Assembly (NCBI GenBank): GCA_038279365.1
Contig: JAYODI010000004.1
Coordinates: 21,256 to 85,255 of the forward strand
Direction: 5' to 3'
DNA: 64,000 nucleotides
DNA from: Candidatus Latescibacterota bacterium
GTDB taxonomy: Bacteria > Latescibacterota > UBA2968
Shown here in pieces: positions 1 to 64,000 of this stretch; position 1 is the stretch's first letter, and each line of letters starts with the position of its first letter. Position numbers and translations under genes: made by a program. Below the pieces are notes generated by a model. The model had not been told where the DNA came from. It worked only from the letters and a program-made list of their open reading frames with translations, and did not search any database.

Positions 1-479
1 GGCATGTTGGCATAGGTAAATGACTTAAGCGATCCCCACAAATAGGTACGGGGTTTAACCACGTAGCTGATGTGAAAGGCAAAGCCATTTTTGGCACGAA
101 AGTAATCTTGATAATCGCCTTTGTAAAGAATCGCAAATAAGCTGTTTTCTGCCGTGCGAATGATGTCCCCATCATTGGTAGCGGTGCGATCAAATACGGA
201 GAATTTGAAGCCGTATTTTTTTTGTGTCCATTCCACACCCGTTTCCCAGCGAAAACCCTCACTTTGAATTCCGTATCCCGATTGTGCAAAAACCGAAAAG
301 CCATTCCACGTAGGTGGAGACAGTTTGATTTCGTAACCCGTAAACAAACCTTCCACACGGTTGTATCGGGCATTAAAACCACGCAAGGCATTTCGCAAAT
401 GCTCTTGGCGGTCTGTGGCGGCTTCCGAGGTGAAACTTAAAAGCAGGAGAGCAATGACAATTGTGCAAAGGGTACGCAA
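1..479 (-). CDS. Partial outer-membrane beta-barrel-like protein (DUF5686/BamA-TamA-like), runs off window start
   Basis: Not in ORF track; translated by hand from TTG at 479 (AGGA upstream): MRTLCTIVIALLLLSFTSEAA...FNARYNRVEGLFTGY...GYG...FRWETG...ENSLFAILYKGDYQDYFRAKNGF. Signal peptide plus RYNRVEG motif; open to position 1. Confidence 0.75.
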   Translation of the reverse strand, partial: MRTLCTIVIALLLLSFTSEAATDRQEHLRNALRGFNARYNRVEGLFTGYEIKLSPPTWNGFSVFAQSGYGIQSEGFRWETGVEWTQKKYGFKFSVFDRTATNDGDIIRTAENSLFAILYKGDYQDYFRAKNGFAFHISYVVKPRTYLWGSLKSFTYANM

Positions 480-533
480 GGTAAAATCCTATGGTGTTCT
501 GTGTCTGGCGTAGATAAAGGGAGAGGGTGTGTT

Positions 534-1907
534 TTATTTTTCCAGTTCGTAATATTTGATTTTTTTGTGCAAGTTGGTGCGTTCTATGCCCAAAGACTTT
601 GAGGCTTGGGTCACGTTGCCTTCGTGTCTGTCTAAGGCTTCTGCAATATAATACTTTTCAACGGCTTCACGCACTTCGCGCAAGGTTTTACCCGGTGAAA
701 GGCCAGGAATAGCGCTGCCATTACCTTGTGATTGGTTGGGCACATGAAGGCCATCTAAGGCGGGCAAGTCGGCGGGTGTAATAGTGTCACCACTGACCAT
801 AATAGAAAGACGCTCCACTAAGTTTTTAAGTTCGCGAATGTTGCCCGGCCAATCGTATTGAATTAATAATGTCTCTGCTTCAGGGGAGAGTTCTTTGGGG
901 CGAAATCCATTTTCATCCGCATAAATTTTGAGAAAGTGATTGGCCAATAAGGGCACGTCTTCGCGTCGTTCACGTAAGCTGGGTGCCACAATAGGAACCA
1001 CATTAAGACGAAAATAAAGGTCTTCACGAAACTTACCTTGTTCCACTTCTGAGGCCAAGTCTTTGTTGGTGGCAGCAATAACGCGTACATCCACACGAAA
1101 GGTTTGGTTGCCCCCCACGCGTTCAAATTCACCTTGTTCGAGCGCGCGCAATACCTTGGCTTGTACGTTGAGACTCATGTCGCCAATTTCATCGAGAAAG
1201 AGGGTGCCTTTGTCGGCTTGCAAAAATTTGCCATCTCGAGTTTGTACGGCCCCAGTAAATGCCCCTCTGTCACTGCCAAATAATTCGCTTTCGATAAGTT
1301 CTTCTGGTATGGCGGCACAATTGACTTTGATAAATGGGTTTTGGGCGCGACGGCTGTTTTTGTGAACCGCACGTGCAATAAGTTCCTTGCCAGTGCCACT
1401 GTCGCCCAAAATGAGCACGCGCCCATTGGATGGGGCCACTTTTGAAATCTGGTCCCGAATACTTTGAAGGGCACGGCTTTCACCCACCATTTCATGGCGG
1501 CCTTCAATTTGTTTTTTAAGGTTCTGATTTTCAGTGGCCAGTTCTTTGGTTTGGTGGGCGTGAGCAACAGATAATAAGACTTTTTCGCGTGAGAGAGGTT
1601 TTTCCAAAAAATCGTATGCGCCCAACTTGGTGGCTTGGACGGCGTCTTGTACGGTGCTGTGCCCCGATATCATAATCACAGCGAGGTTTGGGCGAATTTT
1701 GAGCAATTGGGGGAGCAGTTCTAAGCCGTTTATATCGGGCATTACAATGTCAAGCAGGGCAACTTCAATGGGTTCTTTTTGCAAAATATCGAGACCATCT
1801 TTGCCCGATTCAAACGCAAAAACTTCATATCCCTCACCTGTTAAAATCATATCCAGGGTGCGACGAATGTTGCGTTCGTCATCAATGATGAGAATTTTTT
1901 GACCCAT
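534..1907 (-). CDS. ntrX: Sigma54-dependent response regulator (REC-AAA+-Fis HTH), NtrX/NtrC family
   Basis: ILIIDDE/LLDIVMP receiver, GDSGTGKE Walker A, GAFTGA, LFLDEIG, C-terminal HTH. Start moved to ATG at 1907, overlapping kinase stop (TAATG). Confidence 0.9.
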   Translation of the reverse strand: MGQKILIIDDERNIRRTLDMILTGEGYEVFAFESGKDGLDILQKEPIEVALLDIVMPDINGLELLPQLLKIRPNLAVIMISGHSTVQDAVQATKLGAYDFLEKPLSREKVLLSVAHAHQTKELATENQNLKKQIEGRHEMVGESRALQSIRDQISKVAPSNGRVLILGDSGTGKELIARAVHKNSRRAQNPFIKVNCAAIPEELIESELFGSDRGAFTGAVQTRDGKFLQADKGTLFLDEIGDMSLNVQAKVLRALEQGEFERVGGNQTFRVDVRVIAATNKDLASEVEQGKFREDLYFRLNVVPIVAPSLRERREDVPLLANHFLKIYADENGFRPKELSPEAETLLIQYDWPGNIRELKNLVERLSIMVSGDTITPADLPALDGLHVPNQSQGNGSAIPGLSPGKTLREVREAVEKYYIAEALDRHEGNVTQASKSLGIERTNLHKKIKYYELEK

Positions 1908-3364
1908 TAAACGTCTCCTGTTGTCTTTTCTGGTAAAGGCAAACAAATCTCAAACAGTGCACCGCCTGTGGGGGCCTCTGTTACCGATATATGCCCCCGA
2001 TGATCTTCTACGATGCCCCGTACAACAGCAAGCCCCAAACCCATGCCACTGTCTTTGGATGAGATGTAGGGTTGAAAAATGCGCTGACGGTCTTCTTCTC
2101 TTACTCCCGGGCCATTGTCAGAGACGCGCAAAAATACTTCGTCTTCATCAATTTCTGTTTCAATGGCAATTTGGGCTTTTTCACCTGCGGCATCAATCCC
2201 ATTTTCGATGAGGTTGATCAAAACGCGTCTGATTTGCTCAATGTCTACTTGCATGGTGGGCAAGTTGGGTGACAGGTTTTGATGAATACGGGCATCGGGG
2301 TAGAGGCGAATGACATCTTTTACGATGTCGTTGATGTTTTTGGGGGCCAGCAATAAGGCGGGCATACGGGCAAAGTCGGCAAATTCTTGTACGAGCGCAC
2401 GCAAGTTTTCCACTTCTTCCGTGACAATTTCGGTGCAGTCTGTGACCAATTTTTGATACATCGGATCGTCACCAGGATATTTGTCTTTGAGTTGTTGTAC
2501 GGTGAGTTGAATGGGGGTGAGTGGGTTTTTAATTTCGTGTGCCAACCGACGTGCAATTTCTCGCCACGCAGCAATTTGTTCGGCTTCAAGGCGTTTGCGT
2601 CGATTTTCTTTGAGGTCTTCGGCCATTTTATTAAACGATTCAATAAGCAGACCAATTTCGTCTTCTCGCCCCTTTGGAATGCGATATTCAAGGTTGTCGC
2701 GCGCCATTTCTCGGGTGCCCTTAATGAGGGCATAAAGCGGGTTGGTTACGCCAAAACCAATTCGAATCCCAATGAGGGTTGCAAGCAATACCACGCTGGC
2801 AGTGGCGGCCAAAAAGGCCAACAAGAAGGCTTGGTGTAAATCCGATTCGGCCATTTCGATGTGTTTAAATGTTTGTACGGCCTGAGCAATGTTGAGCAAA
2901 ATATCCAAGTGTTGTTCGGCAATGAGAACGGCTTCTGTTTGGTTTTGTATGCGAATGGGCAAGGTGAGTTGCAAAATGTTTTCCGACACCTTAAAAACAT
3001 TGGGTGCCGTAAGGGTGTCTGTTAATGATGTGGTTTTTTCAAAATGCAAGGTGACTTGTTTCAAGTCGTTTTGATTAAAATATGGGCGCAGCATTTCGGG
3101 TTGATTGGCTTGATAGGCTTGGAACAGATCGGCATTTTGTGATATTTTAATGCCCACGTCTGTAAGCATGCGTTTGCGCGTGTCATAGTTTTCTTTGGCC
3201 AATGTAAGGGCGTCGGTAAGGGCATGCCCCATTTCTTGATTCACACTGGATTGCAAGCTAAGATCTAAAAAATGGCGTGCCATAAAGGCCAATGCCACTG
3301 TGGTGCCCAAAGACAACCCCAACAGTGCACCAATAATGCGCCAACGTAATGGAAAAGGTTTCAT
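1907..3364 (-). CDS. ntrY: HAMP-containing sensor histidine kinase, NtrY-like
   Basis: Two TM segments, HAMP, H-box AWREIARRLAHEIKNPLTPIQL, NLIENG, DNGPG, GMGLGL; coupled to the regulator. Confidence 0.85.
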   Translation of the reverse strand: MKPFPLRWRIIGALLGLSLGTTVALAFMARHFLDLSLQSSVNQEMGHALTDALTLAKENYDTRKRMLTDVGIKISQNADLFQAYQANQPEMLRPYFNQNDLKQVTLHFEKTTSLTDTLTAPNVFKVSENILQLTLPIRIQNQTEAVLIAEQHLDILLNIAQAVQTFKHIEMAESDLHQAFLLAFLAATASVVLLATLIGIRIGFGVTNPLYALIKGTREMARDNLEYRIPKGREDEIGLLIESFNKMAEDLKENRRKRLEAEQIAAWREIARRLAHEIKNPLTPIQLTVQQLKDKYPGDDPMYQKLVTDCTEIVTEEVENLRALVQEFADFARMPALLLAPKNINDIVKDVIRLYPDARIHQNLSPNLPTMQVDIEQIRRVLINLIENGIDAAGEKAQIAIETEIDEDEVFLRVSDNGPGVREEDRQRIFQPYISSKDSGMGLGLAVVRGIVEDHRGHISVTEAPTGGALFEICLPLPEKTTGDV

Positions 3365-3996
3365 TGGGCAGGCTCCCGTAAAAGATGTGGGAGTGCACTG
3401 GGGCTAAATTGGAGCAAGTTGACCCAAGGGGTGGGTGGGTTGGGTTTGCCAAATGAAAAGAAAAATTCTAATAAACTGCCTTTGCGCAATATTTTGAGCC
3501 AGCGTCGGGTACGTTCTTGTTGCTCGGGTGTAATGGGGTCAATGTGAACGCGGGCTTGTAGCGTGAGTATTTCATTGGGCAAAGGCAAGCGGGTTAAAGA
3601 CATGCCTTGCATGTGTGTGCAAATATGACGTATCTCTTCAAAGCTGTTTGATGTTAACGTATCAGGTGGGGTCGTTAGGCGTATCAAACGATACTGACCT
3701 TCCCAAATATCGTGATCCAATTGTTTGTTGATTTCTATTTGGGCAATGCGGTTGTTGCCAGATCCTAAGAGCCTCAATTGCAAGGTAATGGAAGCCGTCA
3801 TGCCCGATTCGATGGCATCAATATGGTTTTGGGTAAATGCCGAATCGATGCTGACATCCAATTTGAGGGTATCAGATTGGACGTAGACCTCTAATTGGCT
3901 GGGCGAGAGCTGTTGCGCCAGTGAAGGGGTTGTTAACCCTGCCATCAATATGCACAAAAGCATCATGAGCAGGTTTATGTGGTCATTCAATCGCAT
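3361..3996 (-). CDS. DUF4390-like exported protein
   Basis: Signal peptide, 'DAIESGMTASIT...HDIWEGQY' pattern, position directly upstream of ntrY-like kinase as is usual for DUF4390. Confidence 0.7.
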   Translation of the reverse strand: MRLNDHINLLMMLLCILMAGLTTPSLAQQLSPSQLEVYVQSDTLKLDVSIDSAFTQNHIDAIESGMTASITLQLRLLGSGNNRIAQIEINKQLDHDIWEGQYRLIRLTTPPDTLTSNSFEEIRHICTHMQGMSLTRLPLPNEILTLQARVHIDPITPEQQERTRRWLKILRKGSLLEFFFSFGKPNPPTPWVNLLQFSPSALPHLLREPAQ

Positions 3997-4010
3997 CCCG
4001 TACCCAGCAC

Positions 4011-5309
4011 CTATAGGTCAATGTTAATGCCGCCAAACCGATGCGACTTGACAATGACGGTTCCCGTGGTGATACCAAAGCTGACGTCAATTCTGTTAAA
4101 AAGTAAAAAACCAATACCAATCGAAAAGTCTGTATCTTGCCGGTGTTGGGAGGTGTTGGGTATGGGCCTTCGAACCCCACCAGCCTCGGCAAACGTATAG
4201 GCCCGTCCTATGGGTTTGATCTGTACGCTGTAAACGGCTTCAGCCATAAAAAATTGGGTGCCACCTTCAGGACCAATATCACGGCGGTCTACGCCGCGCA
4301 GTTGGTTTTCACCATCGAGATAAAAGCGTTCATAAAATGGAGGTGTGCCCCAAATTAGCCCTGCTCGCCCGCCAAGGGAGAGCAGGTGGTCGGGGTGGAC
4401 TTGGAAATGGCGGTAGAGCTCGGTGCGCAGGCGCACAAAGTTGGATACCGATCCCAAAACTTCAGAAGAAACATCTAAGCGAGCACCCAAATCCAGGCCC
4501 GGTTTGCTGCCCCAAATGGCCGTAGGTTGTTTGTGAAACTCAATGGTTAAAAAAGAGAGGGCTTCACGGCCTATTGCAGATTCTATTTCGTTGGCAAAAA
4601 CGCCGCCGTTGGTCAAGATGGTGGGTTTGTCAAACGCGCCTACTTGAATGGCCTCAAAGGCATATTTAAAAATAAAGCGGTAGGCGCGGGTGGGCGAGGG
4701 TTGGCCTACGCCGAGGGATGCGCCAATGCGTTCCAAATCATAACGTCCACGCACATGAACATCTGAGCTGCGATACAGGTCTCGGTCGGCTGATGAACCT
4801 GTAACTTGAAAGTGGAAGGACTGATTGGAACGCAAAACCAAGGGGTCGGTGTAGTGAAACCCCCAACTTTTGAAGCGCTCTCCCAAAGTATAGGCGGCGC
4901 CCAAAACTTTGCCAGTACCGTTGAGATTTGCGCGGTGGGCATCTGCAGAGACGCCAAATCCGTTGAGTTCGGTATATTCAAGGCTTAAGCCCAAACCGCC
5001 AAAACGTTTTTCTTGTACATAAACCACCAGTATGGCCAACCCTGCACGGCTACCGGGTTTGGCGTTGACCAAAACGGCTCGAAACATGCTCAGACGTTCG
5101 AGGATTTCGGTGCATCGTTCGATATCGCCTTGTTGCAGTTGGTCGCCTTCTTTGACGGGCAAAACCTGTTGAATAAATTCGGTGCGTGTTTTTTCATTGC
5201 CACGCACGTCAATTTTTTCAATGGAGTGGCCAATTCCACCTTGGGCATACAGATTTTGCGTGAAGGCACAAAACCCAATAAGGGCGATTACGGTAACAAA
5301 TGTGCGCAT
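4011..5309 (-). CDS. Omp85/BamA-TamA family outer-membrane protein with a single POTRA domain
   Basis: Signal peptide, POTRA (IDVRGNEKTRTEFI...LSMFRAV...VQEK), 'PFYERFYLDGENQLRG' loop motif. Start moved to ATG 5309, downstream of the sigma54 promoter. Confidence 0.75.
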   Translation of the reverse strand: MRTFVTVIALIGFCAFTQNLYAQGGIGHSIEKIDVRGNEKTRTEFIQQVLPVKEGDQLQQGDIERCTEILERLSMFRAVLVNAKPGSRAGLAILVVYVQEKRFGGLGLSLEYTELNGFGVSADAHRANLNGTGKVLGAAYTLGERFKSWGFHYTDPLVLRSNQSFHFQVTGSSADRDLYRSSDVHVRGRYDLERIGASLGVGQPSPTRAYRFIFKYAFEAIQVGAFDKPTILTNGGVFANEIESAIGREALSFLTIEFHKQPTAIWGSKPGLDLGARLDVSSEVLGSVSNFVRLRTELYRHFQVHPDHLLSLGGRAGLIWGTPPFYERFYLDGENQLRGVDRRDIGPEGGTQFFMAEAVYSVQIKPIGRAYTFAEAGGVRRPIPNTSQHRQDTDFSIGIGFLLFNRIDVSFGITTGTVIVKSHRFGGINIDL

Positions 5310-5350
5310 AAATAAACCCACCTGAAACAAGATTGTTTTTCAGGAAGAAT

Positions 5351-5366
5351 GGCAAGAATCGTGCCG
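5351..5366 (-). promoter_or_regulatory. Sigma54 (-24/-12) promoter of the Omp85-DUF4390-ntrY-ntrX operon
   Basis: Minus strand CGGCACGATTCTTGCC = GG-N10-GC with GGCACG and TTGC, ~40 bp upstream of ATG 5309. Confidence 0.75.
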
Positions 5367-5483
5367 ATCAAGTTTGAGGAATTTGGAGATGTGATTTTTT
5401 TTCAAGTGTCTTAAAAATAAGGTATTATATTGTGATGCCTTTTTCAAAAAAACATACCTTTACGTGAAACGATAAGACATGTG

Positions 5484-5499
5484 TGTTTTTTTTGCAACA
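5484..5499. promoter_or_regulatory. Candidate upstream activator site TGT-N10-ACA
   Basis: TGTTTTTTTTGCAACA ~120 bp upstream of the sigma54 promoter, a typical enhancer distance; short motif in AT-rich DNA. Confidence 0.35.
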
Positions 5500-5656
5500 G
5501 GATAAATGGTGAGTATGATACGCCCGAGTATATGCTTGGTGGGATTGTGAAATTTAAAGTTGTGTTGTATGTGGTGGGGGGGAGGGTTTGACAGATCGAT
5601 TTTGACGGTTCATACAAGGCATCGGGTGATTTTTTGCTTTTGAGAGAGGATGGAAT

Positions 5657-6277
5657 ATGTCAGACATTTTGGTGGTGGGCATCACTGGTGGATCTGCGGC
5701 CGGTAAGACGACGTTTGCAAGTGCTTTGGTAGATGCGTTGCATCCTTTGCCGATTGTGACATTGAATCAAGATCGCTATTTTCGCGATTGGGACGATGTG
5801 CCCGAAAAAGAGCGCGAAGCCCAGCGCACATCCAATCACCCCCGTGCGGTTTTGTGGGATCATTTGACCCAACATGTTCAGGCACTAAAGGCGGGTGAGG
5901 CGATTGCTGTTCCTATTCCGGGTACGCGAGCGATGAAGCGCGGGGAAACACCCACGACCATAGAAAGTTGTCCACTGGTTTTGGTCGAGGGGCATTTGGT
6001 GTTTGGGCACGAGCCGTTGCGTGCGCTCATGGATGTGAAGGTGTTTTTGGATGTGGATACACACGAGCGGGTGTTGCGACGGATGTTGCGCGATACATCT
6101 CGGGGAAATATGGATTTGGAAGCGGCTGTGGCTTGGTATCGACGTGATGTGATTCCCAATTTTTCGGTGCATACCGAACCCACGCGCCGGTTTGCCGATC
6201 TTATTGTGCCATTTGAAGGCGAGGTGGATCGGGCCATTGAGGTGATTGCCAATGGGATAAAAGGGATGATGATTTAA
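5657..6277 (+). CDS. udk: Uridine/cytidine kinase family P-loop kinase
   Basis: VVGITGGSAAGKTT, QDRYF, NHP, VLVEG, RRMLRD...RG, EPTRRFAD; RBS GAGGA. Confidence 0.8.
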   Translation: MSDILVVGITGGSAAGKTTFASALVDALHPLPIVTLNQDRYFRDWDDVPEKEREAQRTSNHPRAVLWDHLTQHVQALKAGEAIAVPIPGTRAMKRGETPTTIESCPLVLVEGHLVFGHEPLRALMDVKVFLDVDTHERVLRRMLRDTSRGNMDLEAAVAWYRRDVIPNFSVHTEPTRRFADLIVPFEGEVDRAIEVIANGIKGMMI

Positions 6278-7578
6278 TCCATTAATCGGGCGTTGTATTG
6301 GCGGGATGTATTTTTGAAACCATGAAATGACCGTTTTGCATCTAATTGGGTGGTGTAAATAAATATTTCTGTTGCCCACGGATTATAAATCAAGAGGTCG
6401 TCGTGGTGGTCTTGGCAGAAGTTGCCCGGAATACAGTGATACCATCCCATTTTTTCAGGGCCAATAGGAGGAGGCAAGTTGGGCAGTGGGTAGGCATTGC
6501 CGCAGCCGTCAAACAGAGTGCCTCCATTGTAAATCAGGTCTATGCCACCGTTCCAATGAATGACTTCCATGCCGGTTTCATTGGGTGAGTGATTCAGTGA
6601 AAAATTTTGGATAATATTGCCTTTTTGATCTGCAATTAACAGATCTGGATTGTGCCCGTTGTAGCGAATGGCCATTTGGGGATGCGCGCGATCGGATAAA
6701 AAATGGCCCACGCGCACTTCTTGTCCGTGGGGTACTTTGTTTTCGCCCAAAGACAAAATAACTTCCCCATCTTGGTCGAGCACGTGGCCTCCTCCTGAGC
6801 AAATGGCACGAGGTGTGTTTGCATCCCAGTTCACAATGGCCACAGAGTCCATATTGGGAGCCAGTTGTTTTTCCCAGCGTGGTGTGCCATTGGCATTAAG
6901 GATGTAGTAACCCCCATTGATTTCGTCTAAACCGTCGTTGTTCAGGTCACCAATAGCAGGGATATACGCGGAGCATTGGCTGTATGTGTTCCAGGGTATG
7001 GTATATTGCCACAAAAGATTGAGGTGGTTATCAAAGGTGAGGAGCTTTTCTCCCAATTTTATGACAAGGTCTTGTGCATACGGTGTGCCACGTAGGTTTG
7101 CGATGAGCAATCTTTGGTGGCACCAATTGGGGCCCCATCCTGTTGCGTTTTGTATCGCGGCGGGATTTTTTTCTGTGATGATCTGTCCCGTTTGGCCATT
7201 TCGGATCTGAAAAACAACATCAGTCATGGCCTCCTTGGGGGTTCCTTTTTGTGGGCAATGATAAAAGCAAATCACTTCGTCGCACCCATCGCCATTGATG
7301 TCATAAAGGGTCACGGAAGCCGGCCGAAGGGGTTGGTTGCCACCCGATCCCACTTGCCAAAGAACATCACCTGATTCGGTGAATGCGGCCAAAAAACAAG
7401 GTTTAAGTTCGCTTTGGGCATCGCAGCGATAAACCAAAAAGTCGGCTCTGCCATTGCCTGTAAGGTCGCCAACACGAATATCACCACCAAATTTTATGGT
7501 TTGATTCTGCCATTCGGTTTGGGTGCACAGTGATTGGGGGATCGGAATTCGCTTTTGATACAAGGTGGGCATATTCAT
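6274..7578 (-). CDS. FG-GAP/VCBS-type beta-propeller protein (rhamnogalacturonan lyase family 11-like)
   Basis: Repeated Ca-binding loops GDLTGNGRADF, YDINGDGCDEV, GDLNNDGLDEI. Start moved to ATG 7578 (ATGA overlap with ABC ATPase stop). Confidence 0.6.
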   Translation of the reverse strand: MNMPTLYQKRIPIPQSLCTQTEWQNQTIKFGGDIRVGDLTGNGRADFLVYRCDAQSELKPCFLAAFTESGDVLWQVGSGGNQPLRPASVTLYDINGDGCDEVICFYHCPQKGTPKEAMTDVVFQIRNGQTGQIITEKNPAAIQNATGWGPNWCHQRLLIANLRGTPYAQDLVIKLGEKLLTFDNHLNLLWQYTIPWNTYSQCSAYIPAIGDLNNDGLDEINGGYYILNANGTPRWEKQLAPNMDSVAIVNWDANTPRAICSGGGHVLDQDGEVILSLGENKVPHGQEVRVGHFLSDRAHPQMAIRYNGHNPDLLIADQKGNIIQNFSLNHSPNETGMEVIHWNGGIDLIYNGGTLFDGCGNAYPLPNLPPPIGPEKMGWYHCIPGNFCQDHHDDLLIYNPWATEIFIYTTQLDAKRSFHGFKNTSRQYNARLMD

Positions 7579-8615
7579 ACTTTGGGCCAAATCATGAGGT
7601 GATTTTGGATGATGTTTGGGTAGATGGTGTCGCCAACATTGTGGGCAGAGTGACCAGATAGGAGAAGGTGAATGGGCTCGTTTGCCCAATGGGCAAGTAA
7701 GATGGTGGAAGGTCCCATGTCTTCGATGACGGCAATGGTTGCAGGTATTTTACCACCGTCTAAGGTGATTGCTTCAGGGCGAATACCCAATGTGGCTTTG
7801 GGTGGGCTGTTTGGGTGGGCTTCAACAATAGGATGGTGCGATGATGTGTGCCAATACCCATTTACCTGATAGGCATCGATCAAGTTGATGGGGGGGTAAC
7901 CGAGTTGGCGAGCGATGCCGGGTGTGTGGGGGTGGTTGTAAATGTCTTGAGGGGAACCGGTTTGTAAGATGTGCCCTTCAGACAAGACCACAATGCGATC
8001 TGCAATGGAGAGGGCTTCTGTTTGATCGTGGGTCACGTAGATCATGGGGATGCGCAATTCGCGCTGAAGGCGAATGATTTCCACGCGCAATATTTCACGC
8101 AATTTGGCATCGAGGTTGGTGAGGGGCTCATCCAGCAAAAAAAGTTTGGGGCGGCGCACGATCGCCCGGCCAATGGCCACCCGTTGCATTTCTCCCCCCG
8201 AAAGATGCGTGGCGGGGCGATTGAGTAAGGGGGTGATGTGAAGGGTTTCGGCCACGCCTAAGATGCGCGTTTCAATTTCACTTTCTGTGAGATTTTGTTT
8301 GGGCGCACGCAGTGGAAAGGCGAGGTTTTCTTTGACGGTTTTGTTGGGGTAGAGCGAAAAATTTTGAAAAACAAGTGCGATGTCGCGTTCGGCGGGTGGG
8401 GTATGTGTGATGTCTATGCCGTGCAGTGTGATGTGGCCACAATTGGGTTCTTCCAAACCGGCAAGGGTGCGCAAGAGTGTGGTTTTGCCAGCACCCGTTG
8501 GTCCAAGAACAACCAATCTTTCTCCGGCATGCAGGTCTAAAAATATCTCTGAAAGTGCTTGGGTTTGTCCAAATGTTTTGCTCACATTTGTGAGTGTGAG
8601 AATGGGCGCACTCAT
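7575..8615 (-). CDS. Carbohydrate ABC transporter ATP-binding subunit (MalK-like)
   Basis: GPTGAGKT, LSGGEMQR, LLDEP, YVTHDQ, TOBE-like tail. Confidence 0.92.
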   Translation of the reverse strand: MSAPILTLTNVSKTFGQTQALSEIFLDLHAGERLVVLGPTGAGKTTLLRTLAGLEEPNCGHITLHGIDITHTPPAERDIALVFQNFSLYPNKTVKENLAFPLRAPKQNLTESEIETRILGVAETLHITPLLNRPATHLSGGEMQRVAIGRAIVRRPKLFLLDEPLTNLDAKLREILRVEIIRLQRELRIPMIYVTHDQTEALSIADRIVVLSEGHILQTGSPQDIYNHPHTPGIARQLGYPPINLIDAYQVNGYWHTSSHHPIVEAHPNSPPKATLGIRPEAITLDGGKIPATIAVIEDMGPSTILLAHWANEPIHLLLSGHSAHNVGDTIYPNIIQNHLMIWPKV

Positions 8616-9667
8616 GAGATGGCCTTTCCTGTTTCTGTGTTGAACAGGCGAATCTGCTCGGGGGCAAATGCAACTTGAATGATGTCTCCTATGGAGAAGG
8701 AAATATCAAGGGATGTGCGCATAATGAGGTTTCCCACAGAAGTGTCTAAGTGAACGTAGTGGTGGCTCCCGTGGTATTCAATAATGGAGATTTGGGCATC
8801 TATGCCATTGGGCGACGGGGAGATAAATTCGGGGCGAATCCCCAGTGTGGTTGGACCTTCATGTGTGGTGTTTGGGATGGGGAGTGCCGTGTTTGATGTC
8901 TGAAACACGGTTTTGTCGTTTTGTGAGAGGGTGCCAGCAATGAGGTTCATACCTGGGCTGCCCACAAAGTTTGCAACAAAAAGATCGGCAGGATAATGGT
9001 AAATATCGCTTGGGCGACCTACTTGGCGAATCAAACCGTCGTCCATGACCACCATGCGATCTGCCAAGCTCATGGCCTCTTCTTGGTCGTGGGTGACATA
9101 AATGGCAGTGACTGAGAGGGCCAGTTGTTGGGCGCGAATAAATTCTCGTAACTCAAGACGGTGGTCGGCGTCTAAGGTGCCCAAGGGTTCATCCATGAGA
9201 TAGATATCGGGCTGGCGAACCATTGCACGAGCAAGTGACACGCGTTGTTGATCTCCGCCACTGAGTTGGCTGGGGTGATGGTTTAACAATGTGGTGATGC
9301 CCAATGCATCGGACACACGATGGATGGTGGTTTCGATGTCTGATGGTGGTGTGCGCATGTTTTCTAATGGAAAAGCGATGTTTTGACGCACGGTCATGTG
9401 TGGGTATAGGGCGTAAAACTGAAAGACAAAACCAATGTCGCGTTGAGAAGCTTGTGTGTGCGTGATGTCTTTTTGATTGAGTATGATCCGACCTGCCGAA
9501 GGGATTTCAAGGCCGGCAATCATGCGCAATGTGGTGGTTTTGCCACAGCCCGATGGGCCCAGCAAAACCACAAACTCGCCCTTTTGAATGGTCAGATCAA
9601 TACCCTTTACGGCCAGTGTGCCATCGGGGTATGTTTTTTGAAGGTTGTTGAGTTGAAGAAAAGACAT
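8612..9667 (-). CDS. Carbohydrate ABC transporter ATP-binding subunit (MalK-like)
   Basis: GPSGCGKT, LSGGDQQR, LMDEP, YVTHDQEEA. Confidence 0.92.
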   Translation of the reverse strand: MSFLQLNNLQKTYPDGTLAVKGIDLTIQKGEFVVLLGPSGCGKTTTLRMIAGLEIPSAGRIILNQKDITHTQASQRDIGFVFQFYALYPHMTVRQNIAFPLENMRTPPSDIETTIHRVSDALGITTLLNHHPSQLSGGDQQRVSLARAMVRQPDIYLMDEPLGTLDADHRLELREFIRAQQLALSVTAIYVTHDQEEAMSLADRMVVMDDGLIRQVGRPSDIYHYPADLFVANFVGSPGMNLIAGTLSQNDKTVFQTSNTALPIPNTTHEGPTTLGIRPEFISPSPNGIDAQISIIEYHGSHHYVHLDTSVGNLIMRTSLDISFSIGDIIQVAFAPEQIRLFNTETGKAIS

Positions 9668-9681
9668 TGTATATCAATCGC

Positions 9682-10545
9682 TTATTGTTTGATGGTACCA
9701 AATGTGACACCGCGCAAGAGGTGATTGCGCACCAATATGGTGAATATGACAATGGGAATCACAAAAATCAACACACCAGCAGCCACTTGAGGCCAAGGAA
9801 TGCCTTGGATGTTGCCTTGCAATCCGGCAAAGTAGACGGGCACGGTTACGGCTTGAGCGTTGTTGAGTGTGAGGGCAAAACCATATTCATTCCAAGCAGA
9901 GATGAGGCAAAAAACGGCAGTCACCGCCATACCTGTTGCCGACTGGGGTAAGATGATTTTGTAAAAGGCTTGGAGGCGTGTATATCCATCCACAAGAGCG
10001 GCTTCTTCATATGCGCGTGGGATGTCATCTATAAAGCCTTTCATGAGCCACACCGCCAATGAAAGATTAAATGCTGTATAAAGTAAAATGAGCCCAATGT
10101 GTGTGTTGGGCAGGTCAAATTGACGATACATTATAAGCACGGGGACAACCACCGCAAGTGGGGGCAAAAAACGTGTGGAAAGAATAAAAAAAAGCCAGTC
10201 CTTTGCGCCCAAAATTTGAAACCGACTGAACCCATATGCACAACCAGTGCCAAGGGCAACCGATGCAAATGTGCTTATCAGGCCAATTAAAATGCTGTTG
10301 CTGAGGTAGTGAAAAAAAGAGTACGCACGGCCTGTTTGAGGGGTTGCTAAGTTGCGGTAGGCATCTAATGTGGGGTGAAACTGGATGCGATGAGAAGGTG
10401 TACTTGGCTCGGTATGGGGGATGAAAGATGCCGTAGAAGCAATGGCCGCTTCATTGGTTTTAAATGAGGTGATACCCAGCCAAAACAATGGGGCTGTAGC
10501 CAAAAGGAAATAAGGTAACAGGATCATCCAGCGTATATAGATCAT
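9682..10545 (-). CDS. Carbohydrate ABC transporter permease (MalG-like)
   Basis: Six TM segments, EAA loop 'YEEAALVDG', AWNEY. Confidence 0.92.
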   Translation of the reverse strand: MIYIRWMILLPYFLLATAPLFWLGITSFKTNEAAIASTASFIPHTEPSTPSHRIQFHPTLDAYRNLATPQTGRAYSFFHYLSNSILIGLISTFASVALGTGCAYGFSRFQILGAKDWLFFILSTRFLPPLAVVVPVLIMYRQFDLPNTHIGLILLYTAFNLSLAVWLMKGFIDDIPRAYEEAALVDGYTRLQAFYKIILPQSATGMAVTAVFCLISAWNEYGFALTLNNAQAVTVPVYFAGLQGNIQGIPWPQVAAGVLIFVIPIVIFTILVRNHLLRGVTFGTIKQ

Positions 10546-11417
10546 GTTGGTCGGCCTTGTTTTTGAAGGATGGTCGCCATGTAACGGATGAACACGCTTG
10601 ATAAAACGATAACAATGATCAATATGACAAGCCCATAGGCACTGCCCAATCCTATTTTATACCCACGAAACATAGTTTGATAAAGCAGGGCACTCAGAGT
10701 TTGGGTAGCAGGGTCATTGGGACCCGTGATGGACATAACAAGGTCAAATTGTTTTAAGGCATCGGTGGTGCGAAAAAGAACAGATAAAAAAAGGAGGGGT
10801 GAACAAAGCGGGAGCGTGACGCGTCGAAAAATGGTCCACGGGGATGCACGGTCAATGGTTGCTGCTTCATAAAGGTGTTTGGGAATGGCATTGAGTCCGG
10901 CCAGTGCAATGAGCATCATAAATGGGGTCCACATCCAAATGTCTATGATGAGTATGGAAAAAAGTTTGAGGTTTGGGTCGGTAAGCCATTGGGGTTGTGG
11001 CAAGGCAAAATAGGAAAGAATTTGATTGAATACCCCATAATGACCGTTGAGGATGAAGTTCCAATAGAGCCCCATAACGGCAGGGGAGAGCATCATGGGA
11101 ATAAGGATAAGGGTGAGCAAAAGTGTTTTGCCTCGAAATGGGGTATAGAGGGCAAAGGCGAGGGCAAATCCTAAGAGCAGTTCAATTGATACTGCCAATA
11201 CGACAAACAGTCCCGTGGTGCGCAGGGCCGAGAGATAACGGGGGTCATCAAAAACGATTTCAAAATTTCGCATGCCCACAAAGGTGGCCAGTCCCCCACT
11301 GAGTTCCATGTTGGTGAAGCTGAGATAGATGTTATAAACAAGTGGAAAGACGTTGAATAAGATCAAGAAGATCAACGCGGGTGCAACAAAACCATATTTG
11401 ATAGATTGATTTTGCAT
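10542..11417 (-). CDS. Carbohydrate ABC transporter permease (MalF-like)
   Basis: 'DIWMWTPF', EAA loop 'LYEAATIDRAS'. Start placed at ATG 11417 (ORF track gives 11450). Confidence 0.9.
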   Translation of the reverse strand: MQNQSIKYGFVAPALIFLILFNVFPLVYNIYLSFTNMELSGGLATFVGMRNFEIVFDDPRYLSALRTTGLFVVLAVSIELLLGFALAFALYTPFRGKTLLLTLILIPMMLSPAVMGLYWNFILNGHYGVFNQILSYFALPQPQWLTDPNLKLFSILIIDIWMWTPFMMLIALAGLNAIPKHLYEAATIDRASPWTIFRRVTLPLCSPLLFLSVLFRTTDALKQFDLVMSITGPNDPATQTLSALLYQTMFRGYKIGLGSAYGLVILIIVIVLSSVFIRYMATILQKQGRPT

Positions 11418-11549
11418 GGGGCAATAAGCGGGTGAAAGTTGGGTTTGCAATATGAGAGTCGGTTATTATAATGTGCGTATTCTTTTGTGTCAATCATTGG
11501 TCGTAGAAAAAATGTCATACATAACGACTATCCTGAGATATTGGAGGTG

Positions 11550-12536
11550 ATGGTGAATAAAAAAATGGTGTTTTGGCCAGCATTATCAGATGATGTGATG
11601 GCACAGGTAAATGCGTTGAATGTTGAGGTGGCGGTTGTCGATTCTGAAACTGGGGCCATAGAAGCCATTGCTGATGCCGATGCGTTTTATGGGCGTTTGA
11701 CACCTGGTATTTTGTCGGCGGGCAAACAATTAAAATGGGTGCAGGCAACAAGTGCGGGGTTAGATGGCTACTTTTTCCCAGAATTGCGCAACAGCGATGT
11801 GGTTTTAACCAATTTGCGTGGGATATACAGTGATGTGATTGCCGATCATGTGTTTGCTTTTATACTCACATTGGCCAGAGGGATGCATGTCTATACACAG
11901 CATCAAGCCAATGGAAAATGGCAAAAAGGTGCAGAAGTGATCCATTTGGGGGGCAAGGTGCTCGGTATTCTTGGATTGGGGGGCATTGGTCTTGAGGTGG
12001 CCAAACGTGGGCATGCTTTTGGCATGACGGTGATGGCTGTAGACCCTGCCCCAAAAGATCGGCCCGATTATGTGACTGCGGTGTTTGATCCCAAAGATGC
12101 GATGCAGATGCTCAAGCAAGCCGATTTTGTGGTGATTTGTGTGCCTCATACGGGTGAAACGGAATATTTGATCAATCGGGAGGCCCTGGCTCAAATGAAA
12201 AATACGGCTGTGCTGGTCAATATTGGACGTGGCAAAGTTGTGGATTTGACTGCGTTAACTGAAGCGTTAGAAACAGGTCAATTGGGTGGGGCGGGGCTGG
12301 ATGTTTTTGAAACAGAGCCATTACCTGAAGGACATCCTTTGTGGGCGATGCCCCAGGTGGTTATTACGCCTCATGTGGCGGGTATTTCACCTGAGGTAGC
12401 CAAGCGGCGCAAACGTGTCATTGTAGAAAATATAAGGCGTTTTGTGGCAGGAGAACCGTTGTTAAACGTGGTGGATAAAAAACGAGGCTATGTGGTGGCA
12501 GGAAATGATGGGGCACAAATTGAAGGGGTGAATTAG
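11550..12536 (+). CDS. D-isomer-specific 2-hydroxyacid dehydrogenase
   Basis: GLGGIG Rossmann motif, NIGRG, LDVFETEPLP, ITPHVAG; GGAGG just before ATG 11550/GTG 11553. Confidence 0.9.
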   Translation: MVNKKMVFWPALSDDVMAQVNALNVEVAVVDSETGAIEAIADADAFYGRLTPGILSAGKQLKWVQATSAGLDGYFFPELRNSDVVLTNLRGIYSDVIADHVFAFILTLARGMHVYTQHQANGKWQKGAEVIHLGGKVLGILGLGGIGLEVAKRGHAFGMTVMAVDPAPKDRPDYVTAVFDPKDAMQMLKQADFVVICVPHTGETEYLINREALAQMKNTAVLVNIGRGKVVDLTALTEALETGQLGGAGLDVFETEPLPEGHPLWAMPQVVITPHVAGISPEVAKRRKRVIVENIRRFVAGEPLLNVVDKKRGYVVAGNDGAQIEGVN

Positions 12537-12823
12537 GTTTCCCCATCTTTGTGTTTTGCAGGCATGGAACTGTTGATTTTGGTGTGGAGTTCGGAAATGT
12601 CTTGTTCGTATTTGAGGGCTTCTTCTTCAAGTTTGGCGGTTCGGTTTTCGGCTTCATTTCTCGCTTTTTCAGATTCTGAAAATTGAAGTTCGAGGCGTTT
12701 GATGTCGATTTCTGTTTGCTCGATTTTTTCGCGGCTTTCCCGATGATCCTCCAAAAAGCCAATGATAACCATCGCCAAATAGATAATGGCACCAATTGCA
12801 ATGCCCAGAAATAACCAATTCAC
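12533..12823 (-). CDS. Small membrane-anchored coiled-coil protein
   Basis: N-terminal hydrophobic helix then E/K-rich heptads; GAGGG upstream of GTG. Confidence 0.7.
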   Translation of the reverse strand: MNWLFLGIAIGAIIYLAMVIIGFLEDHRESREKIEQTEIDIKRLELQFSESEKARNEAENRTAKLEEEALKYEQDISELHTKINSSMPAKHKDGET

Positions 12824-12845
12824 TCAAACCCTCTTTGTCTGATTT

Positions 12846-12878
12846 AAAAAAAGGATGCCGATCAGGCATCCTTTTTTT
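12846..12878. terminator. Bidirectional intrinsic terminator
   Basis: AAAAAAAGGATGCC-GATCA-GGCATCCTTTTTTT, a perfect stem with A/T tracts on both sides, right after the stop of 12878..13165. Confidence 0.85.
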
Positions 12879-13165
12879 TATTTCTTTTCGTGACTGCGGC
12901 GCATTTCAAGTACATGGGCAAATGTATCAGAAAGGCTAAACCCTTTGCGAGAATACTTTAACATGGCTTCCCGAGACATCACCATCATGGTTTCTTCTTC
13001 TGGGTCTGGATAACGACAAAAACTGTGTTTGACCTCAACACCAGTGATGCAACAGCGCGATTCAAGAGGAAATTCACGTTCGGTATCGGTCAAGGTTTCG
13101 GCGGGGGCCAAGTCTTCGTTGCCTTCCTGATATTCTGAATAGAATTCGACATTTTCTTCTGACAT
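12878..13165 (-). CDS. Small acidic hypothetical protein with CCITG...C motif
   Basis: Strong RBS AAAGGAG, own terminator, 95 aa. Confidence 0.75.
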   Translation of the reverse strand: MSEENVEFYSEYQEGNEDLAPAETLTDTEREFPLESRCCITGVEVKHSFCRYPDPEEETMMVMSREAMLKYSRKGFSLSDTFAHVLEMRRSHEKK

Positions 13166-13288
13166 GGTTTACGCTCCTTTATGTGTGAACGAAAAGGTGT
13201 TGCAAAGAGGTAAAAAATATACCGAAATTGTAAATTGTGTAAAGAGAAAATATGCGCTATATGTAAAAAATGCCAATGTTTAGCCTAT

Positions 13289-14467
13289 TTAGAGGTCGTC
13301 TTCTGTAGGCACATTTCTGCGAATTTCTAAGAGACGAACATAACGGTTATGAACAAAAACCATAAATGCGCCCATTAAAAAATATGCCAGACAAACTTGC
13401 AAAATGGAAAACAGGGCATCCACACCTTGGGCATGTTTTAAGACCAAGGCTTCCAACCCTTGTCCGGCACTGATGAGGTAAATGACCCAAACAGCACGTT
13501 TGTTGCCCAATCCAAGATCTGAGAGGCGGTGGTGAAAGTGATCTCGCCCTGTAAAGTGAAGCCATTGACCAAAACTTCGCACTTGGCCGGTGGCTATGCG
13601 CACAACCGTGGTGAGGCTGGTGTCAAAAATGGGCACGCCCAAAATCACAATGGGCACCACAAGTCCAACCCAACCGTCGTTACCCCATTCCCCCAAAATA
13701 CCAATGCCTGCCAGTGTAAACCCTAAAAAATTGCTTCCGCTGTCGCCCAAAAATATGCTGGCGGGTTTGTGTCTTCGAAAATTAAAGGGCAAAAATCCCA
13801 CGCAACTTCCAGCCAAGGCGAGGGCCAAAAGGAGCATTTCTGATCCCCCAGCCCGAAGGGCAACCAAACTAAAAAAGGTCGCATTGATAGCGGCAGTTCC
13901 ACTGGCAAGACCATCCATGCCATCTAGAAAATTGATGGCATTGGTGATGCCAACAACCCATAAAAAGGTGATGAGGTATTCACCCAACTGTCCCCACCAG
14001 GTTTCGGGTAAAAAGGACAAGATCGCACCATACTTGATTAAAATACCTACGGCAAAAATTTGTGCCAGGAGACGAATTTTGGCTGTTAGGCCCCATATGT
14101 CATCCAAGAGCCCCATGAGAAAAATAAGGGTAGCTCCCAAGGCAACGCCTTTGCGTTGTTCGGTAAAATAGAGAATGTCTTGTGCCAAAAACATGACCAA
14201 CGCAAAGCCCAAAAAAATGGCTACGCCCCCCATGAGAGGGGTTACATGTTGGTGGGTTTTGCGGCCCCCTGGTTTGTCAACTGCACCTATCTTTTCTGCC
14301 ACCCACATAATAGAGGGGACCAAAAAACAGGTCAATCCAAATGACAAAAGGAGAATATAGGCCCAGGTGAGCGAATGGGTGACCACTGTCGCTTTGACAC
14401 CTGGAAATAGAAGGAACCCAATGAGCAAAAAGGCTGGGATCTGAATCAGCTTGAAGGGCCTAATCAA
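13289..14467 (-). CDS. wecA: Undecaprenyl-phosphate N-acetylhexosamine-1-phosphate transferase (WecA/MraY family), priming transferase
   Basis: GLLDD, NAINFLDGMDGL, IFLGDSGS, PIFDT, DHFHHRL; multi-TM. Confidence 0.88.
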   Translation of the reverse strand: MIRPFKLIQIPAFLLIGFLLFPGVKATVVTHSLTWAYILLLSFGLTCFLVPSIMWVAEKIGAVDKPGGRKTHQHVTPLMGGVAIFLGFALVMFLAQDILYFTEQRKGVALGATLIFLMGLLDDIWGLTAKIRLLAQIFAVGILIKYGAILSFLPETWWGQLGEYLITFLWVVGITNAINFLDGMDGLASGTAAINATFFSLVALRAGGSEMLLLALALAGSCVGFLPFNFRRHKPASIFLGDSGSNFLGFTLAGIGILGEWGNDGWVGLVVPIVILGVPIFDTSLTTVVRIATGQVRSFGQWLHFTGRDHFHHRLSDLGLGNKRAVWVIYLISAGQGLEALVLKHAQGVDALFSILQVCLAYFLMGAFMVFVHNRYVRLLEIRRNVPTEDDL

Positions 14468-15489
14468 AGCGCCTCCTGTGCAACGTGAAGGATGTGATCT
14501 ATTTCTTTTTCAGACAGATCGGGATAAAGGGGTATGGAGACCGCGTGTTGATACGTATGGGTTGTGTGTGGATATGCCTGGTCACTTTCTCCCACAATAT
14601 TATGCAACGGATAAAATACAGGTTTGCGCACAGATACGCCATGAGATTCAAAAGTGGCAATCAGTTGAGACGCGGGTTTGGGATGCCGAATGACATATCG
14701 AAATGGAAATTCGCCCGCTTTGAATAGGGGCAATTGGGCATTGGTTTTTGTTAGGCTATCGGTAAAGCGTTGCCCCAATTCACGCCGGCGGGCGATGAGT
14801 TGGGGCAGTTTATTGAGTTGGGCATGGATAATGGCTGCTTGTAGGTCTGTGAGTTTATAATTGTAACGCAATTTGTTGTCTGTGCGTCCATCATAGTCAC
14901 GTAAGTCGCGAAGATGGGTTGCCAACGTGTCACTTTGGGTGGCAATGGCCCCACCTTCGCCGCCGCAAATCACTTTGGTGGCATAAAATGAAAAGACAGA
15001 AAGTTGCCCCAGACTGCCTACGGGGCTCCCTTTGTAAGTCGCCCCTAAGGCCAGCGCACAGTCTTCGACAATGGGCGCACCAAGAGACGTTAACGATTCG
15101 ATGTCTACGGTATGACCAAACATGTGTGGGGCAAGGATGGCCCCAATCACAGGGTGAGGGTGGGGTGGGGTCAGTTGAAATGTAAGGGGATCGATATCGC
15201 CCAAAATGGGGGTGGCACCAATGAGACGAATGGCATTGAGTAATGCCGTGCACACATAAGAGGGCAAGAGCACATTGGTTTTTTGCGGAAGATTGAGCGC
15301 CAACAATGCCAAGTGTAGAGCCGCACTTCCAGAGTTGACTGCAATGACATGTTTGACACGTAGATGCGCAGACATTGCTTGTTCCAACTGGGCAACTTCA
15401 GTGCCTTGGGCCAGCATGCCCGAGCGGATAATCCGCAGTGCGGCGTGTTCTTCTTCAATGCCCAATGATGGACGAGAATGAGGTATCAT
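14464..15489 (-). CDS. DegT/DnrJ/EryC1/StrS PLP sugar aminotransferase
   Basis: NSGSAALHLAL, VEDCA, FSFYATK (catalytic Lys), GEGG. Start moved to MIPHSRP (15489). Confidence 0.9.
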   Translation of the reverse strand: MIPHSRPSLGIEEEHAALRIIRSGMLAQGTEVAQLEQAMSAHLRVKHVIAVNSGSAALHLALLALNLPQKTNVLLPSYVCTALLNAIRLIGATPILGDIDPLTFQLTPPHPHPVIGAILAPHMFGHTVDIESLTSLGAPIVEDCALALGATYKGSPVGSLGQLSVFSFYATKVICGGEGGAIATQSDTLATHLRDLRDYDGRTDNKLRYNYKLTDLQAAIIHAQLNKLPQLIARRRELGQRFTDSLTKTNAQLPLFKAGEFPFRYVIRHPKPASQLIATFESHGVSVRKPVFYPLHNIVGESDQAYPHTTHTYQHAVSIPLYPDLSEKEIDHILHVAQEAL

Positions 15490-15496
15490 AGCGTGT

Positions 15497-16114
15497 TTAA
15501 ATGTTGATAAACAGCCGCATGGCGGAGAAGGCTTCTGCACTTTTGACACGTGCTTGTATGCCACGAAAATGTGCCGTAGAACGTGCCACATCCACAATAG
15601 ACCGTTCGTGTACGTAGGTGTTCATGACTTGTGATTTATGGGCTTCAAGGCAGGCGAGTTTGTATTCTAACACATCGCCCACATCTACATAAACAGTGGG
15701 GTTAAAGTTGATTGACGAAAAGCCCTCAAAGTATAAGACGTTTTTAATGAGCGATCGGCTTGCAGGGATCACGGCTTGTGCAAGGGCGCGGTGGTCTTGG
15801 TGTGTGTCATCGGGGTAAGGGACAAATGCAAAATCGGGTTTGACCTGTCGTGCCACATTTTCGATATCCATAATCAACTGCCTGCTGCAAGCCACCTCGG
15901 TGTCGATGTGATTTAAAAAGAATACGTCTTCGGCATCCATGAGGCGGGCGGCTTCGCGTTGTTCTTTTTTTCGCATTTCAGGTTCATCTTTGGCAGATCC
16001 ATTTGTCACCACGCACAAAAAAATATTGTGTCCTTGTCGGCGATATTTGATCAATGTGCCCGCACAGCCATATTCAATGTCATCGGGGTGTGCCCCAACG
16101 GCGAGAATATTCAT
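15497..16114 (-). CDS. PIG-L/LmbE family N-deacetylase
   Basis: AHPDDIE and HQDH zinc motifs, AHKSQ, AEAF. Confidence 0.9.
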   Translation of the reverse strand: MNILAVGAHPDDIEYGCAGTLIKYRRQGHNIFLCVVTNGSAKDEPEMRKKEQREAARLMDAEDVFFLNHIDTEVACSRQLIMDIENVARQVKPDFAFVPYPDDTHQDHRALAQAVIPASRSLIKNVLYFEGFSSINFNPTVYVDVGDVLEYKLACLEAHKSQVMNTYVHERSIVDVARSTAHFRGIQARVKSAEAFSAMRLFINI

Positions 16115-16138
16115 TGAAAGCCTCCCTCTATAGGCGTG

Positions 16139-16957
16139 TTATTTTTTGATCAGTACTGCAAATAAGAGATAACCACGACGTTGTGGTTTATAAAAAAAAC
16201 GGTCGAGCCTGGATGCAATGGTAAAGAGTGTGGGTTCAAAAAATCTAAAAAAGCGCACACCAAAGATCAGATCGGTTGCCCAAACTGTAAATAAATGCAA
16301 GGCATATTCAAAATGGCTTGTTGTAAAAAGGTTTGAAACTTGGTTTTTAAGATCTTCGGCATTGTAGAAACGGTGCTGAAAAAAGCGCTCTTTTTGCTCT
16401 TGTGATGTTAAGGCCAACCAAGATTTTCCATTCCATATTGGAGGTGTATATAATAATCTTGGCACAAGTTTTGGCATCAAGGTTTCACCGCCAAACAACT
16501 GCCCTTTGCCTGAGGGCGCAATGGATGCCAGGCTGACCAAAAGTCTGCCACCTGGAGCAAGCAATCTGTGAAATTCTCGAAACACAGCATCATCGTCGGG
16601 GATATGTACAACGGTGTCAAGAGATACAATTTGGTCAAATGAGCCCGCCTCAAAGGGTGTTTGGGTAGACAAGTCACCCACGCGAAAGTCAATGTCTAAG
16701 TGGGCTTGTTTTGCCGCTGTTTGGGCCACATCAATTTCGTGTTGTGAAATATTGGTGCCTGAAACTTTGAGGCCTTGTTTTGCCATCCAAATTGTCAATT
16801 CACCCGTCCCACAAGAGGCATCCAATGTGTGGGTTGCTTGCCAGTTTATAAGCGTTTTTACGCGGTAAAATCGAGGCATCCATGCTGTAATGGGGAACAG
16901 CACGTTTTGGACTTTGAGGAAGCCATCGGCCAGTGAGCCTAAAAGACGGCGCATCAT
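16139..16957 (-). CDS. Class I SAM-dependent methyltransferase
   Basis: LDASCGTG motif I, 'SFDQIVS', 'HRLLAPGG'. Confidence 0.85.
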   Translation of the reverse strand: MMRRLLGSLADGFLKVQNVLFPITAWMPRFYRVKTLINWQATHTLDASCGTGELTIWMAKQGLKVSGTNISQHEIDVAQTAAKQAHLDIDFRVGDLSTQTPFEAGSFDQIVSLDTVVHIPDDDAVFREFHRLLAPGGRLLVSLASIAPSGKGQLFGGETLMPKLVPRLLYTPPIWNGKSWLALTSQEQKERFFQHRFYNAEDLKNQVSNLFTTSHFEYALHLFTVWATDLIFGVRFFRFFEPTLFTIASRLDRFFYKPQRRGYLLFAVLIKK

Positions 16958-17640
16958 GAGCGATTTTCTCCCAAAAGAACTCGCAAGCTTTCGGGGCCAT
17001 GGTTAAAAAGTAGGTCAATGGTTGACATATAGGGTTCAAAGTTTCCAAAGTTTTGTGTGTATGTGGGGTGCGTAAATGATTGGAATTCTACCCGAATGCC
17101 TGCCGCATCAAATTGCGCCAAGTCCATATAATCATGGCCGCCAGCTCCTGCCAGATATGTGTCGGCATGGAGGTGTTTGCAGATGTCTACCAAGCGACCT
17201 GTTGGATCATTTGATAGGTGCCATTGGGAGGCATCGTCTAAGGGGGTTGTGATGCCCAATGCCTGAACGATGAGGTCGATGGTTGCCCGATTGATGTCGG
17301 TGAGCATTTGCCACTCTTGTTGGAAGAGCCTTTCGAAAAGTGAGAAATAGTCTTTAAAAAAAGGGGCTTTTGTGTAATTGGAGATGAGTGCTTGTAGGTG
17401 TTTGTTGCGCCAAGTGATGTCGTTGTTTATGGGGACTTCGGCAATGCTCATTGGAAATTTGAACCGTACGGGCACCGTCAGCCACTGCCATCCTTGGGCG
17501 GTTTTGATTTTGTTTCGGTTTTGAAATTCATTTTTTTTAAATTGCACAATATCAAGCATCACAAATCGATCCGCGCGGGCTATTTTTTCAAAATAACCCA
17601 ACCACGGCAAATATTGAGGTTGGTGAACGGCAACGATCAT
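16954..17640 (-). CDS. WbqC family protein
   Basis: HQPQYLPWLGYF, QNRN, LTVP, 'MSTIDLLFNHG'. Confidence 0.9.
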   Translation of the reverse strand: MIVAVHQPQYLPWLGYFEKIARADRFVMLDIVQFKKNEFQNRNKIKTAQGWQWLTVPVRFKFPMSIAEVPINNDITWRNKHLQALISNYTKAPFFKDYFSLFERLFQQEWQMLTDINRATIDLIVQALGITTPLDDASQWHLSNDPTGRLVDICKHLHADTYLAGAGGHDYMDLAQFDAAGIRVEFQSFTHPTYTQNFGNFEPYMSTIDLLFNHGPESLRVLLGENRS

Positions 17641-18797
17641 GCCGGTGCTCCCATCAGTGTTCTGTAAATGTTTTCGGTTTTTTCAACCGTGCTTTCAATT
17701 GAAAAAACGGTAATGGCGCGCTGATAGCCTGCTTCACCCATTTTTGCTCTTTGTGTTGGTGAAGAAATCAGTTGGTTCATGGCTTGGGCCAAGGCATCTG
17801 GAGATTGAGCAGGCACCAATAGACCTGTTTTGCCATCTTCAACAACTTCCGGAACCCCCCCCACCAAGGTTGCTATTGCGGGTAAGCGTTGTGCCATTGC
17901 TTCAATAAGCACCAAGCCCAAGCCTTCGTTGAGTGAGGGCAACACAAAAACATCAGATGCGCCTAACAAATTGGGGATGTCACTTCGCCAACCCAAAAAG
18001 TGAATGTTTTGTGATAGACCGAGTTTGTGAACATGGTTTTCAAGTTCTTCACGTAACTCGCCTTCTCCGACAATGAGCAGGTGGGTATTTGAGTGTTCGG
18101 CAACCACTTTGGGAAAAGCGTTTATCAGGTCTATTTGGCCTTTTACTGGCACCAATCTGCCAACTGTGATGCAAACGATCGAATCAGATGTAAGGTGGAG
18201 GCTGTTTCGCACATCTTGTCGCGTTTGGGTCATTTTTGAAAACATGGCGATGTTGATGCCGTTATAAATAACGGTATATTGCTTGCGTTGGCCGATTTTG
18301 GCGGCGATATACTGGTCAATTTCGCGCGTGGTTAAACAGATGATGTATTGTGCCAATGGGGCGGTTAAGCGTTCTAAATAGGCATAAATTTTGGTGACAA
18401 CAGAAGAAAAGTAACCTTCTAAAACGGTGCCGTGTGGCGAATGAACAACGGCTGGTATTTTGCAATATCTGGCAGCGATACGGCCTAAAAATCCTGCCTT
18501 GGAAGTGTGGGTGTGCACAATGTCATAGTTACCTGCACGTATGATTCGAATTAGATGACACAATGCCCGCCAATCACGAATAGGGTGTGGGCTTCGTCTC
18601 ATGGTGGGGACCAATATAAGTGGCATTCCCGAGTCGATCACTTCTTGTGTGAGATCCAAGTGGGTGTCATCTGCTTGCCCTGTTGCCAAATCAATTTGAA
18701 TGTCAGATGACATGTGTCGAATGGTTTCTAAAAGTGCTTGAGGTGCACCTCCGCGTTCGAGGCGCGTGATGATGTTCAGAACCCGAATTTTAGGCAT
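17637..18797 (-). CDS. Glycosyltransferase family 4
   Basis: HTHTSKAG, GRLVPVKG, EGLGLVLIEAMA. Confidence 0.92.
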   Translation of the reverse strand: MPKIRVLNIITRLERGGAPQALLETIRHMSSDIQIDLATGQADDTHLDLTQEVIDSGMPLILVPTMRRSPHPIRDWRALCHLIRIIRAGNYDIVHTHTSKAGFLGRIAARYCKIPAVVHSPHGTVLEGYFSSVVTKIYAYLERLTAPLAQYIICLTTREIDQYIAAKIGQRKQYTVIYNGINIAMFSKMTQTRQDVRNSLHLTSDSIVCITVGRLVPVKGQIDLINAFPKVVAEHSNTHLLIVGEGELREELENHVHKLGLSQNIHFLGWRSDIPNLLGASDVFVLPSLNEGLGLVLIEAMAQRLPAIATLVGGVPEVVEDGKTGLLVPAQSPDALAQAMNQLISSPTQRAKMGEAGYQRAITVFSIESTVEKTENIYRTLMGAPA

Positions 18798-18800
18798 TTT

Positions 18801-20378
18801 TTAAGAGTCTTTGGGTGGCGAAGCAAAAATAGGGTTTGTGAGCAAGCGCGTTTGGTTTGGTGCGCGCACATCTATGCGATAGTAGTGATGCCGAAGCATG
18901 GTGGTATCCAATGTGTCTTGCAAGTCTATGGTAATTTGTCCATCACCTTTGAACGTATCAATCAAAATGCCGTTTTTGATCAGGTCTGCGCTGAGGGCGT
19001 TTCTTTTTTCATTGCCTTTTAAACTGATTTGGGCCATCAGATGTACGGTTTTGGTTTTGAGTGTTTGACCCATGCTTGCTTGTTTGCCGGTTTCATCGGA
19101 TAGCGTAAATAAGTCTAATGAAAGTTCATCAGCATAAGGACCTGCTATGGCGTAAATTTGACCGGTTCGCAAAGCTTGTATAAGGGCGGGGCGGGTGTTT
19201 TCTTTGACCAGAAAAACGGTTTGGCTCAAACCTGGGTCAAAGCTGTCGCCTTCTACATCGCCTTCGCCAATGGCCCATATGGGTTGTTTGCGTTGAGCAA
19301 AACAATATTCGGTAAGCACCTGATCCCAAATCCCGCCGGGGGGGATGATGTATTTCATGCCTTCATAAAAGGCCGCAAAACCTGTGTAATTGCGCAAATG
19401 TAACAAGTCTTTGTAAGGGGCTTCTGTTTGAAGGTTTATGGTTAATGGGCCCATCGAATGGGTTTGTTTTTGCGATGCTTCTGGATGTGCAAAAAAAACA
19501 AGACCGCCTCGACCAATAACATAGTCAATAAAGTCTTGGTAGGGACGCTGTCCTTGATCGCCCTGGTAAACATTGTATCGCCCAAATTTGTAGGGGTAGT
19601 TGTTGACCAAAAACAAAATGCCCACAACAAAAAAAATCTGGGCAGATGCTTTAAATAAACCTGAGCGAAGGCTGTATCGAGACTGGCGATAACATTTAAA
19701 GGCCAAAAGCAAAAGTGCCAAAGGCCAAAGACTTAAAAGGGTTTGTAAATTATACCCCTTATAAAAGCCTTCACTTACGGTGGGCATATTTTCGTAATCT
19801 GAGGCTTTTTCAAGCCCAATGGCCAAAAAATGTTTGTGGCCATTGACCATGGTTATTTCGCCCCTTAGGAGGTTTTTGCGCCAATAATAAAAAGGGTATA
19901 CTTCCACACCTGGCACAACCGTCATATCTTCATATTTGCGATTTAGGTCATTGAGCAAACTCAAATAGTTATATGCACCTGTTGTTGTAACCGAACCCTC
20001 TCTGCCAAATTTTGAGGCAGCCATGCTGGCAGACAACCATTCTGTCAATGCTGGAACGGGAAAGATACCGTAATGGACGCGCGTTGTAATTTGATCTGAA
20101 AAAAAGGCGGCGTGCATGCCATTTTCTTTGAGCAGACGCACGAGTTCTTCAGGGGCCATTTCACCACCACTGATGGTGGAGTCTAAGTGGATCACACCCC
20201 GAATTTGCTTGATGGGTTGCGCATTAAGCAGCAGGGGTGAGGTATAAATATAAAAGATAAACGCGAAGAACAATCGCAAGATGCGACTGTTAAATGTGAC
20301 CATATTTTGTCCCGATAGAGAAGCTGTTTTGTGTGATGGCACTAATAGCGGTAGAGTTCCGTACATCCTTTGGAACAC
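18801..20378 (-). CDS. PHP-fold membrane-associated protein with divergent metal ligands
   Basis: RGVIHLDS, PGVE, FFAHP, IGEGD, 'ALRTG', C-terminal 'YYRIDV...LTNPIF'; internal TM hairpin; start uncertain. Confidence 0.55.
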   Translation of the reverse strand: MFQRMYGTLPLLVPSHKTASLSGQNMVTFNSRILRLFFAFIFYIYTSPLLLNAQPIKQIRGVIHLDSTISGGEMAPEELVRLLKENGMHAAFFSDQITTRVHYGIFPVPALTEWLSASMAASKFGREGSVTTTGAYNYLSLLNDLNRKYEDMTVVPGVEVYPFYYWRKNLLRGEITMVNGHKHFLAIGLEKASDYENMPTVSEGFYKGYNLQTLLSLWPLALLLLAFKCYRQSRYSLRSGLFKASAQIFFVVGILFLVNNYPYKFGRYNVYQGDQGQRPYQDFIDYVIGRGGLVFFAHPEASQKQTHSMGPLTINLQTEAPYKDLLHLRNYTGFAAFYEGMKYIIPPGGIWDQVLTEYCFAQRKQPIWAIGEGDVEGDSFDPGLSQTVFLVKENTRPALIQALRTGQIYAIAGPYADELSLDLFTLSDETGKQASMGQTLKTKTVHLMAQISLKGNEKRNALSADLIKNGILIDTFKGDGQITIDLQDTLDTTMLRHHYYRIDVRAPNQTRLLTNPIFASPPKDS

Positions 20379-21508
20379 ACGGGGAAGTTTTTCCGTTTTT
20401 TGATCAATCGTCTATAACTGCGATAAATTTTGTTATTCCAAATGCTCATAAAATCATCTTTTCGCACATTACCTGGCGAAAAGTTCATGGTGTGGTAAGG
20501 GCGTACGGCACCATCGGGCATCACATAAGCGGTCATCCAAAGGCTCACGCACCTGTTTTTGTAACTGTCCGATTCAAATTCAAACCCCGTGTAATATCGA
20601 CGAACTTCATCGGGTGTGTAATTGGGATAAACCGAAACATTGACGCGCGATTTTCTGTTTTCGACCACTTTAAGTGACTGCAACAATATTTCAGGGTCCA
20701 TTTGAGGCATTTCTTTCCAAACAAACCCGGCCCAATCGGGTGTGATTTGATTAAAGTTTTCCTGAAAGATGGCATTGTGTTGATCATACATGTTTTGGTT
20801 AATGAACAACAGATGGTGAAAGTTGATGTTGTCTGCGCCAATGTCTTCTGCAATATCAACCAATTCGTTAAGGTTGCGATAATTGGTTTCATATACTGTG
20901 GTATTGATGTTGAGGTGGGGCAATTTTAAACCGCGTTCTTTGCGTAGTTTGGCCACATCGCGCACCCCTTGGGTGAGTGCCTTAAAGGTGCCTTCTTTGT
21001 TGCGTGTGTCATCATGAACGCTTTCGGTGCCATCAAGGGAGAGGATGATTTCGTCAATGCCAGAATCAATGATGCGTTCGGCATAAACCGACATGAGCGT
21101 GCCATTGGTTACCATGTTACAGCGCATGCCTTTGCTTTTGATGTATTTGACGACATTTGTCCAGTCTTTATACATCATGGGTTCACCACCAAAAAGCGTG
21201 ATGTTGGGTTTGTGTGGTGCAATGTTGTCAATGAGCTTTTTGATTTCATCAAATGAGAGTTGTTCGCGTAAGGTTTCATTTGAAAATTCTTTAAATGCCC
21301 CATTGTCACCCCATTGGCCGCACATATGGCAAGTGAGGTTGCATTTGAGGGTGAGAAATAAGGATACAGTTTCAGGAGGGGCACTGTAGCCGTTGCTAAA
21401 TTGATATGTGGCATAAGACCGTAGGCGTTTAAATGCCGTTCGATAAGCATAGCCCGGTTGGGTGATGGCTTTGCGCACATTTCTAAGGAGATTTTTACGA
21501 GCGATCAC
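20342..21508 (-). CDS. Radical SAM enzyme with C-terminal SPASM/twitch-like domain
   Basis: CNLTCHMC (CxxxCxxC), FGGEP, TNG, SLDG; C-terminal C...PDG...GN...IWNN...CSKGC. Confidence 0.9.
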   Translation of the reverse strand: MIARKNLLRNVRKAITQPGYAYRTAFKRLRSYATYQFSNGYSAPPETVSLFLTLKCNLTCHMCGQWGDNGAFKEFSNETLREQLSFDEIKKLIDNIAPHKPNITLFGGEPMMYKDWTNVVKYIKSKGMRCNMVTNGTLMSVYAERIIDSGIDEIILSLDGTESVHDDTRNKEGTFKALTQGVRDVAKLRKERGLKLPHLNINTTVYETNYRNLNELVDIAEDIGADNINFHHLLFINQNMYDQHNAIFQENFNQITPDWAGFVWKEMPQMDPEILLQSLKVVENRKSRVNVSVYPNYTPDEVRRYYTGFEFESDSYKNRCVSLWMTAYVMPDGAVRPYHTMNFSPGNVRKDDFMSIWNNKIYRSYRRLIKKRKNFPVCSKGCTELYRY

Positions 21509-21590
21509 GGTGGTTACCTCTTTATCGTGAGGAGGTCTTGTGTGGCTGACGGAAGTGATGTATCACGTAGGTGCAAAGTGAATATGATGC

Positions 21591-22781
21591 CTAATACTTA
21601 TGTTTTTTAAGTGTTTGTGCCATGGCATAAGCCGCGCGTTCCAAAGCGCGATGGGGGACCAATGGATGAACGGGGAGCAGTAAAATGCGTTTTGCAATGG
21701 CGGTGGCCTGAGGAAAAGGATCCTTACCTTGTTTGTCCCAAATATCGGGATACAATCTATGAATGGGGTCTGGGTAGAGCAACGTGGCTTCAAGCCCTGT
21801 TTGAAGTATGGCCTCATGTACTGTTTGACGGATTTTTTCATCGGGCAATAAAATGGGAAACTGATTGTATGCTGGGCGACTGTTGGGCAATATGCTTGGT
21901 AGTTTGATGCCTTCAATTTCAGAAAGTGCTTTTGTTAAATACGTTGCATTTTGTGTGCGCTTTTGAGTGAACGCTTCGAGTTTTTGGATAAGGCGAAGCC
22001 CCAAACGCGCTTGATAATCGGTATAACCCCATGTGTGAAAGTCGGTGTGTAAGGATGTGTACTTAAATTTCGACGCCAATGGCAAGAGCAAGCTGTAACC
22101 CACTGGATGTACGACCACGGATAGGGCAACTGAAAAGGCGCGAATTTTGGCTGCATATTTAAAATTGGGTTGTGGAAATTTGTTTATTTCCGACTCGATA
22201 TCTTGGACAAGGTCTTCTCGATTGCTCAGTACAGCTCCACCCGTAAATGTGGATAGGTTTTTGCCTCTGTTAAAACTGTAAACCCCAATATCACTTTGGG
22301 TGGCCACTGGCAGGCCGTCAATTTCTGCCCCCATCGCAGAGGCTGCATCTTCAATGGTAAAGACGTTTTGTCCTGAAAGTTGTCGGTTGAGTTCCAAGAT
22401 GTCCATTGGCAAGCCGAACATGTGGACGGGCATAACGGCCAATGTGTTTTGCCCCACATGCAATAATATTTCTTGAGAGCCCGCGTTGAGTGTGTTGGGT
22501 GAAATATCGCATAAGATGGGCGTTAAGCCTGCTTTACGAATGGGCAATATCAACGACGGGGCCGTGTAGGCTGGCAGTACCACTTCGGTTTTGTCTGAAT
22601 GTTTGCGCAAGGCAAGCAATGTGGCATAAATGGCAGAGGTGCCCGACCCAGACAAACCACACCACTTGACATTCAGTTGTTGTTGAATGGCAGTTTGTAA
22701 AGTTGCCTTTCCGCCTAAAGGCAAAAATGCCCGCAAGAGCGTAAGGGGTGAAATTGGTGTGCCGGCCGAAGGTGTTTTCAT
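21591..22781 (-). CDS. Second DegT/DnrJ family PLP aminotransferase
   Basis: SGTSAI, PAYT, VHMFG, IEDAA, YSFNRGK. Start likely MKTPSAG (22781); ORF track gives 22847. Confidence 0.85.
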   Translation of the reverse strand: MKTPSAGTPISPLTLLRAFLPLGGKATLQTAIQQQLNVKWCGLSGSGTSAIYATLLALRKHSDKTEVVLPAYTAPSLILPIRKAGLTPILCDISPNTLNAGSQEILLHVGQNTLAVMPVHMFGLPMDILELNRQLSGQNVFTIEDAASAMGAEIDGLPVATQSDIGVYSFNRGKNLSTFTGGAVLSNREDLVQDIESEINKFPQPNFKYAAKIRAFSVALSVVVHPVGYSLLLPLASKFKYTSLHTDFHTWGYTDYQARLGLRLIQKLEAFTQKRTQNATYLTKALSEIEGIKLPSILPNSRPAYNQFPILLPDEKIRQTVHEAILQTGLEATLLYPDPIHRLYPDIWDKQGKDPFPQATAIAKRILLLPVHPLVPHRALERAAYAMAQTLKKHKY

Positions 22782-22847
22782 GAGATGATCGAGGCCTATA
22801 AAAAATAAGGTAAGTAAATAATATAGTTCAATTTTAGGTTCGGTCAA

Positions 22848-23480
22848 TTATTCGGAGGCTTGTGCTTCTATAAAGTAACCCAATGCCAAGAATGGCAATT
22901 GAGGTCCTATGGCTGTTTTTCGTGTGATATGAAATCCTTTTGTTGCAAATAGACCAGTGAGGTGGCGCAAATGATGACCTCGGGTGGTAAAATTCTCACG
23001 GCGATTGTGTCGCCAATAACGATAGCGCAACAGTGGGTTGGCCGCATTTCTGATGTCGAGAAAAATACGTCCGCCAGGGCGGCAAATGCGCATCAGTTCG
23101 TAAAGCAATTGGGCCGTAATTTCATCGGTTGGGATATTGATTAACGTGTTTAAAAAGAATATGTTATCAAAAGATTGGTTCCCAAATGGCATCGTGGTCA
23201 CGTTGCCCTGCACCAAAGAGACGTTTTCTACCTGATTGTCTGCAAAGATTTGTTTGGACTCATAGAGCAGTGAAAGGTCTAAGTCGGTGCCGATGAGCTT
23301 GCCTGTTGGTTTGGGTAGAGAAGCAAAAAAAAGGCCATTTCCACAGCCCACATCCAAAGTGAGGCCTTTGGAAGCTGTTTTGAAATATTCCTGAGCCAGA
23401 TTTCGCACGTTTTGGGTGATGTGGCCAAAAAAAGCACCAGGTCTTTGGACGGCTGTTGTGTTGAGTTTCTCTGCGGACAT
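22848..23480 (-). CDS. Class I SAM-dependent methyltransferase
   Basis: LDVGCGNG, 'MPFGNQSFD', 'RICRPGG'. Confidence 0.85.
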   Translation of the reverse strand: MSAEKLNTTAVQRPGAFFGHITQNVRNLAQEYFKTASKGLTLDVGCGNGLFFASLPKPTGKLIGTDLDLSLLYESKQIFADNQVENVSLVQGNVTTMPFGNQSFDNIFFLNTLINIPTDEITAQLLYELMRICRPGGRIFLDIRNAANPLLRYRYWRHNRRENFTTRGHHLRHLTGLFATKGFHITRKTAIGPQLPFLALGYFIEAQASE

Positions 23481-23509
23481 GCGTCCGTTCCTTTCTTGTC
23501 ATTTTTAGC

Positions 23510-24685
23510 TTATAAAATTTCTTCTACGAGTTTGGTTAAGATGCGCCAGTCGAGTTCATTTTGAATGCGTTTTCGCGCTTGTTGTCCCATTTGTTTGGCA
23601 AGTTGTGGATCGTTTAAAAATTGTAAAATGGCCTGCGCGATTTCTTGATCGGAGGTGGGATCAACCAATATACCTGTTTGGCCCTCCAATACGGCTTCAA
23701 CAGCCCCACCTGACCGACCCGCTATCACAGGTTTTTCACAGGATCCGGCTTCAATAAAGGTGATGCCAAAGCCTTCAATATCACCGGCCAAGGCCGTGCC
23801 TTCGGTGACTCTGTTGGGCATGACAAAGACATCACACAGGTTATAAAGCGTGGGCAAGTCTGCATCGGGCACAAAGCCCAAAAAATGAACCCGATCTTCC
23901 AGATTGAGATCTGCAGTAAGTTGTCGCAACCGATTTTCTTCTCTGCCAGTACCGCCAATAAGATAAACCACATCTTTGGGCAAATTGGGCATGGCTTGTA
24001 AAACTTTGTCATGCCCTTTTCTTTGGTCTAAACGCGCCACGGTGAGCAAGATGCGTTTGTCGTGAATGTTGAGGCGATCTATCCACGTTTGGTCTTTGGG
24101 GGTGGGCGCAAAGCGGTCTGGGTCTACACCCGGATAGATGCGGCGAATTTTTTCTTTGGGAACATCAAATGCGATGAATTCTTCTGATGTCATATTGCTG
24201 TTGGTGACAATCCATTCACTTTCATCCAATATGGCGCGCATCAAGGTAGCTGATTTGCCCCCTTGAGCAAGGCGTGCGGTTTCTGAGCCATACACCCACG
24301 TGACGTAGGGGATACCAAAAAGTTTTTTACAGAGCAAACCCGCAATGCCCGATGAGAAGACTTGACCACAATGAATTCTGCGAGGGCGGTTCTTAAGGCA
24401 GTGTAAAAGGGTCCATTGAAGTGTGCGTGCTGTTTTAAACAGTTTGGCAGTGCCACTTTCTCCAATGGGCAATTGAATGCGCGTTATAGGCATTGGGCAA
24501 GTGGCATCAATTTGTTGTGTATTGGGCATAACCGGGGCCACGACACGGGTTTGATTGGGCGGCAAACGACACCAGATTTCATAAAAGACGGTGGCGATCC
24601 CACTGGTAACGGGTGGGAAGTCGTTGGCAATGAGTAAGGAATGTGACATAAACAAATCTCGTTTTTGAAAAGTGGGGTGTGGCAA
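23510..24685 (-). CDS. Glycosyltransferase family 4 (PimB-like)
   Basis: NDFPPVTSGI, ARLDQRKG, EGFGITFIEA; start may be 24649. Confidence 0.92.
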   Translation of the reverse strand: MPHPTFQKRDLFMSHSLLIANDFPPVTSGIATVFYEIWCRLPPNQTRVVAPVMPNTQQIDATCPMPITRIQLPIGESGTAKLFKTARTLQWTLLHCLKNRPRRIHCGQVFSSGIAGLLCKKLFGIPYVTWVYGSETARLAQGGKSATLMRAILDESEWIVTNSNMTSEEFIAFDVPKEKIRRIYPGVDPDRFAPTPKDQTWIDRLNIHDKRILLTVARLDQRKGHDKVLQAMPNLPKDVVYLIGGTGREENRLRQLTADLNLEDRVHFLGFVPDADLPTLYNLCDVFVMPNRVTEGTALAGDIEGFGITFIEAGSCEKPVIAGRSGGAVEAVLEGQTGILVDPTSDQEIAQAILQFLNDPQLAKQMGQQARKRIQNELDWRILTKLVEEIL

Positions 24686-24697
24686 CTTTGTAAAACC

Positions 24698-25858
24698 TTA
24701 TGCGCCCCCTGTTAGGCCAGCCGTTTCTTCGAGTGCATGTAGAATTTTGCTCGCGACTTTTTCCTGGGAAAAATGTGTCACATGTTTTAAGCCATTTTGA
24801 ATTTTTATGTGCCGCAAATGATCATCGTGCAAGAGTTGGTCTATTGCTAATGCGATATCCTGTGTGTTGTGCGGGTCTACCAATATGCCAGCATTGCCAA
24901 TCACTTCGGGCAAAGAGGTGGCGTTGGATGAGATAACAGGCGTACCACAAGCCATCGCTTCAAGAGGCGGAATGCCAAACCCTTCGTAGAAGGATGAGAT
25001 CACAAAGAGTTTGGCACCGGCGTAGATGGCAGGTAAGTCGTCATCATCGATCATGCCTGGAAAGATGACCTGATCGGATAAGCCCAATTGTGCCACGCGT
25101 TGTTGCAGGGGTAAGGTGAACGCGTTGTGTTTACCACCTATAACGAGGTGGGTGGTTTGTTGAACCTGTGTTGAAAGTTGTGCATAGGCTTCAATTAAAC
25201 CACTTGGGTTTTTATGGGGTTTAAAATTGTTGAGGTTAAAAATGTATGGTGCAGTGAGGCCATATTTTTTTTTGACTTGATTGATGTTTGTTGTTGCAAT
25301 GTTGGGGTTAAAACGATCTGAAACCGCATTGTGAGTGATGGTTATTCGGCTGGCATCCAATCCATAATATTTGGCAATGTCTTGGCGACTGTGCGCCGAT
25401 ACAGTTAACACCTGTGCGGCGTGTCGGGCCATGTAGCCACGTTGGAGGCGGTAAAGCGTGTTATAAAGATATCGCTTTAAGCCTGTAAGATCTGATACAT
25501 ATTGATAGAGAAGGTCATGGATGGTCATGACAACGGGACACGGTGCGTTTATGGGTATTTTGTCATAGGGTGTAAAAAACAGATCGACCCGATCTTGGCG
25601 CAGGGTTTTGACAATGGCGACGTGATCCCACCATAAGGTGTTTTTTTCTTGAATAATTTTGAAGGTGTAATTGTCATTTGGATTGGGAAAGTTTGTGTGT
25701 TGATTGCCATATAAAATAAAGTGGTGTTGAGAGGCTCTGGTTATTTGCGCAGAGAGAAAGTTTTCTATATATCGACCAAAGCCCGTAAATGTATGGGGCA
25801 ATAATTCACGGCAATCAACCCCAATTTTAAGTGTTTTATGTGTCAAGTAATTGGTCAT
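24698..25858 (-). CDS. Glycosyltransferase family 4 (MtfB/WbdA-like)
   Basis: TIHDL, PHKN, YEGFGIPPLEAMACG. Confidence 0.92.
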   Translation of the reverse strand: MTNYLTHKTLKIGVDCRELLPHTFTGFGRYIENFLSAQITRASQHHFILYGNQHTNFPNPNDNYTFKIIQEKNTLWWDHVAIVKTLRQDRVDLFFTPYDKIPINAPCPVVMTIHDLLYQYVSDLTGLKRYLYNTLYRLQRGYMARHAAQVLTVSAHSRQDIAKYYGLDASRITITHNAVSDRFNPNIATTNINQVKKKYGLTAPYIFNLNNFKPHKNPSGLIEAYAQLSTQVQQTTHLVIGGKHNAFTLPLQQRVAQLGLSDQVIFPGMIDDDDLPAIYAGAKLFVISSFYEGFGIPPLEAMACGTPVISSNATSLPEVIGNAGILVDPHNTQDIALAIDQLLHDDHLRHIKIQNGLKHVTHFSQEKVASKILHALEETAGLTGGA

Positions 25859-26957
25859 AAAGCGACTGTATGTTTAGAAGATGGCGATCAACGGAAAAGT
25901 GTTCGATAAAGCGTGTGTAGCCCGTTTGTGAAAGTTTTTGACAGAGAGATTTGTTTTCAAGCAAGCCGATAATGTGGCTTGCCAATTCGTTGTGGTCTGA
26001 CTCGGCAAAGAGCAAGCCACTTTTTTTATGTTCTATAATTTCGGAAAGGCCCCCAACCCTTGATGCAACAACTGGGGTTTGCATGGCCAAACCTTCTGCG
26101 GCCACACGCCCAAACCCCTCCGTTTTGATGCCATTTGGGGTTTGTAAAATGCGTGATGGCACAACAAGGGTGGTGAATTGTTTTATGAGGCTTAGGGCAT
26201 CTGAGCGATAGCCCAAAAAATGAAAGTTGTGAGTTAGCCCAAAGGTGACGACTTGTTCTTTTAGGTGTTGGTGATAAGCTTGTTCTTCGGAATTTGGGCC
26301 AGGGGTTCCAGCGATGACAAAATGGGTGTCGGGCTGCTTTTGTATTACTTGTGCAGCCGCTTTTATAAATATTTCCATTCCTTTCCACGGGTCAATGCGT
26401 CCCACCACACCAATGATTTTTGTTTCTGATGTGAGGTTTAATTCTTCTCGCAAATTGCTGGTGGTAATGGTTTGTATATCTACTGCGTTGTAGATGGTTT
26501 CAAATGCATTGGGGGGTGTGTTTTCGGCCTGGCAAAAATGATCGCGAACGGCATTGGAGACCGATATGGTTTTGTGTGCAATTTTGACAAATGCTCTGTC
26601 TACCCATGTTGTCGGAAAAATAACGCGTAAATGCCCAACAAGCTTACGGCCAGCTAAGCGTGTTGCTATACCGGCTCGAATGTCGAGGGTGTTGACATGA
26701 ACCAAATCGGCTTTTTCGGCTTTGATGAGATGAGAAAGCTTAAATACAAAGCGCAGCTGAGACAAAACATTGCTATAGGTGAGTACATAAACTGGGCAAT
26801 CTAATTCCTTGGCACGTTCTACAAATCGCCCATTGTCATAGGCACAGATAATGGGTGTAAAACGTGAGCGGTCGAGATTTTTTATGAGGGTTAACAAACT
26901 GACCTCGCCGCCGCCCAAGTCGGTTCCTGGGCTGATGTAGAAAATGCGTTTGGGCAT
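25836..26957 (-). CDS. Glycosyltransferase family 4
   Basis: GGGEVSL, GRIDPWKG, EGFGRVAAE. Confidence 0.9.
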   Translation of the reverse strand: MPKRIFYISPGTDLGGGEVSLLTLIKNLDRSRFTPIICAYDNGRFVERAKELDCPVYVLTYSNVLSQLRFVFKLSHLIKAEKADLVHVNTLDIRAGIATRLAGRKLVGHLRVIFPTTWVDRAFVKIAHKTISVSNAVRDHFCQAENTPPNAFETIYNAVDIQTITTSNLREELNLTSETKIIGVVGRIDPWKGMEIFIKAAAQVIQKQPDTHFVIAGTPGPNSEEQAYHQHLKEQVVTFGLTHNFHFLGYRSDALSLIKQFTTLVVPSRILQTPNGIKTEGFGRVAAEGLAMQTPVVASRVGGLSEIIEHKKSGLLFAESDHNELASHIIGLLENKSLCQKLSQTGYTRFIEHFSVDRHLLNIQSLYDQLLDT

Positions 26958-26982
26958 AGGTTATCAGGCGGTTAGAGAATGG

Positions 26983-28488
26983 CTATGGCGATAACAATGC
27001 ATAAACCGATACCGTTGGTGGTGGTGTTTGGTAGAGCAGTTGAAAACGTTCGGGCGTTTGTGTTTTCAATTTTTCAAAGCCTTCTCCTAAATTCACACCG
27101 GATATGGGAAATTCGGTCACAATGATGTGGGTGATATTTATTGGATTGCCCATTTGATCTTTTTGTGGAATGAACATGGGGTCTGTATACCACCATGACT
27201 TTCTGCCTGACCAGATGGCACTTAAACGCGGTTTGCGAGAAATGATGAGGGCATCTTGGTTTGTATTTGATTTAAGCCACGTACAGGCATCTTTAAAATG
27301 AGCAATTTCGGGTTGGTAGTAGTCTGTTCGATTAAAATAAACCAAATGCAAACTGCTGCCTAAGCCAATAAGTAAAAGCGTAGAAACAGTCCAGGTGAGC
27401 GCTTTGCGACGAAGTAGATCAATGTTTATGGGTAAATGCTGTAAGCCTACAATGATGTAATAGAGCAACAGGGGCAATATGGGGAGCAGAAATCGGGCAT
27501 CGTGATAGGGCCACACGGCAAGAATGCCGAGATATACAATGAGATAAGCATTTTCGGGTGTGATTCCTGTTCTTAAATTTCTAACATAACCTATGAGAAA
27601 TAGCGTGGTAAGCAGAAGGCTGCCAATGATTTTCAGTGGATTGTAGGGTGAAAATTGTGCGATGATTGGGCCACCTATCAAGTCTGCAAAAGATTTGGCT
27701 GCATATCGCGGCAAGTTTTGCGCAAGCCTATAAATAACGATAAAGGAGCCAGTATCTGTTTCACCAGCACTTTTTTCGGTGAGTTGATCAAAGTAAGAAT
27801 TATGAACTTGTATGCTTCGCAGAGCCCAAGGCAACAGCAATAGGCCAATAAATGTGGCAAGCAAAATAGAGGCTTTGTAACGTTTGTTAATAAACAGATA
27901 CCCACACATCGATAGGGCGAGTGTGGCACCGATGGTGCGTGCATAAAATGACAAAGCAATTAACACCGCAGCTGTGATGATGAGCCCAATATGATCTTCT
28001 TGGCTTTGTTTGATTTTGCGAACTGTGATGAGTACACAAGCCGACAAAAAGACATATATGGTTTCTGTGAGTATGCTGGAACCAAAATGGATATATGCGG
28101 CATTTACGGCAGTTAAGAGCATTACCATCCAGGCTGTGTCGGCAGAAGAAATGTCTTTGATCAACCGATACATTGCCGTTAAGCCCAAGAGGCCAAATAA
28201 CAATGCAATGCATTTCATGGCGAAGAAGTTCTGCCCTAAGAATGCAACAATGGGAACGATGAGTATGGGCAACAGGGGGGGGTATTGGGTTTCTGCTGGC
28301 TCACCTGGGTAAAAGGTGTTGGTATATCCTTTTCCTTGGGTGAGACTTTCGGCCAAAATGATATAACTGGCGTTATCTCCATTGGGGGAAATGAGTGGGG
28401 TTATGGCATTTGTGGCCAATAAAGTGAAGGTGAGCAAAATGATGATTTGTCGAGATGTATTCACATGCTGGAGAATTGTGGGGCGCAT
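26983..28488 (-). CDS. GT-C fold integral membrane glycosyltransferase (ArnT/PMT-like)
   Basis: First-loop 'GDNASY', 'YPPLLP', 'ILTE', 'RFLLP'; multiple TM plus soluble C-terminal domain. Confidence 0.75.
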   Translation of the reverse strand: MRPTILQHVNTSRQIIILLTFTLLATNAITPLISPNGDNASYIILAESLTQGKGYTNTFYPGEPAETQYPPLLPILIVPIVAFLGQNFFAMKCIALLFGLLGLTAMYRLIKDISSADTAWMVMLLTAVNAAYIHFGSSILTETIYVFLSACVLITVRKIKQSQEDHIGLIITAAVLIALSFYARTIGATLALSMCGYLFINKRYKASILLATFIGLLLLPWALRSIQVHNSYFDQLTEKSAGETDTGSFIVIYRLAQNLPRYAAKSFADLIGGPIIAQFSPYNPLKIIGSLLLTTLFLIGYVRNLRTGITPENAYLIVYLGILAVWPYHDARFLLPILPLLLYYIIVGLQHLPINIDLLRRKALTWTVSTLLLIGLGSSLHLVYFNRTDYYQPEIAHFKDACTWLKSNTNQDALIISRKPRLSAIWSGRKSWWYTDPMFIPQKDQMGNPINITHIIVTEFPISGVNLGEGFEKLKTQTPERFQLLYQTPPPTVSVYALLSP

Positions 28489-28515
28489 ACGTTCTTTCTT
28501 ATATGGGTGCTGTTA

Positions 28516-29643
28516 TCAAGCGTTTTGGTGATAGATGGCAATGGTTTTTTCTGCAACAGATGGCCAGGCATAGCGGGTGTCGGCAAGGTAGCGAGAATGT
28601 TCTCCCATGGCATCTATTTTTTCTTTCGAATATGAAAGCATTTCAGAAAGACCTTTTTCAAGTGCACTTGGGTTTCGTGGGGGAACAAGCAGGCCGTTTT
28701 GACCATTGTCTATTGTTTCTGGAAATGCCCCCACAGATGTGGCGACCACTGGTCGGGCAAATGCATAGGCCAACTGCAAAGCCCCACTTTGGTAGATAGC
28801 GTGATAAGGATAAACTGCAATGTCACAGGCTTCAAAATAGTGTGCAATGTCTTCTAAGGCGATGTAGTCTGGACAAAAAACGACACGGTTTTTAAGGTTT
28901 AGTTTGTGAATAAGTGCAATAAGGTCTTCGGGGTTTTGACCAATGGGTTTTCCTGCTATTAACAAATTGACGTCTAAAAAGTGGGGGGCGATGCGGGCAA
29001 ATGCATCTAATAAATCTTCGGTCCCTTTATAGGGACGAATGGTGCCAAAGGCAAGTAAATAGCGGGTGTCGTTGTGGAGACCCAAGTATTTCTTCGATTC
29101 TGCCTTTGAACGCGGTGTATCTGATTCAGCAAAAACATAGTTGCCATGTGGGATGACGGATATTTTTTGTGTAGAGGGTGAAAACAATTGTAAAATGGCA
29201 TCGCGAGAGTCATTGCTGTGTGCAATGATGTGTTTGGCATAGTGATAAAGTTTGCCATATGCCCATTTCATTCCTCGCGCATTTTTTTCGGATGCATCGT
29301 GTGGCAATACATTGTGTGCGGTGTAGATAATCGGGATGTTGAGCCCATTACAAAGACCCAATATGAACCAATCTTTGCGTGCAGAGAAAGTGCTTTGAAC
29401 ATGGACAATATCGGGGCGGTAGGCTCTGTAAACAGATATGACATTGCGAATCTGTTTGTGATAAGGGGTGTGGGCATCAAAGGGTGTCGCAACTTCAAAG
29501 TTGTGAGGTTGGTCTGTGAGTTCATAGGGATTGGCCGTTACCAGTTGAACAGATGCTCCTGCATGGGCAAGGGCTTGGCAAAGGTTATAACTGTAGTGAC
29601 AAATGCCACCCCAACCACCGGTTTCGAGCATGAGTATTTTCAT
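28516..29643 (-). CDS. Glycosyltransferase family 4
   Basis: GGICHYS, TAHNVLPH, FGTIRPYKG, QSGALQLA. Start moved to MKILML (ATGA overlap at 29640-29643). Confidence 0.9.
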   Translation of the reverse strand: MKILMLETGGWGGICHYSYNLCQALAHAGASVQLVTANPYELTDQPHNFEVATPFDAHTPYHKQIRNVISVYRAYRPDIVHVQSTFSARKDWFILGLCNGLNIPIIYTAHNVLPHDASEKNARGMKWAYGKLYHYAKHIIAHSNDSRDAILQLFSPSTQKISVIPHGNYVFAESDTPRSKAESKKYLGLHNDTRYLLAFGTIRPYKGTEDLLDAFARIAPHFLDVNLLIAGKPIGQNPEDLIALIHKLNLKNRVVFCPDYIALEDIAHYFEACDIAVYPYHAIYQSGALQLAYAFARPVVATSVGAFPETIDNGQNGLLVPPRNPSALEKGLSEMLSYSKEKIDAMGEHSRYLADTRYAWPSVAEKTIAIYHQNA

Positions 29644-30788
29644 GGGCAAAGTTGATGGTAAATGTTTTGCGTGTTTTGAACCATATGTTTTAATGAAAAG
29701 CATGATTCAACACGGATACGGGCTTGTGTAGACAGGTGTGCACACAGAGCGGGATCATTGAGTAGGAATATAATGGCTTTTGCCAGGGCTTGGGTATTTT
29801 CGGGAGGCACAAGCAAACCTGTTTGTCCTTCAAGAACCGATTCGGGAATGCCATCAACCTGTGTTGACACGATGGGTTTTGAAGCGGCCATTACTTCAAG
29901 TATTGAAATGGGAAAACTTTCGTAACGAGACGGCAAAACAAAAAGATCAAAAGCTTTTAGAAGCGCAGGGATGTCTGCACGCATACCCAAAAAATCAACC
30001 TGATTTTCAATTCCAAGGCTTTTACATTGGGCCTTGAGTTTGGATTCTTCAGGGCCTTCACCCGCAATGGCCAACCGCACATGAGGGTGTTGTGCCAAGA
30101 CCTCAGGCATCGCTTGGAGTAAAATGTCAAATCCCTTTTGTGCGGAAAGACGTCCTACGGTGCCTAAGAGTATTTCATTTTCTCTTTTTAATGTGACGGG
30201 GGGAAGGGTTGAAAGGTCTTTGTCAAAAGCTATTGTGTCGATGCCATTGTAAACGACATCGGTATGGTCATTATGTATACCAAAGTGTTTGAGGCATAAC
30301 GTTCGACTGGAATTGCATACAGCAATCAGTTTATCCAGGCGACAAATCGTTTGGCGTTCAAAAAAACGTCCCCGCCTTGTAGGAGTTGTGCTGCGCGGCG
30401 GTAAGTGAAGCGTGGCAATCTTTGAGGGAACCTTGGCCATTCTTGCCGCCAACATGGCATATTGCCCGTGTAATGGATTCGATAGATTGAAATGTACAAT
30501 TTGAGGGCCTCGGGCTTTAAAACAAGCCATGTGACGCATAATTGCTTGTATGTCCGTTTTGCCTTGTATGGGGGCAAGCGTTATGGTCGGTATGCATAAG
30601 TCTTTCAGGGCTTGCTGTAACTGGGGGGGGGCCTGATCGGATATGGCCATTTCAATGTCAAATAGGCTGCGGTCTATGCCTTCTGCCAATGTAATCAGAT
30701 AGCGTTCGGCACCACCATAAATGGGTGCTTCAGAGACATAGAGAACTTTAATGGGCACGGTTGAGAACCTCGGTGTAGAGTGTTTCAA
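29640..30788 (-). CDS. Glycosyltransferase family 4
   Basis: GGAERY, GRLSAQKG, ESFPISILEVMA. Confidence 0.92.
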   Translation of the reverse strand: MKHSTPRFSTVPIKVLYVSEAPIYGGAERYLITLAEGIDRSLFDIEMAISDQAPPQLQQALKDLCIPTITLAPIQGKTDIQAIMRHMACFKARGPQIVHFNLSNPLHGQYAMLAARMAKVPSKIATLHLPPRSTTPTRRGRFFERQTICRLDKLIAVCNSSRTLCLKHFGIHNDHTDVVYNGIDTIAFDKDLSTLPPVTLKRENEILLGTVGRLSAQKGFDILLQAMPEVLAQHPHVRLAIAGEGPEESKLKAQCKSLGIENQVDFLGMRADIPALLKAFDLFVLPSRYESFPISILEVMAASKPIVSTQVDGIPESVLEGQTGLLVPPENTQALAKAIIFLLNDPALCAHLSTQARIRVESCFSLKHMVQNTQNIYHQLCP

Positions 30789-31962
30789 TTTGTGTGACGA
30801 TGGGGTTCCAACTGTAGTGTTGTTCGATTAAAGTGCGATTGTGTTTGCCCATAGATACCATTTTTTCAGGGTGTTGTAACAGGTCTATGAGTGCATCTGA
30901 CAAAGCATCGACATTGCATGAGGGCACAAGATGGCCCGATTTCCCATCTTCAACAAAATAGGGAATACCACCCACAGCACTGGCCACAATGGGTTTGCCG
31001 CTGGCCATTGCTTGCAACAGGCTTAAACCAAAGGCTTCTGCCAAAGTGGGCAAGCAGAAAATGGCACATCGGCGAAATAGATCGGGCATTTGGGTGAAGG
31101 GAACGGGGCCTAAGAATTCAACGTAATCTTCAATGCCCAAATTTTGAGCCATTGTTTTTAGTCGCGGTCTTTCAAAACCATCTCCAGCAAGAACCAACCG
31201 CGCGTTGGGAATGTGTTCGTGAACTTTTTGCATGGCCTGTATGAGATAATCTACGCCTTTTGCCGCAACGAGATGTCCGGCATAGAATATTTCGGGTGCC
31301 TGGGATGTTGTTTCTGATGGGGCTGGTGAAAATTCATTGGGGTCAACACCCAATGGAATAATAGGGGATTTGTTTTGGCAACAGTCGGGCAGATAATTAC
31401 GCGTTGGTTGAACTGAAACTGGCACACTTGCGGCTGTTTCCATCATGCGGTCCCATAACCATTTGCCCACCGTAAAATTGAGTTTGTCGATGAGTTTGTT
31501 TTTAAGTTTTCCAATGATACCCGTTTTGCCTGTTTCTCCAGGCATGGCCGTGTTGGGGGGCAATGAGTGTGTCATTGGCAAACTGACGGGACCATAGACA
31601 AAAGGTAAAGGCAAGCGCCAGCACAGGCTAAATTTTTCAAGAAATGCAGGGCGAATGTGATGAACGATATCGATGGGGTATTCTCGCGTCAATTTTTTTG
31701 CCAAACGATAAGAGCGAATCGTAAATGTCCACCAATTCCAACGATAGGCAAAATAGCTTTCTCGTTCTACAAAGTCGTAACCACTTATTTCATGAATGGT
31801 CACGTTGGGAATGGGTTCGCGTAATTTGGCTTTGGGCACAATGATGTGAATGTTGTGACCGCGTGCAGCCAAACCCGACACGATGGCATGAGCAACCTGA
31901 TATTCTCCACCGGGAATATGATCCGAAAAAACATATGACGTAGAAGAAAAAAGGATGTTCAT
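30748..31962 (-). CDS. Glycosyltransferase family 4
   Basis: GHLVAAKG, EAFGLSLLQAMASG (second Glu of the ExxxxxxxE motif is Gln). Confidence 0.88.
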   Translation of the reverse strand: MNILFSSTSYVFSDHIPGGEYQVAHAIVSGLAARGHNIHIIVPKAKLREPIPNVTIHEISGYDFVERESYFAYRWNWWTFTIRSYRLAKKLTREYPIDIVHHIRPAFLEKFSLCWRLPLPFVYGPVSLPMTHSLPPNTAMPGETGKTGIIGKLKNKLIDKLNFTVGKWLWDRMMETAASVPVSVQPTRNYLPDCCQNKSPIIPLGVDPNEFSPAPSETTSQAPEIFYAGHLVAAKGVDYLIQAMQKVHEHIPNARLVLAGDGFERPRLKTMAQNLGIEDYVEFLGPVPFTQMPDLFRRCAIFCLPTLAEAFGLSLLQAMASGKPIVASAVGGIPYFVEDGKSGHLVPSCNVDALSDALIDLLQHPEKMVSMGKHNRTLIEQHYSWNPIVTQIETLYTEVLNRAH

Positions 31963-33032
31963 GGTGTGTGTCCCATGTGTATGCGCGTGGTGACTAAGTG
32001 TAATTTGTCACCCACAATATGACTGAGGTTGTGGGTAAACTCCGGTACATCTTGAGCATCTAAATGCGATGTGTCTGGGCAATCAAACTTAGAAAGGTTT
32101 TCGTGGTCCATAAAGTGGATGGTTGGAATACCCGATAGGATTTGAAGCCTATCCCAATACATGGCTTTGGGAGCCATTTTCTCATCTGCTTCCCAATGTG
32201 CATCTGTGGTCGGCATACGCACCAAAACCATATTTCCACCTCGTTTGCGCAATTGGTCATAAAGGGGGCGCAATTCTTTTTGGGCGATGTGTTCAAATTT
32301 TGATTTTGGCGTACGTGTGATCTCATTTTGGGTGATGCTCGCAATTCTTTTTGTTCTATGCATTTGTAATGCTTCTGGCGATAAACGGTCATAATAGAAT
32401 GCAGGACGGAAGCGGTTTTTTTGCATATGAAAATAAAGCCAGTCGGGATGGAGTCTGGTATAGAGCAATGATTTGAATGCAAGAACGGGTGAGAAGATGA
32501 CAAAGTTTGATTGTAAAAAAACGCCCATTGAGGCATTCATTCTTTTTTCTATTGAAGCTGCCGTTTGAAATGTGTTGTGGTAATAAGTGATATATTCTAA
32601 TTCTTTTTGTTTGTTGATAGAGTCGGTTACACATAAAAAGGGAACGGTGACATCGGCAAGAATGATGCCGTCAAATTTGGGATCTGTACAAAGATCTTTG
32701 ATGACTTCAAAAGGCAGTGCACCATCAATGGCCAGTTGTATGGTATCAAATTCTGGAAAATTTTCATTAAGAATGGTTGGGTCAATACCCAACTGCGCCC
32801 GAGATGTGCCCACCACCACCATTTTTTTGCGACCGTGTTGACTGTATACACGATGGCGGTGTTCACTCCAATAGAGTTTGTTGTCTACTATGTTGGGCAA
32901 AAAACCTTTGTTGCGCCAGTAGATTTCACTCGTGCTCAAAAAAAATAGAACCAGTGCGATCACCGACACCCATAGTGAGGTGTAGGGTAATGATGGGCAT
33001 CGTGTTTCAGAATTGGAAGTAGATGAAGGCAC
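31959..33032 (-). CDS. Periplasmic SGNH-like acyltransferase partner of MBOAT (AlgJ/PatB/DltD-like)
   Basis: N-terminal TM, VVGTSR nucleophile block, C-terminal DTSH (DxxH); start overlaps the MBOAT end. Confidence 0.65.
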   Translation of the reverse strand: MPSSTSNSETRCPSLPYTSLWVSVIALVLFFLSTSEIYWRNKGFLPNIVDNKLYWSEHRHRVYSQHGRKKMVVVGTSRAQLGIDPTILNENFPEFDTIQLAIDGALPFEVIKDLCTDPKFDGIILADVTVPFLCVTDSINKQKELEYITYYHNTFQTAASIEKRMNASMGVFLQSNFVIFSPVLAFKSLLYTRLHPDWLYFHMQKNRFRPAFYYDRLSPEALQMHRTKRIASITQNEITRTPKSKFEHIAQKELRPLYDQLRKRGGNMVLVRMPTTDAHWEADEKMAPKAMYWDRLQILSGIPTIHFMDHENLSKFDCPDTSHLDAQDVPEFTHNLSHIVGDKLHLVTTRIHMGHTP

Positions 33033-34485
33033 GATCTTCCCCGGTCATTGAAATGATGACGAGATATACCATGGTTGCCAATGTGATGACACGCACGGGG
33101 CTTGGGAGCTTGGAAAACACAGTTTCAAGGCTGGACGCTTTAAGCCAGGCGTGAATGCCAAGTAGGGCTGCTGTGCAGCCTATTGAAACAACATAGTCGA
33201 ATCTTCCTGGTAAAATGCTGTGCACAAAATCAAACGATTGTGATGGGGTTAACAATGCCATCAGGCAAGCGATTGCTTGTGGAATATCGAGCATGTCTGA
33301 ACACAAAGAAAAAGCGCGTTGCAGGTTGGGTGCTCTAAAGAATACCCATGTGATGCATATGAGCAAAAAAGTGAAGATGGTGAGTAGACTGCGGCCTATG
33401 TGGGTTTGCCAAATAGGAAAATGGGCGAGGCGTGTTTTTAAGAGGAGGCGTTCGGCAATAAGGTAAAAGCCGTGTAAGCCTCCCCATATGACAAACATCC
33501 AAGAAGCACCATGCCACAATCCACCCAAGAGCATGGTGATAGAAAGGTTGATGTAAGTCCGTAAGCTACCCTTTTTGTTTCCGCCCAATGGAATGTAGAG
33601 ATAGTCTCTTAACCAAGTTGACAAGCTGATATGCCATCTGCGCCAAAAATCTGAAAATCCGATGGCAGCATATGGAAATCGGAAATTATCTGGCAGAGCA
33701 AAACCCAAGCAGAGTGCGATGCCTATGGCACACGTAGAATACCCAAAAAAGTCGCAAAATATCTGCGTCGTAAAGGCGAATGTACCTGTCCAGGCGGCAA
33801 GAAATCCGGCAGGTGAAGCGGTGTCAAACACACGTTCGGCAATGGGTGACATAAGTGCGTCTGCTATGACTACTTTGGAGAACAAACCGATCACAAAAAG
33901 ACACAGCCCCCAACCTATTTGATCTTTTGTGGCTGTGCGTGGTGTATCGCATTGGGGCAAAAAGTCTGTTGCCCTTACAATGGGACCTGCAACCAATTGT
34001 GGAAAGAATGTGACGTAGAGGGCGTAGTCTAAAAACGAGTGCCACGGGCGCATATTGCCACGATAGATGTCGATGGTATAAGACATGGTTTGAAATGTAT
34101 AAAACGATATACCAACGGGCAAAATAACATGAAAAGCATTTATGTGAAATGGTGTATTGAGGGATAAGAGAGCCGTGTTGAGGTTATCGATTAAAAAACC
34201 ACTGTATTTGAAATAGGACAGCATACCCAAATTGACCAAGAGGCTGACAAAAAGATAAAACCTTCGTTTGTGAAGGTGTTGGCTTTCATATAGTTTTTGT
34301 GAGGCGTACCAATCGATTAGGGTCGATATCCATAAGAGTGCTACAAATGGGGGATTCCAGGCGGCATAAAAGAGATAGCTCAAGCATAAGAGTACCAGTT
34401 TTTTGAGGGACCAGTTGCCAATTGTGCGCGTCAATATTAGCACGATTGCAAAAAATATGAGGAAGGTATAAGAGTTAAAGAGCAT
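33007..34485 (-). CDS. MBOAT family O-acyltransferase (AlgI/PatA/DltB-like)
   Basis: PVGISFYTFQ, FFPQLVAGPI, FWRRWHISLSTWLRDYLYIPLGG, GLWHGA, FIYFQF terminus. Confidence 0.93.
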   Translation of the reverse strand: MLFNSYTFLIFFAIVLILTRTIGNWSLKKLVLLCLSYLFYAAWNPPFVALLWISTLIDWYASQKLYESQHLHKRRFYLFVSLLVNLGMLSYFKYSGFLIDNLNTALLSLNTPFHINAFHVILPVGISFYTFQTMSYTIDIYRGNMRPWHSFLDYALYVTFFPQLVAGPIVRATDFLPQCDTPRTATKDQIGWGLCLFVIGLFSKVVIADALMSPIAERVFDTASPAGFLAAWTGTFAFTTQIFCDFFGYSTCAIGIALCLGFALPDNFRFPYAAIGFSDFWRRWHISLSTWLRDYLYIPLGGNKKGSLRTYINLSITMLLGGLWHGASWMFVIWGGLHGFYLIAERLLLKTRLAHFPIWQTHIGRSLLTIFTFLLICITWVFFRAPNLQRAFSLCSDMLDIPQAIACLMALLTPSQSFDFVHSILPGRFDYVVSIGCTAALLGIHAWLKASSLETVFSKLPSPVRVITLATMVYLVIISMTGEDRAFIYFQF

Positions 34486-34510
34486 TTGTGTTTTCTAAGC
34501 GATTGTCTGT

Positions 34511-35305
34511 TTATGCAAAAAGAAAGTCTTGTAGTTTGCGATACCAGCCATAACCACCATGTACGATAAGTCGAAAAAGTTGAAAATCAATATTGGTCGG
34601 AAACCGCGGTATGGCAAATAAATCAGATTGTTGGGTGAAGTATCCCAATTGCGTGGTAAATGCAGCCTTATAACCGGCCTCTTGAGTGGCTTTTTTTACG
34701 TCTTCATTAAATGCACCATAAGGATATGCAAGGGTTTCAATAGAGCTGTCTATTTGTTGTTCTAATTCGGAGCGTCCTAAGCAGAGCTCATGGTTTCGTG
34801 CAGTGGATGAAATATGCGTTAAATTGGGATGGGTGTGGGTATGTGCACCCATTTCGCATCCTTTTTGAGCAAGTGCCTTTAGGTGTATGGACGACATAAT
34901 TTCTATTTGGGCAATGTCTTTGCGATCTGCATCCCAAAGATTGCTGCGTCCTATGGCGGATGAGGGCACAAATACCGTGGCCGTTTCTGATTGCTCAAGT
35001 AAGTTTTCGATATAGGGTGCAATGGTGGTGTAGGCATCGTCAAATGTAAGTAGCACGCATTTGTGTGTGGGATGATTTTGCAAGCTTGTCGAGAGGGCTT
35101 GTTTTGTGCTGATGAGGCAAAAAGAATGCGCGCGTAAGTAATGCAATTGTTGCTCAAATATGTCGGGTGATAGAGCAATGGATGTTCCCGAATGATCGAT
35201 GCTGTGATACACAAAAATAGGGATACCAAATGATCTAAATCTCTGCGTGCAACGCGCAATTAGAATCAAGGTTTCCATGAGTGCATAACGAATGATGCGT
35301 TTCAT
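34511..35305 (-). CDS. Polysaccharide deacetylase (CE4/NodB fold, IcaB-like)
   Basis: YH, TFDDAY, AHTHTHP, AYPYG. Confidence 0.88.
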   Translation of the reverse strand: MKRIIRYALMETLILIARCTQRFRSFGIPIFVYHSIDHSGTSIALSPDIFEQQLHYLRAHSFCLISTKQALSTSLQNHPTHKCVLLTFDDAYTTIAPYIENLLEQSETATVFVPSSAIGRSNLWDADRKDIAQIEIMSSIHLKALAQKGCEMGAHTHTHPNLTHISSTARNHELCLGRSELEQQIDSSIETLAYPYGAFNEDVKKATQEAGYKAAFTTQLGYFTQQSDLFAIPRFPTNIDFQLFRLIVHGGYGWYRKLQDFLFA

Positions 35306-36279
35306 TTGGAGATGTGCCCATAGAGGGTGCCATATTCATAAATAATCTGCGTGAACTTTTCCAGTGCGGCAAAGGCCAAGCTGTCAGACCAAGAATATCC
35401 CATTTGATGGAATGTGCTTGTGTGGCGTGGAATGGCCAGTGTGGAAACGACAGCACGCAATGCATTTTTTAGAGCACCGCCAAAAGTAATGGGTCGGTTT
35501 TCTGCTTGTAACCACTGGACGCGGTTGCGACCAAAATTGAATCTTTCTTTAAAAAGTTTGGAGAGCTTCATTTCTCTGAAGTGATGGGTCAATGCTTGAG
35601 GGCGATACACAATTTGTAACCCGCTTTCGCGAATGCGCATACCCAGTTCTGTATCTTCACCACCAGGTGCCACGCCTTTGAATACCGCTTTGTAATTGGG
35701 ATCAAATCCACCTGTTTTTTCAAGTGTTTCGCGTCTGATACCTGCATTGCCACTGGTGAGATAGCGCTCTTTGTCGGCGGCTACTTTTTCGGCTTCGCGT
35801 TCGTCGCGCATGCACACATAGCGCGCTGCAAGGCCACCATCGGGCACCGAATCGTTTTTGCCATTTACGATGCCAATGCTTGGGTCAGACAAGGGATCGA
35901 CCAATGCATCGAGCCAACCGTCGAGCACTTCATGGTCATCGTCGAGAAAAACGACAATGGGACCCTGGGTAGATGATATGCCAAGATTGCGCGCCACTGC
36001 GGGGCCCGAATTTTTCTGTGTATGATAATTTAAAGTGTAAGGCATTTCTTTTTTTAGCTGTTCAAGCATTGCACAGGTGTGGTCTGGACTTCCATCGTCC
36101 ACAACGGTTACGTCGAACGTGCGTTGATACGTATGCTGGGCAATAGACCTTAAGGTTCGTTCCAGAGATTGCGCACGGTTATAGGTCGGAATGATGATGC
36201 TGACATCAACCGGGCTATTTTTTTGTGAATTTGACATAAGCACTTCACGTTTAAGGTAAATGGTGTTTTTGCTTGGCAA
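35302..36279 (-). CDS. Glycosyltransferase family 2
   Basis: IIPTYNR, VDDGS, ARNLG, FLDDD, GEDTE; start may be 36237. Confidence 0.9.
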   Translation of the reverse strand: MPSKNTIYLKREVLMSNSQKNSPVDVSIIIPTYNRAQSLERTLRSIAQHTYQRTFDVTVVDDGSPDHTCAMLEQLKKEMPYTLNYHTQKNSGPAVARNLGISSTQGPIVVFLDDDHEVLDGWLDALVDPLSDPSIGIVNGKNDSVPDGGLAARYVCMRDEREAEKVAADKERYLTSGNAGIRRETLEKTGGFDPNYKAVFKGVAPGGEDTELGMRIRESGLQIVYRPQALTHHFREMKLSKLFKERFNFGRNRVQWLQAENRPITFGGALKNALRAVVSTLAIPRHTSTFHQMGYSWSDSLAFAALEKFTQIIYEYGTLYGHISK

Positions 36280-37204
36280 TGCGCCGACATTCCCACAAGC
36301 GTCTTAAGAAGATGCGTGGTAGGTTCACAATAATTTGAACTTGAGTCCAAATGGCTTTTGATAGGGGCGGTGGGGTGGCTGGTGTGTCATATTTGCGCAA
36401 AATAGAATTTGGCAAGCCGTAACGAAGATAGATGTAAAGGTTTTTCCAAAAAGGTTGGGTTGGGTCTTTAAGGATGAATACTTGGCGGTTGCGAAGAAAA
36501 TAGCCATCGACATCTGTTACCTTTAATTCTTCAGCATGAATTTGCCCGTGGTAATGTCCGATCTTGCTCGTGGGCACAACGGCAATTTCATATCCGGCCG
36601 CAATGGTGCGCCTGCACAAATCTTTTTCCTCAAAGTATAGAAAGTAATACGGGTCAAAGGTTCCCAATGCTTGAATGACTTCTTTTCGCAAAAGCATGGC
36701 CGCCCCAATGACATGGGGAATGGTGTAGTATGGTGCAATGGAATTTTGTTTTTCGTCGGCAAAATAGGTGGTGTTGGCAGACAGTTGATTTTGAAACACG
36801 CGGTCAAATATCTGACCTTCATAATCGTATTGGAATGGCCCTAATATGCCTAAGCGTGGGGTTTCATTTGCCAGTTGGATGAGGTCGTCCATCCACCCTT
36901 CAAATACGACCGTATCTTGGTTGAGCAATAAAACAAAGTCCGCACCCTTTTTAAGTGCATATGTGATGCCCACATTGTTGCCACCGGCAAATCCCAAATT
37001 TTTCCCAGTTTGTATCAGTGTTACTTCTGGGTAATTTTGGCGAATCAATGCGGCGCTGTCATCGGTGGATCCATTGTCCACTGCCAATATGTGATAGTTG
37101 ATTTTGCGACGGCTTTGAGCAAGTGATTGTAGGCAGGCTTCGAGCCATTTTTTGCCGTTCCAAACGAGAATGAGAATCCAGACATTTGTTTTGACGTTGT
37201 TCAT
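36251..37204 (-). CDS. Glycosyltransferase family 2 (WbbL-like)
   Basis: VDNGSTD, NLGFAGGNN, LLNQD, YFEEKDLC. Confidence 0.9.
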   Translation of the reverse strand: MNNVKTNVWILILVWNGKKWLEACLQSLAQSRRKINYHILAVDNGSTDDSAALIRQNYPEVTLIQTGKNLGFAGGNNVGITYALKKGADFVLLLNQDTVVFEGWMDDLIQLANETPRLGILGPFQYDYEGQIFDRVFQNQLSANTTYFADEKQNSIAPYYTIPHVIGAAMLLRKEVIQALGTFDPYYFLYFEEKDLCRRTIAAGYEIAVVPTSKIGHYHGQIHAEELKVTDVDGYFLRNRQVFILKDPTQPFWKNLYIYLRYGLPNSILRKYDTPATPPPLSKAIWTQVQIIVNLPRIFLRRLWECRRIAKQKHHLP

Positions 37205-37207
37205 GGA

Positions 37208-38152
37208 TTAAAGAAATGCTCCAAGTATGCGAATAAAAAGAGGTGGACGAGGCGCAAAGTATTTGTCGAGCCAAATGTCTCCTTTGGGCACGTAACCCCG
37301 TTTGTAATCTTTGGCACCCAACCAAGAAGCGTATTGACGAATGGTTTCATAAATAGGGATTTTACAAGCCTGTAGAATGAGGCCTGATTTGCGTAAGTGT
37401 GTGATGCTTTGGCGGGCATAGTTTCTAAAACTACTGAGCACATATCGTATCTCTGCACCACGGTAATTGTCGATAAATTCGGGCGCAACATAACTGCGCC
37501 AATACCAGCGCACAAAAATGCTGTTTGTGCTTTCTTTGCTGTGTACATCAAGGTCATGATTGTGATAAACACAGGCGAGTGGTTGATACATGGTTTGGTA
37601 ATTGCGCAGTGTCATTTGTTTTGCCCAAACGGTATCTTCACTGATCATCAATGTTTCATCAAAAGGGTGTTGTTCCCATAAGGATCTGCGCAGTGCACCA
37701 TTGGCATTGGAAAAACTGCCCGATGGACGAGGTGCGGGCCAGTCTGGAAACCAGAGGTGTAGTTCGACGGCTTCAAATGGATCGGCGTGATCTATGGCCA
37801 ATTGTCGTCCAAAAACACCCGCAACTGATGCATCGTCTTTGAGCGGTTGGATAAGATGGGTTAACCAGTTGGTATTGGCCGGCACAGCATGTGCCGATAG
37901 GTTGACAATGAATTGACCTGTGCCAGCCGAGGCCCCCAAGTTGAGGGCTCGCCCCCAGGTAAATTGGCTGCGAAGAATTGGAATGACGCGTGCATTTTTT
38001 TTGCGTGCAATATCTGGGGTACCATCGGTTGATTCGGTGTCTACCACAATGGTTTCAACTTGTCCATCAAATGTTTGAGAAGCAATGGCATCTATTACTT
38101 TGCCAATGCTTCCTGCCTCATTTCGAGCTCTAATAACAATGGTTACATCCAT
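37208..38152 (-). CDS. Glycosyltransferase family 2 (rhamnosyltransferase-like)
   Basis: IRARNE, VDTESTD, LSAH, GRQ, FSNAN, SED. Confidence 0.85.
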   Translation of the reverse strand: MDVTIVIRARNEAGSIGKVIDAIASQTFDGQVETIVVDTESTDGTPDIARKKNARVIPILRSQFTWGRALNLGASAGTGQFIVNLSAHAVPANTNWLTHLIQPLKDDASVAGVFGRQLAIDHADPFEAVELHLWFPDWPAPRPSGSFSNANGALRRSLWEQHPFDETLMISEDTVWAKQMTLRNYQTMYQPLACVYHNHDLDVHSKESTNSIFVRWYWRSYVAPEFIDNYRGAEIRYVLSSFRNYARQSITHLRKSGLILQACKIPIYETIRQYASWLGAKDYKRGYVPKGDIWLDKYFAPRPPLFIRILGAFL

Positions 38153-38155
38153 AAT

Positions 38156-39409
38156 TTAACCTATTTGATCGAGAAGAGAGCGCCCTTGGTTTTGCTTGGG
38201 TGATGGCAATTGAAACAAATCGCAAATTGTTGGGCAAATATCAATGAGTTCCACTTCGTCTATGTGCCCTTGTGGTATGTCTTTTCCCCAAAGAATGGCC
38301 ATGCCTTTTTGTTCATCTATGTGAGTGGGATAACCGTGCATACCTACGGGGATTTTTGCATTAAAGTAGTCTGGGAAAATCATGACACCAGGGTTTGCTC
38401 GCCAAATGATTTGGCCATAGCGATCTCCGGGGGGAGGAATGCAAAGGTGTTTGGCTTCTGTTTCATCTATGACCATGCCTTTTGGTGTAAATGGCGGGTG
38501 AGAAAAAAGCTTTTGTAAGGCTTGGCCTGTCTGGTTGTTATGCCACCAGACGCGGGCCAAGGTTGAGTCTAAAAAAAGTGTAAAATCTCGTGTGTGTTTT
38601 AATTGGGGTAATTCACGTTTGATGATTGCGGCAATGTCGATGGTGTTGGTTACATTTAGCATGCCATGATCGCCAACAACTAAAAAACGAGAATCTTTAG
38701 GAAATGTTTTTATGAGTTGTGCAATCCAGGTGTCTTGTTGGGTGACACCATTTTTAAGTTCTTGCGAGTCTGGGCCAAAATTATGCCCATATTCATCGCA
38801 TCCGCCCAGGTATATCATGTAAAGGTCATGGTCACTGGTGACCTTGGAAGTGAGTTGTGCCACACGATCTTGGTCTGGGCCACTGACTTTGTTGTTGATC
38901 ACATAGGTGTCGTCAAAAATCTTGTATCCCGCGTTTGTTAAAACATCAAAACAAGATTCAATGCCAAATGCGCCACGATCTGTATAGCGCCTCGCTTCAA
39001 CGGCTGTTAAAAGTGGCAAAAGCGGCAATGGGATATTGTAACTGAGTGTTGACATTTGGGGATCTTTGAGCATTGGGCGGATAAGATCTTTGGTGAGCCA
39101 ACGGGTCATTCGCGTACTGCCTCGTCCTCCATAGTTTTTGACCTTTTCTGCGGCCCAGTTAAGCAGGTTTAGATAGTTTTTTTTGCTTGAGGAATGGCGT
39201 GTTTCTATAAACGTGAGTTGGGTAAATTTCTCACTGATATCGGGGCGTGCACCGGTGGCACTTTCCGTAAGTTCACAAAACCCAAAACTGGGTCTGAGTT
39301 TTTGAGCATAAAGACCTTGTTCTTTGAGTTGCCAAAGAGTAGGCGCTGTGTCGGGTTGGAGATAATCCCAACGAAAAGCATCAAGTAATATAAATATAAG
39401 TGGGGGCAT
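38156..39409 (-). CDS. Alkaline phosphatase superfamily (nucleotide pyrophosphatase/phosphodiesterase-like) protein
   Basis: ILLDA, DEYGH, GDHGM, GMHGY, DICPT metal motifs. Start moved to MPPLIF (39409); no signal peptide seen. Confidence 0.8.
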   Translation of the reverse strand: MPPLIFILLDAFRWDYLQPDTAPTLWQLKEQGLYAQKLRPSFGFCELTESATGARPDISEKFTQLTFIETRHSSSKKNYLNLLNWAAEKVKNYGGRGSTRMTRWLTKDLIRPMLKDPQMSTLSYNIPLPLLPLLTAVEARRYTDRGAFGIESCFDVLTNAGYKIFDDTYVINNKVSGPDQDRVAQLTSKVTSDHDLYMIYLGGCDEYGHNFGPDSQELKNGVTQQDTWIAQLIKTFPKDSRFLVVGDHGMLNVTNTIDIAAIIKRELPQLKHTRDFTLFLDSTLARVWWHNNQTGQALQKLFSHPPFTPKGMVIDETEAKHLCIPPPGDRYGQIIWRANPGVMIFPDYFNAKIPVGMHGYPTHIDEQKGMAILWGKDIPQGHIDEVELIDICPTICDLFQLPSPKQNQGRSLLDQIG

Positions 39410-39455
39410 AAAGATTATAATGAGGTCTTGGGTGTGTCCTTCAAGCACAATCGTT

Positions 39456-40553
39456 TTAGATACCGAGCAACTCAAGGGTATGCTTGCGCATAGATTCCCA
39501 ATCTTCCGGGATAGAAGTTGCTGTTTGGTATTTGGTGAGAAGAACATGACACCGTTCTAAATAGGCGTGGTTTTGAGCCACTTCACTGGCCACGACCAGA
39601 TACAGCTTTAAGCGAACCAAGTCTTCATAGCGACCGTCGGATATTTGTCGGCCAATTATTTTTTTGATGTACCGTTTTAGCCTTGTGCGTCTTGGGGTTG
39701 GTGTAACCCATCCGTGAAAGTTTTCGCCGTAATCCATCCAATCGTTAAAGCGTGTTTTACGTGCATTTTGTGCAAAGTTGAAAAGCGTTGCTAAAAGATG
39801 AGTGCGTGTTAACTGATAGAGATGGATTGGATTGGGTTTGTCTGCTTCATCTGGATTGAGTTTGTATTGTGTTGCCCATCGAATTAAGTTTTTTAGGTCT
39901 TCGGATGCAGGAATATTGTTTAGAAAATGTTGACTTTTATTTGCATATTTGACTTGGTAATCGCCTTGGAGTATCAGGTGCGCATCGCAAATGGCAAGCA
40001 ATGCCTTAGACATCTGCGAAATTAAAAAAGACGCCTCATCTTCTGTTGGTTGGCGCGTTTCAAAGTGTGCTGAATATGCACCTAAGAAACACCAAAGCCT
40101 GGTATGCAAGAGTTTTTCGCCTTCACAAAGTGGCATGGCGGTGTTGTGCATTTGGGGAATAGCTTGGAGCAAATCATTGGGCCCATAAATGACGCGTCCA
40201 CCATATTTGAGGTCGTAAACATATTGCGTAAAAGGCAGATTGGGCAGGCTTTGCTTTTGGCGACTTTCGATATGCACCCATTTGACACCGAGTTCTTTGG
40301 CAAGATGCCGTTCTACTAGGTGTAGCTTTTTGGTATCAACGGATTCATTGGTAATCATTTCAAAATCATAATCGTTTTCTGGGCGATATTGACCATTTTG
40401 GAGCATAAGACCGCCTTCACCACGGCCAAAACCGCCCACCAAAACGAGCCCTACCATTTCTTCAAATTCGGATTGAAGACGGTTGGTGATCACTTGAAGG
40501 TCACGATCAACCTGTTGGTCCATGAGTAGATTTTTTTGAACAGTATAGGACAT
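39456..40553 (-). CDS. Pol-beta-superfamily nucleotidyltransferase-like protein
   Basis: LVGGFGRGEG followed by NDYD (hG[GS]...DxD), helical C-terminal domain. Confidence 0.7.
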   Translation of the reverse strand: MSYTVQKNLLMDQQVDRDLQVITNRLQSEFEEMVGLVLVGGFGRGEGGLMLQNGQYRPENDYDFEMITNESVDTKKLHLVERHLAKELGVKWVHIESRQKQSLPNLPFTQYVYDLKYGGRVIYGPNDLLQAIPQMHNTAMPLCEGEKLLHTRLWCFLGAYSAHFETRQPTEDEASFLISQMSKALLAICDAHLILQGDYQVKYANKSQHFLNNIPASEDLKNLIRWATQYKLNPDEADKPNPIHLYQLTRTHLLATLFNFAQNARKTRFNDWMDYGENFHGWVTPTPRRTRLKRYIKKIIGRQISDGRYEDLVRLKLYLVVASEVAQNHAYLERCHVLLTKYQTATSIPEDWESMRKHTLELLGI

Positions 40554-40558
40554 AGGAA

Positions 40559-41992
40559 TTATGGTGTTCGAAAGCGTGCAAGGAGACGGGTTCGAACGAT
40601 CTCGACAATATCTTTGTCAAATATAAAGATGCAGAGCATATAAATGAGTGTGGTCATTGAGATGGATAATGCCACAAACAGAGGGTGTGTGATGCCGATA
40701 AAGGTTTTGATCAATCCGCCGATGAATAAGGTAATGAGTGCAGCAAGGCAGGCTTTCCAAATAGCTGGCAAATAAGACACTTCAAAGTGGCGCTTAAACC
40801 AGATAAAATAAATTGGCGACACACCCACCATTGCAACAACAACAGCTATGGCGGTTCCTGTAATACCGTAAAGAGGCGTTAACCAATACACCAGGCCTGT
40901 CACTGAAACGGCAGAGGCCGCAACGACGGTGAGAAAAATATTGGTCTTACCCTTTAGGATGGCAATGTTTGCCCAGTGACGAAAAGTGCCCCTAAAGACA
41001 ATGAGCACCATAAAAATTTGAAACGGAACAATGGCGGGTTGCCATTTGTCGCCAAAGAGAAATGTGATAATGGGCGTGGCCCAAAGCAAACTGATGATGG
41101 CAGGCAAAAATAGAATAACGGCTGAAAATCTGGTAACAAGTTCAAAGCCACGTTTTATTTGGTTGTCATTTTCTGCTTTGGCAAAAGCAGGATAGGTAAC
41201 TCTGTCGAGGTTTTCAATATAACCCAAAATGGTGTGTGGAATTGTAAAAGCCATCCAATAATATCCCAATTGGTCATCTCCAAGCAGCTTGCCCACCCAA
41301 AAATCATCAATACGCCAATACCAATAGCTCAACAGCCCAGATGCTGAAAGAGGCAGGGCAAAACGCAACATATCGATGACTCTGTTACGTTCGAGAACCC
41401 ATTGTGGGCGATAAGGCACCCAAATCCAAATGAGAATGGCTTGACTGATCTCATATGCCAAAATACCCCAAAATAAGCTCCAAAACCCAAACCCTTTCCA
41501 GGCCAAATAGATAGAGACGATTGGTTTGAGTAGCTCTCCAAAGAGCGTAATACGAGTAACAACGTAAAAGTCGAGTTCTTTTTTTGCCAATGCAAGTGGG
41601 GTGCGTAACCATCTCAAAATGAGAATTCCGGCACCGATTTGCAGAGGCAAGCCCAGTTGGGGTTTGTCCAGATGGTGCATCAAAAATGGGCCAAGTGCAA
41701 TTAATAAGAGCCCCACAAAAACATTGAGCAGTCCCTCAACTGTAAAATAGGCATGCAAGGCTTTTTGAGGGTCGGTATTGTCTCTTATAATTCCTTTTTC
41801 ACTTTGTAGAGAGGTGATGCGACCTGCAAGGTCAAGGGCAAATAGCAGAAAGGCCATTTGCCCAAATGCTGCTGGGGCGAGTAAACGAGCCAAAACAAAT
41901 TGGCATCCCAATGAAATGCCTGTAACTCCCAGGCGCAACAAAGTGACCAAACGGGCAGCTGTGAAGGTTTTGTCAAGCAACTGGTTGGTCAC
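40559..41992 (-). CDS. wzx: Wzx (WzxC-like) oligosaccharide flippase
   Basis: 'VLARLLAPAAFG', 'GKLLGDDQLGYY', 'VTYPAFAK', 'FGDKW'; about 12 or more TM segments. Confidence 0.88.
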   Translation of the reverse strand: MTNQLLDKTFTAARLVTLLRLGVTGISLGCQFVLARLLAPAAFGQMAFLLFALDLAGRITSLQSEKGIIRDNTDPQKALHAYFTVEGLLNVFVGLLLIALGPFLMHHLDKPQLGLPLQIGAGILILRWLRTPLALAKKELDFYVVTRITLFGELLKPIVSIYLAWKGFGFWSLFWGILAYEISQAILIWIWVPYRPQWVLERNRVIDMLRFALPLSASGLLSYWYWRIDDFWVGKLLGDDQLGYYWMAFTIPHTILGYIENLDRVTYPAFAKAENDNQIKRGFELVTRFSAVILFLPAIISLLWATPIITFLFGDKWQPAIVPFQIFMVLIVFRGTFRHWANIAILKGKTNIFLTVVAASAVSVTGLVYWLTPLYGITGTAIAVVVAMVGVSPIYFIWFKRHFEVSYLPAIWKACLAALITLFIGGLIKTFIGITHPLFVALSISMTTLIYMLCIFIFDKDIVEIVRTRLLARFRTP

Positions 41993-42219
41993 AAGGCCAT
42001 CTCAATTTGAGGTGATAACAAAAAAAATAAAATCATGATGTTTTTTGGGGTTTACAGGTTTGTTTTTGGCATTTTAGATGGTGGATTATTTCAGTGATGA
42101 TGGCGTATTTGTAACAGTTATGTGAATGGGCAATGTTTACGGAATTTATTAAAATATAAGTACTTGCGCAACACAAAAGCCCATTTTTGTTTTTTTTGAA
42201 AACACTGTAATTGCCTTGA

Positions 42220-42235
42220 TGCAAACTTTATGCCA
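42220..42235 (-). promoter_or_regulatory. Sigma54 promoter driving the wzx-led polysaccharide operon
   Basis: Minus strand TGGCATAAAGTTTGCA = TGGCA...TTGCA with exact GG-N10-GC spacing. Confidence 0.75.
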
Positions 42236-42306
42236 CTCCTGGCGGGTTTTGCTGGTATCCATTTGTAAAGATAGATTGAATGATTTGGGACGATCAATTT
42301 TCGAGA

Positions 42307-42328
42307 CAATGTGATTTAGATCACTGTT
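42307..42328. promoter_or_regulatory. CRP/FNR-family-like binding site
   Basis: CAATGTGATTTAGATCACTGTT matches 18/22 positions of the E. coli CRP consensus AAATGTGATCTAGATCACATTT. Confidence 0.55.
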
Positions 42329-42548
42329 CCATTTTTGAAAATGATGTATGTTTGCTTTTAATGCTTAACTGGTATAAATTTATATAAAAAAATATTCGGC
42401 TTAATGAAATGTCCCAAAATGCTTGATTATTATTGTTTGATGTAATTGTATGAAGTCCGTTTTATGATTTTTTTTATATCTGGGCCGCACAAATAATTCG
42501 TCGGGAATTGTAGGTGTTGTGCGTGCAAGAATGATGCTGTCGATGTCT

Positions 42549-42581
42549 GGGCTCGACGTGTATTTACGTCGGGCTCTTTTT
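42549..42581 (+). terminator. Strand-specific intrinsic terminator inside intergenic region
   Basis: GGGCTCGACGTG-TATT-TACGTCGGGCTC-TTTTT; 12-bp stem with three G-U pairs that form only on the + transcript. Confidence 0.6.
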
Positions 42582-42695
42582 GTGATGGTTGAAAAGTGTC
42601 ATATTTGGTGCATATCCGATGGATAATGCCATGTGTTATAAAGGTGATTTTTTGTAAGTTGTTTTAAAACAGTATGTTTTTTATTTTTGGTTTTT

Positions 42696-42711
42696 GGGCA
42701 TATAAATTGCA
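42696..42711 (+). promoter_or_regulatory. Sigma54 promoter of the giant secreted protein
   Basis: GGGCATATAAATTGCA = GG-N10-GC with TTGCA, ~115 bp upstream of ATG 42828. Confidence 0.65.
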
Positions 42712-42827
42712 TTATTATGTGTGTCGTATGAAATACCAAAAACAATTTCGTTTAGAGCAATTATTCAAAGGCATTTTAAATGGTTCAAAGTTGTAATCAA
42801 TCAAATTTCTACTGGGGGGTAGATAGA

Positions 42828-45800
42828 ATGAAGCAAGTTGTGAAGGGTTTGTTTGGTTTTTCAATGGTTATGGCTTTTTTGCTTGGGGGCATGACAAATG
42901 CTGCTCATGCAGAAAACGTCACTTTTCGTCTGATTAATTTGGATGGTGTGGCTATTACGGGCGATATCCAAGGGTTTCGCCAATACAGCTCCAGTCCGTG
43001 GGCTCCTTCTCCGGCAACAGTTGATGTGGGAAGTTTGCCAACAAATGTAACTGTGAACAGTAAGTTTATTGGTCTTTATGGTTCAACGGTGCCTCAACAA
43101 TCAGTAACAACAACCAATAAGATTGTTGCTGGTGATAGCCTTGTGATTGATGGCTTAAGCAAGGCCGAGCTTTTCCGTGGTCCAAGTGTTTCAGGGAATA
43201 CTTCTGTTAATATCGTTTATAATGCGGTTCAGCCCACTTTTGGCACTGTGGGTATTAACGGCAACGATTTAACGGGTGGGCAAATCATTTTTCCCGTATT
43301 TAATCAAACCCATAACGCACCTTATACACCCGCTGGTTTTGTGATGCACAATTATGGCGTTAGTGTTCGTGGTCGTGTAGGGACAAATGAGACGCCAACC
43401 AAGATCATTAATATCAAACGCAATACCATTGCGACAATTGATGGTCAAAATGTAAGTAATGTAACGGAGTTGCCTTATTCTGGAACGCGTGTCAATTTCA
43501 AATTTGGTGTTTTTGTTCTTCCCATTGCTGTTGTTAATAGCTCTGGTGCACCTATTGCGGGAGATATCAAGGTTGCTAGTGGTACATTTCAACCTTCACC
43601 TGTCACGTTGTTCAACCAATTACCTGGTGCACAAGTGGCTATTCAGGGCCGTGTGGGTACTGCTACCAGTGCAAACAAGGTTATGACGTTAGACCCCAAT
43701 ACAACCTATAACATTGCTTGGGATGGTGCTCTTTCAACTCAGAACACACCTGGCGATGCCAAGGTAAATGTGGTGTATTCCACGGTCTCTTATGATGTTG
43801 TGGTTCGTGACTTAAATGGTGCAGTAATCTATAATGTTGATAACACAACGCCTATGGGGCAAGTATCTGTTGTTGGACAAACAACGGGTTTTGTTGCAAG
43901 TGGTTTTGGAGGCACGATTCAAAGTGGTGGCGTCATTGATGTGAAGGGGCGCTTTGACGACTTAACTTCTTCCAAACAACTTCGAATGGTGAAAGACTCA
44001 ACGCATGTGGTGAGCACGGGGAATGGCGTTGTCAGCCGAATTTATACACCGGGTCAATCTCGTGTTGAGTTTCGTTTTGATGCAATTTTGTTTACCACCG
44101 AAATCATCAATGAATTGGGTTTTAACATTGAGGGTGCCTTGGTTCGTGTTGTAGACTACACCGACGTGAATGGTCTTCCTACCTTTGTCAACTCGCCCTA
44201 TTCTATAAAGATTCGTGGTGGAAATGACTTGAACATCGAAATGCAATATGCAACTTATCAGGAACAATTCAATATTAATACAGTAGGTGGCACTGTTTTC
44301 TTGTATGATGCAAATGGTGCGGCTGGCACAACAGGAACGGATGCCAATAAGGGTGGTGCGCGTGCACAAATTGACGATGCACCCGTCACCATTCGTACCA
44401 CCGATGGCACAAACCCTATCAATGGAAAAATTAAACTTGGTGGCCAAAATTTTGTTGATTCACCGATTGTTGATTTGGCAGCTTTAGATGGTGATGTGAT
44501 CAACATTGAAGCCGAATACTTGGGTTCATTGCTTGATAATGTTGAAATCACGATTAAAGAAGATGTGACACAAACAATCAATGCAAGCAGCGTGCCCCCT
44601 GTCATTACAGAAACACCAACACCGGGCGCCACGATGATTGATGTGGTGTTTGCGCCTACCACGGTTTCAATTGTTGTTACCGACTTGGCTGGCAATTTGA
44701 TTTACAATATGGACGGTACTACCTTAATGGGTGAGGTTCTGCTCAATGTGGGTACCAATCCTACGTTCCAGAAAATGAAAGATTTGGGTGTTGATGGTAT
44801 TACGCACAACACATTGAGTGGCACCACGCTGGGTGTGCGCGGTCGTTTTGACGATTTGACAACAGGCTTTTTGTCTGCACTTGTTAAGGCCAATCACACC
44901 ACTGTCATTAGTGCTGGAAATGGTGTGGTAAGCCCGCCTGTAAGCACTCCAGGTGTGACACGAATTGAATTTCGTTTTGATGCAATTGAATTTACCACAG
45001 AAGTTATCAGCGACTTAGGTTATAACATTGACAATGCGTTGGTTCGCGTGGTGGACTATACGGATATCAATGGTGTTGAAAACTTTGTGAATTCCCCATT
45101 TGTGATGAAGATGCGTGCTGGCAATGACTTGAACATTGAACTCAAGTATGCCACGTATCAAGAGCAATTTAACATTCTCTCACAAGGTGGCACCGTTTAC
45201 TTGTTTGATGCAAGTGGTCCTGCTGGCACAACTGGCACAGATTCCAATAAGGGTGGTGCACGGGCTCAGATTGACGATGCTCCCGTGACCATTCGCACCA
45301 CCAATGGGGTTGATCCTATTGCGGGTAAGATCAAGTTGGGTGGACAAAATTCTGTCGATTCACCCATTGTTGATTTGGCAGCACTGGATGGTGACGTTCT
45401 CAATATTGAAGCCGAATATTTGGGATCATTGATGGACAATGTGGAAGTCACTGTGAAAGAAGATGTGACACAAACCGTTGATGCTGGAACGGGTACCATT
45501 ACAGAAGTATCCACACCAGGTACGACATTGATCAACATCTCTTTTGCAGAAATGACAGTAAATGTTTTAGCCACAGACTTAAATGGGAATCCGATCTTAG
45601 GCTTAGACGGGCAAACGGTATTGGGTGAAGTATTTGTTAATGGTCTCACACCAAGCTTTGTGCCATCGGGTTACACGTTCCAATCGATTAGTGGGAAGTT
45701 GTTTGGTTTTCGTGCACGCTTTGACGATTTGAACTCCACATTTTTGGGTGTGCCAGTTGTCAAAGGCAAGACCATTCCAATCAACGTCGCCAGCAGCACG

Positions 45801-48521
45801 GTGGGAACCGCATTTGATTCACCAGATGGATCAACCCGCGTTGAAATGCGTTTTGACCCAGTGGTATTTACCACTGATGTGTTGAATGATTTGGGTGAGA
45901 ACCTCAGCATTGCCAAAGTGCGTCTTGTGGGCATTACCGATGTGGGTGCAACGCCTACATTTGTGAACTCGCCATTCTTAGCCGTTTTGCGCAATGGCCG
46001 TTTGCTCAATATTGAAGTGGCATATGGCTTGTTTGAGTCACAATTTGACCTGACTGTTGTGAGTGGTTCGGTTCAAGGTTTTGATATTGCAGGCAATTCA
46101 ACAGGGTCTTCGCCCGCACCTGCGGGGCAGGGTGGTGCCCGTACCATCGTTGATGATGCAACGGTAACGATTCAAACGGTTGAGGGCACAACACCTGTTG
46201 CGGGTACGGTTAATGTCGAACTGTATACCAATTTATTTGAAGGCTCACCTGTTACAATTGATGCCATTCCTGATGGCACACCGATTGAGATTGAAGCCCG
46301 ATACAATGGGGTCACGCTCAATACGGTTGCAGTAACAGTTACGGAAGATCATACCATAACCGTGAATGCGCTTACAGGAACAGTTGGTCAAGCCGTATCA
46401 ACACCAGGCACCACATTGATTAACCTCGACTTTAAGCCCAATGTGCCACCCGTGTTAAGTGTGTTGACAAAACCAACCAATCCTTCGGTTCCTGTGTTGA
46501 CCAGTGACGTTACTGTTCAGGGGCCTGTTTATGATGCCGATAACAATTTGGTTTCTGTGGTGGTGACCTTGGATGAAGGCACACCAAACGAAATAGTTGT
46601 TGTGGCAACGCTTACAGAAAACAACACGGTGTTTACCGCAGAGTTTTCTGGGGTGAGTGATGGTTCACACGCGCTGAAAATTGTTGCAACAGACGCATTT
46701 GGTGCAACTGATACAAAAACATCAGAATTTTTGGTGCAAACCAATTCTGCACCCGTTGCTCAAGCTGGTGAAGATCAACCCGCGGTTTCTGCAACAGGTA
46801 TTTTAACAGCTGTCACATTGGATGGATCACTTTCAAGTGATCCAGATGAAGACCCATTAACATTTGCTTGGACCGATGGTCAGGGTGCCCCTGTTGGTGC
46901 CGAGGCTGTTGTGACATTGAGCTTGCCCTTGGGAACGCACACCTTTACCCTTACGGTTAATGATGGTAAAGGTGGTACGGCCACAGATGATGTGACCGTA
47001 ACCATTGTGGATGTGACAGCCCCCGTAATTACGGCAATTGACGCACCCACAACGGTTCATTGCTCACCCGAAGGTAATACTTTTGCGGTGACGGTAACCG
47101 CACAAGACAACGTGACAGCCCCTGAAGATTTGGTTTATCACTGGACTGTAGATGGTGTCATTTTGGAAGGTGTGACGGGTAACAGTGCTTCTATTACTAT
47201 AGAAGGTCTTGGTGGTCACACGATTGTTGTCACTGTGCGTGATGGTGCTGGCAATGTATCTAATCCCGACACGGTTGGTGATGGTGAAGTTAGTGGTCTC
47301 TTTGTGGTCACATTGGATGACAACACTGCCCCCGATGTGGTTGCTGAATTGATTCCTATTGTTCAAGATAACGGTGACAGCAAGAGCAAAAAGAGCTCGA
47401 AGAGTTCAAAGAGCAAAAAATTGGCTTACGAAGTCAATCTCGAAGCCACCGATCATTGTGATCTAACACCAGTTGTCACGGGTGTTATTTATCAACCTTT
47501 GAACGAGTTGACCGATGATGTGCAAGTGAAGTTCAAAGACAGCAAGAATAAGAATGAGATTAAGATTCAGGTTAAAAATGACAAAACAATTGTTACACTC
47601 TATGGACAAGATGAAAGTGCCTTGCGTGCACTGCTCTTTGGCCCAGTTGGCTTGCCTGGAGAAGGCGCTATAGAACAAGGCGGTTTCTCTGTTGTTGATG
47701 GTCAGATTTTGGTCTTAAGTGCCTCGGATAATGATGACGGGGAAGACGATAACGATGGTGATGATGATGGAAAAGGCAAGAGCAAGAAGAGCAGCAAAAG
47801 CAAGAAAAGCAAGAAGAGCAGCAAGGGTAACGGAGATGATAGTGGCTCAGACAATGGGAACAATGGCAAGAGCCATGTCAGCAATGATCAAAATGGTGAT
47901 GGTAACGGTAATAACGGCAAGAGCGAAGTAAGCAACGACAATAACAGTGGTGTAGCAAGCAAGGACAGCAAAGACAAGGGCAAGAAAAAGGCTGGTAAGA
48001 TTGTCTTGTTACAATCTGAACGTGTTTTAGGAACGTTTAAATACACCTTTGAAACCAACGACTTAAATGAGTTGGTGCTTGTTGAAGTCTCTGGCCCTGT
48101 TGTTAAGATGCTGGCTTTTGCCACTGATGCTTCTGGGAATATTTCAGAAACCATCGAAGTTTTCCCACCCGCGCACAACTTGTCGAAGCCGGTGTTGACC
48201 AAGCCAGTGTTGACCAAACCTTTGGCTGACAATACTTCGGAATTGACATTTGGTTTGGGCCAAAATTATCCAAACCCATTTAACCCTTCAACGGCCATTC
48301 AATACACTTTGTCTGAAGCATCCGACGTTCGATTGGTTGTTTACAATGTGCTCGGACAGCAAGTGCGCGTGTTGATGAATCGCACGCAAGGGGCTGGTGT
48401 TCATACGGTTGAGTGGAATGGTGATGATGAATTAGGCCGTCAGGTTGCTACAGGGGTGTATATTTATCACCTTGTAGCAGGCAAGAACATGGCCCTGAAA
48501 AAGATGATCTTCTCCAAATAG
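42828..48521 (+). CDS. Giant secreted beta-rich repeat protein with PKD-like domain and FlgD-Ig/T9SS-type C-terminal domain
   Basis: Signal peptide MKQVVK...AAHA; tandem ~100-aa beta modules; PKD-like 'APVAQAGEDQ...LDGSLSSDPD...TFTLTVND'; terminal 'QNYPNPFNPSTAIQY...VYNVLGQQV...WNG...ATGVYIY...KKM'. Confidence 0.88.
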   Translation: MKQVVKGLFGFSMVMAFLLGGMTNAAHAENVTFRLINLDGVAITGDIQGFRQYSSSPWAPSPATVDVGSLPTNVTVNSKFIGLYGSTVPQQSVTTTNKIVAGDSLVIDGLSKAELFRGPSVSGNTSVNIVYNAVQPTFGTVGINGNDLTGGQIIFPVFNQTHNAPYTPAGFVMHNYGVSVRGRVGTNETPTKIINIKRNTIATIDGQNVSNVTELPYSGTRVNFKFGVFVLPIAVVNSSGAPIAGDIKVASGTFQPSPVTLFNQLPGAQVAIQGRVGTATSANKVMTLDPNTTYNIAWDGALSTQNTPGDAKVNVVYSTVSYDVVVRDLNGAVIYNVDNTTPMGQVSVVGQTTGFVASGFGGTIQSGGVIDVKGRFDDLTSSKQLRMVKDSTHVVSTGNGVVSRIYTPGQSRVEFRFDAILFTTEIINELGFNIEGALVRVVDYTDVNGLPTFVNSPYSIKIRGGNDLNIEMQYATYQEQFNINTVGGTVFLYDANGAAGTTGTDANKGGARAQIDDAPVTIRTTDGTNPINGKIKLGGQNFVDSPIVDLAALDGDVINIEAEYLGSLLDNVEITIKEDVTQTINASSVPPVITETPTPGATMIDVVFAPTTVSIVVTDLAGNLIYNMDGTTLMGEVLLNVGTNPTFQKMKDLGVDGITHNTLSGTTLGVRGRFDDLTTGFLSALVKANHTTVISAGNGVVSPPVSTPGVTRIEFRFDAIEFTTEVISDLGYNIDNALVRVVDYTDINGVENFVNSPFVMKMRAGNDLNIELKYATYQEQFNILSQGGTVYLFDASGPAGTTGTDSNKGGARAQIDDAPVTIRTTNGVDPIAGKIKLGGQNSVDSPIVDLAALDGDVLNIEAEYLGSLMDNVEVTVKEDVTQTVDAGTGTITEVSTPGTTLINISFAEMTVNVLATDLNGNPILGLDGQTVLGEVFVNGLTPSFVPSGYTFQSISGKLFGFRARFDDLNSTFLGVPVVKGKTIPINVASSTVGTAFDSPDGSTRVEMRFDPVVFTTDVLNDLGENLSIAKVRLVGITDVGATPTFVNSPFLAVLRNGRLLNIEVAYGLFESQFDLTVVSGSVQGFDIAGNSTGSSPAPAGQGGARTIVDDATVTIQTVEGTTPVAGTVNVELYTNLFEGSPVTIDAIPDGTPIEIEARYNGVTLNTVAVTVTEDHTITVNALTGTVGQAVSTPGTTLINLDFKPNVPPVLSVLTKPTNPSVPVLTSDVTVQGPVYDADNNLVSVVVTLDEGTPNEIVVVATLTENNTVFTAEFSGVSDGSHALKIVATDAFGATDTKTSEFLVQTNSAPVAQAGEDQPAVSATGILTAVTLDGSLSSDPDEDPLTFAWTDGQGAPVGAEAVVTLSLPLGTHTFTLTVNDGKGGTATDDVTVTIVDVTAPVITAIDAPTTVHCSPEGNTFAVTVTAQDNVTAPEDLVYHWTVDGVILEGVTGNSASITIEGLGGHTIVVTVRDGAGNVSNPDTVGDGEVSGLFVVTLDDNTAPDVVAELIPIVQDNGDSKSKKSSKSSKSKKLAYEVNLEATDHCDLTPVVTGVIYQPLNELTDDVQVKFKDSKNKNEIKIQVKNDKTIVTLYGQDESALRALLFGPVGLPGEGAIEQGGFSVVDGQILVLSASDNDDGEDDNDGDDDGKGKSKKSSKSKKSKKSSKGNGDDSGSDNGNNGKSHVSNDQNGDGNGNNGKSEVSNDNNSGVASKDSKDKGKKKAGKIVLLQSERVLGTFKYTFETNDLNELVLVEVSGPVVKMLAFATDASGNISETIEVFPPAHNLSKPVLTKPVLTKPLADNTSELTFGLGQNYPNPFNPSTAIQYTLSEASDVRLVVYNVLGQQVRVLMNRTQGAGVHTVEWNGDDELGRQVATGVYIYHLVAGKNMALKKMIFSK
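43790..46435 (+). repeat. Three ~0.88-kb intragenic tandem repeats (~295 aa each)
   Basis: RFDDL recurs near 43950, 44844 and 45717; copies 1 and 2 share long near-identical stretches (NKGGARAQIDDAPVTIRTT, DSPIVDLAALDGDV); copy 3 is diverged. Boundaries approximate. Confidence 0.85.
48186..48220 (+). repeat. 15-bp tandem repeat encoding KPVLT-KPVLT-KP
   Basis: AAGCCGGTGTTGACC AAGCCAGTGTTGACC AAACC. Confidence 0.8.
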
Positions 48522-48546
48522 TTTGGAGCAGAAAGCTTGATAAACC

Positions 48547-48580
48547 AAAAGCCTGGTGGATTTCCACCAGGCTTTTTTTT
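48547..48580 (+). terminator. Intrinsic terminator of the giant gene
   Basis: AAAAGCCTGGTGGA-TT-TCCACCAGGC-TTTTTTTT, 25 bp after the stop codon. Confidence 0.9.
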
Positions 48581-48814
48581 GGAGAATTACATTTTAAGAT
48601 TGGCATATTATTGGAGGGATTTGGAACCAGGTATTTAACTTTTTTATATCTCCAGTTGCAAGGCCACGTAAAAATGGGATTGTAGCAAAGGGATGTGATT
48701 AAATTGAAGGGGAGATGTTCAGGTTTTTGAAAATGAAGGTTTGCGTCTATTTTTCAAAGGTATATTTGTGATCCCTTGCAACGACCATGTTGTTGTGATA
48801 AAAGGGTTAGAACC

Positions 48815-48850
48815 AAAACGCCCGATGGTGTCAAGACCATCGGGCGTTTT
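48815..48850 (-). terminator. Intrinsic terminator after the Wzy/ligase gene
   Basis: AAAACGCCCGATGGT-GTCAAG-ACCATCGGGCGTTTT, perfect 15-bp stem. Confidence 0.85.
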
Positions 48851-48876
48851 TGTAGCAAATTGGTTTTTGCACGAAT

Positions 48877-50316
48877 TTAGATACGTTGTGGTGTTGGTTT
48901 GCGCCAACTCTTTTTAGGCTCAGTGGCTTCTTCTTGAGCGTTTGTTTCGGCTTCTTCCAGTTGCGGAATGCCGATTACAATGGCTAAAATAAGACAAAAG
49001 GGTTCCATAATACGCACAATGATAAACGTATTGGTCATGGTTGCATGGAACATCATGGCAATTGTTCCCACAAATAACCCTAGTGCAACACCTCTAAATA
49101 AAGGGTCTTTGCCAGTTCTGTATCTGTTCCAAGCCTGTTTAAGGATATTGTACAAAAGCAATATAAACGCAGTAAAACCCAAAATACCCGTTTCTACAAT
49201 AACTTTGAAGTATTGCGCATCTATAAAACGCCATCCATTGACACCCCAACCAATGAGTGGGTGTTCTGGAATAGCTTCAAGTGCATATTTCCAAGACTTG
49301 ATGCGTGCCGAAGACGATGTATCAAAGGTCATACCACCGACTTGTTCTTGTTGGGCAAGTGCCCATTTGTTGTCTTGTTTTTCGGTGGTGTAAAGCAGAC
49401 GTTCAATAACAGCATCGGGCATAATAAATGGTGCCAATGCAATACCCCCAACACCAATGGCTGTGAGCATGATTTTTTGGTTGCTGAAGATCCAAAACAT
49501 AATGGCAACAGGGACTGCAGACAACCAGGTGGCGCGTGAGAGGGTAAATAGAATTGGGATAAACATCAGGAACATCAGGCCGTAAAGCATCATGCGGTGG
49601 GTAAATTTTTCTACGGCCTTTGGGGTCAGCAAAAGGCCACCGACCAAAGAGGTGATGAGTACCAAGTAACCACCCAATGTGTTGGGTTCACCACCTTCTC
49701 CTTCAAATGGGGCCGATACACGCCCGCCACCAGGTATTTGTGCCATGGCAACCAAAGATACGATGGTGGCTGTAATAAGAATGGCCAACAAATAACCACG
49801 GGCTTGGCTTTTGGTTTCTAAGTTGTTGAGCACCATGAAATAGATGACGAAATATTGAAAATATTTGGCAACAAAGAAAAAACCAGAAATTGGATTGCCT
49901 CGGCCAAATAATGCGCCTGTGATGGTGGATATGAGGCAGATAAGAATGTAGGCATTGATATACCGATTTAGAGGGGTCCAAGAGAAGAGACCTACGCGTT
50001 GATACAGGGCACTTTTGGTGAGTTGGGCAAAGCAGATGAGGATGAGGATGAAGTCGTCAACGCGCAGGGTTACACCGCTACCAGAAGTAGACCGACTTCC
50101 AAACTCGGGTGAGAGGAGGGTCGCAAAAATGAGAATGTAAACGGCAATTTGCACATTGACGAAACTAAAAATAAAAATAATAATCCCAGCCACCAACCCA
50201 AACACAAGTAAGATATCCACTTTGTTGATGATGATACCCAGTGGGATTGAAACAAATAGAAGGGAAATAAATAAACCCAGCGCGATGGGGGATATTTGGC
50301 GAAGTGAGTTTGCCAT
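48877..50316 (-). CDS. O-antigen ligase / Wzy polymerase family protein
   Basis: Multi-TM, 'EPNTLGGYL', 'TLSRATW', 'SSSARIKSW...HPLIGWG'; next to wzc. Confidence 0.82.
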   Translation of the reverse strand: MANSLRQISPIALGLFISLLFVSIPLGIIINKVDILLVFGLVAGIIIFIFSFVNVQIAVYILIFATLLSPEFGSRSTSGSGVTLRVDDFILILICFAQLTKSALYQRVGLFSWTPLNRYINAYILICLISTITGALFGRGNPISGFFFVAKYFQYFVIYFMVLNNLETKSQARGYLLAILITATIVSLVAMAQIPGGGRVSAPFEGEGGEPNTLGGYLVLITSLVGGLLLTPKAVEKFTHRMMLYGLMFLMFIPILFTLSRATWLSAVPVAIMFWIFSNQKIMLTAIGVGGIALAPFIMPDAVIERLLYTTEKQDNKWALAQQEQVGGMTFDTSSSARIKSWKYALEAIPEHPLIGWGVNGWRFIDAQYFKVIVETGILGFTAFILLLYNILKQAWNRYRTGKDPLFRGVALGLFVGTIAMMFHATMTNTFIIVRIMEPFCLILAIVIGIPQLEEAETNAQEEATEPKKSWRKPTPQRI

Positions 50317-50410
50317 TATGTTCCTGATAGAGTAAAACTTGTGCCTAAAAATATTTTAAAAATGTAAGATATTTGAATGGCGTTAACAGTGTTGGATAAC
50401 CAATTCTGAA

Positions 50411-53400
50411 TTAACGTGCTTGTGTTGTATTGGGGGCGGGGGTATGGGCTGTTCGTTGTTGATCGAATGCATCTTGGGGGAGAGCGACGATTTGTGCATA
50501 ACCAATATTAAGTGAATTTTTGATGTCTTGCAATGCCTCTTTGGCTTCACTTTTGGTCGAAAATGCACCCAGCAGAACACGATGGAAGGTGCCTTTGTTT
50601 GGTATGTGGGCTCTGACAATATGTACTGTATAGCCTTGTGTACGTAATTTTTGGGCTTCTCTTTTGGCTGAAGATTCAATGGAATGAGAAGATACATGAA
50701 CGCCGTACTGGGCATTGTTGTGGTTTTTATGGGGTGTTTGGCGCATTGCGCGTTTGCTGATTTGAGTGTGTTGGTTGTTGGCAACAGGATGCATGGTTAA
50801 GGGTTGGGTCGTTTTGTTAACTTGTGCTGTTTCCAAACGGTGTTGTTCTATGTTTTTGCTGGATTGTGCTGGTTCTTCTTTGGTCTTAGGTTCTTCTTTG
50901 ATCTTAGGTTCTACTTTGGTCTTAGGTTCTTCTTCTTGCAGAGTTTTAGGAGCGTCTGTTGGTGTCTCATTTTTCTGTGTTTCGGATGGTGTAGGTGCCT
51001 CTGTTTTTGATGGACGTTGAGGCATGGCGATGGGGGCCTCAGTGGTGTGTGAGTTCCTTGGCAAAACCCCAATTTGCCATAAAATACCCGCGGTGAGAAA
51101 TGCAAAGATAAACACCCATAGACTGATGTTCAATATTTTAGAAGTGATGTCAGATTCTAATTCTTCTTCAGGTTCATCGTTAACTTCACTGCTGTTTAGG
51201 GGCAAGCGTTCCTTAATCATTTGAATGAGAGGCATCACTTGCTGTTGTGTTTGTTTCCAACTTTGTTCCATTTGGCGTTTGGTACGGTTGTAGAAGCGAA
51301 CAATGGCCGGTCCACTGTCATCTTCCGAGTTGGAGCCATAGGTGTAGTAGGAGTAGTAGCGAAGGTCTTTAAAATCTTCACTGACATCGGCTCGAAGACC
51401 ATTGATAACCACGCCCAATGTGGTTACACCCACGTTGTCTAATTGCAGTTTGGCTCTACGCAAAGCACTGCGAGACACATTCCCAATTTTGTAAACCAAG
51501 AGCACACCATCCACTTTTGTGCCCAGCACGGTGGCATCTGTGGCTTGAAGAACTGGGGGCGCATCGACAATAACCACATCGTAGGCTTCTTTGGCTTCTT
51601 GCAAAAATTCTGTCATGCGACGTGAATCTGTTATTTCGGCGGGGTTGGGAGGCAAGACGCCACAGGTGATGATGTTGAGATTGTCCATACCTGCTGTCAT
51701 CATGATGTCATCCATGCCCAAGCCGCCCACCATAATGTCTGTGACTGTGCGCACCACTTCACGCCAGGTGTAGTTGCCCAAAATGACATCGGTGATACCG
51801 GGTTCGCGTTCGAGGCCAAAGATGCGGTTGACGGTTGGGCGGCGAAGGTCACCATCAACGAGCAAGACACGGTTGCCAGCTTGGGCCAATGTAACGGCAA
51901 GGTTGGCTGAGGTGGTACTTTTACCTTCTTGGTGAGATGAACTGGTCAGACAGATAACCTTGGCACCTTTTTCAAGGTTGGCAAATTGGATATTGGTGCG
52001 TAGAGCACGATAGCTTTCTGCAAGTGTGGATTGGGGTTCAAAGTGTGTAGAAAGTCTTAAGCGTCTTTCAACCAACTCAATATCAACTGGGCCACCCAAA
52101 CGGGTTTCCATTGCTTCTTGCATGCTTTCGATGTCCATTTGTGGGATAATGCCCACAACGGGCACCTCAAGATATTCTTCAACATCTTCAATGGTTCCAA
52201 TAGAGGTATCGAGGGTTTCGGCAATGAATGCGGCCACGACGCCAATGATAAGCCCCAAGAGGGCACCCACGCCAGCAATGGTTCGGGGGGTAGATGGGTT
52301 AATGGGCGCACGAGGCAATAGTGCGGGTTGTAAAATGGTTACTTCTGAGACTTCACCAGATTCATCAATTTGGGATTGTTGATACTGCTCTTCAATTTGA
52401 TTGAGCAATTTGGATTGTACTTCTACATTGCGATACAGTTCTTCAAGTTGTATGCCCAATGCGGGAAGTTGTTTGAAGCGTTCGTCGAGATTGTCTACTT
52501 CTGTTTTTATAAGGTCAACTCTTTTTTCTAATACGTCACGCTGTGCTTTTAGGGCGGCTTGCATTTCACCGATGGTGATGCGTTTGATATTGTCTAAAGT
52601 CACCACGTCGGGGTGGCGTTCTGTGTATTTGATGAGCAATTGATTGCGCTGTTGATTTAAGCTTTGCAATTTGTTGAGCCGTTCTACAAAGCGAGGACCA
52701 CCTTCTTCGGGAGGGAAGCTGGTGAGATCACTTTCTTGGACTTGGTCACCCGCGGCGAGCAATTTGGTCAGGCTGGTGTGAATGGTATTCAGGCTTTCTT
52801 GGCGCTCTTTTGCACGGCGCAGGTCATTTAACACTTGGCTTGTGGCTGCCGAAATGGAAATGATATGTGTTTCTTCTTGAAACTGTTTGAGCTTTTCTTG
52901 TGCATCTTGGAGTTTTTGATTTACGCGTTGGCGCTGAGTGGTAATAAATTTTCGGGCGTTGACCAGCTTGGCATTACGCATTTCATGATTATAAGACTGA
53001 TAAACTTCGGCCACAGTATTGGCCAGTTCTCTGGCTCGAAACTTATCGCCATCTGTAATTGAGATGGCAATGATGTTGGTGAGTCCTTCAACGGATGTGA
53101 CGATTTGACCACGCAATGAATTGATGGCGTTAAAGCGTTGTTCTTCTGTGGCTTTGACAGGGTCGAGCATATCCATTTTGACGGCAATACGTTCGGCAAC
53201 TTCGTAGCTTCTGATGACTTCTTGTTGTGTGGCAAGATCATCAGAACCCGATAGGGCAAAGGTATAAGCTTCTTCGGCAGATTGTGCGCGTTCGTATTGA
53301 ATTTTGGTTTCTGCGCGATATTTGGGCGTTGGCTTAGAATAGTATGCCGTTGCAAAACTGGTAAGCCCCAACATCACTGTGGCAAAGAGGATGTAGAGCT

Positions 53401-53455
53401 TGCGTTTGCGGATAATGCGCCAGTAGTCGCGCAATGTGACATCGTATTGAGCCAT
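50411..53455 (-). CDS. wzc: Wzc polysaccharide co-polymerase/tyrosine autokinase with extra TM and C-terminal SPOR domain
   Basis: 'LRDYWRII' Wzz start, coiled coil, TM2, 'ESYRALRTNI', Walker A 'QEGKST', 'VDGDLRRP', 'VDAPP', Tyr cluster YYSYYTY, then TM3 and SPOR-like 'YGVHVSS...HRVLLGAFSTKSEA'. Confidence 0.9.
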   Translation of the reverse strand: MAQYDVTLRDYWRIIRKRKLYILFATVMLGLTSFATAYYSKPTPKYRAETKIQYERAQSAEEAYTFALSGSDDLATQQEVIRSYEVAERIAVKMDMLDPVKATEEQRFNAINSLRGQIVTSVEGLTNIIAISITDGDKFRARELANTVAEVYQSYNHEMRNAKLVNARKFITTQRQRVNQKLQDAQEKLKQFQEETHIISISAATSQVLNDLRRAKERQESLNTIHTSLTKLLAAGDQVQESDLTSFPPEEGGPRFVERLNKLQSLNQQRNQLLIKYTERHPDVVTLDNIKRITIGEMQAALKAQRDVLEKRVDLIKTEVDNLDERFKQLPALGIQLEELYRNVEVQSKLLNQIEEQYQQSQIDESGEVSEVTILQPALLPRAPINPSTPRTIAGVGALLGLIIGVVAAFIAETLDTSIGTIEDVEEYLEVPVVGIIPQMDIESMQEAMETRLGGPVDIELVERRLRLSTHFEPQSTLAESYRALRTNIQFANLEKGAKVICLTSSSHQEGKSTTSANLAVTLAQAGNRVLLVDGDLRRPTVNRIFGLEREPGITDVILGNYTWREVVRTVTDIMVGGLGMDDIMMTAGMDNLNIITCGVLPPNPAEITDSRRMTEFLQEAKEAYDVVIVDAPPVLQATDATVLGTKVDGVLLVYKIGNVSRSALRRAKLQLDNVGVTTLGVVINGLRADVSEDFKDLRYYSYYTYGSNSEDDSGPAIVRFYNRTKRQMEQSWKQTQQQVMPLIQMIKERLPLNSSEVNDEPEEELESDITSKILNISLWVFIFAFLTAGILWQIGVLPRNSHTTEAPIAMPQRPSKTEAPTPSETQKNETPTDAPKTLQEEEPKTKVEPKIKEEPKTKEEPAQSSKNIEQHRLETAQVNKTTQPLTMHPVANNQHTQISKRAMRQTPHKNHNNAQYGVHVSSHSIESSAKREAQKLRTQGYTVHIVRAHIPNKGTFHRVLLGAFSTKSEAKEALQDIKNSLNIGYAQIVALPQDAFDQQRTAHTPAPNTTQAR
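50871..50934. repeat. 18-bp tandem repeat (~3.5 copies) in the wzc linker
   Basis: GGTTCTTCTTTGGTCTTA / GGTTCTTCTTTGATCTTA / GGTTCTACTTTGGTCTTA / GGTTCTTCTT, encoding EEPKTK-VEPKIK-EEPKTK-EEP. Confidence 0.9.
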
Positions 53456-53482
53456 AACAAAAGAATCTTTATAAAACGGGTT

Positions 53483-53513
53483 AAAGTGACCTTCCTAAAA
53501 GGGAGGTCACTTT
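53483..53513. terminator. Hairpin between wza and wzc (attenuator or mRNA stabiliser)
   Basis: AAAGTGACCTTCCT-AAA-AGGGAGGTCACTTT, one mismatch, only a short U tail on the minus strand. Confidence 0.5.
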
Positions 53514-53533
53514 TGCATTTGGCCTATGAGCCG

Positions 53534-54799
53534 TTAGCGTTGGGTTTCTTTTTTTAGGTTTTTCTGTATTTGTTCCAAAATACGCTTTTCTGCTTCTAAG
53601 TCTCTGTTTGCATTTTGAGGTAGAAGGCTTGTAGATAATGTTTCCGATACACCTGCATTTGTCAAGCCTGCTGCGGATTGATCAGAGCCTTGCAAATTCC
53701 AATTGTATCCACTTAATGCAACGGCAGGGCCGGTGGAAAGTAGGCCACCAAAGTTGATGAGCGGGCTGATTTCTTGGAGCATTTCACTCAAGTCATACAT
53801 ATAGGCTTGTGGCACAACAACAATGTCGCCATCCAAAAGGAATATGTTTTGTGAAAGATCACCTTTGAGAATGCGTTGGGCATTCACTGTAATAATCTCA
53901 GGGTTGTTGCGATCAAGGTTGGTGCGGATGATGCGTATGCGATTGGGGGCTGCTTGTTGGGTAAATCCGTTTGCTGCTGAGATGGCCTCAAGCATGGTGC
54001 TTTGGTTTGACAAGTTGGCAATGCCAGGTTCAGATACTTCGCCCAAAATAGCAACGCGTCTGTCTGATTGTTGGGTGCCCGTAATTTGGAGAACATCACC
54101 GTCTTGCAATATGACGTTTTGACGTGTATCTCCAATGGTTACAGCCTTTTGTAAATCAAGTTGATATGTTTTGTTGTTGCGGGTCAGGCGTGCTTGATCG
54201 AGGCGTGCGTCAGGAGCAGGGCCACCTGCTTGCATAATGAGTTCTAAGGCTGTTCGATAACCTTCTAAGGCATAAATGCCTGGACCAATGCGACTGCCTC
54301 CAACATTGGACCCTACATTGAGATTGATGGCACCAAATACAGACGCTTTGCGACTGTTGTAGCTTTGAATGAACACTTGAATTTGTGGGGAGTGAATGTA
54401 TAACTCAAGCTGTTCTCGCAACTTTTTGGTGACTTCTGACAGGGTCAGGTTGCGAACAGGAATGGCTGTTAAGATAGAAAATGAGACTGTGCCATCGGGT
54501 TGAACGCGCACGCGTTCTGTTCGGCGATCTGTGCCTTCTACCGTAATGATTTCGAGCACGTCACCTGGGCCTATTTTGTATTCGGGAAAGCCATCGATGA
54601 TTTTGAAAGGGAGGCGTTCGGGTGTGTTTTCAACTGTGTCTCCTTTTGCATCGACAAAAACGGGCAGGTCGTAAGAAGGTGTGGCAGTGGATTGGGCTTG
54701 GATTGCTAAGGGGGAGAGCAAGTGCCAAGCCCATCCAGTTGCCAGGGCCAGTAACATGGGGAGGACTGGCTTCATTCGATTGACTTTTTGAGGGTCCAT
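53534..54799 (-). CDS. wza: Polysaccharide export protein (Wza/OPX; Poly_export plus SLBB domains)
   Basis: 'YKIGPGDVL', 'VQPDGTVSF', SLBB 'LGEVSEPG...LEAISAANG...LLDGDIVVVP'. Confidence 0.88.
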   Translation of the reverse strand: MDPQKVNRMKPVLPMLLALATGWAWHLLSPLAIQAQSTATPSYDLPVFVDAKGDTVENTPERLPFKIIDGFPEYKIGPGDVLEIITVEGTDRRTERVRVQPDGTVSFSILTAIPVRNLTLSEVTKKLREQLELYIHSPQIQVFIQSYNSRKASVFGAINLNVGSNVGGSRIGPGIYALEGYRTALELIMQAGGPAPDARLDQARLTRNNKTYQLDLQKAVTIGDTRQNVILQDGDVLQITGTQQSDRRVAILGEVSEPGIANLSNQSTMLEAISAANGFTQQAAPNRIRIIRTNLDRNNPEIITVNAQRILKGDLSQNIFLLDGDIVVVPQAYMYDLSEMLQEISPLINFGGLLSTGPAVALSGYNWNLQGSDQSAAGLTNAGVSETLSTSLLPQNANRDLEAEKRILEQIQKNLKKETQR

Positions 54800-54848
54800 G
54801 TCTAACTCTGTTCAGTTTTGAAGGGTGTGTAGTCTTGTTTGTGTTCTA

Positions 54849-54877
54849 ATTTTACAAAACTAAACAAAAAAAGTCAA
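54849..54877 (-). promoter_or_regulatory. Sigma70-type promoter of wza-wzc
   Basis: Minus strand TTGACT-N17-TAAAAT, 50 bp upstream of the wza ATG. Confidence 0.7.
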
Positions 54878-54987
54878 CAAAAATAAACAAAACTAAACTT
54901 AAATTTAAGGCAATTAAAAACAACATTTTATGCAAAATCTAGAAAAAATAAAATTTAAAATAGAAAAAAATAGACTAAAAAATAGAA

Positions 54988-55710
54988 TTATTGAACGGAA
55001 GGAGGGGCAATGGAGGGAGGTGGAGAAAGTGTTGGGTTGTTTTTTAAGGAGTCTTGTGATGCTTCGGCTATTTGTCGCAGTTGTTGGCGAAACCGCTCTA
55101 TTCGGGTGATGGCCACCTGACGGTCTAAATATTGCCCTGTTTTGTAACCCAGTATGGCACTGGCAGTGCTGCCAAGGACAAATGTAGACCAAAACGCAAT
55201 TCGTCCTTTTGTGTGCCCAGAATTATTTCCCGTAAGCTTAATTGGAGCAATCTGATCTTGCATAAAGGTGGCGCCTAAAAAACTAATGGTGGTACCGAGG
55301 AGGCCAATGTTTGTGAGCATATGACGGCGATGGTTGCTACGATGGTTAATGCGAATTTCTTCATTGGATATCAGCTTTTTTTGACTGTCTAAGGTCCCAG
55401 ATACTTTCACGTTGACGACTTCCGACCAAGGTATTGTGGTACCAAAACGTGCCACTTCAACAGGTCTTTGGGTTTTGGTTTGTTTGGGTGTTCGGATGAC
55501 AATGGTGACTTGATCTAAGTAGATCGTGCGGCCTGAATAAACGGTTCCATCTTTCATCAAAAGTTTGACACCGTCACCCACGCGCAGTTTGGCGGGATAA
55601 GGGGGAGATATGACAACAAATGAGGTACAAGAGACAAGTGATAAGGCCATGGCAAGCAAGACACAAATCGATATTGAACATTTAGATTGAGAAATATATT
55701 TGATTTTCAT
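54988..55710 (-). CDS. Hypothetical lipoprotein/membrane protein
   Basis: Lipobox-like 'ALSLVSC', two later hydrophobic Gly-rich helices; ATGA-coupled to the nucleotidyltransferase. Confidence 0.7.
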   Translation of the reverse strand: MKIKYISQSKCSISICVLLAMALSLVSCTSFVVISPPYPAKLRVGDGVKLLMKDGTVYSGRTIYLDQVTIVIRTPKQTKTQRPVEVARFGTTIPWSEVVNVKVSGTLDSQKKLISNEEIRINHRSNHRRHMLTNIGLLGTTISFLGATFMQDQIAPIKLTGNNSGHTKGRIAFWSTFVLGSTASAILGYKTGQYLDRQVAITRIERFRQQLRQIAEASQDSLKNNPTLSPPPSIAPPSVQ

Positions 55711-56864
55711 GATGAACGCTTACCCATTAGACGAAAGACAAGTTTGATTAATTGTATGGTGCCCAAGCTTAATAATTGAACAATGCGATAGGGATATGAA
55801 AGCCAATAAAGTCGGCCCGTTAAACCTGAGATTTGTTGGAGTGCTTCGGGCTTGGGAAATGCAAAAGCTATAAGGAATTTAACTTGATCTATCCGTTTGG
55901 AAAATTGCTGACTCAATACCAAAGGCTCTAACATTTGAAAATGTCCCGGGAGGGGGGAAGCACACAGTATTTTACGCCTGATTGGGCCAATAGGGAAGGA
56001 CTTTTGTAGTTTGTGAACGGGTTTTGGTAGGCTTTGTGCTAAGTGAATTTTCAATGCGTGTAGTGTGAGCGATAAGATATTGGTTGTGTTGTATGTTTGG
56101 CAATGTTTTTCAATGTGTGGCCAAGTATTGTTTTGACAACAAACTTTGAGGCTGTATAATATATCAAAAAGCCAAATATGTCTTTCGTAACCGTGTTTTA
56201 GGGCGTGAACGGATAGGGTTAAGATTTGGTCGGGGGGGCTAAGCATCAAGAGGTTGTGTGAGGTGGCTCTTAGGGGGATTGCATTTTGCCACAACTGTTC
56301 AAGTTGGATAGGGACGGCTTGGAGGCGTTGTTGAATTCTGTTTGCGTGAAATGGATCTGTGTGAATATCGAAGATCACGTTGTCTTTTGCATAGATGTCG
56401 GGGTATTGTTCGGGCGATCTATACTGCTGGGTGTAAAGACATTGTTTTAGGATATGAAGATGTTCTGGTTTTACGAGAATGTCTATATCTGTCATTGGGC
56501 GAAAAGCAGGGTTGATATAGACGTGCTCGATAAGGGCAGGGCCTTTCAAGATGAGTAACGGTATGTCTGGGGATAGGTCGTTGCGCAGTCTCTCTATGGC
56601 TTGTAGATTGCGTAAATTATGAGACAATGTTCTGTAATAGGCGAGTTTGAACTTTTGAGCAATTGAAGATGGCACATCATCTAATAGATTGGATAAATGC
56701 AGACCTTGGTATATAAGAGGAACAAGGCCATGTCTTTGGGCATGGCGGTAAAGCATTTCAGGCGATGGGCACTGAAGATGGTCCTTGTTCAGTGCTTTTG
56801 TATTTTTGCCTGTTATGGCAATATCTACCAGTTGGGCAGTTAATTTTGTAATAGAGGATGGCAT
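55707..56864 (-). CDS. NTP_transf_5 family nucleotidyltransferase
   Basis: 'AQRHGLVPL', 'LILKGPAL...Y...RPMTDIDILV', 'DIH', 'HALKH...WLFDI'. Start moved to MPSSIT (56864). Confidence 0.85.
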   Translation of the reverse strand: MPSSITKLTAQLVDIAITGKNTKALNKDHLQCPSPEMLYRHAQRHGLVPLIYQGLHLSNLLDDVPSSIAQKFKLAYYRTLSHNLRNLQAIERLRNDLSPDIPLLILKGPALIEHVYINPAFRPMTDIDILVKPEHLHILKQCLYTQQYRSPEQYPDIYAKDNVIFDIHTDPFHANRIQQRLQAVPIQLEQLWQNAIPLRATSHNLLMLSPPDQILTLSVHALKHGYERHIWLFDILYSLKVCCQNNTWPHIEKHCQTYNTTNILSLTLHALKIHLAQSLPKPVHKLQKSFPIGPIRRKILCASPLPGHFQMLEPLVLSQQFSKRIDQVKFLIAFAFPKPEALQQISGLTGRLYWLSYPYRIVQLLSLGTIQLIKLVFRLMGKRSS

Positions 56865-56865
56865 C

Positions 56866-58125
56866 GTGATATCTGTCTTTAACTCAAATGAAACGCGATT
56901 TGTGTGGCAACATCTCATATGGGCCGGATTTGTTCAGTTCTTGATCGTTTTGGCCACATTGCCTCTGCCTGAAATGGGTGATTTGACCATGTATAAGCTG
57001 TGGGCAAATGAGATTTATGATGAAGGGATTTATGCTGCATATACAGGCCCCCATATCCAGTTTGATCAATATCCTCTCTATTTGTATGTCAGCAAGTTTG
57101 TCGGTGGCGTTTATCAAATATCTGGTTTGTATGATTTGTTTGGGACGTGGAGTCGTGCCCTGTCTTTATTGCTCAAATGTGCAATGGTGGCATGTCACCT
57201 TGCCACAGCACTATTGGTTTATCATTTGGCAAGGGTGATGGGATATGGTTCTGAAACGGCCCAAACTTGTTTTATGGTGTTTGTGTGGAATCCCGGAATT
57301 TTAATTGCAACAGTGCTATATGGTTATCAAGATGCATTTCATACCTTGCTGTTGGCGGGGGGCTTGTTTTGTTTGTTTTCCTATAAAATGAACTGGGCTT
57401 GGGTCTTTTGTGCACTGATTTTTATGACCAAACCGCAAGCGGCGGTTTATTTGGGTCCCATAGGTTTTTACGGCATTTTTCGATACGGTTGGTCATGGGG
57501 GCTACGAGCGATCGGGGTGGCGCTTGTGGTTTGGGCCATTGTGCTGAGTCCTTTTTGGATATATGGTGATTTGTGGGGTGTGTTCAATATGTATTTGGGC
57601 ACAGCCAATGTTCACGAATGGTTGACAGGTTATGCCCATAATTTTTGGTGGTTGTTTGAACCAGTTCCTGCGTTTACCAGTGACCGATTGCCCATCCTTT
57701 GGGGGTGGAATGGTTTGCAAATTGGGCTTGTGGTCTTCGCAGGGATTACGACTGTCGTTTGTTTCTCTTTATACAAAAAGACATCTGCGGTGTCTTTGGT
57801 TGATGCGTGTGGGCTTGTGGGGTTGACGTTGTTTATGGTATTGACAGAGATTCATGAAAATCACCATTATGCTGTGTTTTTGTTTTTGGCATTGTTGGCA
57901 CGTTCAAAGGGGTTTCGTTGGATGTATTATATTTTAAGTTTGACTTTTGCTGTTAATTTGATGGCTGCGAAGCAGTGGTTGGAAACGGAGTCGATTTTGG
58001 AAATTGGTTTTTTGCGTTTGGATACGATCAATGCCATGATCAATGGTTTGGCATTTCTGTTTTGGCTCTACCTGTTTTTTGTTCAACAAAAAGAAGTGAA
58101 CCAACAGGATAATTTGGTGTCATAA
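56866..58125 (+). CDS. GT-C-like integral membrane glycosyltransferase (GT87/ALG-like)
   Basis: 'GDLTMY..W', 'QYPLYLY', 'WNPG', 'GYQD', 'TKPQ', 'IHENH'; multi-TM. Start inferred at GTG 56866 after GAGGA (ORF track gives 56785). Confidence 0.7.
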   Translation: MISVFNSNETRFVWQHLIWAGFVQFLIVLATLPLPEMGDLTMYKLWANEIYDEGIYAAYTGPHIQFDQYPLYLYVSKFVGGVYQISGLYDLFGTWSRALSLLLKCAMVACHLATALLVYHLARVMGYGSETAQTCFMVFVWNPGILIATVLYGYQDAFHTLLLAGGLFCLFSYKMNWAWVFCALIFMTKPQAAVYLGPIGFYGIFRYGWSWGLRAIGVALVVWAIVLSPFWIYGDLWGVFNMYLGTANVHEWLTGYAHNFWWLFEPVPAFTSDRLPILWGWNGLQIGLVVFAGITTVVCFSLYKKTSAVSLVDACGLVGLTLFMVLTEIHENHHYAVFLFLALLARSKGFRWMYYILSLTFAVNLMAAKQWLETESILEIGFLRLDTINAMINGLAFLFWLYLFFVQQKEVNQQDNLVS

Positions 58126-58445
58126 TGCGTCATTATTTAACAAAATGGGTCGATGCATTAAATCTGTTGCATGTCGATCTGACAGACTTTTTGACGGATC
58201 GACAAATTGGTAAAATGGAAGATCGCCCCGTGATGTTGCATCAGTTTGCACAATTTTTGGCAGGGTATTATCGCCACGTGAATGGGCGCCATGTTGCCAT
58301 TTATGTGGATAGTTGGGTGTCTTTAAATGGACGGCCTTACCAAAGATTGGTTGATGGAGACCGAGATTTGGGCAATACGCCATTCAGCTTGATTGCGTCA
58401 GCCAATTGGATTTTAAAATTGAACGACAGTGAAGAATGGGATTGA
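58125..58445 (+). pseudogene. Isolated C-terminal fragment of an HTTM/vitamin K-dependent gamma-carboxylase-like protein
   Basis: 'FLTDRQ...M...PVMLHQFAQFLA...IYVDSWVSLNGRPYQRLVD' resembles the C-terminus of bacterial VKGC-like proteins; the N-terminal membrane part is absent. Could be a functional stand-alone domain. Confidence 0.55.
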
Positions 58446-58446
58446 T

Positions 58447-59913
58447 TTATAATTTGTAAACCACAGCGTATTCATCTTCGTAAACTGGGGGGGGCAACAG
58501 AGGGTCTTGTTTGAGGTTGTCTAAAAAGTCACCATCTTTTTTTAAACCAAAGATAAACTGTGCTTGGAAGCGGTCTTTTATTTTGTTTACTGGGTTTGAT
58601 GCATTGCCTTTGGTGATGCGCAACCACACATCGTATAATTGGGCATCGTAATAATAAAGGTAATGGGGGTCGAGGCCCACAATGTAGCGGTTGTGTGTGT
58701 TAAAATGATACAGCAACGGAAAATCATCCCAATTACCTGTAAAGACGATGGTGCCTTTTTCTGATGCCTCTTGTAAGAATTTGGCCGCACCAGAATAAGA
58801 TATGGGTAAACGATCAGAGGCTCGGTATTCGGCCACGTGGTTCAGCGTATCTGCGCCACAAAGCCCAATGAAAAGTGCTATAAAGAGTAGAATGAACTTG
58901 CCGCGAAAAGTTGCCCAAATGTGGGCGATGTTGCAGGTCTTCAAGTAGGGGTTAAGTGCAAAGGCAGAAAAAAGAACGGCAAATACGGGCCAATATTCGA
59001 CAAACCGGCGTACGTTCATATACATACACAACAAAAGTGTAGAAAAAGTAAAGAGAATAAGGGCAGGGAAGGACAGTTTTTCGGGTCTTAAAAAGTAGAA
59101 GGTCGCAGTGGCCAACATAAGAGCCCAAGGCAGAAAGGCATTTCGAACCACAGTTGAGGAGGCATAAGGATAATCTTCGTTGCCTGCCGTGACCACATCG
59201 GCAAATTCAATTTGTGTATAAGATTTATATAGAAACGTGATGTTGTCTGGAAAGTAAGGGTGAATGATTAAACCGAGCGCAATACCCAGCCCACAGTAAA
59301 GTAAAATATGTGGGCGTTTTTTTTGTGTCAAAAATGAGGCAAAAAACACAGAGCTGGCCAATCCTGCTATGAGTGGAAAACCACCATATAACCAAACAAA
59401 AATAAATGAAAGAGGGAGAAACCAACGGTCTTTGTCTGATAATGCAAGAGCTGTGGCGATGAGCAGGATGCAAAGGGATAAGCTTGGGGCTCGTGCCATA
59501 CCGATTCGAAACAAAAACGGGGCGGAGGACGCCAGTAACGCAAGTGTCCATATGGGTGCAAAACGGATGTGATGGTGTTTGAGTATGAAAAAAAAGATGA
59601 GGATTACAAGTGTGCCAAATACCACACCATAAATTTTTGCTCCCGTAATCAAATTTCCAAAGGTGAATGGAATTTGAATGATGTGAAATAGGAAGTGATC
59701 GTCGGCAAAGTTTTGGCTGTAGATGGTGTAGACCAGGTGGGGAAAAGTGTCGGGTATGCCTTCTTGCCATATTTTTTGGCTGTAGCGCATATGAAAATAG
59801 CTGTCTACTCCCATTAGTCCAGGAACGCAGGTAACAAGCCAAGTAAAGAGGGTAACGGACAGGAGTGTGATGCCCGCATATTCTAAATAAGCTGTGCGTG
59901 GGTTAGTGGGCAA
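58447..59913 (-). CDS. Multi-pass membrane protein, GT-C-like
   Basis: First-loop 'GVDSYFH', ~11-13 TM, 'RRFVEY', soluble C-domain 'WDDFP...YIVGLDP'; overlaps the kinase stop. Confidence 0.65.
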   Translation of the reverse strand: MPTNPRTAYLEYAGITLLSVTLFTWLVTCVPGLMGVDSYFHMRYSQKIWQEGIPDTFPHLVYTIYSQNFADDHFLFHIIQIPFTFGNLITGAKIYGVVFGTLVILIFFFILKHHHIRFAPIWTLALLASSAPFLFRIGMARAPSLSLCILLIATALALSDKDRWFLPLSFIFVWLYGGFPLIAGLASSVFFASFLTQKKRPHILLYCGLGIALGLIIHPYFPDNITFLYKSYTQIEFADVVTAGNEDYPYASSTVVRNAFLPWALMLATATFYFLRPEKLSFPALILFTFSTLLLCMYMNVRRFVEYWPVFAVLFSAFALNPYLKTCNIAHIWATFRGKFILLFIALFIGLCGADTLNHVAEYRASDRLPISYSGAAKFLQEASEKGTIVFTGNWDDFPLLYHFNTHNRYIVGLDPHYLYYYDAQLYDVWLRITKGNASNPVNKIKDRFQAQFIFGLKKDGDFLDNLKQDPLLPPPVYEDEYAVVYKL

Positions 59914-60730
59914 GATTTTGAACCTCTGTTATGGCATCGCTCAAATTGTTCATGGTGAGCTCATATGAAGGAACGGTTTCAACAATGTGCCCCAATGTAT
60001 CTAATATTTTGGGCGACTGCGTGCGTTTGTAGGTCAGTTGTAATAAGCGGGTCAAACTCTCTGTGGGAGTCAGTGAAATCAGCTTTTGGGGAGAGGATAA
60101 ATGGAAGTTTGGAAATACAATGATATGAATGGGGCAGGGGTGGTCTTGAGGGATGGTTGTGAATGCTTGTGGCGAAACACAAATGCTGTTGTTGATGGAA
60201 CGTGCAAGGTGTGGTTGTTGCAAAATATGGTTTGTATCTAAAGTTCTAAATATTTGCCCATCATTTTTGATGCACAAGACTCTTGGAAAGGCGTAAGACT
60301 GGGTTGTGTTTGGGCGAATAAATACCATTTCGTCAGACAAAAACCCCCAACCTTGTAAAGCACATCCCAATGTTAAGGTCGACTTGCCTTTGCCTGATTG
60401 ACCAGGAAACAAGATGGTTTTGCCATTGTAAACCACCCCGCCAGAGTGAACACCCAAAAAATTCATGCGATCAAACGCTGAACGAACCAATTGCCATTCA
60501 AATTGTGATATAAATTCATCCAGGGTGGCATAGGTTGTTGGTTGGTCCAGGTTTGGACAAACGCATATTGTTTGATCTGGATTTTGTTGAATGGTAAATG
60601 TGATGGGAGAGGATTGGACGGATGTTTGAAAGCCTGCGAAGATATGCTGGAGATGTTGGGCTATGTGCGCGGCGTTTGTGGAGACCTGAAAGTGTGACTC
60701 AGCAATGGTGAACTGCTGGGTAAAAGTCAT
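59903..60730 (-). CDS. HprK-related (lasso/PqqD-associated type) kinase
   Basis: 'GVHSGGV', Walker A 'GQSGKGKSTL', 'FLSDE', 'AFPR'. Start moved to ATG 60730 (ATGA overlap with the PqqD stop). Confidence 0.85.
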   Translation of the reverse strand: MTFTQQFTIAESHFQVSTNAAHIAQHLQHIFAGFQTSVQSSPITFTIQQNPDQTICVCPNLDQPTTYATLDEFISQFEWQLVRSAFDRMNFLGVHSGGVVYNGKTILFPGQSGKGKSTLTLGCALQGWGFLSDEMVFIRPNTTQSYAFPRVLCIKNDGQIFRTLDTNHILQQPHLARSINNSICVSPQAFTTIPQDHPCPIHIIVFPNFHLSSPQKLISLTPTESLTRLLQLTYKRTQSPKILDTLGHIVETVPSYELTMNNLSDAITEVQNLAH

Positions 60731-61020
60731 TGTGGTGATTTGTTTTGAATGAGGCCGAGGGTAAGGAATTGTTCTAATGTTTGGATGACATCCCGTTGTG
60801 CAACTTCGGGTGAAACTTGGTAAGTACTTAGAAGTTTTGCAATGATCGTTTCGATAGGGGATTGGATGTGCTCCCATACCAACTGTGCGGTAGCATTGAG
60901 TGTGTGGAGGGCATCTTTGTTGGGATCGTATAGCACAAATGCATCACCCACTTCACGAAAAATGATATCCGAATTGGGGACAAACGCAGAAGGGATTGTT
61001 CTGTGGGACATATTCTGCAT
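60727..61020 (-). CDS. Stand-alone PqqD-family RiPP recognition element (RRE)
   Basis: 'REVGDAFVLYD...HTLNATAQLVWE...Y.V...AQRDV...LEQF...GLI', the PqqD winged-helix pattern; ~97 aa. Confidence 0.9.
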   Translation of the reverse strand: MQNMSHRTIPSAFVPNSDIIFREVGDAFVLYDPNKDALHTLNATAQLVWEHIQSPIETIIAKLLSTYQVSPEVAQRDVIQTLEQFLTLGLIQNKSPQ

Positions 61021-61022
61021 GA

Positions 61023-61847
61023 CTACCAATCGTTAAAGTCTTGATCGTATCGAACATTGTCATTGCCTTGAGATTTCACCTCAAAAGCATTGTATTTGGT
61101 ATCTTCTTGGCGGTCAGGATTAATAACGGTCACATTGTGGTTGCCTTCTTGTGCATATAGGCTGATATCAATTCTTGCGCCAATGTGCGTGTCGTCAAAA
61201 AAACGTGTGGATATGACAGTAATGCCACTCCCAAAACTGATTTGGAAGCCTTCTTGGAAATTTTCACCCTTGATATTGATATTGTGTGTTGCATTCGGTT
61301 GCCCCTTGTCGGGGCTGAGCGAGTCTATTTCGGGAGCCTTGCGTGCTTCAACTTCAAAAGCGTTTTTATCGGTGTCACTTTGTCCATTTGGGTTGGTCAC
61401 CGTGACATCGCGTTTGCCTTCATAGGCATAAGACTCTATTTGAATTTCGACAGTCAACAATTCTGAGTTTTCAAAGTTGACACTCAAAACTGTAATGCCC
61501 GAATCAAAATCAACGCGGGCGCTTCTTTCAAAATCTTCACCCCAAACATAGACCGACATTGTGGAGCCTATAAATCCCGTATCGGGTGAAACGCGATCTA
61601 CCTTGGGTTTTTTGGGTGGTGGTGGTGGGATGTTGCCTATGACGCTGGGAGGAGCCGAATTGCTGCTGCCACCACTGCTGCTGTCATCGTCATCGTCGTC
61701 GTCACTGGCTTCGGCTGAAGACAAAAAGATCGATTCAATGGTTGGGGTGGCATAAGGCAATAACAACGCACCTTTGAGACCCTGTTTTAAGAATGATCGG
61801 CGGGTGTCGTCTGGGGTAGGTTCGCGAGGTTCAGATGAATCGGACAT
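61023..61847 (-). CDS. Putative RRE substrate: Tat/YxxP leader, Ser/Asp-rich segment and two IPT/TIG domains
   Basis: TRRSFLK, YATPTI, AEA, S-D7-SSSGGSSNS, poly-Pro, then two homologous ~88-aa modules (P.V..VSP..G...G..F...GITV...G..VTV.NP...NAFEV). Confidence 0.8.
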   Translation of the reverse strand: MSDSSEPREPTPDDTRRSFLKQGLKGALLLPYATPTIESIFLSSAEASDDDDDDDSSSGGSSNSAPPSVIGNIPPPPPKKPKVDRVSPDTGFIGSTMSVYVWGEDFERSARVDFDSGITVLSVNFENSELLTVEIQIESYAYEGKRDVTVTNPNGQSDTDKNAFEVEARKAPEIDSLSPDKGQPNATHNINIKGENFQEGFQISFGSGITVISTRFFDDTHIGARIDISLYAQEGNHNVTVINPDRQEDTKYNAFEVKSQGNDNVRYDQDFNDW

Positions 61848-61892
61848 GGCACAGCCTTGATGGTTTTTGTAAATATATGTCTAATAATAAGA

Positions 61893-61921
61893 AATATAGC
61901 ATTTTGGGCTGACGGCGTCAA
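61893..61921 (-). promoter_or_regulatory. Sigma70-type promoter (extended -10) of the RRE cassette
   Basis: Minus strand TTGACG-N17-TATATT with TGn before the -10, in the 82-bp gap upstream of ATG 61847. Confidence 0.7.
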
Positions 61922-61929
61922 CTCATGTG

Positions 61930-63360
61930 CTACCTGCCTAAGTCTTCTTGGCTGACGGTGTCGGTGATATGTAAAATGGGATGTTCGCGCAAACGGATCT
62001 CTCGTTTGTCTTGAACGGGGCGCCCTTCAATATCGAAGAGAATCAGAATGGCAGGGCGCAGTGGGGAATCTATGTCTGTGTCGATTACGCGACCAATGAT
62101 GCCAGAGTTGAGTTTGACCATGCTGCCTACAGGGAAGGCCGAGAGTGTTTTGAGCAAGATGCGCACGACACGCGGGTCAAATTCTTGTTTGCGTGTTTGT
62201 AAGATTTCTTTTACCGCTTCAAAAGGCAACATGCCCCGTCTGTCTGGGCGAGAGCGGGTGAGACCGGCATAAATATCGGCCACGCCGATGATTTTGGCAT
62301 ATTCGTGTATTTGGTTGCCAGTGAGTCCTTGTGGGTAACCGCCACCATTTTCGCGCTCATGCTCTTGGTAGGCCACTTCTGCCAACCACTGATAGTCTGC
62401 CCCCAATTTGTGAAGGATTGCTCTGCCTTTGGCTGGGTGTTGGTGGAGCATGTCAATGTCATGCTGTGTAAATTGCCCCTTGCTAAACAAATCAGGTGGA
62501 AGGGTAACCATGCCCACGTCATGCATGAGGGCAGAAACACCTAAATCTATTAATTGATTGCGGTTATAAGACAGTCCTTGGCCAATTTTGATGGCGTAAA
62601 TAGATACATTCACAGAATGGAGTACCACAGAAGATGCGAAGCTGTGTTCATCGCCAGATTCGCGCGTATAGATGGCTCTGCGATACAAAATATCTGGGGC
62701 TTTGGGGATATCAACCACCCGTGAAATGAGCACAAAAGCGGGTTCAACCGAAAAGTCTCGACCTTCCTGAGCAGCTTGCATGACCCCTTCCACATATTGA
62801 TAGAGGTCTTCATACATTTTTTCAATTTCTTCTTCAGAAAGTGTGTCGGGCTGTTCGGTTGTGTCTTCTGGCGGCGTTTGGTTTGTTGGTGTATGGGTTT
62901 GTTGTACGGGTTGCTGTGGTTGCTCCTGCACGGGCGCAGGCATGGGTTGTTGTGTGGTTTGGGGCGGGTGTTGGGCCTGGGATTCTGTTGGTTGTTGCTG
63001 TAGGTGTTGTAGTTGTTGGATGCGCCTTTGAATTTCCTCCTGTGACAGCGGTTGTTGTTGGGGAGGCGCATATTGTTGTGGTTGTTGTTTTTCTTGGAGG
63101 GGTTGAACGGGTCGACCAGACACAAAGTCTGAGATGCGGTTGATCTGGTCAATGACTTCCGCTATCGTACCAATTTCATTATACAGCCCTGAAAACATGG
63201 GGAAATTATTAATTTGTCTTTGAGGCGGTTGGGCCATGTTGGGTACACCAGAAAACAAACCCTCTTGGGGTTTGTTTTCTGCAGATGAAGCTGTATCTGG
63301 GGCAGGGTTTGGGGGCAGAGCACCTGCCCCAGCACGCACCATGTCGGAGTTTCGTGGCAT
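61930..63360 (-). CDS. HD-GYP domain protein with Q/P-rich disordered N-terminus
   Basis: 'LHSVNV', 'MHDVG', 'QHP', 'HERENGGGYPQGL', 'VADIY', 'FPVGSMVKLNSG'. Confidence 0.85.
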   Translation of the reverse strand: MPRNSDMVRAGAGALPPNPAPDTASSAENKPQEGLFSGVPNMAQPPQRQINNFPMFSGLYNEIGTIAEVIDQINRISDFVSGRPVQPLQEKQQPQQYAPPQQQPLSQEEIQRRIQQLQHLQQQPTESQAQHPPQTTQQPMPAPVQEQPQQPVQQTHTPTNQTPPEDTTEQPDTLSEEEIEKMYEDLYQYVEGVMQAAQEGRDFSVEPAFVLISRVVDIPKAPDILYRRAIYTRESGDEHSFASSVVLHSVNVSIYAIKIGQGLSYNRNQLIDLGVSALMHDVGMVTLPPDLFSKGQFTQHDIDMLHQHPAKGRAILHKLGADYQWLAEVAYQEHERENGGGYPQGLTGNQIHEYAKIIGVADIYAGLTRSRPDRRGMLPFEAVKEILQTRKQEFDPRVVRILLKTLSAFPVGSMVKLNSGIIGRVIDTDIDSPLRPAILILFDIEGRPVQDKREIRLREHPILHITDTVSQEDLGR

Positions 63361-63367
63361 AAGTCTC

Positions 63368-64000
63368 TTAAAGTTGCTTAATGGCCAGTGCGGCTTTCAT
63401 CATTTGTTCAGTATCTATTTGATCTGCTTTGGCACCGAATCCAAGCAACATACAAATGTCGCATATGTTGTTAATTTCTCTGGGAATACCACCAGATTCT
63501 TTGTAGAGAATATCCAAGGCTTCCGTTTTAAAAAGCTGTCTTTTGACCCCTGCTTTTTCTAAGCGTGTGGCAACGTAGGCATGGGTTTCTTCTTTTTTGA
63601 GGGGGCCCAAATGAAATTTGATAGCGATGCGTTGGGCAAGTTGTTCTATTTGGGCAATTCTATCTTTTAATTCCGGCTGTCCCATGAGCAACAGGGTGAG
63701 TAAAAAACGATCATTGAGTTGAAAGTTGAGCAACAAACGCAGTTCTTCAAATGTGCCCTGATCTTCAATGGCTTGGGCTTCGTCAATAATAATGACCGTG
63801 TCTTTGCCCGCATTCATGTTTTTTGCGGCTTGGTCATTTAAGATGTGCAACAGATCCAATTTAGAATCAGTCTTTGGGTCTACGCCTAATTGGTAGAGTA
63901 TTTCGCGCAAAAAGTCAACTGGGGAGAGGCTCGGATTGGTAACCAAACCAATTTCATATCGCTCGGGTGGGAGGTCTTGAATGAGCGTTCGACTGAGCAC
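63368..64000 (-). CDS. ExeA/GspA-like AAA ATPase (5' end beyond the window)
   Basis: 'IIIDEAQ', 'EELRLLLN', 'LMGQPEL', 'QRI', 'SGGIPREIN'. Confidence 0.85.
   Translation of the reverse strand: MLSRTLIQDLPPERYEIGLVTNPSLSPVDFLREILYQLGVDPKTDSKLDLLHILNDQAAKNMNAGKDTVIIIDEAQAIEDQGTFEELRLLLNFQLNDRFLLTLLLMGQPELKDRIAQIEQLAQRIAIKFHLGPLKKEETHAYVATRLEKAGVKRQLFKTEALDILYKESGGIPREINNICDICMLLGFGAKADQIDTEQMMKAALAIKQL

Follow-up and report, generated by a model that had tools for sequence, protein, structure and literature searches.

The IPT/TIG gene and its neighbours

We analyzed a 64,000-nucleotide stretch of DNA from a Candidatus Latescibacterota bacterium (contig JAYODI010000004.1 of assembly GCA_038279365.1; hereafter the window). 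Within an exopolysaccharide (EPS) locus, it encodes a 274-aa IPT/TIG protein together with a PqqD-family RRE, an HprK-related kinase and an NTP_transf_5 nucleotidyltransferase. The genes of the locus and the sequence features of the 274-aa protein are as follows.

61930..63360, minus strand: HD-GYP-type (HD_5) protein directly upstream of the cassette (PF13487, E = 5e-29), kept at loci L004, L005, L107, L131 and L111
61023..61847, minus strand: candidate substrate, a 274-aa exported-type IPT/TIG protein (ORF with ATG start, domain matches, homologues)
61785..61805, minus strand: twin-arginine motif TRRSFLK, residues 15-21 (ORF translation, alignments)
61737..61754, minus strand: YATPTI, residues 32-37, an RRE-type motif of the form [Y/W/F]xxPx[I/V/L] inside the signal's hydrophobic region (alignment)
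61707..61715, minus strand: AEA, residues 45-47, where signal peptidase I is predicted to cut, just ahead of S48 (by eye)
61656..61706, minus strand: Asp7 and Ser/Gly-rich tract, residues 48-64, a variable spacer (alignment)
61632..61652, minus strand: PPSVIGN, residues 66-72, with invariant S68 (61644-61646), a candidate phosphorylation site (alignment)
61080..61604, minus strand: two Ig-like domains of the IPT/TIG type, spanning residues about 82-169 and 172-256, which form the cargo (Pfam, NCBIfam)
60727..61020, minus strand: PqqD-family RRE (PF05402, E = 3.2e-14), likely start ATG 61020 or 61011
59903..60730, minus strand: HprK-related kinase with P-loop GQSGKGKST (TIGR04352, E = 2e-27)
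58447..59913, minus strand: 488-aa polytopic membrane protein directly after the kinase (synteny at L004, L005, L107, L131 and L153)
56785..58125, plus strand: 446-aa membrane protein, syntenic with the cassette (weak NF046093 match, E = 2e-4)
55707..56918, minus strand: NTP_transf_5 nucleotidyltransferase of the class of PsmN and LppN (PF14907, E = 2e-38)

The 274-aa protein is laid out as a leader, a spacer, a proline linker and two Ig-like domains. A preliminary description of residues 1-76 (positions 61620-61847) had listed the twin-arginine motif, a hydrophobic GALLLP (residues 26-31), YATPTI, a SAEA/S cleavage-type site (residues 44-48), an Asp run, PPPPP (residues 74-78) and two IPT/TIG domains, and all of these elements are present in the ORF. 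Relative to the predicted AEA|S cut, Y32 lies at -16, P35 at -13 and I37 at -11. Seven Asp residues occupy positions 49-55 and are followed by SSSGGSSNSAPPS at residues 56-68. The cargo belongs to an extracytoplasmic, Ig-like type, with two stretches each matching Pfam TIG (E = 1.4e-13) and the NCBIfam model CoaZ_rpt_PGGG (E = 1.8e-24).

The same description had implied an RRE, and the PqqD ORF directly after the 274-aa gene supplies it. PqqD probably starts 2-11 nt past the TIG-gene stop codon, and its own stop overlaps the kinase start as ATGA; the kinase probably begins at M50 of its ORF as listed, a residue that is invariant in the kinase alignment. The best-scoring families for these adjacent genes are TIGR04352 (kinase) and TIGR04353 (PqqD), the 'HPr-rel-A system', but both curated cut-offs are missed (96 bits against 200 for the kinase, 34.9 against 35 for PqqD) and the NCBIfam matches of these ORFs include no substrate model. 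The gene order HD-GYP, leader protein, PqqD, HprK, 488-aa membrane protein, NTP_transf_5 is repeated at L004, L005 and L107, and in genome G030 the gene ahead of PqqD and a kinase start encodes a 97-aa peptide that shares the leader but has no TIG domain. Among the ORFs scanned from 39456 to 64000, four of which match no family at all, we found no peptidase family, no ABC transporter family, and neither a macrolactam synthetase (C) nor a B2 cysteine peptidase.

Conservation of leader, spacer and cargo

The twin arginine, [Y/F]xxPx[I/V] and AxA occur together in all nine leader-bearing homologues, whose cargo differs from two or three TIG domains to short low-complexity tails; the signal sequence is conserved far more strongly than the cargo. 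In a 10-sequence alignment, R16, R17, F19, P35, E38, L42, P67, S68 and G71 are invariant, and position 32 is Tyr throughout except for Phe in P0015. When short peptides are included (18 sequences), R16, R17, F19 and P35 remain invariant. The preliminary description had named loss of YxxP among RRE-adjacent homologues as one observation that would count against it; the opposite was found, since RR, aromatic-xx-P and AxA are conserved in the nine homologues while the cargo varies.

The leader belongs to a larger family. Searched against all six-frame ORFs of at least 50 aa in the 6.03-Mb genome, an N-terminus profile retrieves this ORF alone (E = 2.1e-37; next match E = 1.4), and among 1.84 billion representatives a leader profile recovers 185 proteins with E <= 1e-3. 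The family comprises at least 185 protein clusters, mostly peptides of 50-130 aa. Among 147 representatives examined, 139 are no longer than 135 aa, 139 carry the RR pattern, 138 carry aromatic-xx-P, and 138 carry both; AxA stands at a fixed distance, and in three representatives RR is replaced by KR. The strict RR plus aromatic-xx-P signal-like pattern is also found in an adjacent ORF at 12 of the 80 metagenomic kinase loci surveyed (0.51 Mb), two of them apparently false by eye, vs 0 of 76 control loci (1.21 Mb) encoding unrelated TIG proteins, which were drawn from the 78 loci of a TIG-driven search. The RR/YxxP leader pattern is more than chance.

The region between the predicted cut and the cargo behaves differently from the leader. 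The preliminary description had suggested checking whether RR, YxxP and the Ser tract are conserved against variable cargo, and had proposed the Asp/Ser tract as a modified 'core'. RR and YxxP are conserved, but the tract is a variable spacer: it becomes GRGRGRG in P0008 and is missing in P0015, L005, L108 and L110, and within or near it only S68 and N63 are conserved. Because it varies in length and content (P0008, P0015, L005), we rejected the idea that this tract is a conserved core.

It could still be argued that modification of this protein falls on the cluster of Ser residues, S56-S64, that follows the Asp run, with the Asp run aiding recognition. The tract lies just past the predicted cut, the close orthologues P0001-P0004 retain Ser-rich tracts, and LppK of the LPP pathway, as the main text of its description reports, adds several phosphates near a cleavage site (Popov et al., Nat Commun 2026, PMC13381572). 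Those phosphates are all placed on a single Ser, however, and together with the inconstancy of the tract this makes modification of the cluster distinctly improbable. The PPSVIGN region, by comparison, aligns with an S-P motif of the short leader peptides. In forms that lack the spacer, the conserved Ser stands 3-4 residues past AxA (+3/+4), much like S3 of LppA, and several kinase-adjacent leader ORFs also have a Ser at that distance, vs +21 for S68 in the 274-aa protein. The alignments thus point to the invariant S68 as a better candidate modification site than the Asp/Ser tract.

Association of the leader with PqqD

The solved proteins most closely related to the PqqD profile are TfuB1, TbiB1, PbaB1 (9x90) and LppB (9x8z), and two family-invariant PqqD residues, N45 and D80, correspond in the alignment to N33 and D70 of LppB. 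According to the main text of PMC13381572, the LppB crystal structure shows N33 and D70 holding the kink at the Pro and forming a hydrogen bond with the Tyr. The adjacent PqqD is thus of the lasso-B1/LppB type, the type that binds [Y/W]xxP.

PqqD, leader and TIG domains are also joined in single chains in three separate clusters (P0015, P0151 and P0091), two of which we modelled with AlphaFold2. The P0015 fold (18-row alignment) has confidently modelled domains (mean pLDDT 88.1), with the leader at residues 115-133 below 50 and undocked. In the P0091 fold (98-row alignment; mean pLDDT 75.4), the leader blocks score 52-66 and form a helix at residues 113-130 followed by coil, with no added beta strand. 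Because the alignments were unpaired and the output summary-level, both folds are uninformative rather than negative.

Across 168 genomes of the phylum, the leader occurs in 25 and PqqD of this type in 44. This PqqD is present in 22 of the 25 leader-positive vs 22 of the 143 leader-negative genomes (Fisher p = 1.6e-12), and the kinase in 19 of 25 vs 21 of 143 (p = 1.8e-9), both p values ignoring the relatedness of the genomes. The leader gene adjoins PqqD in only five leader-positive genomes (G000, G063, G064, G042 and G030). In G070, G009 and G010 the two are far apart or on different contigs, and in the class-level family f4 the short leader peptides sit beside HTTM or SDR genes, with the PqqD-NTP_transf_5 pair and the kinase at other loci. 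In one genome (G065, 89% complete), HD-GYP, PqqD, HprK and the 488-aa gene are all present, but the cassette lacks a leader gene and no leader match was found elsewhere, and no leader was detected in 22 of the 44 PqqD-positive genomes.

These gaps, the many short ORFs that bear the same leader with no RRE nearby, and the undocked leader in the two modelled fusions would fit an ordinary exported TIG matrix protein, whose lineage-specific Tat or Sec signal contains YxxP by chance and whose neighbouring enzymes serve another target, such as a glycopolymer intermediate or an undetected peptide. Such a protein would leave unexplained why PqqD has been fused to the leader in three clusters and accompanies it in nearly all leader-positive genomes, why leader ORFs with unrelated cargo lie beside kinase and PqqD genes in diverse metagenomic loci and at none of the controls, why the signal is so much better conserved than what it carries, and why the RRE contact residues are kept. 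We therefore consider this explanation unlikely.

Predicted export signal and proposed modification before export

Tat signals carry the consensus S/T-R-R-x-F-L-K, and under a TATFIND-type rule the uncharged hydrophobic region spans at least about 13 residues. TRRSFLK near the N-terminus fits the motif, with RR kept across the leader family. The hydrophobic region consists of 12 uncharged residues (G26-I37) between K25 and E38, the latter invariant, and is followed by an AxA-type site that we read by eye (AEA, residues 45-47, A47 nearly invariant). Twelve other Tat-like candidates of the same genome that passed our filter have uncharged stretches of 13-25 residues; about nine of the 13 candidates look like real signals. 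The 'unusually short h-region' of the preliminary description is thus borne out in relative terms, as the shortest of the 13. Pfam gives no match to residues 1-83 at E <= 10, TAT_signal included, and no NCBIfam Tat-signal model matches the N-terminus at E <= 0.01. The genome encodes TatC (PF00902, 222.7 bits, contig C168).

The short uncharged stretch with its invariant Glu, which shrinks to about 8 residues between KK and E in some short leader peptides, and the failure of TAT_signal to match raise the question of whether the signal works in export at all. In the PqqD-leader-TIG fusions, moreover, RR lies inside the chain, around residues 98-117. The leader might then be purely of RiPP type, with RRxFLK serving as an enzyme-recognition surface and the product remaining intracellular or leaving by another route. 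We regard this as quite improbable, given that the S/T-R-R-x-F-L-K motif is nearly invariant with KR among its substitutions, that AxA keeps its distance, that the cargo is extracytoplasmic in type and TatC is present, and that the ORFs scanned in and around the operon offer no ABC exporter or dedicated peptidase to replace export and cleavage. Export of the 274-aa protein is plausible on the strength of TatC, the cargo type and the three KR-bearing representatives.

The closest described system to this cassette is the LPP pathway of Bacillota, lppA-K-B-S-D-N (PMC13381572). According to the main text of that study, LPP likewise combines a discrete lasso-B1-like RRE, whose contact residues N33/D70 are kept here as N45/D80, with an HprK-like kinase and an uncharacterised NTP transferase. 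Its precursors of 35-200 aa have a conserved N-terminus and a variable C-terminus, its Ser target lies near the cut (LppA S3), and its setting is a polysaccharide locus. In LppA, Y-16, P-13 and V-11 precede a signal-peptidase-type cut with spacing identical to that found here, which provides a precedent for the suggestion in the preliminary description that signal peptidase takes the place of a leader protease. The two systems differ in phylum and in several features of leader, cargo and operon. The leader here has a full twin-arginine motif together with AxA, whereas no Tat motif is described for LPP in that main text, where the terms 'twin-arginine', 'Tat' and 'signal peptide' do not occur. 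Neither the archaeal-type SipW-like signal peptidase I (LppS) nor the MsbA-like ABC exporter (LppD) of LPP was found in the operon here among the ORFs scanned, the cargo is an Ig-like protein of 227 aa with two domains, and the conserved Ser is at +21 rather than +3. The system is probably a Tat-leader variant of an LPP-like system, with a full-size protein as substrate.

Phosphorylated and phosphoglycosylated lasso peptides offer a second comparison, namely paeninodin (PadeK) and pseudomycoidin (PsmK/PsmN), as far as the text of PMC8498205 describes them. They share with this cassette an RRE, an HPr-kinase homologue, an NTP_transf_5-type transferase, which in those pathways places a hexose onto the phosphate, and a leader motif of the YxxPxL type. 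A lasso peptide was nevertheless rejected because neither the cyclase nor the B2 peptidase appeared among the ORFs scanned. The kinases of these peptides target a C-terminal Ser, whereas the C-terminus of the 274-aa protein is a Trp that is not conserved among homologues, and paeninodin-like C-terminal Ser phosphorylation was rejected for that reason. Full-text literature searches returned no paper joining RRE-leader recognition with Tat signals, PMC13381572 being judged by its main text.

On the observed sequence features, conservation, gene coupling, fusions and genome co-occurrence, we lean toward a reading in which the 274-aa IPT/TIG protein is a client of the PqqD RRE, the HprK-like kinase and NTP_transf_5, with a dual-purpose leader. 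Its export signal resembles the docking tag of peptide-modifying enzymes, and from this it follows that the adjacent kinase set probably decorates the exported Ig-like protein before it leaves the cell. Residues 1-47 would do two jobs, the first as a Tat-type export signal (RRxFLK, short hydrophobic region, AxA) and the second through [Y/F]xxPx[I/V] within the hydrophobic region, the motif bound by lasso-B1/LppB-type RREs. From these features we infer binding, a modification site, its chemistry, an export route and gating of export by the RRE. The cytoplasmic RRE would dock on Y32/P35 and bring in the kinase, which would phosphorylate the conserved Ser just beyond the signal, most likely S68 in PPSVIGN; the nucleotidyltransferase may then add a sugar or nucleotide to the phosphate. 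The modified and possibly folded protein would exit through Tat and be cut after A47 by housekeeping signal peptidase I, replacing both the leader peptidase and the ABC exporter that LPP dedicates to these steps. On this scheme the exopolysaccharide locus would yield a decorated protein of the cell surface or matrix.

Tat proofreading chaperones such as TorD, DmsD and NapD bind signal peptides until maturation of the client is complete. The logic proposed here would be analogous, with a cytoplasmic protein sitting on the client's Tat signal until the client has matured. PqqD, however, is a winged-helix RRE with no homology to these chaperones, and the client would mature by being covalently modified, not by acquiring a cofactor.

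More tentatively, the family could represent a widespread, undescribed class of export signal in which a Tat signal doubles as an RRE-docking leader. Whether supplied in trans or fused in cis before the signal, PqqD would retain peptides, and even folded proteins of full size, in the cytoplasm; the HprK-type kinase and nucleotidyltransferase would put a phospho-(glyco) group on a Ser by the cleavage site; and Tat and the housekeeping signal peptidase would act only after modification. If so, PqqD would be a new kind of Tat quality-control factor, and RRE leader recognition would be joined with Tat signal recognition and proofreading, fields that have so far been separate. RiPP logic would reach exported substrates as large as proteins in exopolysaccharide and biofilm loci, RiPP-type enzymes would be able to modify a folded 25-kDa protein, and cytoplasmic ATP-dependent modification preceding export would give a reason for the use of Tat. 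The catalogued but uncharacterised PqqD/HprK-kinase/nucleotidyltransferase cassettes of polysaccharide loci would gain a named substrate, and their function could be tested with one small set of constructs.

The two membrane proteins of the locus, of 446 and 488 aa, have no sequence match in the PDB at E <= 1, and the latter has no Pfam match. In the atlas, the 488-aa protein has PMT_2/STT3/Dpy19 clusters as neighbours (0.94-0.95), and a GT-C-type glycosyltransferase is a possible identity that we offer as a lead only.

The leader protein and its operon

The protein studied here, a candidate modification substrate with a signal-like leader (residues 1-47), is encoded by a single minus-strand ORF (61023..61847; 274 aa), and the span singled out in the preliminary description corresponds to residues 1-76. 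Each element named there was recovered in the ORF translation: the TRRSFLK, GALLLP and YATPTI motifs, the SAEA/S site, the Asp run, PPPPP and the two TIG domains.

Features of the leader-bearing TIG protein (residue numbers from the ORF translation) and of its neighbors
Residues 15-21, minus strand: TRRSFLK
Residues 26-31, minus strand: GALLLP
Residues 32-37, minus strand: YATPTI
Residues 44-48, minus strand: SAEA, then S
Residues 49-55, minus strand: seven Asp
Residues 56-68, minus strand: Ser/Gly tract with PPS at its end
Residues 74-78, minus strand: PPPPP
C-terminal to PPPPP: two Ig-like IPT/TIG domains (Pfam TIG, E=1.4e-13, two stretches; NCBIfam CoaZ_rpt_PGGG, E=1.8e-24)
61930-63360, minus strand: HD-GYP-type protein, preceding the TIG gene
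After the TIG gene, minus strand: PqqD-family RRE (PF05402, 3.2e-14)
After PqqD, minus strand: HprK-related kinase (TIGR04352, 2e-27)
Past both membrane-protein genes: NTP_transf_5 nucleotidyltransferase (PF14907, 2e-38)

When every ORF in a six-frame translation of the 6.03-Mb genome was searched with a profile of the N-terminus, the window ORF alone matched (E=2.1e-37; runner-up E=1.4), so the pattern exceeds chance. The minus-strand gene order is ExeA-like AAA protein, HD-GYP-type protein, TIG protein, PqqD RRE, HprK-related kinase and a 488-aa membrane protein, beyond which lie a 446-aa membrane protein on the opposite strand, NTP_transf_5, a 240-aa protein, and Wza-, Wzc-, Wzy-like and flippase-type genes. 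Given this gene content, the locus is an exopolysaccharide locus. The TIG stop codon TAG (61023-61025) is followed 2 nt on by the PqqD ATG, and the PqqD stop overlaps the conserved kinase Met as ATGA (residue M50 in the listed ORF and invariant in the kinase alignment); this arrangement couples translation of the TIG, PqqD and kinase genes. The ORFs scanned from 39456 to 64000, four of them without a family, yielded no match to a lasso cyclase, B2 peptidase, dedicated signal peptidase or ABC exporter family.

The 488-aa membrane protein (58447-59913, minus strand), conserved after the kinase, has no matches in Pfam, NCBIfam or PDB sequences. Its language-model neighbors are the PMT_2, STT3/AglB and Dpy19 clusters of GT-C protein glycosyltransferases (scores 0.94-0.95, 143-150 shared features), so that by language-model features only it may be a GT-C-like glycosyltransferase, which we regard as a lead rather than a finding. 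A 106-aa plus-strand ORF (58125-58445) lies between this gene and that of the 446-aa membrane protein. Its match to the lumenal domain of vitamin-K carboxylase (PF22777, E=4.2e-20) covers only the C-terminal half (profile positions 65-151 of 152), so that the ORF resembles a remnant or a small free-standing fragment. The polysaccharide locus also encodes, beside the Wzy-like and flippase-type genes, a 1913-aa protein (42780-48521, plus strand) with PKD/Big domains and a C-terminal FlgD_ig-like domain.

Conservation and character of the leader

The N-terminus is common to 9 of the 60 database matches of the TIG protein, at the start in P0001-P0008 and internally in P0015; the other matches share TIG repeats only. 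R16, R17, F19, A27, L29, L30, P35, E38, L42, P67, S68 and G71 are invariant in a 10-sequence alignment, and A47 is nearly so. The aromatic-xx-P motif, which the preliminary description took for a leader element, is kept among homologs, with Y32 becoming Phe only in P0015. The Asp/Ser tract, called a 'core' there, is not conserved: it varies in length, reads GRGRGRG in P0008, and is missing from P0015 and from a three-TIG homolog (locus L005). Past the signal runs a conserved stretch, N-[S/T]-x-x-P-S-x-[I/L]-G-N, followed by prolines.

Whether this N-terminus is a Tat signal can be argued both ways. The complete RRxFLK is nearly invariant across the family, the AxA distance is fixed, the cargo is of extracytoplasmic type, and the genome contains TatC. 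Against this, the uncharged stretch is 12 residues long and ends at an invariant Glu, making it the shortest of 13 filter-passing Tat-like candidates in the genome, only about nine of which look real; curated Tat models in Pfam and NCBIfam gave no matches, and the RR motif is internal in PqqD-leader-TIG fusions.

Within the phylum, the leader profile matches 25 of 168 genomes, mostly in short ORFs of about 70-130 aa. These have an acidic start, RRxF[I/L]KK and [Y/W][V/I]AP, then a brief hydrophobic segment with AxA, and continue into low-complexity D-, K- or R-rich tails, a conserved [V/I/T]-S-P motif in register with S68, and prolines. An 18-sequence profile searched against 1.84 billion protein representatives gave 185 matches at E<=1e-3 (35 at E<=1e-10). 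Among the 147 listed representatives examined, excluding a repetitive 959-aa match (P0189), 139 carry the RR pattern, 138 the aromatic-xx-P motif (Y in 123, F in 8, W in 7), and 139 are no longer than 135 aa; of the 138, 131 have their aromatic residue 14-18 positions ahead of the first small-x-small site. The eight lacking the RR pattern have KR (three), RQ (one), GR (one), RR with different next residues (two) or no motif (one, apparently cut at its start). Cys-rich tails, with repeats such as CRRQ.. or C-x-P-x-x-C, replace the charged tails in P0142, P0150 and P0178 and occur in two metagenomic loci (L160, 6364-6762; L219, 467-808). Since one leader carries both kinds of tail, it serves chemically very different cargos.

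Association of the leader with the RRE and kinase

The PqqD type of the window operon occurs in 44 of the 168 genomes and the kinase type in 40. PqqD is present in 22/25 leader-positive versus 22/143 leader-negative genomes (Fisher 1.6e-12) and the kinase in 19/25 versus 21/143 (Fisher 1.8e-9), significances that are overstated because the tests ignore relatedness among the genomes. The order HD-GYP, leader protein, PqqD, HprK, 488-aa protein, NTP_transf_5 recurs at three loci (L004, L005, L107). From the enzyme side, 80 metagenomic loci with distant kinase relatives were compared with 76 control loci (1.21 Mb) under a strict ORF filter requiring RR, aromatic-xx-P, hydrophobic surroundings and a start codon close by. 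The filter retained ORFs in 12 of the 80 kinase loci, two of them (L174, L212) false-looking by eye, and none in the controls; a looser listing of the kinase loci adds L163, L177, L207, L235 and L236. The tails that follow these leaders are unrelated (Cys-rich, His/Pro-rich or Gly-rich), and several leaders place a Ser 3-4 residues past an AxA-like site (...HAQAS, ...HAQTS, ...LAQPGS).

PqqD, linker, leader and TIG also occur as one chain in P0015 (330 aa), P0151 (301 aa) and P0091 (171 aa, cut at a contig end). AlphaFold2 folds of two natural PqqD-leader fusions left the leader undocked. P0091 opens with a truncated leader copy (the RR motif plus about 10 residues) fused to PqqD, behind which comes a second, complete leader; this architecture looks like a rearrangement or duplication.

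Gene positions, along with the undocked folds, speak against a simple leader-RRE link. The leader gene adjoins PqqD in only 5 of the 25 leader-positive genomes, and leader and cassette lie far apart in three (G070, G009, G010). In the class-level family f4, short leader peptides lie beside HTTM/VKGC-like or SDR genes, while the PqqD-NTP_transf_5 pair is found away from them in all five genomes checked, the kinase also being elsewhere. At L131 (G065:C39:2397-6176), in a relative of the same family, HD-GYP, PqqD, HprK and the 488-aa gene are consecutive with no leader gene between HD-GYP and PqqD, and a leader profile search of this 89% complete genome gave no matches.

At L237-L241 (G112, G116, G120, G157, G161), PqqD is followed directly by NTP_transf_5, with kinase and leader peptide on other contigs; the system seems dispersed in these five f4 genomes. 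Six f4 loci (L113, L118, L119, L121, L124, L126) encode full HTTM+VKGC proteins at a distance of 1-2 kb from short leader peptides. An 87-aa leader peptide at L109 (G009:C8) has, about 1.4 kb away, a 269-aa transglutaminase-core protein (7723-8532, minus strand), which shares its fold class with lasso B2 peptidases; an unassigned 105-aa ORF lies between the two.

Relation to polyphosphorylated peptide pathways

Popov et al. 2026 (PMC13381572) describe linear polyphosphorylated peptide (LPP) clusters of Bacillota, often inside capsule loci, with precursors of 35-200 aa bearing the leader YxxPxVLxHQxIxFETxxS, the RRE LppB, the HprK-like kinase LppK, the NTP transferase LppN and an MsbA-like pump. 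In that account, LppK adds one to four phosphates to core Ser3, and the SipW-like peptidase LppS requires presentation of the leader by the RRE for its cleavage after T-1. Window residues Y32/P35/I37 stand at -16/-13/-11 from AEA/S, as do Y-16/P-13/V-11 of LppA, and spacer-less homologs (L005/P0130, P0097, P0128) have a conserved Ser 3-4 residues past AxA, comparable to LppA S3. Among solved structures, the PqqD profile matches best to TfuB1 (6jx3), TbiB1 (5v1u), PbaB1 (9x90_B) and LppB (9x8z_B). In the window PqqD, the family-invariant residues N45 and D80 correspond to N33 and D70 of LppB (residue offset of chain 9x8z_B), which are reported to hold the kink in place at the Pro of the leader and to form a hydrogen bond with its Tyr (PMC13381572); the position of LppB F74 is not conserved in the window PqqD family. 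The main text of PMC13381572 lacks the terms 'twin-arginine', 'Tat' and 'signal peptide', and our full-text literature searches found no paper joining Tat signals with RREs or PqqD, nor, within the library searched, one using 'HprK-related kinase'. For lasso pathways, HPr-kinase homologs are described as targeting a C-terminal Ser, and the nucleotidyltransferase PsmN as adding a hexose onto the phosphate (PMC8498205).

The data are most economically explained by an LPP-like modification system in a Tat-leader variant, with a full-size Ig-like matrix protein as its client in this operon. The motif for RRE binding would sit within the hydrophobic region of the signal, and Tat together with the housekeeping signal peptidase would take over from the peptidase and pump dedicated to LPP. 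The modification target is probably S68, not the Asp/Ser tract. That a putative leader-binding RRE might delay export until modification is complete, as the preliminary description proposed, is an attractive if speculative inference.

At L111 (G030:C77:1-11000), a 97-aa peptide with the same leader and no TIG domain is encoded between a radical-SAM gene (1201-2358, minus strand), immediately upstream of it, and PqqD, after which a kinase-like ORF start is broken off by the contig end. The radical-SAM gene hints at further modification in the G030 lineage.
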